In this document: in pieces, positions 1 to 64,000 of the stretch
Numbering within the stretch: the stretch's first letter is position 1
How the letters are laid out: every line of letters begins with the position of its first letter
Assembly: GCA_016748015.1 (NCBI GenBank)
Contig: JAAOMT010000058.1
Coordinates: 1-64,000 of the forward strand
DNA from: Geosiphon pyriformis uo1
Taxonomy: Eukaryota > Fungi > Glomeromycota
Length of the DNA: 64,000 nucleotides
Direction of reading: 5' to 3'
The notes under the pieces: generated by a model
What the model was told of the DNA's origin: nothing
The model's input: the letters and a program-made list of their open reading frames with translations, nothing else
Database searches by the model: none
Made by a program: the position numbers and the translations under genes

Positions 1-119
1 AAATAAATCTGATTTTTTTGCACTGTAAATATAGCCCCGATTTAAGCTAATTTGGCCTGTGCTCTTTTTAATGAAATAGTTTTAATGGTTATGCTTTTGA
101 AAGAGAATATATTATTGAA

Positions 120-1633
120 TCATTTTCCTATATTAGAATCCTTTCTATTTAAGGTAAGAAGATCGAACTTTTGAGCCAAATTCAATATGCTTGCACCAAT
201 AATGTCAGCATTTTTCTTTTGATATCCACCACTCAAAACCATCGCCACTGGAACATTATTATTCAAAGCCATCTCAAACACCATCTCATCACGTCTTATG
301 ATGCCCTCAGCAGATAAGTCCATGGCACCCAATGGATCACCTTCAAGGCAATCAGTTCCAGCGTTATATATTACGAAATCTGGATGAAATTTGTGAAATG
401 CCTGAAAGATATTAGACTGGATAAGTGGTAGGTAGCTTGAATCAGCTTTCATGGCTGGATTGGTTAGAGGAATTGGTTTGGTGTTGGATGATATTGCATC
501 TTTATCATGGGGATAGATGTTAGCGTTGAACGCATCAACAACCAGAACTTGATTGTTAGCGGCTAAATCGCGTTCAGGACCATTACCCTAAAATCGAATA
601 ATCAGATTTTTAATGAAAAAACATATATATATATATTAACAACTTTAAACATTCTTACCTGATGGGCATCTAAATCAACAATCATCACTCTATTTATTTG
701 TTCTGGATATTTACTCAGAATGCGCTCTACCATCATTGTAATATCAGCATATACACAAAATCCCCCACCACCATTATAATGAGCGTGATGAAAACCCCCT
801 ATCAATTAAAAATCATAAAAGGGCCTTAGAAATAAAAGAATGTGTTTAGGCAAAATAAATGATTCATTAACTTACCTCCCAAATTAATAGCCCATCCATA
901 TTCCAATGCTAACTCTGCGGCTAATACACTCCCACCAGTCTGCAATAACATTGGTTCCAATACCTTTTTCTTAATTAATGCGTGGGGTAGAACTGCCACA
1001 AACGGGACTTCTAAAATTCGTTGTAGCTCTTTATTACTACTGAGTGATTCAAGGTATTTCGGTGAATGTATGGTAGCCAATTCTTCACTGGTTGGAGGGC
1101 TTGGTTCGTAAAAAGTTTTCCCATTAAAAAGATCTGATGAAGCGAGTATACGTTGGATACGTTTGTATTTTTGAGTATCGAAAGGGTGGATCTTGTGCAA
1201 ATTATATAATAAAAAAATAAGAGAATATTTAAGGAAGGAAGGCGGTCATATGGGACATCACGATTTATAAATGACAATATAGTAGTGAGAAGATTGGAAA
1301 ATCAACATATTAAGATTGGTTCATTTGATTTCTTCCAAAATGTAAGAATGAATTGAAGGTATCATGTTAAAAACCAGTATAAATGGATTTGAGCAGATGA
1401 TACGTTTAGAAATGAGAGCTCTTACTTTACAGTACAACAATTGCTACTTTCTTGAAGTCAGGATTTCTTTTTGAGAAATGCTTTGTTACAATCTATTGTG
1501 AATCTTAACAAGTTTCTTTGATAAAAGTGCTTTTTTTGCCCGCGAGTACCTTCTCTAAGTTCCAAAAAGCTATATTGTACCCTGCGTGGTAAATAATCGG
1601 AACTTTTCCTGAGTTCGTTGTTAAGGTTGACAT
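120..1633 (-). CDS. HDAC11: Class IV histone deacetylase (HDAC11-like), 4 exons
   Basis: Exon 1 MSTLTTNSGKVPIIYHAGYNIAFWNLEK (1633-1550) splices to IHPFDTQKY. Catalytic motifs AINLG|GGFHHA, GGFCVYAD, DLDAHQ|GNG, YNAGTDCLEGDPLG, LSGGY. Confidence 0.9.
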
Positions 1634-2079
1634 TTTTATGCATATTTATTAACAAGGAGAATTCTCCTGACAAGAAAATTTTTGAACCCAACGATTTGGA
1701 AATGCTATCTTTACTAATCGGATTTTTCATCCAATCAAATATCGAGAATTGGGATGCTTGCCTATATTTCGAAATCTGATTGGAGGACCGATGAGATATA
1801 CGTAAATTGGAAAATATGAAAATATAAAGTTTTATATTTAATTTTTTTAATCAAAAAATTAATTTTTGTTTACAATTTAAAATTAAACTTATTATTGAAT
1901 TTAAAACATAATATTTTTATTATGTTACTACTTTTAAAAATGTAAAAGTAGTAAAATTTTGAATAATGTTTAATTTAAAATTTAAAATGAAATTTTCAGT
2001 TAGCATAAATCCTATTACTTTCATTATCCAGATATAATTACATTACTACGATCAGCATTTGGATTCCAAATTTTTCGCA

Positions 2080-4039
2080 ATGTCTGACCAAAGCGACTTA
2101 ATTCAACAGTTCGTTAAGGTTGCCTCAGCTGATGAACAGCAAGCAATATTTTTCTTGGAGGCAAACAATTGGGACTTGAACGTAACTACTACTCGAGACT
2201 TTACGTTTGTAAAACTGAATTAGCACCCTTTTAATAATTTTTTCAGACCGCTTTAGGCCAGTTCTTTGAGAACCCCTCACTTACACAGCAAACTCCAGAA
2301 CAAGAGCCAACCTCAGGCATATTTCAATCAAGTGAACCCTTTCAAAGGACAAGTTCGCGTCATTCAAGTTCCGGCAACCCTCCAAAACGAGTGCCACCCT
2401 CTTCTCGCTCAGCAAATCCTCAGAGGTAAACAGTTAAATTAGGGTTTTAATCTGATTAAATCATTCTTTTTCTCTAAACAATCATTTACTCTCAGCGCTC
2501 GTGTAGCCACTTTGGGAGATTTAGAAAAAGAATTGCCTGATGACGAAGACGAGGAAGATGAACCCGAGAATTTATTCGCTGGGGGCGAGAAATCGTGAGG
2601 GCTAATATTGCATTTATTCCCAATAGATCTGATTGAACATTAACTTCCGTCAATATTGAATGCAAAGGGGGATTTTCATGCAGAATCCAAATGCAAAAGC
2701 CTCTAGTTCTTTGGTTGGTGATATTTTAAAAAAAGCCGCCGAGTAAGAAATTCACTCCACTCATACCATCATCGAGTATTTCAATATACATATTTTTTGA
2801 AATTTCCCCTCAATATCTTTTACCTCTAAAAGAGGAGGTCGAGGTCACCTTGAAGAACAAAATATTTCCGCACCCCCTTCACAACCCTTTTTTACTGGAA
2901 CAGGTATCTATTTATTATTTTTAATTTTTTACTAATTTTGATATTAAAACTTTCAATATATTAGGCTACACGCTTGGTAGTGAAGAAGAGCCCTCGATTG
3001 AGATCAGCAATACCCCGCCCCCCAGCTCGGAACCTTCCTTTGAGGAACCCGTTAGTTTTTCATTTATTAAACTATATTAAACTTAAAAGTCAGTGATACA
3101 ATATTGATGAATTTTCTTGGTTTCTAAATTCTTAGGTTGTGCGTCATTTGACATTTTGGAGGGATGGATTTAGTATCGAAGATGGACCTTTGATGGCTTA
3201 TAATGATTCCGCCAATGAAGACTTTTTGAAAGCTATTAATAGCGGGTATGCTGTGAAAAAGATTTGTATAGGATTTCTATCTACATGATTAATAGAATCT
3301 TTCATAACGGTTTTCTTACAGACGTGCTCCTTTGTCATTGCTGAATGTGAAGCAAGGACAACCTGTTGATATGAGGGTAGCTCGCAAATTAGACGAAGAT
3401 TATAAACCTCCTCCAAAAAAGCCTTCAAAGCCATTCTCAGGATCAGGCCAGAGGCTTGGAAGGTTATAATAATTTTGGTCATTAATTGGGACTGGTTTCA
3501 AAGTTTTAACTCATTTTAATTTTCTCGTAAAATTCTCAAGTCCTGGAAATATAATTTCGAGCACAGCCACTGTTGTACCATCAACTTCTCAGCCCTCCTC
3601 TAGCGCAAACTCCTTAAGAGCTACACAACTAGAAATTGACGAATCATTGCCAATAGCATCAATTCAGATACGTATGGGCGACGGAACAAGGTAACCTTGG
3701 AATTATATTGAAATAACATAATAATTCCAGTTTTTTAACGTGTGAACTCACCTTGCAATCTATAGGATGTTGGCTAGATTTAATCATAATCATACCGTTG
3801 GGGACATTAGGCGATTCATTAATGCGTATGCCTTTTTTAAGATTTGCATCCAATTTATGTGATTTTATTTTTTTCTAATCTCTTGTTTACGTTCATGTTT
3901 CGTAAGTTCACGGGTTGGAGAGGCTAGTCGTGACTACGTGTTACAAACAACCTTTCCGAAGAAAGATTTATCTGACGAAACTCTTACACTAATTCAAGCA
4001 TCCCTTCTTAATTCTGTTGTCATACAGCGCTACGTTTAG
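2080..4039 (+). CDS. SHP1: p47/Shp1 (UBA-SEP-UBX) Cdc48/p97 cofactor, multi-exon; missed by the ORF track
   Basis: N-terminus [14 protein letters not shown]...[11 protein letters not shown] (UBA-like); SEP domain [15 protein letters not shown]...RAPLSLLNV; SHP box [10 protein letters not shown]; [12 protein letters not shown]...[11 protein letters not shown]...TTFPKK...NSVVIQRYV*. Confidence 0.9.
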
Positions 4040-4361
4040 TCGTAGCGAATCATATATTTTAATTGAGCCAAGTCTAATTTGAATTTATGGGTCAGTTGTT
4101 ATTTCGAGCTTTTGTCTTAAAATTCTAAGATCCTTTAAGCCGGGTAAGATGAAACCTGCTAAACTGTATTTACAGTTCAAACATGGCAATTAAAAAACGA
4201 TCTCTTTTTTTGAAACCGAAAAATATGATCTATAGCGAAGGATTTGTTGATATATTTCATTAAGGTGTCATCCAATAGTAGCATTGCTATTGCCAAGTGC
4301 AATGGGCTATTAGTTTACTGAAAATCTATATTAATCTCTAAATTACTAATTGAGCTGCCTA

Positions 4362-7327
<2,966 letters not shown>

Positions 7328-7392
7328 TTAAACTCGTTTTCTTTGGATCCTGGAATTCAACCTTTTTAAATTAACCGTCAAAGTCAAACATT

Positions 7393-8462
7393 ATGAGCAA
7401 CCTTGACAGTATCCTTCTTCCAAAATGCAAAATAAACCCTGAAACATAGTGTTTTTTCCTCCTCACTGTTTAAATCTTTAACTTTATTTTTCTTGATAAT
7501 TCAGAAAGTTTGTTTCAGCTCAAGGTAATGTTTAATCCCCCAATCTTAACCTCTTTTGTCTCACTGTATTTTGTTTTTGTTTTTAGTTCACAGCTAAACA
7601 ATTATCCCGACAAGCTAAAAAAGCCAGTAAAGATGAAGTCGCGGAAAAAGCAAGGCTAAAAAAAGTGCGTAGCCTAAATTTTTGCTATATTCCTCTTTTT
7701 ACCAGTCTACTTTCTGTAATGACTCAAACGTATATAGGCTATTCAACAAGGAAATTTGGAAGGAGCTCGTATATATGCCGCTAATGCTATTCGCAAAAAA
7801 AATGAATCGTTAAATCTATTAAGATTAGCGTCAAGGATTGATGCTGTATCTAGTCGTGTTCAAACTGCAGTAACAATGCAAAAGGCAAGTCCTACAAATT
7901 GTAGTTCTCGAACCTTATTTAAATTACCCGCCTGTTTTAAATGCTGATTGAACTCACGGGGGTTTGGCATGAAGGTCACAGGATCGATGGCGAACGTTGT
8001 AAAGGGTATGGATAAAGCTATGGAGTCAATGAACTTAGAAAAGGTGACACATACTCAATATGAGATATTACTCATTATAAGAATTTAATGGCAAATCATT
8101 CTCCTTACACAGATATCGATGGTCATGGATAAATTTGAATCACAGTTCGAAGATCTGGATGTTCAAACACAATATATGGAGGGAGCAATGGGAAACACAA
8201 CAACCATGAGTACTCCTCAAGAAGAGGTAGATTTATTAATGCAGAAGGTAGCTGACGAACATGGTCTAGAACTAAATCACGAGCTGGGTGAAGCTGCCCC
8301 AAGCAATTTATTAGCTTCTACAGAAAAGGGGACCAAAGAAGATGAAGACCTAACAGAAAGGTAGGGTTTCTTATTTTCGCTTATTAAGATTTAACAAAGT
8401 ATTTTTGAATACCTTGAATATTCTTTTTTATGAATAGGCTGAAGGCTTTAAGAAATATTTAG
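7393..8462 (+). CDS. DID2: ESCRT-III accessory Did2/Vps46/CHMP1, multi-exon
   Basis: [24 protein letters not shown]...[14 protein letters not shown]...[14 protein letters not shown]...C-terminal [14 protein letters not shown]. Confidence 0.93.
7409..7504 (+). other. U12-type GT-AG intron 1 of DID2
   Basis: Donor GTATCCTT, branch-like TCTTTAAC, acceptor TTCAG. Joins MSNLD-K-SLFQLK in frame. Confidence 0.78.
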
Positions 8463-9660
8463 GACAATTTCATATCAGTAAATATTTCTTGACCGATGTT
8501 TATATGGGTAAGCGTTGATTCTCGAACAATTTATACATATATATATATATTGTATAGATGGGAAATTTTGTAATAGTTATGCAAATAATTGATATTTATA
8601 GATATAAGTATTGATTTTCATACCAATTATTATTTAGCTCAATCTTAAATAATATGTAGAAGCTTTTTTTTTAGAAATCTACAGACTAAAAAATCCTGCA
8701 TTTATTTTTTAAGTCAACAATATTCAATTTTATTGTTAAAATATTTTTAATGTTAAAATTCATAAAACAAAAAATTTAAAGCTTTAATAATTCGAAAATT
8801 TTTTGGTTAGATGGTTTTTATTAATTTAAATTCATGAAAATACTTTAATTAAAATAATATTTTGTTTAATTTGATTTTGCTATTATTTTTGAAAATATTT
8901 TAAATAATAAAAAAGTAAAATATGTTTTTAATTTGATAAAGTTTACATTAGCCAAAATGCTTCACAATATTTAATGTAATTTTAGATATCAAGTAATTTT
9001 TTTGAATAAAAATTGTGAATAATAAAAAGCATTTTTATTTTTATTATATGTATATACAATATTTCTAAAAATGACAAATCGGGTAGCTGGTCACGCGTAG
9101 TTTGTTGTACGAGATAGTTGGTGATTGTTGTATTACACCTTAGGCAAGTGATTTAATTAAAAATTACAGCTAATGTAAGAATCATAATCAATACAAAAAT
9201 TATAATTAACATAAAACATTTATAACTGTCAATAAAAATTAATGAATTATAACTCAAATAACTTGATTGCAAAAGAATATTTACAATAAGAAATTTATTT
9301 TTAGATTAAATTGCAAAAAAGTAAGTTTTTCATAATTTAAATCATTTGCTTATTTAGAATCAATGTTTTTGTTTGAAAAAATGATTAATTTTTTGAATAT
9401 TTTAAATACTGTAAATTATAAATCAAATGCATATATTTTATATATGTGGATACTATATGATAACCATTATATTTTTGCTTGTGTGACTACAGAGAAAAGC
9501 CAGATTTTATGCTTCAGCAAAAATTTGGCAATGAACATTTTCTATGAACCTCCGAATGTGCAAAATATTGATTGTACTGATGATGTCATTTTTTACAATG
9601 GATCATGTATTTTTAGTACCGTCAATAAAAAGCTATCTTGCAAATCAACAAAATTCTCTC

Positions 9661-11045
9661 ATGCTCAAATTTCAGACTCAAGGGTATAAGGGCTATTCGG
9701 TAAAATACATGTACTATTTTCCCAATAAATAGTTTTATTTGGATTATCAACAAAACTTTTTGCTTTTTACCAAAGCTCCAGTTCAGTCCTTTCTTTGAGA
9801 ATAAGTTAGCTTGCGCGGGAGCGGCAAATTTTGGTTTGGTTGGGAATGGACGATTATTCACGTTGAATCTAGGTCCAACCGGATTGGATGTTGAAAGAGT
9901 GTATTTTTTATTTAATTTAATTTCCTTTGATCTTACACTTCTCGGTATAATTTCTGTCTTTCCTATTTGTCATTAAATTATGCTAAACTTTAAAACTAGC
10001 TTTGACACACAAGACGGCTTGTTTGATTGCTCATGGAGCGAAATTAATGAGAATCAAATTGTAACATCAAGTGGTGATGGTTCCATTAAACTATGGGATA
10101 TAACACTTGCGGTTGGTATATAATTCGGTGAACCGCCCATATATCGTCTTTTTCTCAAATTGCAGTAAGTTTGTGCTTACTGAGTGTGTGTATTCTTGTG
10201 AAATCCCCATTCAACTTAATAATATTTATGGCATTTTTCAAAGAGGTTTTGAAATAAATTGTTGATTGATTCTCTTTTATTTGCGTACGAACGGCATTTA
10301 TCTCTTTTAAGGATTTCCCCATAAGAAACTGGCAGGAACATGAAAAAGAGGTTTTCTCGGTACACTGGAATCTTATTAAAAAAGATACCTTCGTGAGTGG
10401 GTCATGGGATAAATCGATTCGTTTGGTAAGTTATATAAATTTTGAATCGAATTTCAATTCCTCTTAAACTCTTATTGTTAAATATATTTCTAGTGGAACC
10501 CGGAACTTGCCCATTCTTTAGCAACCTTTGTTGAACACGAAGAATGTATATACAACACCACTTGGTCACCCCATGCTGCTGACGTTTTTGCATCTGCCTC
10601 CGGTGATACGACACTTAAAATTTGGGATATAAAAACCCCACGCTCAGTACAAACTTTGAGTGCTCATCAGAACGAAATCTTATCCATGGATTGGAACAAG
10701 TATCAACAAAATGTGGTCGTGACTGCCTCATCCGATCTCACTATTAAAGTATGGGACCTCCGATTCCCTGACCGAGAACTCATTTCTTTGCTCGGTCATG
10801 AATACGCTGTGCGTCGGGTGAAATGTTCGCCTCATCATGGAAATATCATCGCTTCGACTTCTTACGATATGACGATGCGTTTGTGGGATACGACTTTGCC
10901 CAATCCTTTGATAGAGATTCATGAGGATCATACAGAGTTTGTTTTGGACGTCGATTTTAGTTTGTATGTTGAAGGGCAGATTGCTACTTGTGCATGGGAT
11001 GAAGATATCCATATTTTTCAACCGGCTGCTTTGAGAGCCCCTTGA
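9661..11045 (+). CDS. PEX7: Peroxisomal PTS2 receptor Pex7 (WD40), multi-exon
   Basis: [85 protein letters not shown]. Confidence 0.93.
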
Positions 11046-11460
11046 CCGATATAAGGTTATGAAGGGTGAATAATTGAAAGTATTGTTTAATAAACCTAGG
11101 GAATTAACATTTTCTAAGTGGAAACTAAAAATAACACAAATAGAGATTTTAATGTTTCAAATTCCATGTTAAATTATTCAGAGTATTCATTAATGCCTGA
11201 ATTTCTACCAACTATCACAATACTAAAAATAATTTCGTAAAGCCTGGAAACATCTTTTAATATCTTTTAGGCCTCTTGTTTTGAAGAATAATTTACTAAA
11301 CCTCAGAGATCGTGATGTGTTATTTTTGAGCTTGATGTTCAATAAATATATTGTAAAAGCGAATCTTTTCAAATTATTTGGTTTATGAAATTTTGGTTCT
11401 ATATTGCATAGACGAGGTTATGCACAATAAATTATCAATAAATCTTTTCTAGTCGCTCTT

Positions 11461-14400
11461 TCAATTCCTCCCACTACGTTTCAATGCCTCGACGCCAGCC
11501 ATCGGAATTTCCACATCCGGTAACTCATTAACCGTCTCATTCGTTCGTCCCTCGATCGATGGGCGATCCAAAAATCCAACTTTCACCAGGTATCCTAAAT
11601 AGATTCCTATCAACCTTTTATCGATTCGATCACATTCTCGGGTAACAATTTCCCTTGTATGTGAGTCATCCAATTCGGGGGATTTGGTACTTGTTGGTAA
11701 ATCGTCCAACACGAAATGTAATAATGGATATAATGCATTATCTTGTGCCAATAGTGTGAACTCCATTAATTTGTTACGCCAAACAATATAGTCGATTTTT
11801 TCGACCGCGTAACCATAGAATGGTAAGGCGGCAAACAAATCGTCAAAACGAATTGATGGGTTGATAGGATGAGTTATATGAAATACACCTTTTTCGGGTG
11901 ACAGGAGTGAGAGTGAGATTTGTGCGATACAATCGGCTACGTAGTCCACCGGACACATGTTGACAATATTGTGAATGGTAGGAACAAGACCAAGTTGAAT
12001 ACATCCTTTAATTAGACGCCATATAAAATCATCTGTATTTGTAACTATAGTCAAAAGGGACGGAAGCTCTTTAATGACAAGTTATTAATGATTTAAATTT
12101 TTTTTACAATATAAATACCTCCTGTGCGAGAATGACCAACTATGTATCCGGGCCTGACAATAGTGGCTGGCAATCCTCTTGCTTTTGCCTCAAACACCAA
12201 TTTTTCAGATACCCATTTGCTCTGGCCGTAACCACTCCTTAAACCTCTACGACTTCCTTCCAAATTGTCGTCTTCGCACACTCCTTGGCCACCATTTTCG
12301 ACTATTTTATCACTTAATTGAATATAATATTCAGTATCCAACACTGAGGTTGAACTAACAAAATGAAAAGATTTGGTATGATGGATCGAAGCCAATCTTA
12401 TCGCCCACAATGTGCTTATCACATTTGCAGCCTTTAATTTAGTATACGGATATACCCAATGTACCTAGACATGAAATTGAATTAATACTCTCAAATTTAT
12501 CTGATATATAAGTGATATGCAATCAACTCACCAAAGCACCATTGTGTATAATTACATCGACTCGCTCTGATAACGAGTTCCATTCATTCTCATCAATTCC
12601 CAGTCTTTCCTTTTCCAAATCACCGCACACAACATCCAATCGTCTTTGTTCGACCCAATCTTCCTGCCATACCATATGTGCCACCAAGCTTTTTTGAAGT
12701 CTGTCAATGGCCAGTTCTTTTGTTTTGGCTCTCACATGTGCAATCACTCGAACTGAAGGATCAATATTAAGTAGTGCAGACAAAATAAATGCTCCCAGAA
12801 AACCAGTAGCCCCCGTAACGAAAAAGGTTTTCCGCGAACTATTCTCCAATAATGGTTCATATTTTTCCAATAAATATTCTAAAGTTAATAGCTCAAGTTC
12901 GGCAGCATAATTAAAGTCTTGTTCCCCCTCTTTTTCCTTGTCAATATTTTTCGCGTTCGGAGACTCTCTATTAACTTCATTAGGCTTGTTCAAGTCATCA
13001 TCTTCAATAGCAATATTTAATTCACCGCTTAATATCACTTCAATCTCTTTGGCTTGTCCACGAATCGTGGGTTGTTGAAACACCAGGCCAAGAGATACAT
13101 TTACACCGCAAGTTTTTCTTAATTCAAATACTAAGCGTGTAGCTAAGATTGAATGTCCACCCAAATCAAAAAAGTTTTCATCAAGAGGGATGTAAGGTTT
13201 TGGGGGGTCAGGAAGAAGTTGAGACCAAATAGTTTGAATCCTTCCTTCAATCGGAGTCAATTTTAGAGATTGAGAGGTGGTGGCTGAAAAGCTTGTAGTA
13301 TTGGTTGAGGTAGTGACCTGAGCGGTATCAGGGAAAGGTAGCGCAGTCTTATCAATTTTACCATTTGGTGTTAATGGCATTTTTCTAAGTGGCACAAACA
13401 CTTTAAAGTTCAAAGCGAGTAAAATTATAGCATGATACTTCAAACCATTTGAATTATTTTTTCTTTTTATATCAAAGAAATTCTGACATACCACTAGGAA
13501 CACTGTAACTAGGTAACCTCATCTTTAAATATTCACGGATTTCTTTGATCAACCTTCGATAGTTCCGTTGACCGACTTTAAGTAGGCCATCAGCTTTATC
13601 ATCTTCATCTGCCGAACTCTGAAACTCATCGCTCTCAACAGGTACAAAGTAACTAACTAATGTCTGTTCTTCGTATTTGTCACGACGCACCAAAGTAACA
13701 TTTTCACGAACAAGCTGATGTTGTGAAAGGTGTGTATCTATCTCTCCGAGCTCGATACGGAAACCGCGAATTTTGATTTGATCATCAGCACGTCCGGTAC
13801 ATTCAACTAACGATAAAGTTTATATATTTAGAAGTGATTCAAAATATTGATTATAAAATATTGATTAGACGCACCATTTCCGTCAGGCCTATACCTTCCA
13901 AGATCACCAGTTCTATACATTCTGTCTCGCTTGCCTTTCCAATAAACTCGCCATTCTTCATTGCTTTTATCATCCGGCTCCTCAACGGCCGATTCATTGA
14001 ACCAGTTTTTCAAGAATTTCTCACATGTTAAATCTTCCAATTGCAAATAGCCTTCTGCCAAACCTCCAGCTCTAACATAAATTTCTCCAATCTCACCCAC
14101 GCCACATAAAACGCTTTTATTTTGCCTGTTTACTACTAATAATTGGACGTTCTCCATCCCTCTCCCTGCCGGTATTACATCCTTTTGAGAGCCCAAAAAT
14201 GCCGGAGCAGACACAATCGAAGGAATGGTAAAGTAAGAAACGGACCTCTGCGTTTCCGTTGTTCCATACATGTTGATGACCGAAGTATTCACAGCAAGAT
14301 GTTGAAGTCGATTACAATCACGTTTGGTTAGGATATCACCGACAAAAAAGGCATTTCTTAAACTGGGTATAGGAGTGCTGGCATTTGCGGAAAGAAGCTG

Positions 14401-16557
14401 ACCCATAGCTGATAGGAAGAAATCAGACAAAAAGGTCAATTTTAACTCGAAGAAAAGGAAACAAAATATTTTATTATTTTAACCAGGGGTTAAATGAGTC
14501 ACTGTTATTTTATTTTCAGCCATCCAGGTAGCTAATCTCCCAGGAACGCCAATATCTTCAGAGGTTGGTATATGCAACTCAGCACCCAAGAACATAGGAG
14601 TAAATACTATTTATATGAAAAAGAACAATATTAAGTATTAATTAGACATTAACTAACCCAGGCACGTATAAAGACAGCTGAAAACATACGAGCAGAAACT
14701 CACTATCACGTTGTATGGGATCGTGAGCAATACCACTTAGCATCGTAAAACGATCTTTTTCAGAAAGGCCAAACTCTTGAGCCATCCATGGATAGTAATG
14801 AGTCAAGGAAAAATGTCGACCTCGCACCCCTACACCAAAAAAGTTGCGCGTTAATATATAGAGTTTAAATTGAAAAATGTAATCGCACTAATTTGCAAAT
14901 TCTTTACCCTTTGGAATACCGGTACTTCCACTGGTAAAACTCAAAGTTCCGATACTATCTGGTCCGATTATAATGCCGACATCTTGAGTTTCACGATCAT
15001 GAACCATATTCAATATATCGTTTCCATCAACTTCTCCCCCCTTCAATCCTTGGGACCCTTCTGAAATTTGTAATGCGGGTATTTCACATCTTATTGAAAG
15101 TTTTTCTTGTATATAAGAACGCACAATCGGGTTCAGAGTGCCGGCATTTTTAAGAACTATAATTCCACGAGGTTGTGCCACTTGAAGATAAATGTTTTGA
15201 CGTTCTGGCGGATAAGCAGGATCTGAATTGAAATTCAAGAAATAATAGCAGTTGAAAATTTAACTTTTTGATTTAATATAATAGCGAATCAAAATTATGG
15301 TAAATTAAAAATGGTTTACCGATTACACTGAAGGTTGCCCCTGCTTTTAAGACTCCCATTACAGCAATCACAAGATCTACCCCACGATACGCATAGATTA
15401 TCACAACATCTTCTCGTTCGATTCCTTTCGCGACCAAATAATGCGCAATTAAATTCGACGCCTCGTTTATCTTACGATAGGTAAAGACACGTTTGTGGCT
15501 TTTTCCTTCTACACTCTCACTTACACAAATTCTTCCGGGCCACTTTTTTGCATTTTTTGCAAAAATATCAGTGATTGCTCCGTGGAATTCATCCCATTTC
15601 AAATTGGACTTTGGATCAGGAAGAATCTCCAAGCATGTCGGGGTCAATATTGGAATTTGGCCAATCAAATTTTGTCGATTTTGCGCTGCTATATTAATTA
15701 TGGTAACCAATTGTTCGAGAATATGGGTAATTCGGCGAGATGAGAAAATTACTTGATTATATGAAATTCGTATTTCGATCCCTGGCAAAAGTGCATGGCG
15801 AAGAGATGATGAAGAATGTGAGGTGATAAAAACTGTAAGATCTGTAGTGATTGATGTAGCTTGTAATATTGGGTTTTCTGGGGTATCAGTTTGATTGAAA
15901 AAGCGCACACGAAACAAAGGTCCATGAATTGATGAGGAGCTGGATAACGAGTCTTTTTCTGGAAACAAATATGATAAAAGCAATTGGAAAGGAACTTCAT
16001 CTGCCGATGCTTCTCTTTCTACCTAATCAACAATTTGATAAAAAATCTGTTGAAACCACATGACCAATATACACTAATCTAAACTATACCTTTTCAATTC
16101 GTTGAACAACTTGTTCAAAAGTCTCCGAAGGATTAATGGATAATCGTAACACTAAAGGATTCCGAGAATCAGATGATGATCCCACGGTAATGTCTTCATC
16201 ACCCGTATAACGATATAATAAAACAGTAAAAGCAGCCAAGAGGATAGTGAACGCGGATGGATGTTCATTTTGTGGCTCTGTACTTTGTAAATTTACAACG
16301 CTTTTCCTGCCAATTCTCTTATCATCATCACGATCTTTACGGTTACTAGATATCGCTAAAGAAAGTTGTAAAACAGCGTAGGCAGTGGTTTCTGGTAAGT
16401 GAAGTGTTTGAACGGCTTCAACTACTTGTAACGGAAGTGGACGCGGATAGTCTGTCGGTAATTGGTTATGGGTAAGGTTTTCCAAGCGTTTCTTCCAACG
16501 TTTCAGCCGTTCGTCAATGTTTTGCTGGCCTTGAGAATTGTTGGTTACGTTTGGCAT
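11461..16557 (-). CDS. LYS2: L-2-aminoadipate reductase (A-T-R NRPS-like), multi-exon
   Basis: LPTDYPRP, adenylation motifs [40 protein letters not shown]; [12 protein letters not shown]; reductase [19 protein letters not shown]. Confidence 0.95.
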
Positions 16558-16679
16558 GCTGGCAAGATTTTGGTTTTTCCTATGATGTATAATTTACTGA
16601 TAATCAATTGTTCCCATCAATTTTTTGTTAGGACGCGAGCTGAGACACATACTTAGTCACAGAACGTGTGTAATACCAA

Positions 16680-18150
16680 AAAATTTTGTCTAAGAATTAT
16701 AATTTTTAACGTAAATAATTTGAAATTTTGAGTTATTTTTAAAATGTAATTCTTTGTATTTTTATAAGAACATGTTCTTTAATTTTATATTACAAAGATC
16801 TTTTTCTATACTATTTCAAAACTTTACTATTTTATCAAAAATTACACTAATATTTTCAAAAGAATTTTATTTAAAACAACAAAGTTATAAATATTTACCA
16901 AAAAACCAATAAATTTTATAAGTTTTTTTATTTGAGTTTTTAAAAAAGCAAATTTGTAATCAATTTTATTATTATAAGATATAAAACTAATTAAATGGTT
17001 TAGAACAATGTTTTTTAAACTAAATACTTTATTAAACACCAAAAAAAGTGGTTTTATAAGCAAAAACCAAGTAATTTTAACTTTTAATATTTGTAATAAT
17101 ATTAGTAATCAAGAATTTTTTACTAAATTTTTTTTTAATATTAATTTTAACTATAATAATATTAAAAGTTTTTTGAATTATAATATGTGTTAAAATATTT
17201 GGTTTTTAATTACAAAATACCTTTATTTTTTTTTAAAGTTTTTATTTAAACTTATAATTGACTTTAAAATTTTGAATTTTATTTTATTAACACAATATTT
17301 TATCTTAAAACTGCTATTTTTTAATTTTTTTTATTATTAAAATTGTTAATTTTATTATTAATTTTAAATTAGTTTTTTTTAAAATTTAATTAATGTTCTA
17401 ATTTTTTTAGTTATAAAATTAATTAATATATTTTTTTTAAATACTAAAATTTTTTTTTATTGTTAAAAAAAATAATATTATTATTAAATAATTTAGATAA
17501 AAAAATAATAAATTTTAAAATAAAATATAATATAAATAATAATAATGTTATGTTTAAAATAAAAAATCCAAATTTTTTTATAAATAATAAAACTTTTATA
17601 AAGTTAATAATATTTTTAATTTTTAATATCAATCTAATATAAATAAAACTATTATATAATTAGTTAGTTTTTAATAATAATATTTTAATTGTAATTATGC
17701 AAAAGATAACTGTTTTAAATAAATTTGTTTTTATAGCTTTAATATAATTTAGTTTTAATTAGGTTTATATTTGATTATATGTTAAAAATATATATGTTTT
17801 GTTTATTTAAGACTTATTTTATAATCGTATTATAATAAATAATAATTGAATTTTACATATTAATTAATAAAAAAAATTTAAATTCAAAAAACTTTTTATT
17901 TTTTTATTTATAAATTTTATATTTATAATTAAAACAATAATAAAACATTAATTCTTTATTAATATTTAACTATATTTAACATTATATATTTCATATTAAT
18001 ATGCTTTTTACATATAATCATTTATTTAAATTTATATTAAAATTATAAATTTAAACATGCAATTGTAAAAATTGTAAAAAATTCTTTAATGTGTTACAAT
18101 ATATTTTATACCTGTAAGCATAAGAGTAAATTATTAATATATTAGCCTAA
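16680..18150. other. Extremely AT-rich non-coding island (similar tracts at ~8660-9420, ~30000-30500, ~31510-32220)
   Basis: Almost only A/T with virtually no CpG; the ORFs there are K/I/N/F/L-biased artefacts. Confidence 0.8.
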
Positions 18151-18266
18151 TAGCATGTTTGAAACTGATTTCAAAGTTTTCAGGTTATCAAGGATAAAAC
18201 AATTATCCACATAATTTTATAAATTCATTAGTCAAATAACCTTTTTTCGACTGTTGCAAAAAAGAA

Positions 18267-19675
18267 TTAAATTTCTTTTAATGGATCATGTTCCGTTGGA
18301 TCATATGGCAAATCACTAGCCGCAAGTTTACGCCTTAAATCGTCTTTAGCTTGCACACGAGATTGATAACGTGTAGCCTTTTCAGCTCTTATATTTCGGC
18401 GAATCTAGGGTGCGAATTAGACTAATTTAATACTGAAATTATTTCATCACATCACTCAATCAATACTATTCATAGAATGAAGAAAAATCAACAAAACCTG
18501 GGATGGCGTTATAAACTCTGGATTGGCAAAGATAGAAGCCCCACCAAAGCTTCCCTCGAATATTCGAATCACATTCAGGACAAATCTTGGACCTATTTCT
18601 ACTAAAGAAATATCTTTATGATCCTTGACTTTCTTGCTACTTTTTTCTGTTGAATCTTTTTCAACAATCTTTTGATTTGGCCAAAGTACGTTTTATTAAA
18701 CATTTACATTCAGAAATTGTTGCAGAATTGAGAATAGACGAAAATAAATAAAAACCTGATAATTACGGAACCATATCCGATCATCAGCTATCGAAAAAGA
18801 CATTACATGATCAATGAAAGGTTTTGCTCGACGCGCTCCTTTAGGAACTCCAAATATCTTGAAAGGGTAAAGTTGTTAGAGTTGAAAAATATTATTCTGA
18901 AGTCATTTCTAAGGATTCTCCTTACATGAGTAAAGACTTCTTTGACAAGCGCTAAATGAGGTTTAAATTCGAAATTTTTGTCAAAAGAAAGAAGGGGTCT
19001 TGATCCTTTTAAACAATTTCCAGTCATCTTCAATTCATCCATTGTATGAACTTTAATAAGAAAAAATCCCGTTTAGTATTATTTCTCAACTAAATGACCA
19101 TCCCCAATTTCACTTACTATTTTGTACATGAAACTTTATACTGGGTCCATTAGGAGTTTTACTAGCCCATAGGTACAAATCCTGCTTTCGACGAACCTCA
19201 AAATACACGCAATTATTGCAATTATTCAGTTCGGCGAGTTCATTCAAAATGCCTAATTGTGATTTCTGATCAAGTTTGGCATCTAGATTTTGAAAATAAG
19301 AAATCAATCAATCAATCCGTTCAACCATTCAACAACCAGAAATTTATTGAAATTTTTGAATTAGAATTTAATTGATCAGTTTCATACCCTTCTTAAAATG
19401 TGGCAACAACGAACCAAGATCATTAAGAAGATGCCTTTGTCTGTGGAAAATAAAAAGTTAATTTAAAAAGATATAATACATCATACGAATAAAGCGAAAA
19501 CCTACCGATAATTTATCCCTCGCGAAGATAATGCCAATACTCGCTGTTTATTCTTTTGTAATTTTTCCTCCTTAAAGCCAATAGTTTGCTTAATAGTTTT
19601 ATCGTCTACTTGATGAAGTGAGTTGTTGCTGGCGTTGTCTTGTTTGGCTTTAGCGAGCTTGAATACTGTGGCCAT
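18267..19675 (-). CDS. BRX1: Ribosome biogenesis Brix-domain protein Brx1, multi-exon
   Basis: NKQRVLALSSRGINYR, LNELAELNNCNNCVYFEVRRKQDLYLW, GPSIKFHVQN, MDELKMTGNCLKGSRPLLSFD, LVEIGPRFVL. Confidence 0.93.
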
Positions 19676-19791
19676 GTTGGTGACTCGTGAATTTTTTATG
19701 TATAAAGAATTTTATTTGATTCTGAAAACAATTTCAGATCTACCATCTAATATTATCAAAAATTTTTGATTGCTCGACTACTTTCCCAATC
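19676..19791. promoter_or_regulatory. Very short divergent (bidirectional) promoter between BRX1 and MED1
   Basis: Head-to-head ATGs only 116 bp apart. TAH18/DID2 (221 bp) and HDAC11/SHP1 (446 bp) are also divergent pairs. Confidence 0.6.
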
Positions 19792-22700
19792 ATGAATACA
19801 CCTAATGAATCCACAGTTCTCTCTTCAGTACACAGTTTAACTTCTCTGCTTAAAGCAGTCCAAAAAGACTGGGGACTTCACAGCCATAAGGGTGAGAACC
19901 CGCACGATTCCAAAGAGACGCTTACTGACTCTTCTAACGGTAACTGGTTTCGTTGCACTTACTCAAAATTTCTGATCTAACCATCAATTTGCCTCATTTT
20001 GAAACTCAGCCATTCATTCACTTGGACCAGTCAACTTAGCAAAACTATCCGCCGATTTTTCAAATAACATTAATCTCTTACGAAGCATTTTAAAGAGTTG
20101 TCGAGATGTTATCATTCCAGAGGCTTCCAACTATGATCAACCTGAAGGTGTTATGCGTAAACTCATCAACTTATTAAAGGTATCTGAAAACTTATCAATT
20201 GCTGCAATACTTTATTTTTGAATATAAAATTTGAATGCAAAGATTTAGCTTCCGCATGTTGATCCATATAGGAAGAAGCGCAAATTTCTTCCACACTTTT
20301 AGATTTACAAGAGAGTATAAGTGAATGTAAAGGCCTGCTTTTGGATGCATGTACAGATTCCATACAAGATCCAAAGCTGGTTAACAAGCAGATTATGAGA
20401 ATAGCCAAAGAATTTGGGTATGATTTATCGAAAGTGCTATTCTTTTTGTTCCATTAGTTTACAATTTTTATTACTTGAAACAACAGCAATGAAACTTTTT
20501 TCGAAAAACATGAAAATCCTGAATTTTCCACATTGACAATTATTGGAAAGGTTATTGTTCTCGATGTAAGTTTATTGAAGGCCATTTTTAGTCACAAAGT
20601 CTCAATTTATAAGAGATTATTTCCTGATTCCTTCTCCTTTCATAAACTTGGCAGATAGATTTCAATAAAAGGTCTTACGCTATCAACAAAGCAAGAATCT
20701 CTTACCATTATGAGATTCATCAAGTGAGAAAAAGTTGAATTGGTATTTTCAATTCATTTTTTTAAGGGATATTTACCAATATTTCTTTGAAAAATAGGTT
20801 GATGATCTTTTGACCAACCTTTTGCAGTAAGTTTCGTGATATATTTCTATCTTTCAATTACCATAAATTACCTCTTTGATATGTTTATGAATATTTTAGA
20901 TCAAAGAATATTAAGCTATTTCGAAAGAATTTCGAAGTCTTAAACAGACTCGACGAATTCTGTAAGAACCATTCACCGATAGATTTTTTCCAGTGTTTGA
21001 AATGTATCACATCAGATATTTATTCCATATATGAAAGAGAGAGGTAAAACTCTAATTATATCTCAAAAAAATTTAATTTATGATTTGAATGCGATTTTCT
21101 TCTCACTAAATATCCTCTTTAAAAAGTTCTTTTGAAAACGATATTTCTCGGATTATGGTCCAAGGTCATGGTATTCCTATATCGAATGTCGAACTTATGG
21201 GACCATCAATCGCCTATTGGGCTCCTCGATATTTAATGTTAGAGACGAATTGGGATATGATAAAAGGAATTTTAGGACAAGGTAAAGACTCTTGCTTTTT
21301 CTCTGGGTTACCAATTTACTTTAACTTATTCTCCTTTCACACCATGGTTCATAGGTATTGGTTATGAATCCTTGACCAAATTTTATCGTCTTTGGATTAC
21401 GATGGAAGATTCACATTCAATAAACGAGTTCTTGGCTCTTGATAGTCCGCAATATTTGCTTCATGATGACCAAACAGAAGAATTGAATTTGAGGTTACTC
21501 ATTTTATCACTCCAAACTCGAGATCCCGACCACTTGCTGATACATTCATAAATGTGTATTAGTTATGATATCATTACAGATGATACCTCGACAGTACTTC
21601 CCGACCCTTTGAAGTTTAAAAACCCTAAAAAGGGTACAACACCTTCGGCGCCTGTTCATTTTGTTGCCCGCCTTGAACCACCTGTTTATGTGACCGATAG
21701 TACAGCAAGGATAATAGGAAATTATGCATCCATCAGAAGCAGAGGTGGGAAATCTATATAGGTGATTATATCTTTTACTTCTAAAACATTAACCAAAAAG
21801 CAGCTGAAAACAGGAAATATTTTGAGTGGTTTATATGAAAAGCGAGATACAGATACAATGTCATTAGAACAGCTTCTGGTAGGTAGTTTCGACTCGATCT
21901 TTTTCTGAAAGAAACAGTAATTTGATTTCTTACAATTATTAGATCAAAGATGTGATTCCGAACCCAACCCTGTCTGTCCTTTTGACTGCCTTGAGTCCTG
22001 GTGTGCGATGGGAAACGGTTGAAAAGAATTTCTTGTTTTATTTTGATGACTTGATTCGTAGGATATAATTAAATTTCTTTTTTAACTCTTAAATACCAGC
22101 AATTTGATCAGCAATACATCCAGAGCTACTGTCTTGAAAATTTGTTTCTTACAAACGCAAAAAAAATTGACCGGGTTCCTTTTACACATATTAGCCATCT
22201 TTATGCGATTATGAAGGTAAGTAAATTGTTTTTTAAATCGCGAACCATCTTTGAAATTTTCAAAATACTGAAAACATCAAATTCAAATATTTCTCTTTTA
22301 AGGTTTTGCGACAACAGCTCACATTCAACACATTATTTCAAAGCATCTTCAATTCTAGCAGTTACCGATCATCTTCAGACTATCAACATACAGCTGAGAC
22401 AATGTTTGAAGGTGAGTAGATTTTTAATAATTAGTAGCGTTTACAACTATGTAATTAACAAAAAATTCCACATGTTTTTAATTTTTTAGAAAATATTATT
22501 AACATTAAAGTTGTCACTGAAGAGCCACCAAAACAAATTTCGGTTTCCTTTGAAATACCAGACACAAAACAATCCTTGACCCTACAAATTTTAATCTTGT
22601 CCCAAGATGCTCAACCTTATGTGATTTTTCAAGGAGAGAGCAGTGAATTTGATAGAAAAATGACCTTAGTACTTCAGACGTGCCAAAATATACCCATGTT

Positions 22701-22857
22701 GGTTAGGTGGGTTCTAAATGCATTTATTGGGACTGGAATTGGAAACGAGATTGGAGAAGATATTGCGACTGGAATTGAGCCTTCTGTTGAACTTGCAGCG
22801 CCATTAGAAGACAATCTTATGGATATCGAAATTGTAGACGCCTTTTCTGTTGAATGA
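19792..22857 (+). CDS. MED1: Mediator subunit Med1, multi-exon
   Basis: GKVIVLDIDF, GHGIP..GPSIAYWA, HFVARLEPPV, and the Med1-type motif RVPFTHISHLYAIMKVLRQQLTFNTLFQSIF. Confidence 0.75.
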
Positions 22858-23735
22858 TGGAAGCAAATTTCAATCCAATAGATTATTTACAATTTGTTGT
22901 TCAATGAGTTCAAGTCGAGAATAGAAGTAAATTTTGTCTGCTAATTCTCTTCCGGTCATGAGTCATGTATACTTTCAAGTTTCCAATACAAGAACCCCAG
23001 GGCGTTGAGGATTATGACCCAATATATTTATCTTTGAAATTTTCAAGACAGTTATATTCTATTCCTAGTCCTGAAGAGAAACCTCAAACGGAAAAACTAG
23101 ACGATGAAATCATGCGCTTTTAAAGTAGAGGTTTATATTCCTATTGACTTTTTAACGGTAGTAACCATTAAAGTCGGAAAAGTGAAGTTATATTACAGAG
23201 CTCGCTGTCTTGCAGTATTAAAGATCATATCAGCGAGAAATCCAAAATTCAAAGATAGCTTTAACAATAGTGGTAATTCTGCTCATTTGATTAAAAATAT
23301 CTTATCAAAAGCTTTCGGGTAAGGTTAGATTTGTAAAAGAGTATAATTTCAGTCGAAATTTTTAAAAAAAAATCGAATTTACATTTTAAAAGTGAACCAA
23401 ATAAGAAATTTCAATATTTACGGGTCTAGCTTTTAAATTTAACAAGTGTATATTATATTTTTCAAAAAATAACACAACAAATTGTTTTCTAAAGTTTTTG
23501 TTTACATTTTTAATAAGTCAGTTGTGAATGGAAGCTTCCTCAACAATCTATTCTATTTACAATTTATCAAATACATCACTTTTTTACCACGTGATTGCTT
23601 TAAATACCAGGAGTTCAATGACTATAAAAAACACCAATAGCTCTGATGATCCTTTGCAAAATTTCTTATCTCTAATTTCTTCTGTATTGTCTTCAAGAGA
23701 ACGACTATATCTGAAATATCATAAATTTTACTAAC

Positions 23736-25284
23736 ATGGACGTTTCAGCACAACTGAAAGCACAAGCTAATAAATAGTATGTACCTGAACTAAATATTCC
23801 TATATTTTATTAGAGTTAATGCACAATAAAAATCGGGATATCTGATATCTTATATCTTTTGATGACCTCGCAATGAAATCGATTAATTTTCGCAATCTCG
23901 CGATTGTTAATTGGTCTTGTATTTTTGGTCGTAAAATATATATGAAGCAAACCAATCACAGTGGAGAAACCGGTTCCATTGGAATTTGATCTTGGATTAT
24001 TGGCAGCTTTTGATACCAATGCATTGGATGATACGAAATTAAAGTCAGTTTTTTCATCATCTATTGGCTTAATTCCTTATTAGATTTGATTTCCAAAAAG
24101 CAAAATTGATCTCCTCTATTCACGACATCCTTCCGTTCCTTCGAATAATAATAGAACAAACACAGATGATTATCTAAAAGAGTATAATCGTGATGCTGTT
24201 CAACTCTTATTTAACGAAATCTTTAAGCTTCCCGTGTTAGTTCAAGATGCTAGTGTATTCGTTGAATTACCGGAGGTGAAAACAATTTTACCGAGAGAGA
24301 AGCGCGTAAGAACCATCCAGATTCTAAGTTCTTTGAGTGTTCTCCAAACTGGCCGAATTTTTTTCTTGACCATTGGGCATATTGGATTTCGATTGGTTTT
24401 TCTCTGATTTTAAATTTTATTAAAGTTACCAAAAGCGAAGCCTCCTACACGATGGGAGAAATTTGCAAAGACAAAGGGTATTCAAAAACAGAAAAAGAGC
24501 AAAATGATATTTAACGAGGCGACTGGTGAATGGGTCTCAAGATGGGGTTACAAGGGTGTCAACGATGATGGAGCAAATGATTGGTTGATACCTGTATCGG
24601 CGAATGATGGTGAAAGTTTTCTCAAAAAAACTCGTATTTTTTCCAGATCAGTCCTTATACCAAATAATGAATTTCCAATTTCCAATTCATAATCAGATCC
24701 ATTTCAAGATCAATTCGCTAAACGACGTGAAGCCAAAAAACAACGTGTTAGCAAAAATGAGGCACGACATCAACGTAATTTGGACGAGACTGCCGCAAAA
24801 GACAAAAATAGCTCAGCTACTGCCATTCTTGATCCAAAATCTACGAGAAAAGCCGAGTTATATAAAGAGATTGCAATCTCCAAGACTGCAACAGCCAGTA
24901 TCGGGAAATTTGATAAGCCGTTGGAGGGTGAACCTAAAATCAAGGGTATTAAAAGAAAGGTAATTAATTAACTTGAGGTTTCGAAAGTTATTCAGTAATT
25001 ACAGCCTCTTTAGCTCGAACATTATAATCTTTTTTAATAATTAAAATTTCCTTTTTTTATTGCAGTTCGAACCAACCATCGTGGTAGATCTTAAACAGGA
25101 GAAAGAAAAAAGCTTGAATATATTGAAAAAGGTTGTCAGTAAAACCGGCGGGAGTAATGTGTTGAATATAAGAAAGGTATGTATTCAGAAATTTTGATTT
25201 GGCAGAAATTTTTTTATTTGCTCATTCAATTTTTATTTTGTCAACACTTTTATATAGGCTATTGCTAAAACTAAAAAAAGCTGA
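23736..25284 (+). CDS. RRS1: Ribosome biogenesis regulator Rrs1, multi-exon
   Basis: [76 protein letters not shown]. Confidence 0.92.
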
Positions 25285-25862
25285 TTGTAGCAATTATTAG
25301 AGTATTATAAAAGAAGATTAAAACTCCTTTGGAAAGTATTTTGGTACCTTTCCTATCTACCCTCCTTATCAAATTTCCAAGTCTACACCCGGCGTTTTCT
25401 ATTTAAACTGAAGCTTGAACAGTCAATATAATTATTATAAATTTGATGTAAATCGTGGTTTCTTTGAACTTTTCAAGTGGGCAGAATTCAAGGTACCAAA
25501 GATAGTATGATTCGTCCTTTAGAGAGATATCCTTAATTCTACTCAGAGAATAAGAATCTTATAGGTTTAGGAATTACCATTATCAAATTCTCACATATAA
25601 CCAATAAGATGAAATTCAGGCAATGATACTTCTTTAATCGAAATAAATGAAAACTTGACCTTTCAACTTAAGATCCAGACTTATCTAAAGGCATTAACAA
25701 ATTAATCCTGTGTTATTTTCCGTGGGTACTGGGGATGTTAAAGCTGTTAAATAAAAAAGAATTGTAGGAAATTTTGTTAGATAACATCGATTATGATAAT
25801 CACATAGTAGTCAGATGATTAAATATATATGGAGGGACATTATATATGTTTTCTCTTCACTA

Positions 25863-27709
25863 ATGTCTTCCTTTCAAAAACGAATACCAAAGACCTTTTT
25901 AACTGATTACGGAGCGTCAGCAATCAATTCCAAGACTCCACCGGGGATTAGGCCATCTTCGTATAATGGGCAACCTCTAATCTCAACTGGTGTACTCTCT
26001 TTTGATGATATCCTTTTTCTTTCACTTTCTCACTTCAAAGATCTCCGGGTCAAATTCTATTATTTTTAGTATTAATTTACACCATCCAACGATATTAGTT
26101 CAATGCATTCATCGAAAATCAAATACCATTTTCTGTGGGCTCTGATTTTTAAATACATATTTTAGGTGGTGGCATTCCAATAGGTTCAGTTTTATTGATT
26201 GCCGAGGATCGAAACACAAGTTACGCGAAATTGTTGATGAAGTATTTTATAGCACAGGGTTTTATACACGGTAATAAGATTTTGGTAACTAGTGGGGATG
26301 ATGATCCAAAAAATCTGGTAAAAGGATGTATGTGGATAAGTGACAGAGAGGAACGAGGCTCGGAGGATGATAAATTGAAGGGACATGGCAAAAAGGAGAA
26401 AAAACCACAGGATGGGGAGGAAGATGATGACTGTTCTAATGATGATGAAGAGGAGGGAAATTCTGAAAAAATGAAGATAGCTTGGCGTTATAAAGGAATG
26501 AAAAAACTTGGCAGTCATGTAGGCGTTGGTTTGACGTTAAATAAAGGTATACTCAAATTAGTCAAGTTTCTATTTATGATCATCAAAATGGAAATTCTAT
26601 AAATCTTCAAACCCTTTTTAGCATCGACTCTTCCATCAATATCACCTCTTCTAACTGAGTCGCCAAAACAAAATCAATTATCCTTTTGTAATACGTTTGA
26701 TCTGACAAAACGTATACCAGATGCTGTCCTGGATTCAGCCTCCTTGTGGCCTGTTGATGTTTCAAAATTGAGCCTATATGATAATCTTGATAGAATAAAT
26801 GAAAATGAAGGAAGAAACGTTTATGATCATATTTTGAGCGAGATCAGGAACGCTATTAGTGAGAATAGTCAAATGGTGTCTCAAAACGTGTTACGAGTTG
26901 CAATACACTCCATCGCGTCTCCAATGTGGCCTAATGCATCTGTGGAAGTAAGTTTTTTAATCATTCAAATAATTTCCCATGTATTATTATCTACTTAATC
27001 TATGAATTTCCACTTTTTCTATCTCAATTCAGGAATTATTCAAATTCTTTCACGCTCTACGAGGCATTCTGCGATCTTCCAATGGAACAGCTGTAGTAAC
27101 AATACCAGCCTATTTATATGCTTCTCATAATTCTGGATTATCAGACCTTCATTCTTCACCATTGATTAGGCGCGTCTCTCATATGTGTGACGCGTTGGTT
27201 GGTGTAGAGTCATTTGCTGGTATATATCAAGTCTGTCATTCAAATGCTGCGCAATCTTTAAATACGTCTAACCTACTTTTTGATAACCCTTTCTTATATA
27301 AGGGTCACCCAAAACATGTAACACTCTGTACTCGGCTCATTACAACGGTTTATTTCACGTATATAAACTTCCAACTTTGAATTCTCTTCTCGCGCCTGCG
27401 ACTAAACTATCGATACTTTCAAATGGTGGAGGAAATCAACTGGGTTTCAAATTACGGAGAAAAAAGTTTTCGATTGAAACATTTCATTTACCACCCGAAG
27501 GTGGTGTAGGTGAGAGAAGAGTTGGGGGTAGTAGTGAAGTAGAAAATGCACATGAAAATTTAAAAAAGCCCAATGTTACCGAGAAAAACGATGATGTTTC
27601 GACCTTTTTCCCAAAGAAATTTGGACCACGCACTGGTGGTTTTAACATTAAATCGGCGAGGCTGCACCATGGGAAAATGGGCACTGCCGAGGAAACTTTA
27701 GAGTTTTGA
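25863..27709 (+). CDS. ELP4: Elongator subunit Elp4, multi-exon
   Basis: PGIRPSSYNGQPLISTGVLSFDDILGGGIPIGS, YAKLLMKYFIAQG, KMKIAWRY, FCNTFDLTKR, LGFKLRRKKFSIETFHLPP, ends LEF*. Confidence 0.92.
26008..26156 (+). other. U12-type AT-AC intron 1 of ELP4
   Basis: Donor ATATCCTTTT, acceptor AAATAC. Removal restores SFDDILGGG; no GT donor is available at this junction. Confidence 0.85.
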
Positions 27710-28001
27710 TCAGTTTTTATTGAATGGGTTTAATAGGTTCAAGTTAATTGATCACTTTTACTAAAACTTTTATGCCTATATGTTGAGTCAAGTTTAAAAT
27801 GCTGTTCTGGCTTCTAATTTTAATCGATTGTTGATGTATTGTGATCCATTGTAATAAAAGCGTCTATGAATCCCAAGAGAATTGCATGTGCTTGATCACA
27901 TTGCTGGGAAGATCGATAAGTGGTCTTGAGTTCCGGTAACCCCTTACAAACATTCTTTAGGCCGGCCATAACTCTTTCTCTATTCCAATTTGATCGCCAT
28001 T

Positions 28002-29854
28002 TCATATGAGTGCACCAAATCTAAAAAGATGTTGTGGAAGATGCAGGAGTCGGACGCGTAGAAAACACAAAACCCAAAACAATTGCGGTCAGTACTAATG
28101 CTACAGTGATTCCAAATCCCAAAGCCATACCACTACCACCACCTTCACCCTCATTATAACTACTATGCTTATGTCTACGAGTATTTCGTTTTTCTTTACT
28201 ACGAGGTTTTTGTGATGATGATGATGATGATGGTTTGGAATATCGCCGAGAAACCTCAGCAGAAGATGAAGATGTTGACGATGAAGAATTAGCACTAGAA
28301 CTATAAGGAGTAGTGAAGAATGCGTACCCGAACACGCTCTTAATTGGATTCCAGTAATAGTTTTGCCAGTTTCGACGAACAACTTCTTCCTCGCCTACTG
28401 GTACTCCTTCTTGGGTAATGTGAACACGCGTAAAGTCACTTGCTTGATCAAAGGTCAGAATGACATTTGAAAAGTGTTCTGGCATGAATATTCGAGGATG
28501 AAGAAAGTGTGGCGGTGAACATTTTTGGAAATGTTTGCTGATCAGCTATGTCTGGATATGATTGAATTTACCTTCGGGCCACGTCTTCAAACGCCAAGTT
28601 TGTGCGATTCTTTGATTCGGGATCTAGAAGAATATTGTAACAACCATTCAGCTTTGAGGCGCACTTATGGAATCGTTTTTTTTTTTAATCAAAACATACT
28701 ATTTACCAGTTCTGTGAATATCCCAGTAATATTCCCACCAAACAAACTATATGCTCCACCCACATGACGAGCCAATTCAGGTTTTGCCCTTGTCCAAATT
28801 GCTACACGTTCGGGATTGAGGTATGCTTCATAAATTTGATCAGCTGACGTTTGGAATTCTATCGTCTCGGTAAGTTTTATTGTATTCAATGACTTTTTGC
28901 CCAGAGATCGACCTGAATCTGCCTTTTCAGAGATCTTAATCGGGGATTCAACCGTAGAGTGGGATGGTGTTACAAGCTGTGTGGGATTTGAAGTAGAAAC
29001 TTCGGATGGCTTAATGTATACATCTTTGCTATGATCTACAAAAAGAAGATGTTGTATAAGAAATGCCGAAAGCAACCTGAAGAGATAAACAGCTTACTGT
29101 CAATAAGGTCTTTAGAGAAGTTCCCCAATCTTTCTCGTAAAAGAGGAACTAAATCTTTCCTCACTAAATCTTCGATAGGTTCTGTACGGCTATTTTCTTC
29201 TTCAACAGTAATATCAAACTAGGAAGAAGTATCATATAAAATCGAAAATCCAATTCATCACTGCCAAAATTATCAGTTTTGATCAATCCACATACCACAA
29301 TATCGCTTGGCTCAGTATCGTGGGCAAATTCAGGTATATGAATTGTGCCCTTGACCTCAGTACCATCCGATGCGTTGCCTGAGAAATCACAAGATTGAGT
29401 CAATTCGTCAAATTTGAAACGTTTAATAACAATGAAATTTAATAACAACCTTTTCAAACTTACCAGACCATTTTAACGTCAATTGAACGTCAAAAATAGT
29501 AATAAGCTTTCCTTTTCGATTGCTCAAATCCACATCGCCTGTACAGGTTTCAAGCTCATTGGTTTTAACTTTAATGCCTTCATGTTCTACGACAAGGTCT
29601 TTTAAATTTTTGTTTAAATAATCTTTCGCCCAGTTAATACAGTTCTTGGTCGTCCTGAAGGGGGGTTTCAATTAATTAGAGCGTTTTATCTCAAAATCTA
29701 GAAATAAATCAACTTGATCAAGAACACCATACCAATGCCTGTTCCAATAAGCGATTCAGAAAGACAAGTCAGAAGCAATTTCGGAATATCAAAGATATCA
29801 AATACAAAAAACTGAAAAAACATGCCAATTATTGACGTTTTTCCAACTACTCAT
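28002..29854 (-). CDS. AHA1: Hsp90 ATPase activator Aha1, multi-exon (fully spliced form ends SVFGFGALI*)
   Basis: MSSWKNVNNWHWTTKNCINWA (NxNNWHW motif), SNRKGKLITIFDV, FSKDLIDHSKDV, AHSA1 domain GGAYSLFGGNITG...NWQNYYWNPIKSVFG. Confidence 0.93.
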
Positions 29855-30525
29855 GGTGTGTCTTGCAAAAATATAGAGAAACCAAGTCCTTTATGAGAAT
29901 CTTGAAATTTTTGCTGAGTAATGTCAATCAACAAAAATGTTAATTACTTATTTAGTAATCCCTATTAATATCATGTGACAATACCTATCTACACTGTGGA
30001 TTTAGAAAAATGATTATTACATTTCAACTAATTTGTTATTGAAATTAATAGTTAAAAGTAGATATTTATTTTATTGATTTGTAGTAACTAATTAATAAAT
30101 ATATTGATTCTTAAGTTGATAATTAATATATTTTCTTAAAAAAAGAAGCTTTTTATATATATTTTATTTTAAATTTTAGCACTATTTTTTTTACTAATAT
30201 TTTAACAAATTAAATATATATTTTGGCAAATTATAAGTTATTTTACCAAATTTTTAAATATTATATGGTTTAAAATATTGCATAATTTAATTATTGTATT
30301 TAATTATATTTAATTATATTTGTATAATATATAAATTAGTTTATTAATTAAATAATAATATTTTTTTATTTAAATTAATAATTTTTTCAAAATTTATTTT
30401 ATTTTAATATTTATAAGTAAAATTTCAAGCTTATAAGTTTTTTGATTAGATTATTTTATTTTGTTTTCTTTGGTAATATATTTTAAAACTTCTAATATTG
30501 TTGTTAATACTAAGTATATAGCTAT

Positions 30526-31507
30526 TGTTATCAGATGAAATTAGAGATATTATTTAGCATGAAATTATCTTATAAATCCTATCATTAATTAGCATATATT
30601 ATCGTTTCAAATTATCACTTATTACATTAGCAAAATATCCGAAATTATCATTTAAATTAATAACCCAATTTGTACACAACACAAATATAACCTAATTGCG
30701 ATAATCAATCATGCAATACTCTGAACTATGTAACATTCAAAAGTTCACCGAAATTTGTAGAAATTTGCCGAAATAATTGATAGTTCACCAAAATATCTAA
30801 TAGTTTGCAGAAATAACTTGTAGTTCACCAAAATGTATCTTTAGTTCAGCGAAATTGTAGAAAATAGCAAAGTTCAAGTTCATAGAATAGTGTTATGATA
30901 AGTTGTATAAAAGAATAGCATCTCTCTTTGAAAAAATGTATCTTACTTTAGATTTATCACTTAGGACCATTCCTATACACACAAAAAGAAATAAATATCA
31001 AATAATTTAAAAAACCAAATTCTTTAATTATTGCACTTGGAAAATCCTCAAAACCCAACTAATGTTTTGAAATTGATTAGCTACTAATTTCAGTAAACTG
31101 TTAGTGACTCCAGGCCTGGATAGAAAAACGTTTCCCTTGATAAAATCCTATTTTTTTTACATTTCTTTTTATTTTTCTTTTCTTTTCTTATTACAATTAT
31201 TAGGGTAGCCTACAGACAAGATTCCTGTAGAAAAGTTGACTTTCACAGCAAAGTAACTACACATTTTTAGTGAGCTTCTAGATGAGCAATTCCTGGGAAA
31301 GAGTTGATGTTTATTACAACATAACTACATAAAACAACTGGCACAGAATTGGCCATTCCACTCATAAGCCCAACAAGTTCAAATTATAGGAGATAATTTG
31401 AAGATAAATTCAGTTACTGGAGGTCCAACTACTTCCTGAAAACGTGAATTCACAGCAAATTAACATTACCAACATTTAAGAAAAGAGACCAAAAACCTCT
31501 GATAACA
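30526..31507 (+). mobile_element. Solo LTR related to the element D family
   Basis: Termini TGTTATCAG...CTGATAACA (9-bp inverted repeat) with 4-bp TSD CTAT on both sides. Both ends match the LTR at 59322-60364. Confidence 0.88.
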
Positions 31508-34174
31508 CTATATATAAAAATATAGTTTTTAATAATTGTTATATAAAAACTTTAAGTATACTTAAAAAAGCTGTTTTGGCAAGAAATTTTGTTGTTTTTA
31601 TGGTTTAATACTTAATAAAAAGTTATAAAAATAGAATTTAATTATATAAATCCAAATATAGAAAGTGTAGTTTAATTTATAACAATTTAATAATTCTTTA
31701 TAGCTTGTATAGATTGGTTAAATTTCTGTTAAATAATGTAATTTAACTGTTAAATATTAATAATACTATTACTATTAACTAAAATTTACATAATCAATAT
31801 GTATTTTTTTTTGGTTTGTTTAATAATATTAGTATTATTATAAGTAATTAGTGTTGTTTTGACTGGCTTAAATAACTAGTTACATATAATAAATACATAA
31901 ACTATATTTAAATTATATTTATAAAATATTTAATAAAAAAATATTATCTAATTTTATAATCAAAAAAATATGAATTTTAACAATAAATCTAAACAATAAA
32001 ACCAACTTAATTAATTTAAAATTTAAAAAAATTATATTAGATATAACTTTTTTTAATATATTAGTTTTATTAATAATAATATTTAAATTAATTTAAAAAC
32101 CAAATATAATAATTACATATTTTAATTATTAAAAAAATTAAAAAACTAAAAAATAAAACAAATATAATTATAATTTAAAAAACCATTAATAAAGTTATTG
32201 TTTTAATATTATTGGATTTTTAGAGAAAAAAAAAAAACTTCTTTTTTTTTTCTTTTCAAATATTCCCAAAGAGCATTTTTTTTGAAAAAAAAGTTTTTTT
32301 TATTTTTTCTTGCTATCTCTTACAAACATTTCTTAATCAAATAATCTTTTTGTAGTAAACCTGATTGCTGCTTTAGGTAGTGCTATGTCTAAGAAAAAGG
32401 CATCCAAAAAAGTTTTTCATAATTCTGTTGGGGGTTTTTTTCTTAAAAGAAGAAGATTTCTGTTGATAATGTCAAGCATTCTGAAGATGAAAAAGATATC
32501 TTTTTGGTCAAACTTGGTACTAGTAGTGGTGTATATTTAGATATGAACAGTATATCTGATGATAGTAGAGATGATGATATTTTTTTAGGTGTTGATAATA
32601 ATTTTCTTCTTGGTTTGGCAGCAAACACCTCTAAAGCTAAAAGAGTTAATATTGGTCTGGTTTGTGACTCCCTTTTTGGTTTAATCAATTATGACATGAA
32701 TGAAAATAATGAGCTTCTCCCTTTTTTTCTTAAAATTTCTTTTGATAAAAAGTAAGTTAACCCAAAAATTATTAAATCTTAAGTTGAAGTATTCATTAAT
32801 AAGTTTTTTGTTCTTAATATTAATCTTAGTGCTGTGGAAGAAAAATCAGCAATGACAAAGACTTATTTTATCAGAAAATTTTTTTCTTCAGTCAATGGTT
32901 TTGAGAGAGTCACTACTCCCTCAAAATTTGAAAAGATTATTTAATCTATTTTCACTTCAAAAAAAAAACATGGAAAAGACCATGTTATTGGCTAGTGAAA
33001 AAAGGATTATTATAAATACTAATCTCAAAAAACAAGGTATATGTTCAGATTAGGCTGTGGTCATCAAAAAAATTTTCATGGATACACCAAAAAAAATGAT
33101 CATTGTCACAGTATCTAAATTTGGTAAAATTAGGTTAATCAAGATTCAGTTGATTGGCATATGACAAAAGACTGTAGTTGAGTTTACCAAATTAGATTAG
33201 ACTGTGCAATTAACTTCAAGATGGTTCTTTCTAATTGGAAAAGACTCTATGTATGTGGCTATGGCCATAGGTAATCAAGAAACTTGGATGTTTAGAAATT
33301 GTTTTAAAGTGCTTTTGTTTACATTGTCTGTGGAAACAATGGCTTATGATTTGGGCACTTTGTTTGAAAGGACTGGTGAGAAAATTTGCATTATAAATCA
33401 GTTTTTGGAGTCTGGTAATAAGATTTGCTGTGCTATAGTTTGTTTTGAATCTGATAAAATGTTGGAATCTACATTTTGCACAGAGCCAGTTCTTGGTGGA
33501 GTAAAACTTTCTTGAACTAGGATGGATTTGATTTGATATGAAAAATGTGGGTGGTTTGATCATTCAGCTTTTGAATGTAAAGTTTTAGATATATCTATGC
33601 TGTCATTTTTGACAAAGTCTTTTAAAAAAATTGCTTTGGAAGGAAGATGCTTTTAGCTTGCTAAGTTATATGAAAAGAAGAATGTTCCAATCTCTTATTC
33701 TGCTGCTTTTGGTAACAAATCTTGGATTCAGGTGGTCTCAAATATAAGTCTTTCTGGTAGTGCTCACTTCAATTTTGATTTTGGTTTTTTTTCTTTTGGT
33801 GTCTTAAGTTTTGATGGTGTTCTATATCTTGTTTTATTAGATGTTGTATTTTTGAATACTCACTTGGCCTCCCTAGAATGCTCATTAGAACTTTTAACAA
33901 ATTAGGTTTCTCGCATGATATGCAAACTCAATAACATCAAGTTGATGTTTCTGGCTCTCTCTTCTTTTTCTTATGTTTTAACTGCCTCTATGACTGCTGA
34001 TTTGAATATAAATGCAGATATGGTTCTGGATAATCTTGGTTTGGTACCTTTTTTTCTTTCTCTTGGTTTCTCTGGTGTTTCTGATTTGGGTTCAAGTAGT
34101 TCAAAGATTTTGACTACCAAAATAGGCTCTTTGGAGTCTAAGTTGGTAATTTTTAAAGCCTCTATTGGTTCCGT

Positions 34175-35023
34175 TGTTACTCATAAAAAGAAAACAAATA
34201 TAAGAAAATAATAAACCAATAAGTGAATAGTATTTAGCACATGAGCACATTGCTCAGCAATGTGGAGCAATGTCAAAAAAACATGACACATTGTTCAGCA
34301 ATGTGGAGCAATGTCAGAAATTAGAACACATTGCTCAAAAAATCATAGCACATTGCTCGAAAATGTAAGCGATTTCATAGAACATCAATTATGTATATAT
34401 AGTGGTAACATTAGAAGTAGAAAAGACAGAATCTTTTTAGTTAAAGACCTCTTAGTTTAGATTTCATCTAGACAACTTTTCAAATCACAATAAATAACTA
34501 TTTGCTATCTAAGAAACTCACTTCTACTATCAACACTTCATGTTAATAGTAATTGATACTTAATAATACTGGAACAATAGCTTTTGATCATGGCTATTAA
34601 TAGGATACTAACTTGCAAATCACTTTGGCTTATTTCTTACATTTTTTTAATTTTTTTTATTTCTTTTCTTTGATTTTTGTTGTATACTAATTGATTAAAA
34701 AATTAAAAGTGCTGAGTTATTGACATCATGAATAACCTGGTAAAAAACCCAGAAATAAGAATAGAATTATATATATATTATTGGATAGCTTACCAGAAAA
34801 GCATGACTGCCAGAATAAATCTGGTGACCAAGCTAAGAAAGAAATTGGGAAACAACTTACAAAAAAACCATAAATAATCTCAACAAAGAATCTCTGTCCA
34901 TTATACAAAAGACTTATCAATCAAAATCTTCAGATCATATTCATCATCAAATGCAAATAGCTTTTGAGCACCAAGTTATGAGTTTGTTATTTGACTTGAG
35001 ACTTCAAGTAATTACTTGTAATA
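34175..35023 (+). repeat. 5' LTR of element A
   Basis: Direct repeat of 43420-44286; starts TGTTAC; followed by the PBS. Confidence 0.92.
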
Positions 35024-38000
35024 TTTGGTGCTTTCTGTGAGATATAATCTTACAGAGAACTGGCACCAACAACCATCATCTAAAAGTGGCAGAATCAGAA
35101 ATCATAGGAGCAAACCATTTAGGATTTGCTAAAGCCTTGTTTCAGCAGTACAGCCAACAATTAGGACTAAACAACAACCATTATTCAACAGAATCTGCTT
35201 TCAACTTCTATGTCAATGATAAAATCACTGACTGCTTAAGAAGAACAGTTAACATTGAAGCAGCAAGAGAAAACTTTTACACAGAATTATTCTAACACAC
35301 CAACTTATTAAGGAACTATAGTTTTGCACCAATAATCAGAGAAATCAACTAAACTATTAAAAGATACACCCAACAACAATTCCCTATCACCTATGCAGAC
35401 AAAGGCAAAAGAAGGTTACAAACACCAGTGATAATGCCTAAAAGAATATAACTACCAATCTGGAAGAAACAAAGAATTGAATTTCTACCATATCTATCAT
35501 ATCATCACACACCTGGAAGCACCATCAATATTACATTAGCAGGCACGTCCACATTAAATGCAACATCAACATTTGGATGATTTTCATTCCAAAGTAAACA
35601 AAAGAAAGCAGAGTTATTAGGACCATACGGCAAATATTTTGAGAGATTTAAATCACAATTACCAATGCCATCAGAGTTCCAGTCACTACCACTTCAACCA
35701 GACTTCAGAACAGCAAGTCCATGGAAAATCACTGAATCAAAAGGAGAACAAGAAGAGGAAGAAAAAGAAGAATCCGAGGATCAAGAATTTACTTACCAAA
35801 ACCCAATTACTGAAAACCTGGAATTTGAAATTCTGAATCTTTAAACTTAGCAACACTTAAATCCAGAAAATCTGGAAAGTAAAACTCCAAATATTCAGAC
35901 ACTACCAACTTAGAATAATCAAAACTCCAATCTAACTAACCAATCAAACTTACCTTTGGTAATCGTCATCAATCAACCACCAATTAATCCAATAGCCAAA
36001 CCCATATAACAACCACTTCAACAGCCACCACAACAACCCAACTTAAACCCAATGGCTTAAGCACCAATCGCAAAACTCAACAATTTTACTGGTGAAAAGA
36101 ATAACACTCAAGTATGGCTAAATGACATGGAAAAGACTATCACAGCCAATAGATGGAATAATGTCCAAGCAATGCAAGCCATTCCCTATTTTTTCAAGGA
36201 TATCACCAATTCATAGTATTAGAACTTGATTAATAAACCACAAGACTTCAATGCCTTTAAAGTGGAATTCTTAAGATACTTTAGCAACAATAACAGTATT
36301 AATTACCTAGTCAATACATTCACCACCATGAAGCAAGGAGAAACTAAAGCAGTCACTACTTACCTAGGATGCTTTCATAGAAACCTATGCCAAATTCAAG
36401 CAATTAATGCCAACTATTTCACAGCACCACAGATCTTCAATCAGTTTATCCATGGCTTGTGCAGTAGCATCTTGCAACATGTATGTCCATTGCATTCAGG
36501 CATCCTTTAAGACACAGTCATATGTGCCAGAGATTTCAAATCAGCTGAGTCTGAGACCAACCATGCCCAAGCCATTAATCTAGTGATGAATAGATCATCT
36601 GAATTGGATTCCAAATTGGAGAAATTTAGTAAAACAATTAATCAAAAGATAGAAAGATACTTAGCTAATAACAATCAGGCAATTTATTAACTACCACAAT
36701 GACACAATAATCAAGAAAACTCTAATCATTCACAGAACCAACCACATTCATCTTCATTGACCAATCAACAGTGGCAACAGGAAATGTGTATCTGTCACTA
36801 TTGTGGTAAACAAGGACATATCCAAATTGACTGCCACTAGTGTGTAAATAACCAATGATCAAGAAATCAATATTGAAACTCTGATTGCCAGTTCTCAACT
36901 CTGAATTATCAATCAAATTCAGCACAATATCAAACCACTTACTTGCCAATGATGCAGCAACCAATCTATTAACCACCAGTATATTAACCACCAGTTTATC
37001 AACTACAGCCACCAACAATTTATCCATTACAGCCACAAGTAATTTATCAGCCACAGCCTCAAGTAATCTATCAGTCTCAACAATCAATCCAAACACTACC
37101 CCAAAACTCCACTATTATGACATCAGGAAACCCAAGACACCGAATTATACAAAACTGGAGATTGGCAATGGTTGTTCACCAACTGATCTTCAACTCCTCT
37201 TACCAACCAATGGAATCATGTTCTCGGAGTTCAAGAACTGGATATGCCCAAAACCCAAATTCTCAGAACTATTTAAGTCTTCTGGTGACCTCAGCAGATG
37301 CCCAACCCAACCACCCAAAAAACAACTAACAACAAACACTTACCAACAACATTCCACCTGCTACGATCACTGAGAATGAATCTTTGGACACCATTTTTCC
37401 ATTTGAACTCAAAGAACCATCAGTTACATGATTGTTCAGTAGAGCCGTACTCAAAAAGAAACCCATCACTGCCATGTATACTGATGCAAAAGTTGATGGC
37501 CATTCTATCAAACTGATTCTAGATAGTGGATCAGCTGACAGTATCATCACAAAACAATTTATGGATCAATTAGGTCACTGAGTTGATCACGCTGTCAGTG
37601 CCAGAATTATTACCACTGATGGAGTGACTAAAACACTCATTGGAGAAATTGATAACTTCTCCATTGAAGTTAATGGCATCATTGTACTAATCAAGATACT
37701 AGTAATGAAAGCCACCCAATACCAAGCTCTAGTTGGTAATGACTGGTTGTCCAAAACAAATGCCACTCTTGATTGAAACACACAAGAACTCCAACTTAGT
37801 CAAAATGGTTGACACACATGTATACCAGCCACATGTGGCCATTTCAAGACCACCAACACACCAGCACCACTTATTAATTTTGAGAAAGAGAAGTTGAAGC
37901 CAACATGGGAGGCATATCAAGTCTTGTGGACCAATGAGGACCACAATGAGCTGCCACCAATACTCTCATGAAATGACAATGTAAAGAGAAAGCAAAGAGA

Positions 38001-39079
38001 AAAACCTACCTGGGAGACTGACAATCTGATCTGAACCAACAACGATGAAAATGAGCTGACACCAAACTGGAAATGGGAAGAAGAAAATGATAAGAGAAAG
38101 AGAAAAGGGAAGAAAGAAGAAACAATACCCACTAACACCACTTCTTCTAACTCCTACATCTACACTACACAACAATGATCTACTTATTGCTGACTGAAAC
38201 TAGAGTGCATCAATTGCAGCAAGAAATTGTTATCAATGGGCATATACTGTGGCAATGATGAAGAATACCAGATAGCAACCAAGTTCTATTGCCACCCATG
38301 CTTCATTGAATGCTTTGGAAGACCAAAACAAGTGAAAAAATGAGATAATGAGCCATGCTTGGCTTGTGAAAAAACTCTTTTCAACAAAGAAATATGGAAT
38401 AACATTTCTGGGAGAGGAAGAACATACAATAAGTTGTGTTAATACATGATTCTTATAAGCAACTGGATAAGGAAAAGGACACCATTAGAAGCCACCTGGA
38501 GAAGAACTGTGAGATGTCTGGATAGTTGTCCACACAACGATGATGAGATCTAGTGAATGGCACTCGCCAAAATTGAAGGGGCAATGCCAAAAGAAATTAA
38601 GACCATCAAGAATAATCCTTCAGAACCTATAGAATTCGATTGGGATCTAGAACCAGTCATAAACCTATTGGACTCAAAGCAATTCCACAAACACTACCAA
38701 GAATTAGTGCCCACCAGAGAAGAGCAAGAACAGTGGTTAGAGCAACTAAACACTTGACTATGTGATCACTGTTTGATTCCATGTGACTTTCAATATTGTA
38801 ATGAATGTGATTTTATTTACAATCTACCACCACACATGATCTACATGATTTCAGAGGAAATCAAACCAATTAGCAGCTATGCATTAGAATTGGAATCAAT
38901 TTTTGATCCCAATTCCAACTTTGACAACGATGATGACAAAAACAACAGTTTTAGCTCTGTTCAATATGGCAATAAAAATAACTCAGATTCAAACTCCAAT
39001 TCAGACTATGAACAATATATTGCACTCCCTGATCTCACAAAGGAACAGGAACTTAAATGGTTTAGTAATAACGATGAAG

Positions 39080-39460
39080 GTATCATGCCAGAATGCACAC
39101 ATGATACTGATACCAGGTTTGATTTAAGGTATTTAGAGAAAGATACCATCAAATTGGAACCACATTTGCACACCTACATCAATTTGAAAATAGCATTGGA
39201 AATACCAGCAACAACCATAGTTCAACTAGCTTCCAGAAGTAGTTTAGCAAAAAGAGAGATTACTATAAGAGGAGAAATAATTGATGCCAGGTATGTAGAA
39301 AATATCATGGCAATACTACAAAATAACTCAGAAAAAGCCTATATCATAGAGCCAAATGAAAAAATAGTACAGGTAATATTCCTGCCTCTGGTTAGAGTAG
39401 CTCAGTTGGAAAAAGGAAAGAGTTAGAAATAACAGCCAGAGAGATACAAGAATTTGGATT
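39080..39460 (+). pseudogene. dUTPase domain in pol of element A
   Basis: HDTDTRFDL (DAGFDL), QLASRSSLAK, GEIIDARYVENI (GIIDAGYxG), EKIVQVIF, and decayed motif V (REIQEFGFM). Confidence 0.85.
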
Positions 39461-42400
39461 CATGAGTAAAATAGATGTACCAGTCAATATGGCAGAGAAA
39501 AAAATTGTTGGCCAAGAAGAAATTATTTCAACTGGTCAAGCAATTTCCATTCCATCATATGATCAGTACATAGTAGCAGTAGAAAGGAAAATGAAAGATC
39601 AAGCACAAATTTTTGAAGCAGAAGTTGGACTGATCAATCTACACATATCAGCCAAAGACCACAACCATATCAAAATTTCCATCTACAACAACACAGAAAA
39701 TGTTGTAGAGATACCAGAAGGAACCAGTCTCAGATATTTGACTACTGAAATTGAGAATCAACCACCAAGTACTATTTCAGATTTTCCACAACTGTGTGAA
39801 TATATAGATATTACATTACAAACAATCTATAGACGAAATGAATGTTATTTGTCCAACCAGAACAATTGGAACAGATAAACATAAAAAACTTAGACCCACT
39901 TCAATGTATGCAGCTCAAGATGTTGCTCAACAATTTCAATGACATCTTTGCCAGTGAAAATGAATTTGGTAGAACAGACATCATCCAACACTAAATAAAA
40001 ACTAGAGATATGATGCCAATTAAACAAAGAGCATATAGAGTACCACCAGCCAGCCATAAGATTATTTGTTAAGAGATTAATCGAATGCTTGACAATGGGC
40101 TAATCCAGCCATCAATAAGTCTATGATTATCACCAGTAGTACTCATCTGTAAGAAGAATGGAAAGATCTGATTTTGTGTAGACTACAGGAAACTTAATGG
40201 TATAACTCATGGAGACAGCTATTCAACTCCATGGATACAAAAATTATTCAATGCTTTCGGCAGAAATAAATGGTTTTCAATATTAGACTTGAATAGTAGT
40301 TACTGACAAGTAGCCATAAACTCAGCTAACAAAGAGAAAATGGCATTTACCACAAGAGAGAGAAATTTTGAGTTTGAAGTCATGCCATTCGACTTAACTA
40401 ATGCTTCAGCAACCTTCCAATGACTAATAAAAATTGTGTATACTGGTTTATTGTGGAAATCAGTGGTAATCTAATTAGATAATACCAATGTATTCTCAAG
40501 AACATTCGATGATTATTTCCATTATCTCCAACAAGTATTCAAAAGACTACGACAAACAGGATTAAAGCTAAATACTACCAAGTGCTTCTTTGGCAAAACA
40601 GAATTGAAATTTTTGGGACACATAGTTAGCAAAAACGACATCAAGACAGACTCAGACAAGATAGAGATAGTAAAAAACTTTCCAGTACCAACCAATGTAA
40701 CCAAACTAAAATCATTTTTAGGATTTGCAAGCTATTATCATCACTTCATCAAAGATTTTTCTAAAATAGCTTAGCCACTCAACCATCTACAAACCAAGAA
40801 CGTGAAATATGAATGGACAGAAATGCAACAAGAAGCTTTTGACATTTTAAGAAGAAAGCTCATTTAAGCACCAGTGTTAATCTATCCAGACTACAGCAAA
40901 CCATTTATTATTACTACTGATGCATTAGGTCAAGCATTGGGAGCAGTACTATCTCAGAGGGAACTGGATGGAAGAGAACATCCAGTGGCATTTGCCAGCC
41001 AAGGTTTAATGCCAGCCAAAAAGAACTATAGAACACCAGCATTGGAATACTTAGCAATCTATTGGGTAGTTATAAAATAGAAAAAATACTTGAGCCAGAA
41101 ATTTGAAGTATTTATGGATCACAAAGGATTGACTTCAATTCAGAAACAAGAGTTTGTTAATGATCGACATGCAAGATGGAAACTAGTATTATCACCATAT
41201 ACATTTACGGTACACTACAAAAAAAGAAAAGACAATGGAAATGTGGATGGTTTGTATAAATGAGACAAATCTGAACATTTCAAACCAAAATATATTAAAA
41301 CCCAAACCAATCCAATGAAAAATATAATAAAAGATAAACACACAAAAATACTAACAAATCTAACACTATATAAATACTCAACAGTTCAAAGAGAAATTAT
41401 CTCAAAAGGAATGAAATAGTATAAAACAACAATCAAAATATTTTATCAACCATCAAAATATACTTTACTGGAAGAATAGACAAAATTCAGATCAACCAAC
41501 TAGAGTAATTACAGAGCCAGAGAGAAAAACAATACTGTTTAACATGTATTCAGATCCAATAGCAGGACATTTTCATAAAGAAGCAACAATAGAAAGAACC
41601 AAAAAAAGATACTATTGGCCATCAATGTATCCAGACATCATCTAATATGTTCAAAATTGTGATGCTTGTCAAAGAAGAGAAGTAACAAAACCCAGTGAAC
41701 CATTAAGACCAATCAAAATGGGACAACCATTTGATCACATTGGAATTGACTTAGTCAGACCATTAACAATCACAAGCAGAGACAACAGATATATTGCAGT
41801 AGCATGGATTATCTCACAAAATGGCCAGAAGCAAAAGCCATTCAAAGAGTAGATGCAGAATCTGTTGCTGAATTTGTTTATCAAGATTTGATCTGCTGAC
41901 ATGGATGTCCAAAAAAACTATTATCAGATCAAAGAACTCACTTTGTGAATAAAACATTGGCAGAATTAAGTCAAAGATTTGGGATAAAAAGACCATTATC
42001 ATCACTATACTATCCACAAACAAATGGGTTAGTTGAAAGGTTTAACAGAACATTGTGTGAAACCATTGCCAAAATCAGCCAAGAAAACCAGAACAAATGG
42101 GACTTGATTATACCATCAGTATTATTTGCTTATCGAACAATAAAACAAGACACTACACAAGCAACACCATTTGAATTAGTATATGGTAGAACAGCAACAT
42201 TACCAGTTGAGATAGAAGTTAAGACATATCCAACAGAACCAATAACAAAAGAGAATTTCCAAAAAACATTGTTAAAAAGAACATATGACTTAATGGAGAC
42301 ATTAGAAAACACATGATAAAAAGCAGCTGATAACATTCAAAAGTTACAAAAAAAACAAAAAAAAAGACATGATAACCAATTACCAAATAAACCAGTTGAA

Positions 42401-42769
42401 TTCAAGATTAGAGACAAAGTACTTTTATATCATACCAAAGTAGAAAAACAATAGAGTGGAAAATTCGACTCCAAATGGAATGAACCATTTCACATAAAAG
42501 AAATTCTTGGAAATGGAGCTTATAAATTAAGATGGGACAACAAAATATTAGCCAAAGCAGCACATGATGATTGACTGAAACTATATTACCAGATAGCATT
42601 ATCATCCACCAATAACATTCCACAATTGGGAGTACAACAAATACTAGTTCAACCAAATGAGATTCCATGAGATATGGAACCAATCATAATCATTGGACCA
42701 AATACATAAAATCAAACAATAAAAGAGTATATAAAGACACAGTACACGTGACAAAAACAACCAAAAAAA

Positions 42770-43405
42770 ATGGAAATACCAGATCATATTCACATCATAG
42801 CTCAACAATTATTTCAGGCCTTAAGTCAATAATCTTTAGACATAGAAGTTATTGTTAACAACCAAACAATTTGCTATTAAAACACCAAAAGAAAGACAAA
42901 GAATACACCATATCAGTGGTTACCAAAGAATGATAAAAACTGGTCAGATAACATAATAGAAAAAGTAAAAAACACTTTTGGAAAAATACTTATTATGGCA
43001 CCAACAGAAGAACTTACAAAAGAGAATTGGAAGCAATAGACAGAACAACTTCCAATATCATACTGTTACTACCAGTTGGATCAAAAGTTGAATATTCAAG
43101 AGTTGTATATCAACAAATTCAAGAGAATATTTAACCAAAACATAATACAGCAAATTGAAGAATTTATTGAAAAGAAAACAAACTCAACACTACATGTGAG
43201 AACAATTTACTGACTGTACAACATATTTCAGAACTATCTAAAAATACTGTTACACTCTGACATAGAAACCATAATCATTAACCAATGGGGAAGAATAAAC
43301 AATGTACAAGTAGAAGAAGTGAAAAATAAAGTCGAACAGACAATACTAGAAAAAGAAGTATTAAAACTAATTCAGAATAAAGATTTCGACAGAGCTCAAT
43401 ATTAA
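42770..43405 (+). pseudogene. ORF3 of element A (211 codons, unknown function), between integrase and PPT
   Basis: Own ATG after the integrase stop; one frame with four stops explainable by transitions; homologous to ORF3 of element C. Confidence 0.75.
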
Positions 43406-43419
43406 AAAAGAGGAGATAA

Positions 43420-44286
43420 TATTACTCATAAAAAAAAACAGATATAAGAAAATAATAGACCAATAAGTAAATAGTATTTAGCACATGAGCACATTGCTCA
43501 GCAATGTAAAGCAATGTCAAAAAAACATGACACATTGCTCAGCAATATGGAGCAATGTTAGAAATTAAGACACATTGCTCAGCAATGTAAGCATTGCTCA
43601 AGAAATCATAACATATTGCTCGAGAATGTGAGCAATCTTATAGAACATCAATTATGTATATATAGCAGTAATATTAAAAGTAAAAAAGACAGAATCTTTT
43701 TAGTTAGAGACCTCTCAGTTTAGATTTCATCTAGACAACTTTTCAAACCACAATAAATAACTATTTGCTATTTAAGAAACTTACTTCTACTATCAATACT
43801 TCATGTTGATAGTAATTGATACTTAACCACACTGGAACAATAGCTCTTGATTATGGCTATTAACAGAATACTAACTTGCAAATCACCTTGGCTTATTTCT
43901 TACATTTCTTTAATTTTCTTTATTTCTTTTCTTTGATTTTTGTTGTATACTAATTAATTAAAAGATTAAAAGTGCTAAGTTATTGATGTCATGGATAGCC
44001 TAGTAAAAGACCCAAAAATAAGGATAGAATTATATATATATTATCAGATAGCTTACCAAAAGAGCATGACTGTCAGAATAAATCTGGTCACCAAGCTGAG
44101 AAAGAAATTAGGAAACAACTTACAAGAAAACCATAAATAACCTTAACAAAGAATCTCTGTCCATTATACAAAGAACTCATCAATCAAAACCTTCAGATCA
44201 TATTCATCATTAAATGCAAATAACTTTCAAGCACCAAGTTACGAGTTTGTTATTTGACTTAAGATTCTAAGTAATCACTTATAACA
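43420..44286 (+). repeat. 3' LTR of element A
   Basis: Follows the PPT; ends ATAACA then TSD CCGT. Confidence 0.92.
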
Positions 44287-46671
44287 CCGTCTTGGTAAAG
44301 TTAGATTAGTTGTATACTGGCTTAGGTTCTTAGGTGTTTTCTTTTTTTTAATAAGTAATTTAGTTTGGAGAATTGCTATGTGTAATATTCATGGCATTAA
44401 TATGCCAGCCAAGCAGGAAGATATTGTGTGATAACACATAAATTTGGGTAACATGGTTTTAATCATCACTGAAACTAAATTAAGATCTAGTATTTAGTTC
44501 TGAATTGTGAACAAATTTAGTAAAATGTGTATTTTTACTTCTGGTCTTGATAAGAGTTTTTTTGGAACCAGGGTGGCAGTTATATTAGACAATTCTTTTG
44601 TTTGTCATGTGTTTAAGGTGGAGGAGATTTCAGGTCAAATTATTTCAATTAAGCTTTTGTTCAAAGAGAAGTTATCTGTTACAATTTTAGGTTTGTATGC
44701 TGATGTATCTGTTGAGACAAGATATGATCAAACATCTAAAATCAATTTTTTTATTGCCAAAGCTGTCAATTCTAGCACTTTTGCAGTAGTAAGTAGAGAT
44801 TTTAATAAAGATAGTACTAAAAAGAGCACAAGTTTCAGATTTTGCATGGATCTGGAGTTGGTTAACTTTTTTCATAGACTTTCATTGACTAAGACTTTTA
44901 CTTGAAGCAATTTTAAGGGCATGAAAAAAGTCATTGATTTTGTTTTTGTTACTTACAGTCTGATATCTGCTGTTGCTGACCATAAAATTAAGCCAGTTTC
45001 TGAATTTTTTGATACTAATCACAAAGCAGTGTCAATCACAGTCGGTTTGGGTGGTCTTTTGGATGTTCATTTTAACAGTATGTGCAAACAAGCAAATAGG
45101 GATAGATAGAAATTCCAAGTCAAAAATGCTAATAATGAAAGTTAATCATGATTTAGAAAGTGTTTTTTGGACATATTCTTAAGAAAATAGTGGCTTTCAA
45201 TAATACTAAGTGTTATGGAGATTTGAATTCAATGTGAGAGATTCTGAAAGAGGTGGTAATAGTTTCTACAAATAAGGTGTTTTCTAAGTTGTGGTTTTCT
45301 GGATCTGATGTTTCAGTGAATAAGCAATTATTGAAGTTTGTTAGGCTTGAATTGCTAGTGGCAAAGCTAGTAAGAAGTATAAGCTCTAATTATGTTTTAA
45401 GGACTGCTTGTCTTGTTAACACATGGGTTGTCATTGATGAGAAGGAAGCTGTTAAAGTTTGTAATATTGTTACAGTTGAAGCCCATAATTTTTATTAGTT
45501 ATCACATGTATTAGCCATTAATGTCATATAATTAACCACTCTATTTTTAGATAGTGATCATTGACCTGATTAATGACCTGACTGTTGACCTAGTTGTTGA
45601 CCACTTTCATTAGCTATATAAGCAATGAGTCTCTTAGCTGTAGAAAATTATCTCTCAGACAAGAATCAAATAAATAAAAATAACAACTTTTATCTCAATC
45701 ATTCTCTTATCACTAATTTTCTTTTCCCTACCTTCAAGTATCTGAACATCTTAGAATAAAAGATTACTTGTTGGCCTTTTCCTGTTTGAATAATTGTAGT
45801 ATTTGAAGACTATTTGTATAAACATAACTGAAGAGCACAAGTTGATATCTGATATTGAATTCTAAGAGTGCTGATGTAAAGACATAGAATTAATACCAGC
45901 AGTGATCAATTTTTGACAGTATGGACTATCTTTCTACCTTCAGATTCCCCAGTTATCTTTGAAAAGAATAGTGACTGAGATATTTTATGAGACTAATCTT
46001 GCACATTGAATCTATACTCATTCAATTCACTCTTTAAAGTTGAATTCCCCTTTGATTATTTCCATCACCCTACAATCCTGTTCTCCCTTGCTATCCGTTA
46101 GCTTATTACTCCAACCCATAACATAAAAGTGGTGCTCCCTGTGAGGTTGTCAAAATTCACTTATTCCCTTATTGTATGGGTGATTACTCATATCTGCCAC
46201 AGCAATCAGAAGAACACTTTGCAGCACACAACAGAAATGACCTAGATTTCATTGAACTTAATCCTCTGCTCTTCTGCTTGATCTGTTTTTTTATTGAAGA
46301 ACAATCCAGCAAATAATTCTAAGACTTTTAGAACTGGTTCTTGAATAAGCATTCAGCTGAAATCTATACAACTTATACAACCTATTACTTTGATCAAGCT
46401 TATTTTGAAGATAACTTTGAAGAAAGAAACAACAGTATCAATTAGCTCTTATATTTTACAACCTTTGAACAACAGCCCCCTGATTTCGAATATTTGAATC
46501 ATCAAATCCATATTTGGATTGCTGCCCATCAATCAACAGTAACTCCTCTTGAAACAGAAAAAGAAAGCTACCTATTTTTGATCTCTTCTTAAGTGAATTA
46601 GAGCACTCCACACAAACAGTAACTCCTAAACCAATGGCCCAAGATCCAATGCAAGTAAACATCCTGGCTGC

Positions 46672-47754
46672 TGTTATCAGTAAACTTAGTGTGTATAGGA
46701 AATGGTAATGTTTGGTGCTCTCAATTATTGATAATGCATCTTCTACATAATTCTGTTGGCTTAGTCTTGATTATCAGTCTCTGAAGGTCTATTTCTGAAT
46801 GTGAATTTTACCTATTGAGTTTTTTGGTTATAAGGCACAGAGTTTGTCTTTCATCGATTGCAACATTTTTCATAAATGTGAGCTTTCTTCTCCGAGCTAA
46901 TGAGCGCAGTTGTTAGGGTCTGGCATTGTCTTTTCACCCTTCTGGTAAGCTAACAAGATAATGTTAATATCTAAAACTTAGGAAGAGCTTCCCTCTTTTA
47001 CCAGGCTATTACAAAGTCTATTCCCAGACAGTTGATTTTATTATGTTGCTGCTCCACAAAAATAAGACAGAAAAAGAAAGAAAAAGAAAAAGAAAAGAAA
47101 AGAAAAGAGAGAAAAGATAAATTAATATCGTCAATTGCCATGATCAAGAGTGATTGGTCTAAATCATTAATAGGTTTAAGGCAGTTATGCTAAGAGCATC
47201 TGTTCTAGAATGGAAGTACGAAACAAGGGTTAATTCACGTAAATTCCACGAAGTTCAAGAACATGAATTCATGATTCTGATTTCTTTAATAATTGGTTTA
47301 TTTCAGGAGATGAAATAGAAAAGATAATAAAGGATGAAGGAGTATGGATATTTTAATTCTGGTCTAGAGGTTCGTATCTATCTGTCTGTCTTTTCTCATT
47401 TCTACAACTACTTGCTTTTATACATTTTTTTGGTTTTACAGGATTGCTTTCAATTGTCTCGCTATCACTAACTATTGCTTTGTTGTTTCTGTTATTGCTT
47501 CGTTTTTCTACATTATCACTAGTTATCCTATGTTATAACACGTTATCTGATGTTATTACATGTTATTCTGTATTATCCTGTATTATAACATGTTATCCTA
47601 TGTTATTGTGCGCTATTTTGTGTTATCCTGCATTATAACACATTATCCTATGTTATAATGCATTATCCAACATTATTGCACGTTATTCTGTGTTATGTCA
47701 CATTTTGGTCATGTTTCTTTATAACTTTGGATCAGTTTTTCTACTCGGGTAACA
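46672..47754 (-). repeat. 3' LTR of element C
   Basis: Direct repeat of 55813-56895; adjacent to the PPT. Confidence 0.92.
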
Positions 47755-47774
47755 TTATCTCTCTCTTTTTAAAA

Positions 47775-48503
47775 TTAAGCTCCTGCGAAACCATATGTAT
47801 CTGTTATCATGACTTCATTTGTGTAATGTTTAATTGTTGTCTTGAGTATTGCCTTTTGTAGATCTTTGAACTGTTGATTGGTTATTTGTCCTATGTTGTT
47901 AATCATTATGGTTTTTATAGATCTGTTCAGTAGTATGTTTGGGCAATGTTGAAAGGCAGCGTATAGTTGGTATGCTGCTTTGTAATGTAGGGTCAGGTTG
48001 TTTTTCCCTATGAATTTTTCTACTTGTTGTATTGCTTCTTTGTTGAACGTTTTCTGGCTGAGATCTTTGTATGGTGTTTTCAAGTCAAGCTGTTTTCCAA
48101 TTTTGTAGAACTAATAAGCTGGAGGAAGTCTTTCTTTCCATTCCTGGGTGTTGTCAGGTGTCTACTCTCCTGTTTCAGGGAGTTTGATCCCATGAGCTAA
48201 AGCTTCTTTTATTTCTTTGAGCTCGGGGACCAAGTATCTTTTTTTGTAACTTTTTTCTCATTTTTTGCCTCCTTCTTTTTCACCTCCCACCCGAAGGCAA
48301 TTTTTCTTCCAATATTGCCTTTTGGGTGGTGGGTAGGGGAGAGAATGTTTAGTTCTAATTGAACTCTTATCCTCCCTTCTCCTGCTTTTATCTTTGTACC
48401 ATATCTCTTTTTTATCAATTGTTATTTCTATTTGAGATGTCGATTTTTGAATTGTTTCAAATAATTGTTTAAATAATTTTAAAATTTGATCTGAAAGGTC
48501 CAT
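47775..48503 (-). pseudogene. ORF3 of element C (~242 codons, unknown function)
   Basis: MDLSDQILKLFKQLFETI...EWKERLPPAY*FYKIGKQL...AAYQLYAAFQ...GFAGA*. One frame; aligns by eye with ORF3 of A. Confidence 0.75.
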
Positions 48504-51500
48504 GTTGAAATTTCTATCATTTCTTGCTGCTTTTCGGATGCTATATATATTTGAATTCCCCAATTTAATTTGCTGCCTGTTGTCTATGTTTTAATGACAA
48601 TAATTGATTCTAGATCTTATAGTATATCTTTTGGTCTGATTAATAAAATTTGTGTTCCTAGTTGAGGTACTAATAACAATAATTCTTGTTTTACATTATA
48701 AATTTTTAACCAATTTCCATGCGCTATTTTCTTTAAAATTCTGTCTTCCAATCATAATTTGTAAGCTCCATTTCCTAATGCTTCATATATGTGGAATGGA
48801 TCATTCCACTTTGGGTCGAACTTTCCACTCCACTGTTTCTCAACTTTTGTATGATGTAACAGTACTTGGTCTCCAATCTTGAATTCCATTGGTTGTTTTG
48901 ATAGGTGTTTATCATGTCTTTTTTTTTGTTGTTCTTGAGCATGACTAATATTGTCAGCTGCTGTTCTTTGATTGTTTTCCAACATTTCTATTAGCTGGTA
49001 TGTTCTTTGGTATAAGGTAGCCTCAAAATTTTCTTTATTGATTGTTTCTGTTGGGTATAATGGTATCACTCGTTCAATCAGTAACGTAGCTTTTCTTCCA
49101 TAGACTAGTTCAAACAGTGTGAACTGAGTCATATTTTGTTTCAATGTTTGGTATGCAAAGAGTACAGAAGGTATGAATAAGTCCCATTCTTGTCTGTTTT
49201 TATGACTTATTTTTGCTAGTGCTTCACACAGTGTTCTGTTAAATTGTTCTACCAGTCTGTTCATTTGTGGGTAATATGGTGACAATAAGGGTCTCTTTAT
49301 TCTAAACTGTTGGCTTAGTTCAGTCAATGTATTATTAACAAAGTGTGTTCCCTGATCAGATAATAATTCTTTCGGACATCCATGTCAGCAAATTAGGTTT
49401 TGATGCACAAATTTGGTGACTGTTTTGGCATCAGCCACTTGGATTGCTCTGGTTTTTGGCCATTTTGTAAGATAGTCTATAGCTATAGTGATATAGCGAT
49501 TTCCTTGGAATGTAATTGAAAGAAGTCCAACCAAATTGATCCCGATTCTATTAAATGGATTTCCAACTGGAATGGGTCGAAGTAGTTCTGTTGATCTTGC
49601 TCCTCCTCTTCACTGGCATGTGTCACAATTGAGCACGTATTCAAAAATGTCTTTGTATATTATTGACCAATAGTATAAGTTTAGTGTTCTTTCGAGAGTA
49701 GCATCTTTGTTAAAGTGTCCTGCAGTCAGATCTGAGTGCACGCTATATAGTATAGTTTCTCTTTCACTGTCCTTGATTAGTCATTGTGAGTTGGGGTGGT
49801 TTCGGCATTCTTGTCAATATAGTTGGTTGTCTTGAATAAAATAATTTTGGGCTTGTTTTCATATGGTACTCTGTTCCTGTTGAGATAATATCTCCTTGAA
49901 ACGTAGTGTCGATAGGTACTGATGTAGTTGTTGATAAGTGAGTGTGTCCATGGGTCTGGGATTAGGTTTGTGGTATTCTCAACAAACTGTCAACATTGGT
50001 GTTCTTGGATCCTTCCTTGTAATAGACTTTGAGTGGGAATTGTTGCAGATAAGTACTCCATCTTGCATATTTTCTTTCTAGTTGTGGATTGTTGAATAAC
50101 CAAATAAGTCCTTTGTGGTCAGTATATAAGTCAAATGGTTGACTGAGGTAATGTTTCCAAGTCTGTATGGCCCAATAAATGGCGAGACATTCCAGATCTG
50201 TTGTGCTGTAATTTTTTTCTGCTGGGCTAGTGCTGCAACTAGTATAGACAACTGGGTGTTCTCTATTGTCTGGTCCTATCTGTGATAAGACTGCTCCTAA
50301 AGTATTTTTCGAGGCATCCGTGGCAACAATGAACCGTTTAGTGAAATCTGGGTAAATCAGGATTGGGGATGTGATCAATCGTTGCTTGAAATAGTCAAAT
50401 GCTTTCTGTTGATCTTTCTTCCACAAGTATGGTATGTATTTGGACAACAATTGATGGAGTGGTTTTGTGATGTTTGAGAAACCTTTGACAAATTGACGAT
50501 AATATTCTGCCAATTCTAGAAATCCTCATAATTTTCTGAGGTTGATTGGGGCTAGAAAATCCTTGACTTTTTGTACTTTATCTGAATCGGGTTTAACTTC
50601 ATCTTTGCCAATTACATGTCCTAGGAATTTTAACTCGGTTTTTCCAAAGAAGCACTTTTCAGGATTGAGTTTCAATCCGGCATTACAAAGGTGTTCGAAG
50701 ACTTGTTGCAGGTAAAGCAGATAGTCTTTGAATGTTTCGGAGAACACGTTTGTGTCATCTAGGTAGACTACTACTGATTTCCAAAGGATTCTTTTGTATA
50801 CTACATCCATCAGGCGTTGAAATGTGGCAGGAGCATTACAAAGTCCAAAAGACATTATGTTAAACTCAAAGTTTTCATCTTGAATGGTAAATGCTGTTTT
50901 TTTTTTGTCTTTGGGGTCCATTTCAACTTGCCAATAACCACTTGCTAAATCTAATGACAAGAACCATTTCTTTTTCCCTAGATTGTCCAGAATTTCCTGA
51001 ATGAGAGGAGTGAGATACCTATCTCCTTGCGTGACACTATTTAGTTTTTAATAATCTACACAAAATTGCATTTTTCCATTTTTCTTGGTGACCAAGACTA
51101 CTGGTGAGGACCAAGGGCTTAACAATTCTTTGATTAGGCCATTATTAAGCATCTGTTGCACTTCTTGCTTAATTAAGTTATTGCCAGATGGGAGTACATG
51201 GTAAGTTTGTTGCTTAATTGGTCAAGCATTTCCTGTATCAATCTGATGCTTCACGATGTTAGTGCATCTGAACTCATTTTTACTGGCAAAGACATTGGCA
51301 TACTGATTCAGAAGGACTTTGAGTTGCATTTGTTATAAGGTACTTAAATTTCCTAAATTCAATTTATTGATCTCTTCTGGTGTGAACAAGTAACTTTCTT
51401 TTGGTAAATTCCATACTTGTGAGGTAATGTCACAGAATAAGAATAATTGTGCAAAATCTGGAATGGACTGGAGTTTTTCAGGATTCTGAATATCTGTGGA

Positions 51501-51779
51501 TATAGAACTAACGAGAGTCCCTTCGGGGATTTCAATGACATCTTCTGTTGGGTTGTGGATGGAGATTTTGAAGTGTTTATGGGCTTTGGCCAGTAGTTAT
51601 AGATTAGCAACATTGGCTAGGGAACAGATTTTGAGACTGGCTTTGAATAACAGGGCTTGATCTTGGATTTTTCGATTCACCTTGAGGATGTATTGTCGGT
51701 ATAGGAGAATAGAGATAACAGTATCGGTGTTGATAAATTCTATCTGGTCACTGTCTTTCTCTGTGAAACTAACTGGTAC

Positions 51780-52200
51780 ATTTCTTCTTCCACTTGATTC
51801 AAATCCATTGATTCCTTGGGCAGTGAGGCCTAACTCTTTTTGGGTTGTTACCAGAGTTAATTAGAGTATTTTGACTAGGGGTAGGAAGATAGCTTGGACA
51901 ATCTTTTCTTGTGATTCTATTTTGTAGGGTCTGTCTAAATTGTTCTGTAGCATCACAATGATGTTTCTCATGTAACTGGCATCGATGATTCCTCCTTTTA
52001 TGTCGATTCCTTTCTTGGCTAAACTAGATCAAGAGGCAACTTGTACCATTGTACTAACAAGAATTTCTAATGCTATCTTAAGATCTATTTTTATGAAGGA
52101 ATGTGAGGCTATAATGATAGGTGATTGTCTGGGGTATCATAGGTCAAAACCGGCATCGGTGTCATGCGCTTTTTCAGAGCAGATTCTTTCTTTGTTATCA
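51780..52200 (-). pseudogene. dUTPase domain in pol of element C
   Basis: KAHDTDAGFDL, QVAS*SSLAKKGIDIKGGIIDASYMRNI, EKIVQAIF, AQGINGFESSG. Confidence 0.88.
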
Positions 52201-55200
52201 CTGTACCATTTTAGTTCTAGTTCTTTGGATAAGTCAGGATATGTGAAATACTGTTTTGTTTTAGTATTCTCAGTTGGATCTTGAAATGACATGTCCTTGG
52301 TGATCAATATTTCTTCTTTGGGCTCAGGTAGTTCAGTGATTGGAAACAGTATTCTTGGAGGCAGATTAAACATGAGATCACATTCGTTACAGTACTAAAA
52401 GTGACAGAGGATCAAACAGTAATCGCACAGTTTGGTATTCAAATTGGCCAACCTTTGCTCCTGTTCTTCGTGAGTCAGGGCCAATTTCTGATATTAGTTC
52501 TGAAATGCATCTGGGTTATCTGTGAAGAAATTATCCTCGGGGTAGTCAGGTCCATTATATTCAGGTGTTCAAGGGTTGTCCTTGATTTCTCGTATTTCTT
52601 TGGGTGTGGTGCCTTCAGCCTTGGTGCTTGCCATTCTTCAGATTTTGTGGTCATTGTGTGGATAACTGTTTAGCCTGTTGAGTGCTTGTTTCCAAGCATC
52701 CTCAATGGGGGTTCCCTTTCGTATTTAATCATTGATTAATATGGTGTATTGACAAGCCTCATCGCATGTTTCTCCTCTGCCAGGCACATTATTCCAGAGT
52801 TCTTTATCTGGCAGGATTTTGCTACATGTAAGGCATGGCATGTTGTCCTACTTGCCTTGTCATTTTGGTCATCCAAATCTTTCCAGTAAACAAAGTTTGC
52901 AATAGTATTTGGTGGCAGTGGGCCATTCTTCGTTGTCCCCAATATATGCACCCATAGTAGATAGTTTTTTTCCACAATTGACACATATTAGTCTTGGGAG
53001 TTGGTAAAATAAGTTTCTTTGGTTTAAGGTTACGTATCCTAGTGATGACAATTGGGGTTCTTCTTCGGCTCTGCCTTTTCCTTTTTCTTCTTAGATTGGT
53101 AGTGGGGGTAGTTCAGTTCAATAATCATCTGCCCATGAAACCTGATAGGTCTCGATGGTTGGTGGCATTGATGTGTCTTCGAATTCAATAAGGGGTTCCT
53201 CAGTACGTTGGGTTTTAAAGTGTCCGCACATAGCTGGAACTTGGGCATGCTGTCCGTTGAACATGAGTTGAAGTTCTTGGGTGTTTCAGTCAAGAGTAGT
53301 GTTGGCTTTTGACAACCAGTTGTTTCTTACTAGAGCTTGATATTGAGTAGCTTCCATGACAAGTACTTTGGTAGGAATTTGGATTCCATTAATCTTGAAG
53401 GGAAAGTTGTCAATTTCTCCTATCAGGGTTTTTGTGTTTCCATCCACTGTAATGATCTGGGCAGTAGTGACATGGTCTACTTGGCGACCTAATTGGTCCA
53501 TGAGCTGCTTCGTGATTATGCTACTGGCTGATCTGCTATCCAGGATTAATTTAATGTCTATTCCTCCGACTCTGGCATTGGTGTATAGAGCCATTATTGG
53601 TTTATTCTAATTGATGGCTGCTCTACTAAAAAGGCTATGGGTGTTCAAATTATCAATGTCAAAAGGAAATATGGCAGCTAGGGTGGTGTCTTTGGTAATA
53701 GTGGCTGGTGGAATATTGCTTTTTGTTTGCTTGGAAGGTTGGGAGATTCGTTTTATATCCCCCCTTTCCACAGGTGTAGATTTATCAAAACCCTGGTCTT
53801 CCATAAGACTGAGATAAGAAGCTTGATTCAGGTATTCAGTTGGTGTTGGTTGAAATTGGGCAGGACCACAAGGGATTGGTCAAGACAGTCCACTGTTGGT
53901 TTGCACCTGATTGTTGTTGGGATTCCTCCATCCCTGATTATAGTCTATAGCTCGAAGTCTGGACAGACTGTAAGGAGAAGTTTGATAGTAAGGGATTGCT
54001 TGTGTCATTGGTGGTGGTTGATAATAATTCTGGGACTGTGGTTGAGTGTACGGAACTTGTTGTGTATATAAAGGTGGTTGATTCTGAGGTATAGAATATT
54101 GGGATATCATGTTTTACTGATATCTGGGTTGCTGGTATGGGTTTCCTTGATTTTGGTTCATGATCTTCTTTCTCTAGTCACGAGTGATGTGTTCAGGTTT
54201 CTAGCAGTAGTAATAGTTGTGGGGATCAGATCTCCAAGGTTGTTGCTATTGCTGACAGTTTTGTTGCTATGAGTATCTGCTGTTGTTGTTATTTTCTCTC
54301 CGTTGGGGTGGTTGGTAAGTTCTTGTAGTTCCGGCTAAGAATTTCTCAATTTTCTGAGTTAGTTTTTCACTCAATTGGGTTATCTTTGTGTCAATGTCAG
54401 AGATTCCATTAATGGCTAAATTAACAGCTTGGGTATGATTCATTTCTTGTTTTGCAGACTCAAAATCGCAAGCAAGAGTGATGGCGTCTTGTAAACTGGT
54501 CAGATGGCGGGGTTTTATGGATCTTAGAATACTACTCTGCAATCCTTTAATGAATTGATTAAGAACTTGCACCATGATGTAGTAGCCCCTTTCGATAGCT
54601 AATATTTAACGCAGGATTTGATTGAATTGTCCGAGATAAGTAGTTACTGCTTCATGATCTTTTTGTTTAATTATGTTGAATTGAATCTGCAATTAGATTA
54701 ACGTATTGGGGTCATAGAAGTATTGCAGAATGCAAGTTTAAACTTGGTAAAAGAGGTAAGCTTCTCTGCTAGGCTCTGGTATCACAAATTGGCAGTTCCA
54801 GTCAGAAAAAATGGCAGTGCCTGAATTGTGTGGTCGTCATTCCAACCGTTAGCAGTAATTGCTTTCTCGGCATCTGTGATCCAAGAATATGCATTATCTT
54901 CTTTACCAGAGAATTTTTCCAATTTAGCGATATCCTGGTAAGCCATGATCTGGTTAATAGGTAAGGTGTTACTGGTTATGTTTAAAGAGATTAATGTCCG
55001 TGTATTCAAGTGTTCTCTGGGTGCTAATGCTGGTTGCTTTTCTTTGTCACTTGAACCAATAGGTTGTAAGATAGTTGTTTTTTCTGTCAGGGGAGATGCT
55101 GATTCTACTAGGTTTTGTGCTGGTGGCTGTTCCCAAGTTAACGGGTTTCCTTCTGTTTGACTAGCTGCTGGGATAAGATTTCCAAACAGTGATCCATATT

Positions 55201-55812
55201 CTCCTAATGATTTGGTCCAACTGTGTTGATTCCAAGAGTGTGGATTTCCAGGAGTTTGTAGTGTTTCTGACTGGGTTTCCAGGGGTGGGTTGAATACAAT
55301 TCTACTTTGAAGTGTCTGATAGTATGATGGAATTGTTGGAAAGAGGACCCTTAGTTTCTTGTTGACCGTGGACTTGGCTTGGGCAGTTATGGGGTTGTTG
55401 GATTTGTTTTCATATTCCTCAGAGTTGGATTCCACTGGTTGTTGTACTTGAGGGAATCATTGTGCCATATAATATTTAATGTCTGTATCGATTATGCGCA
55501 GAGTTTTAGTGATTGCTTGGGTAGTCATGGCTGTTGAGTACCCTAGTAAGCTTTGATGGATTTGTTCTCCAAGTCTTCCTGTATCAGTTGCATGGCCTAA
55601 CAAGCAGTCAATTTTTGCATTGATATAGTTACAAAAATCACTTTCTGCATAAGTGGTTTCTGCTGGTATTCTTAGGTCTTTTCAAAAGTATTGAAATAGT
55701 GCTTTTCTGTATGAGGAGTGGTCCTTTCCTATTGTTCCAATAGTCGCCACTTTTATGTATTTTTGGGGATGCTCTGTCTCTGTGGATTTATAACCTCACA
55801 GAGAGCACCAAA

Positions 55813-56895
55813 TGTTACAGGTAAACTTGGTGTGTATGGGAAATAGTAACATTTGGTGCTCTCAATTATTGATAATGCATCTTCTGCATAATTTTGTTGG
55901 CTTAGTCTTGATTATCAGTCTCTGAAGGTCTATTCTTGAATGTGAATTTTACCCATTGAGTTCTTTGGTTATAAGACACAGAGTTTGTCTTTTGTCAATT
56001 GCAACATTTTTCGTAAATGTAAGCTTTCTTCTTCAAGCTAATGAGCACAGTTGTTAGGGTCTGGCATTGTCTTTTTGCCCTTCTGATAAGCTAACAAGAT
56101 AATGTTAATATCCAAAACTTAGGAGGAGCTTCTCTCTTTTACTAGGCTATCACAAAATCTATTCCCAGACAGTCAATTTTACTATGTTGCCGCTCCACAA
56201 AAATAAGACAGAAAAAGAAAAAAAAAGAAAAAGAAAAGAAAAGAAAAGAGAGAAAAGATAAATTAGTATTATCAATCGCCGTGATCAAGAGCGATTGGTC
56301 CAAATTGTTAATAGGTTCAAGATGGTTATGCTAAGAGCATCTGTTCTAGAATGGAGGTATAAGACAAGGGTTAATTCACGTAAATTCCACGAAGTTCAAG
56401 AACATGAATTCATGATTCTGATTTCTTTAATAATTGGTTTATTTCAGAAGATGAAATAGGGAAGATAATAAAGAATGAAAGGGTATGGATATTTTAATTT
56501 TGGTCTAGAGGTTCATATCTATCTGTCTGTTTTTTCTCACTTTTATAACTACTTGCTTTTATACATTCTTTTGGTTTTATAGAATTGCTTTTAATTGTCT
56601 CACTATTGCTAGCTATTGCTTTGTTGTTTCTGTTATTGCTTCATTTTTCTATGTTATCATTAGTTATCCTATGTTATAACACATTATCTAACATTATTAC
56701 ATGTTATTCTGTGTTATCCTGCATTATAACATGTTATCCTACATTATTGTGCACTATTCTGTGTTATCCTGCGTTATAACACATTATCCTATATTATAAT
56801 GCATTATCCAATATTATTGTGCATTATTCTGTGTTATGTTACGTTTTGGTCATGTTTCTTTATAACTTTGGATCGGTTTTTCTACTCGGGTAATA
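55813..56895 (-). repeat. 5' LTR of element C
   Basis: Followed on the minus strand by TT and the PBS; outer end flanked by TSD CTGC. Confidence 0.92.
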
Positions 56896-59631
56896 CTGCC
56901 CTTCAAGGCATACAAACTGCTTTGGGACAAAGAAACAACACCTTACTACCCCTATTCAGAGGTGATGCCCAAGATCCAATTGAATGGTTGGACAATTTTG
57001 AAAGAGCAGCTACTGCAAACCAGTATGATGATGAATACAAGTTCCAAATTGTTGGTGGCTACTTCCAAGGCTCCCCTGCTACCTGGTTTTCACAAGAAAC
57101 CAATGTTGATGTTCAACAAAGAATTGTTAGATGGACCCCAGCAAATATTAGAGAAAACAACATCTCTTTTACTACCCAGTTTGAAAACAAATTCAGAACT
57201 CCCATTTTAATATCCAAATGGCGTATGGAATTAGAAAGAAGAACCCAAGGTCCTGGTGAAATTGTGACCAAATATGCCAAAGCAATTAGAAAATTCATCA
57301 AGTGTGTAGACTCTGGTAGAAACTGGACTGAAGAGCAAAAGATCCACTCTTTTACAAAAGGATTGAAAACTGATTTATCATATGCTCTTTGGCCTTTCTT
57401 GGCTCTGAAAGACAATCCTACAATGAATATGGCTATTGAACTCACCCAATGGATTGAAGATAACCAAAGAATATATCTGGGATCCACACTTCCAATTTTT
57501 GCTACTGCTTCTGTTATGGCCCCTGCTCTTCAAGTGGCTGCTACTTCTTTTGCTGCTCAAACTCAAGACCCAAATGAACAATTGATAGATAGACTCACAG
57601 CTAATCTTGCCCAGTTATTAAAACTGTTGGCACAAGCAGTTAGAGATAACCAGCAACCACCAAGACTTAGATATAAACCTCATTTTAACCAGTCCCAGCA
57701 ACCTCCCTATCAAAGACAGCAAAATTGTGGCCCACCTGTATGCTATTATTGTGGATTAACTGGACATTATTCAAGAGATTATAACAATTCTTTACTGCCT
57801 CCTCCAGCTCTTAGAAACAATGACAACCAAAACAACAGACCAAACAACAACAACAATGTCCCCAATCAAAGACCTAATCATGCCAACATCAATTTCTTTG
57901 GAGAGGATCCCCTAGTTGAAGCCATTGTTTATCAGCCTTTAAACTGGTAAGTGCACCTCCAAAGGGTAAGAGTGCAAGCCAACCAGAAGAAAACTCTTTT
58001 TATGCTTTTAACTTAACTGATGATGACCATGACATGAATGAACTAGCAATCAACACCTCAGAACCAACCAGAAAGAAGAAGAAAGCCAAGATTGATTTCA
58101 TTCTAAACCCCAACAAAGCCTCAACTTCTGCTGCTGATAACAATGAACCACCAAAGGCTAAAATTTTTAAGAATCCTCCAAAGTTAGAACCCCCAGAAAT
58201 TGTACAAAAATCTGGACCCTATTCCATTGTCAAAGATCTCATGGAAACCCCAACACATATTACCTTTGGCCAGTTAATGACCCACCCACAGTTCAGAAAA
58301 GATTTTCACAAATTCTTGATTCCAAAGAAGAAGACACCAAAAACCAACAAGTGCTCTCGCCAAGTTGGACTTGCTGACAACAGCAATGTCACCCCTCTGA
58401 TTTGTAAAGCCCAAGTGGATGGATACTTCATTGACTTAATTTTGAACAGTGAATCATCTGTTAGTGTCATTGCCAAACACTTCTTGGAAGCAATTGGTAG
58501 AAAGATTGATGAACCTTTCACCAGACCAATGACCAATGTACATGGTGACAAAAAAAAAAACTGGGTATTGCCAAAGCTGTTCCTGTCTACATCAATGGAA
58601 TCAGCATTGAAATTGACATGGAAGTTTCTGAAGCCAAGGAATACACCATCATTGTTGGCAATGAATGACTCAAAAAAGCAAAAGCTTTGCTTGATTATGA
58701 ACTTTGTGAATTAACCATCAGATGTGGTGAGAAATCCATTGTAGTTAAGTGTTGCCATTGGGCAACTCTCCCAGTACCCAAACAAAACCAAGAAGAAAAA
58801 CAATTAGATGAATCAGATAATAAAGAGACAATGAAGAAGAAGAACAAGAAGAGCAAGAAGAAACTGCTGAACTTGCCTATACCACTTTCATCAACAATGG
58901 CAAACTACTGGACAATGTTAAAGCAGACAAAGAAAGAATCATTGTAAATGGCAAGCTGATCTGCTGGCCTTATTATAATATTCTTAGAAGAACCTTTAAA
59001 AGAAAACCTGGCAAAAAAGCCAAATACAGTTTTTGGTGGCATGGTTTTTGTGCCCAGTATTGGTACAACAAACTCTTGTATTCTCTAAGCAATGAATGCA
59101 AATCATGCCTGATCTATTACAGAGATTGAGAACCAATCAGTTTGATACCCAAAAAAGAATTGAAAGAAGTACAGAAGTCCTTTGAGAATAAACCATCTGA
59201 GATCCAATCACTGGTTGTAGAACAAAAAGAACCCTTCCCAGAAGAAAGAAAAATAGACATTGAAAATTTGCTGGCTAGAAATAGCCCAGTTATCTCCAAA
59301 GAAGGTGATACTCCTGGACGTTGTTACTAGTAGAATTTTAGCTATTAATTAGCATGAAATTACTCTTATAATTCTTATAATTCATTAGTATATTAATATC
59401 ATTTCAAATTATCATTTATTATTTAATCAATTATCACATATCACGATTCAATTAAAATAATCTAATTAGTATAACAGAAAGTAAGATGATCAAATTACAC
59501 AATACCCTGAACTTTGTAACATTCAAAAATTCGCCGAAATTTACAGAAATTCGCCGAAATTATGAATAGTTCATCCAAATTAATCAATAGTTCAGCAAAA
59601 TAACTTGTAGTTCATCAAAATGTATCTTTAG

Positions 59632-60319
59632 NNNNNNNNNNNNNNNNNNNNNNNNNNNNNNNNNNNNNNNNNNNNNNNNNNNNNNNNNNNNNNNNNNNNN
59701 NNNNNNNNNNNNNNNNNNNNNNNNNNNNNNNNNNNNNNNNNNNNNNNNNNNNNNNNNNNNNNNNNNNNNNNNNNNNNNNNNNNNNNNNNNNNNNNNNNNN
59801 NNNNNNNNNNNNNNNNNNNNNNNNNNNNNNNNNNNNNNNNNNNNNNNNNNNNNNNNNNNNNNNNNNNNNNNNNNNNNNNNNNNNNNNNNNNNNNNNNNNN
59901 NNNNNNNNNNNNNNNNNNNNNNNNNNNNNNNNNNNNNNNNNNNNNNNNNNNNNNNNNNNNNNNNNNNNNNNNNNNNNNNNNNNNNNNNNNNNNNNNNNNN
60001 NNNNNNNNNNNNNNNNNNNNNNNNNNNNNNNNNNNNNNNNNNNNNNNNNNNNNNNNNNNNNNNNNNNNNNNNNNNNNNNNNNNNNNNNNNNNNNNNNNNN
60101 NNNNNNNNNNNNNNNNNNNNNNNNNNNNNNNNNNNNNNNNNNNNNNNNNNNNNNNNNNNNNNNNNNNNNNNNNNNNNNNNNNNNNNNNNNNNNNNNNNNN
60201 NNNNNNNNNNNNNNNNNNNNNNNNNNNNNNNNNNNNNNNNNNNNNNNNNNNNNNNNNNNNNNNNNNNNNNNNNNNNNNNNNNNNNNNNNNNNNNNNNNNN
60301 NNNNNNNNNNNNNNNNNNN
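59632..60319. other. Assembly gap (N run); a second gap at 62953-63050
   Basis: Runs of n in the sequence. Confidence 1.
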
Positions 60320-63084
60320 ACATTACCAACATTTAAGAAAAGAGACCAAAAACCTCTGGTAACATTTGGTGCTCTCCCACAGAAATAACACAGCAACAAC
60401 AAATTCAAAGTGGCGACCACACCAGACACAGCAACTCTAGAGTATTACCAGTCAATTTACACCCACTGCAAGCAAAGATTCAACATTCCAGACGGAATTG
60501 AAATTGTAAAGAAATCAGTATACCAATACATTGAAAACCGCATCAACAATTATCTTTTTGGAAACTACAATATTTCAGAAGTTAGAAGCAACCTCTACAA
60601 TAATTTAGTGCATTATTCACATTTAGGAACAGAAGACCTGAACAGTGAAACACTTGCTACCTACTTTCAAGAACTTAATTTTAATATTATTAAGCATTGT
60701 GAAGAAAAATACCCAGTACAGTCTAAATACTCTTTTGACTTTGAATCAGAGACAGAAACAAGCAATAAAGGCAAACAAAGATTGAAGCAATATTCAAGAA
60801 CCACTCCAAACACTCCAACACTACAAAAAACAACTGCCAAACACTTGCAAACACCTAAACAAGGAACCAGTGTCAAATTACCACTTTCTATTACACTATT
60901 TCCAATTTTACTTGTTCAACCACAAACACCAAGTTCACCACTTAGCTGTTTCTCCAGACCAAAAGATTTTCAGTCACCTAGAAATCCTACTCAACAGCAG
61001 GAACCAATATCAACAAGTGCCAATATCATTGATTACTTACAGGAAAACGAAAGTAATCACTCAGAAAGCTTGGAAAGTAAAGAAACTGAATCAGAACCAG
61101 AAGAAATTTCAGAAAACGAAGAAGAAATAGCAACTGCTTACATTGCAAAAATCCCAGAATTCACTGGTGAAGACAATGATACCAGTCCCCAAGAATGGCT
61201 TAACAAAGTTCAAAAAGCAGGAGATGCAAATGGTTGGATTGCAGCAAGAATGCTCAAAGCAATTCTCTACTTTCTCCAAGAAACAGCAGAAAAATGGTTT
61301 GAAAATTTAGAAAAACCATTTGAAAACTGGCAAGCATTCAAAGATGCTTTTCTACAACAATTCACTGACAACAATACCTCTATCACTCTCAGAAACCACT
61401 TTTGCAATATCAAACAAGAAACATCTGAATCTGTTATGACCTATCTTGGAAGATTTAACAAACTTCTCAGATGAATCTGACAATTGGAAACCAATGACTA
61501 CTATTCTGATGCTTAAATTCTGGATCAGTTTATAGCAGGGTTAAAAGACAAACTGATTAAGAAAGTCTGTCCACATGCTCCAGCAGACTTAGCAACTGCT
61601 ATTAAACATGCAAAGAGCTATGAAATGGCAATAGAAGAAGCAAATCACACCAAGCTTGTAAACCTTGCAATTGGAGAAACCAGCTCAGCAGCTGAAAAAA
61701 AGATAAACCAACTCACAAAAAAAGTTGAAAGCTACTTCACAAACCAACAACAACAGCAACAACAACCACAAAGATATCAACCCCCACAATGACACAACCA
61801 AAACAATTTTGGATCATCATCCAACAACCAATCTCAAAATTGTCATTATTGTGGAATTCCAGGGCACTGGAAACGAGGTTGTAGGAAATTACAAAGAGAC
61901 CAACAAAACAGGAGTAATCAACGTTACTCTTCACCACAACAATCCTATTACCAATCTCTACCACCAACTTATTATTTACCAAGACCACAAAATCAAAACA
62001 GTTACTATCCACCAGCTCCACAATCAATGCAGCAACAATATCAGCAACCTTTACCAATTCAGCCATATCAAACACCACCCATTCAACAATATCAAGTACC
62101 AGCAAGAAGATTGGTTCAACATAACCAATTTACACCCCAAAATCAATTGCAGAATAACCACAACAGAATCAATCCAAATAACCAGTTGGTTCCCCAAAAT
62201 TCAGGCCAGCAAAGACCCAATCACTATCACACTTAACCCAATTATCTTACAATACCAGAGGAATCGGATTTTCAACAAACTGCACTTTCTGAAGGTGAAA
62301 TCACAGCACCAAGATCAAACTCTTCCAACCACACCATTCCCCCAGCTCAAATTGCCCAAAATGCTAATCTGTCAGATATATTTCCATTTGAATTTAAGGC
62401 AAATGAATCACCATTTCTGCTTAGTAATGCAGCAGTCAATGAACAGAAAGCAATTACTGCCATGTACACAGAAGCTACAGTAGAAGGAAAACCTATTTGC
62501 TTAATCTTAGATAGTGGATCAGCTGAAAGTATCATCACTTACCAGCTGATGCAACAACTCAAACAAAATGTAGACAGACCAGCTCAAACAGTTATTGTCA
62601 CAGCTAATAATATGAAAAAGACTCCAGTAGGAGAAATTGATAATTTCCCTTTTTCAATTAATGGAATCACCATTCCAGTTAAAGTTCTTGTTATGGATGC
62701 ACCCTAATACCAAGCTCTAGTCAGAAATGATTGGCTTCTCAAGGCCAATGCAAACCTGAACTGGGAAACTCAAGAACTTAAAATCTCATACCAAGGACAA
62801 TATACCATAGTACCTGCAATCTGTGGTATCTTTAACAAACAATCAGAAAAAGCTCCAGTATTTGAATTTGAAGAGAAGAAAGAAATGCCACTTACTGAAA
62901 CCTACATGGCTCTTGGATCAACATCCAATTGGGCTGAAGAAACCGAACAAGANNNNNNNNNNNNNNNNNNNNNNNNNNNNNNNNNNNNNNNNNNNNNNNN
63001 NNNNNNNNNNNNNNNNNNNNNNNNNNNNNNNNNNNNNNNNNNNNNNNNNNTGAAAAGCAACCACCTCTACAACTTAAATATTTT

Positions 63085-63500
63085 GACAACCATGGCCAAG
63101 GAATCAGACCAGAAAAAGCACACAAAATTAATGCTGGATATGACTTGAGATACCCAGGAAAAGATACTTTGATTCTCCAACCAAAGTCTTTGACAAAAAT
63201 CAATCTAAAAATTGCTCTTGAAATTCCACCAGGAGCAATAGTTCAAATTGCCTTCAGATCATCATTGGCAAGCAAAGAAATCAATATTAGAGGAGGAGTT
63301 ATAGATGCAGGATATACTGGAGACATTACCATCATGTTACAGAATGAGACAGACAAACTATTCAAAATTGAACATGCTGAAAAAATTGCTCAAGCAATTT
63401 ACTTACCCTTAATCAACATTTCAGGGGTTTACAATCAGTAAACAACAGAAAACAATTGGGAAAAAGTGAAAGAGGAACTCAAGGTTTTGGTTCAACTGGA
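63085..63500 (+). pseudogene. dUTPase domain of element D (best preserved)
   Basis: All five trimeric dUTPase motifs: AGYDL, RSSLA, GVIDAGYTG, KIAQ, RGTQGFGSTG. Frameshift before motif V. Confidence 0.9.
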
Positions 63501-64000
63501 CAATTTACAGTTCCAGTAAACATAATTCTTAATACACAAAATGAATCTCACCAGATTCTTCAACTTCCTCAGCCAATTACCATTTCACCTTTTGGAGAAC
63601 ATCATGAAATTTACATTTGCTCAAAACCCACCACTACACAACAAATCTTTGAATCCAATGAACAAATCTGTTTGAAGCATGAAATATCAATTCCAACGTT
63701 TATATTCCCAAAGGAATGAAAAAATTTTGAGTTACATTCTACAATCCCAATAATTACCCTATTGTTTTATTAAACAAATTAGAAATTGGAATCATACACA
63801 GCAATATCTTTCAAGATAAAAACCCTCAAATTGTCTCTAATTTCATCGAAATTATAAAGCACATTTTACTCCCAAATCCAAATATCATTCCCACTACTGA
63901 AAACTACTACTTGTTGGAAGAAAAACTCTTTCGAATCAATATGGGTTCCTTAGAACCTCAATAACAAAGACAATTGAAACAATTAATAGCTGAATTTGCA

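What the first reader, a model, noticed from the sequence alone, without database searches (positions are those of the whole stretch)
28002..28327. Last AHA1 intron is a hidden ORF encoding a membrane tail anchor: soluble vs membrane-bound Hsp90 co-chaperone by intron retention
Seen: after ...IKSVFG there is a donor GG|GTACGC (28327) and an acceptor TTTTTAG| (28021). Splicing gives the canonical short Aha1 end SVFGFGALI* (stop at 28002). The 307-nt intron is much longer and less AT-rich than most introns here (~60-110 nt) and has no in-frame stop until its last three bases, so the acceptor TAG is also the stop codon. Retention adds ~100 aa: a Ser-rich linker, a basic patch (KPRSKEKRNTRRHKH), a Gly hinge, a hydrophobic helix (MALGFGITVALVLTAIVLGFVF) and a short polar tail. 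Known: this is tail-anchored protein architecture, and Aha1 is normally soluble. Inference: a splicing switch that tethers an Hsp90 activator to ER, nuclear envelope, mitochondria or peroxisome. I cannot check whether it is already described.
Basis: partly seen in the sequence, partly recalled or inferred. Interest (0 to 1): 0.9.

Follow-up and report, generated by a model that had tools for sequence, protein, structure and literature searches.

The report
Fungal Aha1 intron encodes membrane anchor
The last intron of the gene for Aha1, the helper that switches on the Hsp90 chaperone, is kept translatable in many fungi and encodes a membrane anchor, so one gene can probably make both a soluble and a membrane-tethered form; the tethered form has not yet been seen directly.

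Summary
Observation confirmed. The last AHA1 intron (28327-28021, minus strand, 307 nt; organism almost certainly Geosiphon pyriformis) is open in frame. It encodes a Ser linker, a basic patch, a 22-residue hydrophobic helix and a short tail, and its acceptor TAG is the stop. The one RNA run shows only the spliced form (326 aa); no retained contig. But the same intron is open with the same architecture in all seven Glomeromycota checked at DNA level (163-325 nt, all 3n+1, TAG = stop), and in Jimgerdemannia, Piptocephalis, three Mortierella-like contigs and Aspergillus versicolor. Its 9 indels are all multiples of 3 (11 of 53 elsewhere), and the helix mostly shows purifying selection. The likely branch point lies inside the helix codons. 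One R. irregularis annotation lists both isoforms, and a metatranscriptome contig reads through the first donor. Best reading: an old, conserved minor tail-anchored Aha1 isoform (422 aa), probably at the ER or nuclear envelope, working like yeast PTC7 retention. It is patchy in Ascomycota and apparently absent in Rhizopus and S. pombe. I found no paper on it. No fully retained transcript, protein or localisation is shown.

The parts
28002..29854 (-). AHA1 gene (Hsp90 ATPase activator), 9 coding exons, single copy in the assembly; 326 aa spliced, 422 aa with the last intron retained
   Evidence: Pfam Aha1_N and AHSA1 on the exons; one match each in G000; junctions from an RNA contig; lengths; 97% identical to Geosiphon pyriformis KAG9305839.1 over the searched stretch
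28328..28478 (-). Penultimate exon, end of the AHSA1 domain (...YYWNPIKSVFG)
28021..28327 (-). Last intron, 307 nt, phase 2, GT..AG; open in frame for 101 codons (dual-use intron)
   Evidence: spliced in RNA; open frame; conserved as an open frame in relatives
28165..28209 (-). Basic patch KPRSKEKRNTRRHKH within the disordered Ser-rich linker
   Evidence: 6-9 K/R per 12 residues in all 17 non-ascomycete tails measured; linker disordered in the AF2 model of the R. irregularis orthologue
28063..28128 (-). Predicted transmembrane helix MALGFGITVALVLTAIVLGFVF
   Evidence: KD 2.5; helix 375-395 in the orthologue model, low pLDDT; pN<pS in most pair sets
28088..28094 (-). TACTGAC branch-point-like motif inside the V-L-T codons of the helix (GTA CTG AC), 68 nt before the acceptor
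   Evidence: GTA CTG AC in 9 of 10 VLT-bearing orthologues; no AG between it and the acceptor; use as branch point is inferred, not shown
28021..28023 (-). Acceptor TAG doubling as stop codon of the retained form
   Evidence: same arrangement in all 7 Glomeromycota loci
28002..28020 (-). Terminal coding exon of the soluble form (FGALI*)
   Evidence: matches the family end FG[FY]Gxxx*
27729..28001 (-). 3' UTR; poly(A) at 27729
   Evidence: loose poly-T end at 27729

Best explanation
AHA1 makes two products from its 3' end. SHOWN: splicing of the last intron gives the ordinary soluble Aha1 ending FGFGALI, the dominant mRNA. SHOWN BY COMPARISON: the intron is maintained as coding sequence for a disordered Ser/basic linker, one hydrophobic helix and a short polar tail. 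INFERRED: when the intron is kept, translation runs through and yields a tail-anchored Aha1 with both Hsp90-binding domains intact on the cytosolic side. No exon junction lies downstream, so the mRNA should escape junction-dependent decay. The protein would be inserted after translation (GET/EMC type), most likely into the ER or nuclear envelope (about 0.6; mitochondrial outer membrane about 0.25; other about 0.15), where it would stimulate Hsp90 on membrane-associated clients. The likely branch point sits inside the helix codons, 41-80 nt from the acceptor in Glomeromycota, which ties splicing signal and anchor together. The retained form is probably minor or condition-dependent. In lineages where the stop lies before the acceptor, intronic polyadenylation could give the same protein.
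For: Open frame with basic patch and C-terminal helix at the same phase-2 FG|GTA intron in Geosiphon (307 nt), Ambispora leptoticha (319), A. gerdemannii (325), Paraglomus brasilianum (265), Glomus cerebriforme (196), Rhizophagus irregularis (208) and Racocetra fulgida (163): all 3n+1 with TAG as stop. Also Jimgerdemannia (295), Piptocephalis (291), three unnamed Mortierella-like contigs (246-332) and A. versicolor (119). Indels in this intron: 9 of 9 multiples of 3, against 11 of 53 elsewhere in the same genes, p=8e-6. Helix window without the VLT codons: pS 0.35 vs pN 0.06 for one set of three disjoint pairs (p=8e-6); p=0.014 and 0.017 for two other sets. R. irregularis DAOM 197198w is named on both a 336-aa and a 399-aa protein with an identical 331-aa prefix; that annotation added isoforms with PASA from ESTs (PMC3886924). 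A JGI contig lacking two upstream introns reads about 87 nt into this intron before splicing from an inner donor, so the first donor is sometimes skipped (L019). Both domains fold before residue 330 in the AF2 model of the long form.
Against: No fully retained transcript was found. The Geosiphon run has one spliced contig at depth 619 and zero coverage in the intron, while a neighbouring gene assembled at depth 22 and a fragment at 13.5. Intron-less Aha1 contigs or ORFs L012, L013, P0009 and P0281 all end in the short form. One of four pair sets shows no significant pN<pS (p=0.16), and the linker evolves fast (whole-tail omega 0.2-0.9). Part of the helix conservation (VLT) is explained by the branch-point motif. 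The intron is rich in TCA/AGT/GGT repeats, which slip in threes anyway. Many NCBI models with the tail may be ab initio predictions and are not expression evidence. Only 18 of 66 Pezizomycotina-like read-throughs have a helix, in a search biased towards them. No protein or localisation data.
Confidence: 0.78

Rival explanations
1. The long product is translated, but the hydrophobic tail is a degradation signal or a non-functional sink. Retention would then tune the amount of soluble Aha1, with the tail routing the product to GET/BAG6-like triage and the proteasome.
For: Translated introns give hydrophobic C-tails that are captured and degraded in human cells (bioRxiv 10.1101/2022.07.20.500724). 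The retained mRNA is invisible in the one run. The linker is poorly conserved.
Against: A mere degron would not need a conserved order of basic patch, Gly hinge, full-length helix and short +1/+2 tail from Glomeromycota to Zoopagomycota, nor near-invariant helix residues with many synonymous changes in the Mortierella-like trio (1 nonsynonymous vs 7 synonymous changes).
Confidence: 0.1
2. The intron is constitutively spliced, and the open frame and helix are by-products of splicing signals (branch point plus T-rich tract read as hydrophobic codons) and trinucleotide repeats.
For: Only spliced RNA was seen. VLT equals TACTGAC. In A. versicolor the helix overlaps the branch point, the pyrimidine tract and the last exon in another frame. 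Other frames also score hydrophobic.
Against: No shuffle in 20,000 gave both an open frame and a helix. Twelve loci of 119-332 nt are stop-free up to the helix. Indels come only in threes. T is enriched at codon position 2 of the helix (14 of 23, with no A). In Mortierella-like, Jimgerdemannia and Piptocephalis loci the helix ends 35-130 nt before the acceptor, away from the pyrimidine tract. This rival is more plausible for the Aspergillus tail alone.
Confidence: 0.07
3. The tail is functional, but the anchored form arises mainly by routes other than retention (intronic polyadenylation, alternative 3' sites or a separate last exon), or arose independently in several lineages.
For: The stop lies upstream of the acceptor in Mortierella-like, Jimgerdemannia and Piptocephalis loci. 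In the chytrid Blyttiomyces the intron has a stop at its first codon, and a similar basic-patch-plus-helix tail is annotated on a downstream exon behind the canonical one. Aspergillus tails lack the basic patch.
Against: In this organism and all Glomeromycota checked the stop is the acceptor TAG itself, so the whole intron must be kept. The [VL]LTA[IVF]xLG helix core aligns across Glomeromycota, the Mortierella-like contigs and, loosely, Jimgerdemannia.
Confidence: 0.05

Closest known systems
Saccharomyces cerevisiae PTC7 intron retention (Juneau et al. 2009, as reviewed in PMC7491326)
   Same: A retained, translatable intron adds a transmembrane helix and changes localisation (nuclear membrane for the unspliced form); conserved across related yeasts.
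   Different: PTC7 is a phosphatase, its spliced form is mitochondrial, and the event arose 114-304 MYA within Saccharomycotina; from my knowledge its intron is near the 5' end. Here it is the last intron, the product is tail-anchored, the acceptor is the stop codon, the protein is an Hsp90 co-chaperone and the spread covers several early-diverging fungal lineages.
FES1 alternative splicing in budding yeasts (PMC7491326)
   Same: A co-chaperone gene yields two differently localised isoforms by splicing.
   Different: Fes1 serves Hsp70, and the isoforms are nuclear versus cytoplasmic, both soluble; no membrane anchor.
Canonical Aha1/AHSA1 (PF09229 + PF08327)
   Same: Both domains are present, and the spliced form has the family's FG[FY]Gxxx end.
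   Different: Known as a soluble protein (own knowledge; cytoplasmic FolAha1-GFP in PMC10152141). No anchored isoform turned up in six Aha1-directed or related literature searches.
Membrane-anchored Hsp90 co-chaperones such as FKBP8 (ER-anchored, PMC13470449); Tom70 (own knowledge)
   Same: They hold Hsp90 activity at an organelle surface with the chaperone-binding part in the cytosol.
   Different: They are dedicated TPR-domain docking proteins with a constitutive anchor. The long Aha1 would be an ATPase activator whose anchor is optional.

Membership tests
Aha1/AHSA1 co-chaperones | N-terminal Aha1_N domain plus C-terminal AHSA1 domain | tested here: met
   Pfam on exons and on full-length P0001 and P0299
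Aha1/AHSA1 co-chaperones | Stimulates Hsp90 ATPase | not testable with these tools
   inferred from homology only
Tail-anchored membrane proteins | Single hydrophobic helix of about 17-22 residues within about 30 residues of the C-terminus | tested here: met
   22-residue helix followed by 13 residues; helix 375-395 of 399 in the orthologue model, low confidence
Tail-anchored membrane proteins | No N-terminal signal peptide or other membrane segment | tested here: inconclusive
   N-terminus is the canonical polar MSSWKNVNNWHW and the model shows two soluble domains; no dedicated predictor was run
Tail-anchored membrane proteins | Post-translational membrane insertion | not testable with these tools
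   needs fractionation or imaging
PTC7-type functional intron retention | Intron is really spliced in part of the mRNA | tested here: met
PTC7-type functional intron retention | Intron is really retained in mature mRNA | tested here: inconclusive
   Not seen in the one Geosiphon run, contigs only; indirect support from the two-isoform R. irregularis annotation and partial read-through in L019
PTC7-type functional intron retention | Intron is translatable and conserved as coding sequence with a membrane helix | tested here: met
PTC7-type functional intron retention | Isoforms localise differently and have distinct functions | not testable with these tools
   no experiment available

The most novel reading that the evidence does not exclude
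An undescribed alternative-splicing event, as old as the split of Mucoromycota and Zoopagomycota or older (a chytrid has a similar tail on a separate exon), gives fungi a tail-anchored Hsp90 ATPase activator at the ER or nuclear envelope, with the intron's branch point embedded in the anchor's codons and the isoform ratio set by conditions.
Probability: 0.55. Interest if true: 0.85.

Novelty: new variant of a known kind. Interest (0 to 1): 0.76.

Why it matters
Functional alternative splicing with deep conservation is rare in fungi; the known old cases are a short list (SKI7/HBS1, MDH, GND, SRC1/HEH2, PRP5; PMC7491326). This would add one that touches the core Hsp90 machine. Aha1 is treated as a soluble protein, so a membrane-bound form would give a direct, testable way to steer Hsp90 activity to membrane clients. 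Hsp90 co-chaperones including Aha1 are reported to regulate fungal responses to azoles (title cited in PMC13753843), and the tail is present in Aspergillus, where it can be tested genetically. It also explains why databases list Aha1 in one genus, even one species, with two different C-termini. C-terminal GFP tags placed at the short end would miss the long form.

Tried and rejected
1. Direct RNA proof of retention: only one run was offered (X1, Logan contigs) and it showed the spliced form only. I screened 74 tail-bearing database proteins for non-NCBI ORFs spanning upstream exon junctions; none clearly did, so they are genomic read-throughs or gene models.
2. A broad 26-sequence alignment was too diverse for the metagenome scan; the narrower one gave 7 loci.
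3. The long AG-free zone after the branch point is weak evidence, since ordinary introns here also have zones of 26-78 nt.
4. The NCBI Geosiphon model KAG9305839.1 (507 aa) reads into the intron, then splices out of the helix into another frame; I treat it as a gene-model error, since the RNA contig contradicts it.
5. A second AHA1 copy that could carry one form alone: none found.
6. Pfam hits on the tail are noise (E>=0.077).
7. Literature searches found no report of this isoform; the library lacks most subscription papers.
8. The search of earlier findings returned nothing.
9. Basidiomycota were not assessed; my motif would probably miss their different C-terminus.
Exons were joined once inside a local script only to count lengths and stops.

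Full report
What is in the window. The minus strand from 29854 to 28002 holds a single-copy AHA1 gene: Pfam finds Aha1_N and AHSA1 on its exons and each exon searched has one match in the 128-Mb assembly. The best database hit is Geosiphon pyriformis KAG9305839.1 at 97% over the searched stretch, so the window is almost certainly that glomeromycotan fungus. The last intron runs from GG|GTACGC at 28327 to TTTTTAG| at 28021, 307 nt. Spliced, the protein ends SVFGFGALI at 326 aa. Retained, the frame stays open for 101 codons and ends at the acceptor TAG, 422 aa. The other seven introns are 62-93 nt. In 20,000 dinucleotide shuffles none had both an open frame and a C-terminal hydrophobic helix; each alone occurred in under 1%.

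RNA from this organism. One public run was available, as Logan contigs. One 1314-nt contig at depth 619 covers the whole mRNA, removes all introns including this one exactly, and ends in poly(A) at 27729. The bin depths over the intron equal the exon fraction exactly (176.8 = 618.9 x 44/154; 446.1 = 618.9 x 111/154), so no contig lies in the intron. The neighbouring gene assembled at depth 22 and a fragment at 13.5. If nothing was simplified away, retention in that sample is below roughly 2-4% (inference). The tool warns that contigs drop rare variants and that a repeat at 28203-28241 was skipped, so absence is not proven. The spliced form is shown; the retained form is not.

Comparative evidence. 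The orthologous intron sits at the same phase-2 FG|GTA position in every genomic locus fetched. In Ambispora leptoticha (319 nt), A. gerdemannii (325), Paraglomus brasilianum (265), Glomus cerebriforme (196), Rhizophagus irregularis (208) and Racocetra fulgida (163) it is open, has length 3n+1, uses the acceptor TAG as stop, and splices to [FY]GAL[IL]*. Gene models of Gigaspora, Acaulospora and Diversispora carry the same tail. Outside Glomeromycota the intron is open with linker, basic patch, Gly hinge, helix and short tail in Jimgerdemannia flammicorona (Endogonales), Piptocephalis tieghemiana (Zoopagomycota) and three unnamed metagenomic contigs that I take to be Mortierella-like (a guess); there the stop lies 35-130 nt before the acceptor. 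In Aspergillus versicolor the 119-nt intron is read through into the last exon in another frame and gives a helix without the basic patch. Among Pezizomycotina-like read-through ORFs only 18 of 66 have a helix, in a search biased towards them. Rhizopus and S. pombe ORFs called on long Logan contigs run straight into the short end, so they appear to lack the intron. The chytrid Blyttiomyces has a stop at the first intron codon, but its model places a similar tail on an exon downstream of the canonical one.

Selection. In two pairwise alignments of whole genes, all 9 indels in this intron are multiples of 3, against 11 of 53 elsewhere (p=8e-6). The trinucleotide repeats in the linker favour such slips, which softens this number. 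In an 18-codon window around the helix, leaving out VLT, three disjoint pairs give pS 0.35 and pN 0.06 (p=8e-6); other pair sets give p=0.014, 0.017 and 0.16. The linker changes fast but keeps its composition: 6-9 basic residues in a 12-residue window in all 17 non-ascomycete tails. T is concentrated at codon position 2 of the helix. Together these say the frame is coding.

The VLT of the helix is GTA CTG AC in 9 of 10 orthologues that have it, although synonymous sites in the upstream exon are near saturation between these lineages (pS 0.53-0.79) and GTA and CTG are minority codons. TACTGAC is a fungal branch-point consensus (own knowledge). In Geosiphon it is the only such motif in the 3' part of the intron, 68 nt from the acceptor. 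The anchor and the splicing signal therefore probably share sequence. Its use as branch point is inferred.

Indirect transcript evidence. The name R. irregularis DAOM 197198w is attached to both a 336-aa and a 399-aa Aha1 with the same first 331 residues. That genome's annotation used PASA on ESTs to add alternatively spliced isoforms (PMC3886924). This suggests, but does not prove, EST support for both. JGI contig L019, close to Rhizophagus, lacks two upstream introns of 80 and 67 nt, reads about 87 nt into the last intron and then skips 122 nt from an inner GTGAG donor to the usual acceptor. So the first donor is sometimes passed over, here giving a third, anchor-less form; the contig's flanks look chimeric.

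Mechanism. Shown: spliced soluble form. Shown by comparison: coding constraint on the intron. Inferred: a retained mRNA with no downstream junction and a 3' UTR of about 290 nt, translated into Aha1 with both domains intact, a disordered linker and a terminal helix, as in the AF2 model of the R. irregularis long form (domains at pLDDT 83-97 to residue 330, linker below 50, helix 375-395). The weaker helix and KK end of the Mortierella-like tails would also fit mitochondria. Peroxisomes usually need a more basic tail (own knowledge). The basic patch could be a nuclear import signal or a lipid-binding segment; untested. Rivals are a degron or sink role, a splicing-signal by-product, and other routes to the same tail.

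Comparison with known systems. It works like yeast PTC7, where a retained intron adds a membrane helix and moves the protein to the nuclear membrane, and it resembles FES1 in being a co-chaperone with two localisations (PMC7491326). It is an Aha1 by domain content. It meets the sequence definition of a tail-anchored protein, but insertion is untested. Membership in functional intron retention is incomplete because the retained mRNA was not observed. Literature searches found no description of an anchored Aha1 isoform, within a library that lacks most subscription journals.

Verdict. A real, conserved, apparently undescribed dual-use intron; new variant of a known kind; functional tail-anchored isoform about 0.78; interest 0.76. 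Exons were joined once in a local script only to count lengths.

Noticed in passing
window 29733-29825 (-): AHA1 intron 1 is a GC-AG intron (GCATGT..ACAG, 87 nt) followed by a 6-nt micro-exon GCATTG (29738-29733) that completes NNWHW. The RNA contig joint matches its inclusion. The micro-exon is also present in Glomus, Rhizophagus and Ambispora DNA, and several NCBI models miss it.
   Followed up: partly
window 25815-27724 (+) and 27729: The convergent neighbour is ELP4 (PAXNEB). Its RNA contig ends at 27724 and the AHA1 poly(A) site is at 27729, so the two 3' ends nearly touch.
   Followed up: partly
window 26307 and 25959-25984: The RNA contig of ELP4 has one extra A behind 26307 relative to the assembly, and a second contig shows three substitutions; strain difference or assembly error.
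   Followed up: no
L019:481-685: Third splice form in a Rhizophagus-like transcript contig: an inner donor in the last intron gives a C-terminus with the basic patch but no anchor. A Racocetra persica model (P0158) has a similar junction.
   Followed up: partly
L004:3446-3881 (Blyttiomyces): The tail-anchor segment lies on a separate exon downstream of the canonical last exon, reached by a second acceptor in the gene model: same architecture, different splicing route.
   Followed up: partly
P0040, P0163-P0168 (Chytriomyces): Tandem Aha1-like models, some ending directly in a hydrophobic tail; possibly duplicates that split the soluble and anchored roles.
   Followed up: no
P0334-P0338 (unnamed Eurotiomycete-like cluster): Some members have an early stop after the donor while the helix-coding stretch is conserved further down the intron, hinting at an alternative acceptor instead of retention.
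   Followed up: no
window 35000-44000 and 47000-56000: Two long blocks with strong AT skew of opposite sign (about +0.2 to +0.35 and -0.15 to -0.35), and ORFs of equal length 217 aa on opposite strands (38773-39426 +, 54782-55435 -); may be inverted copies of a degenerate repeat or retroelement.
   Followed up: no
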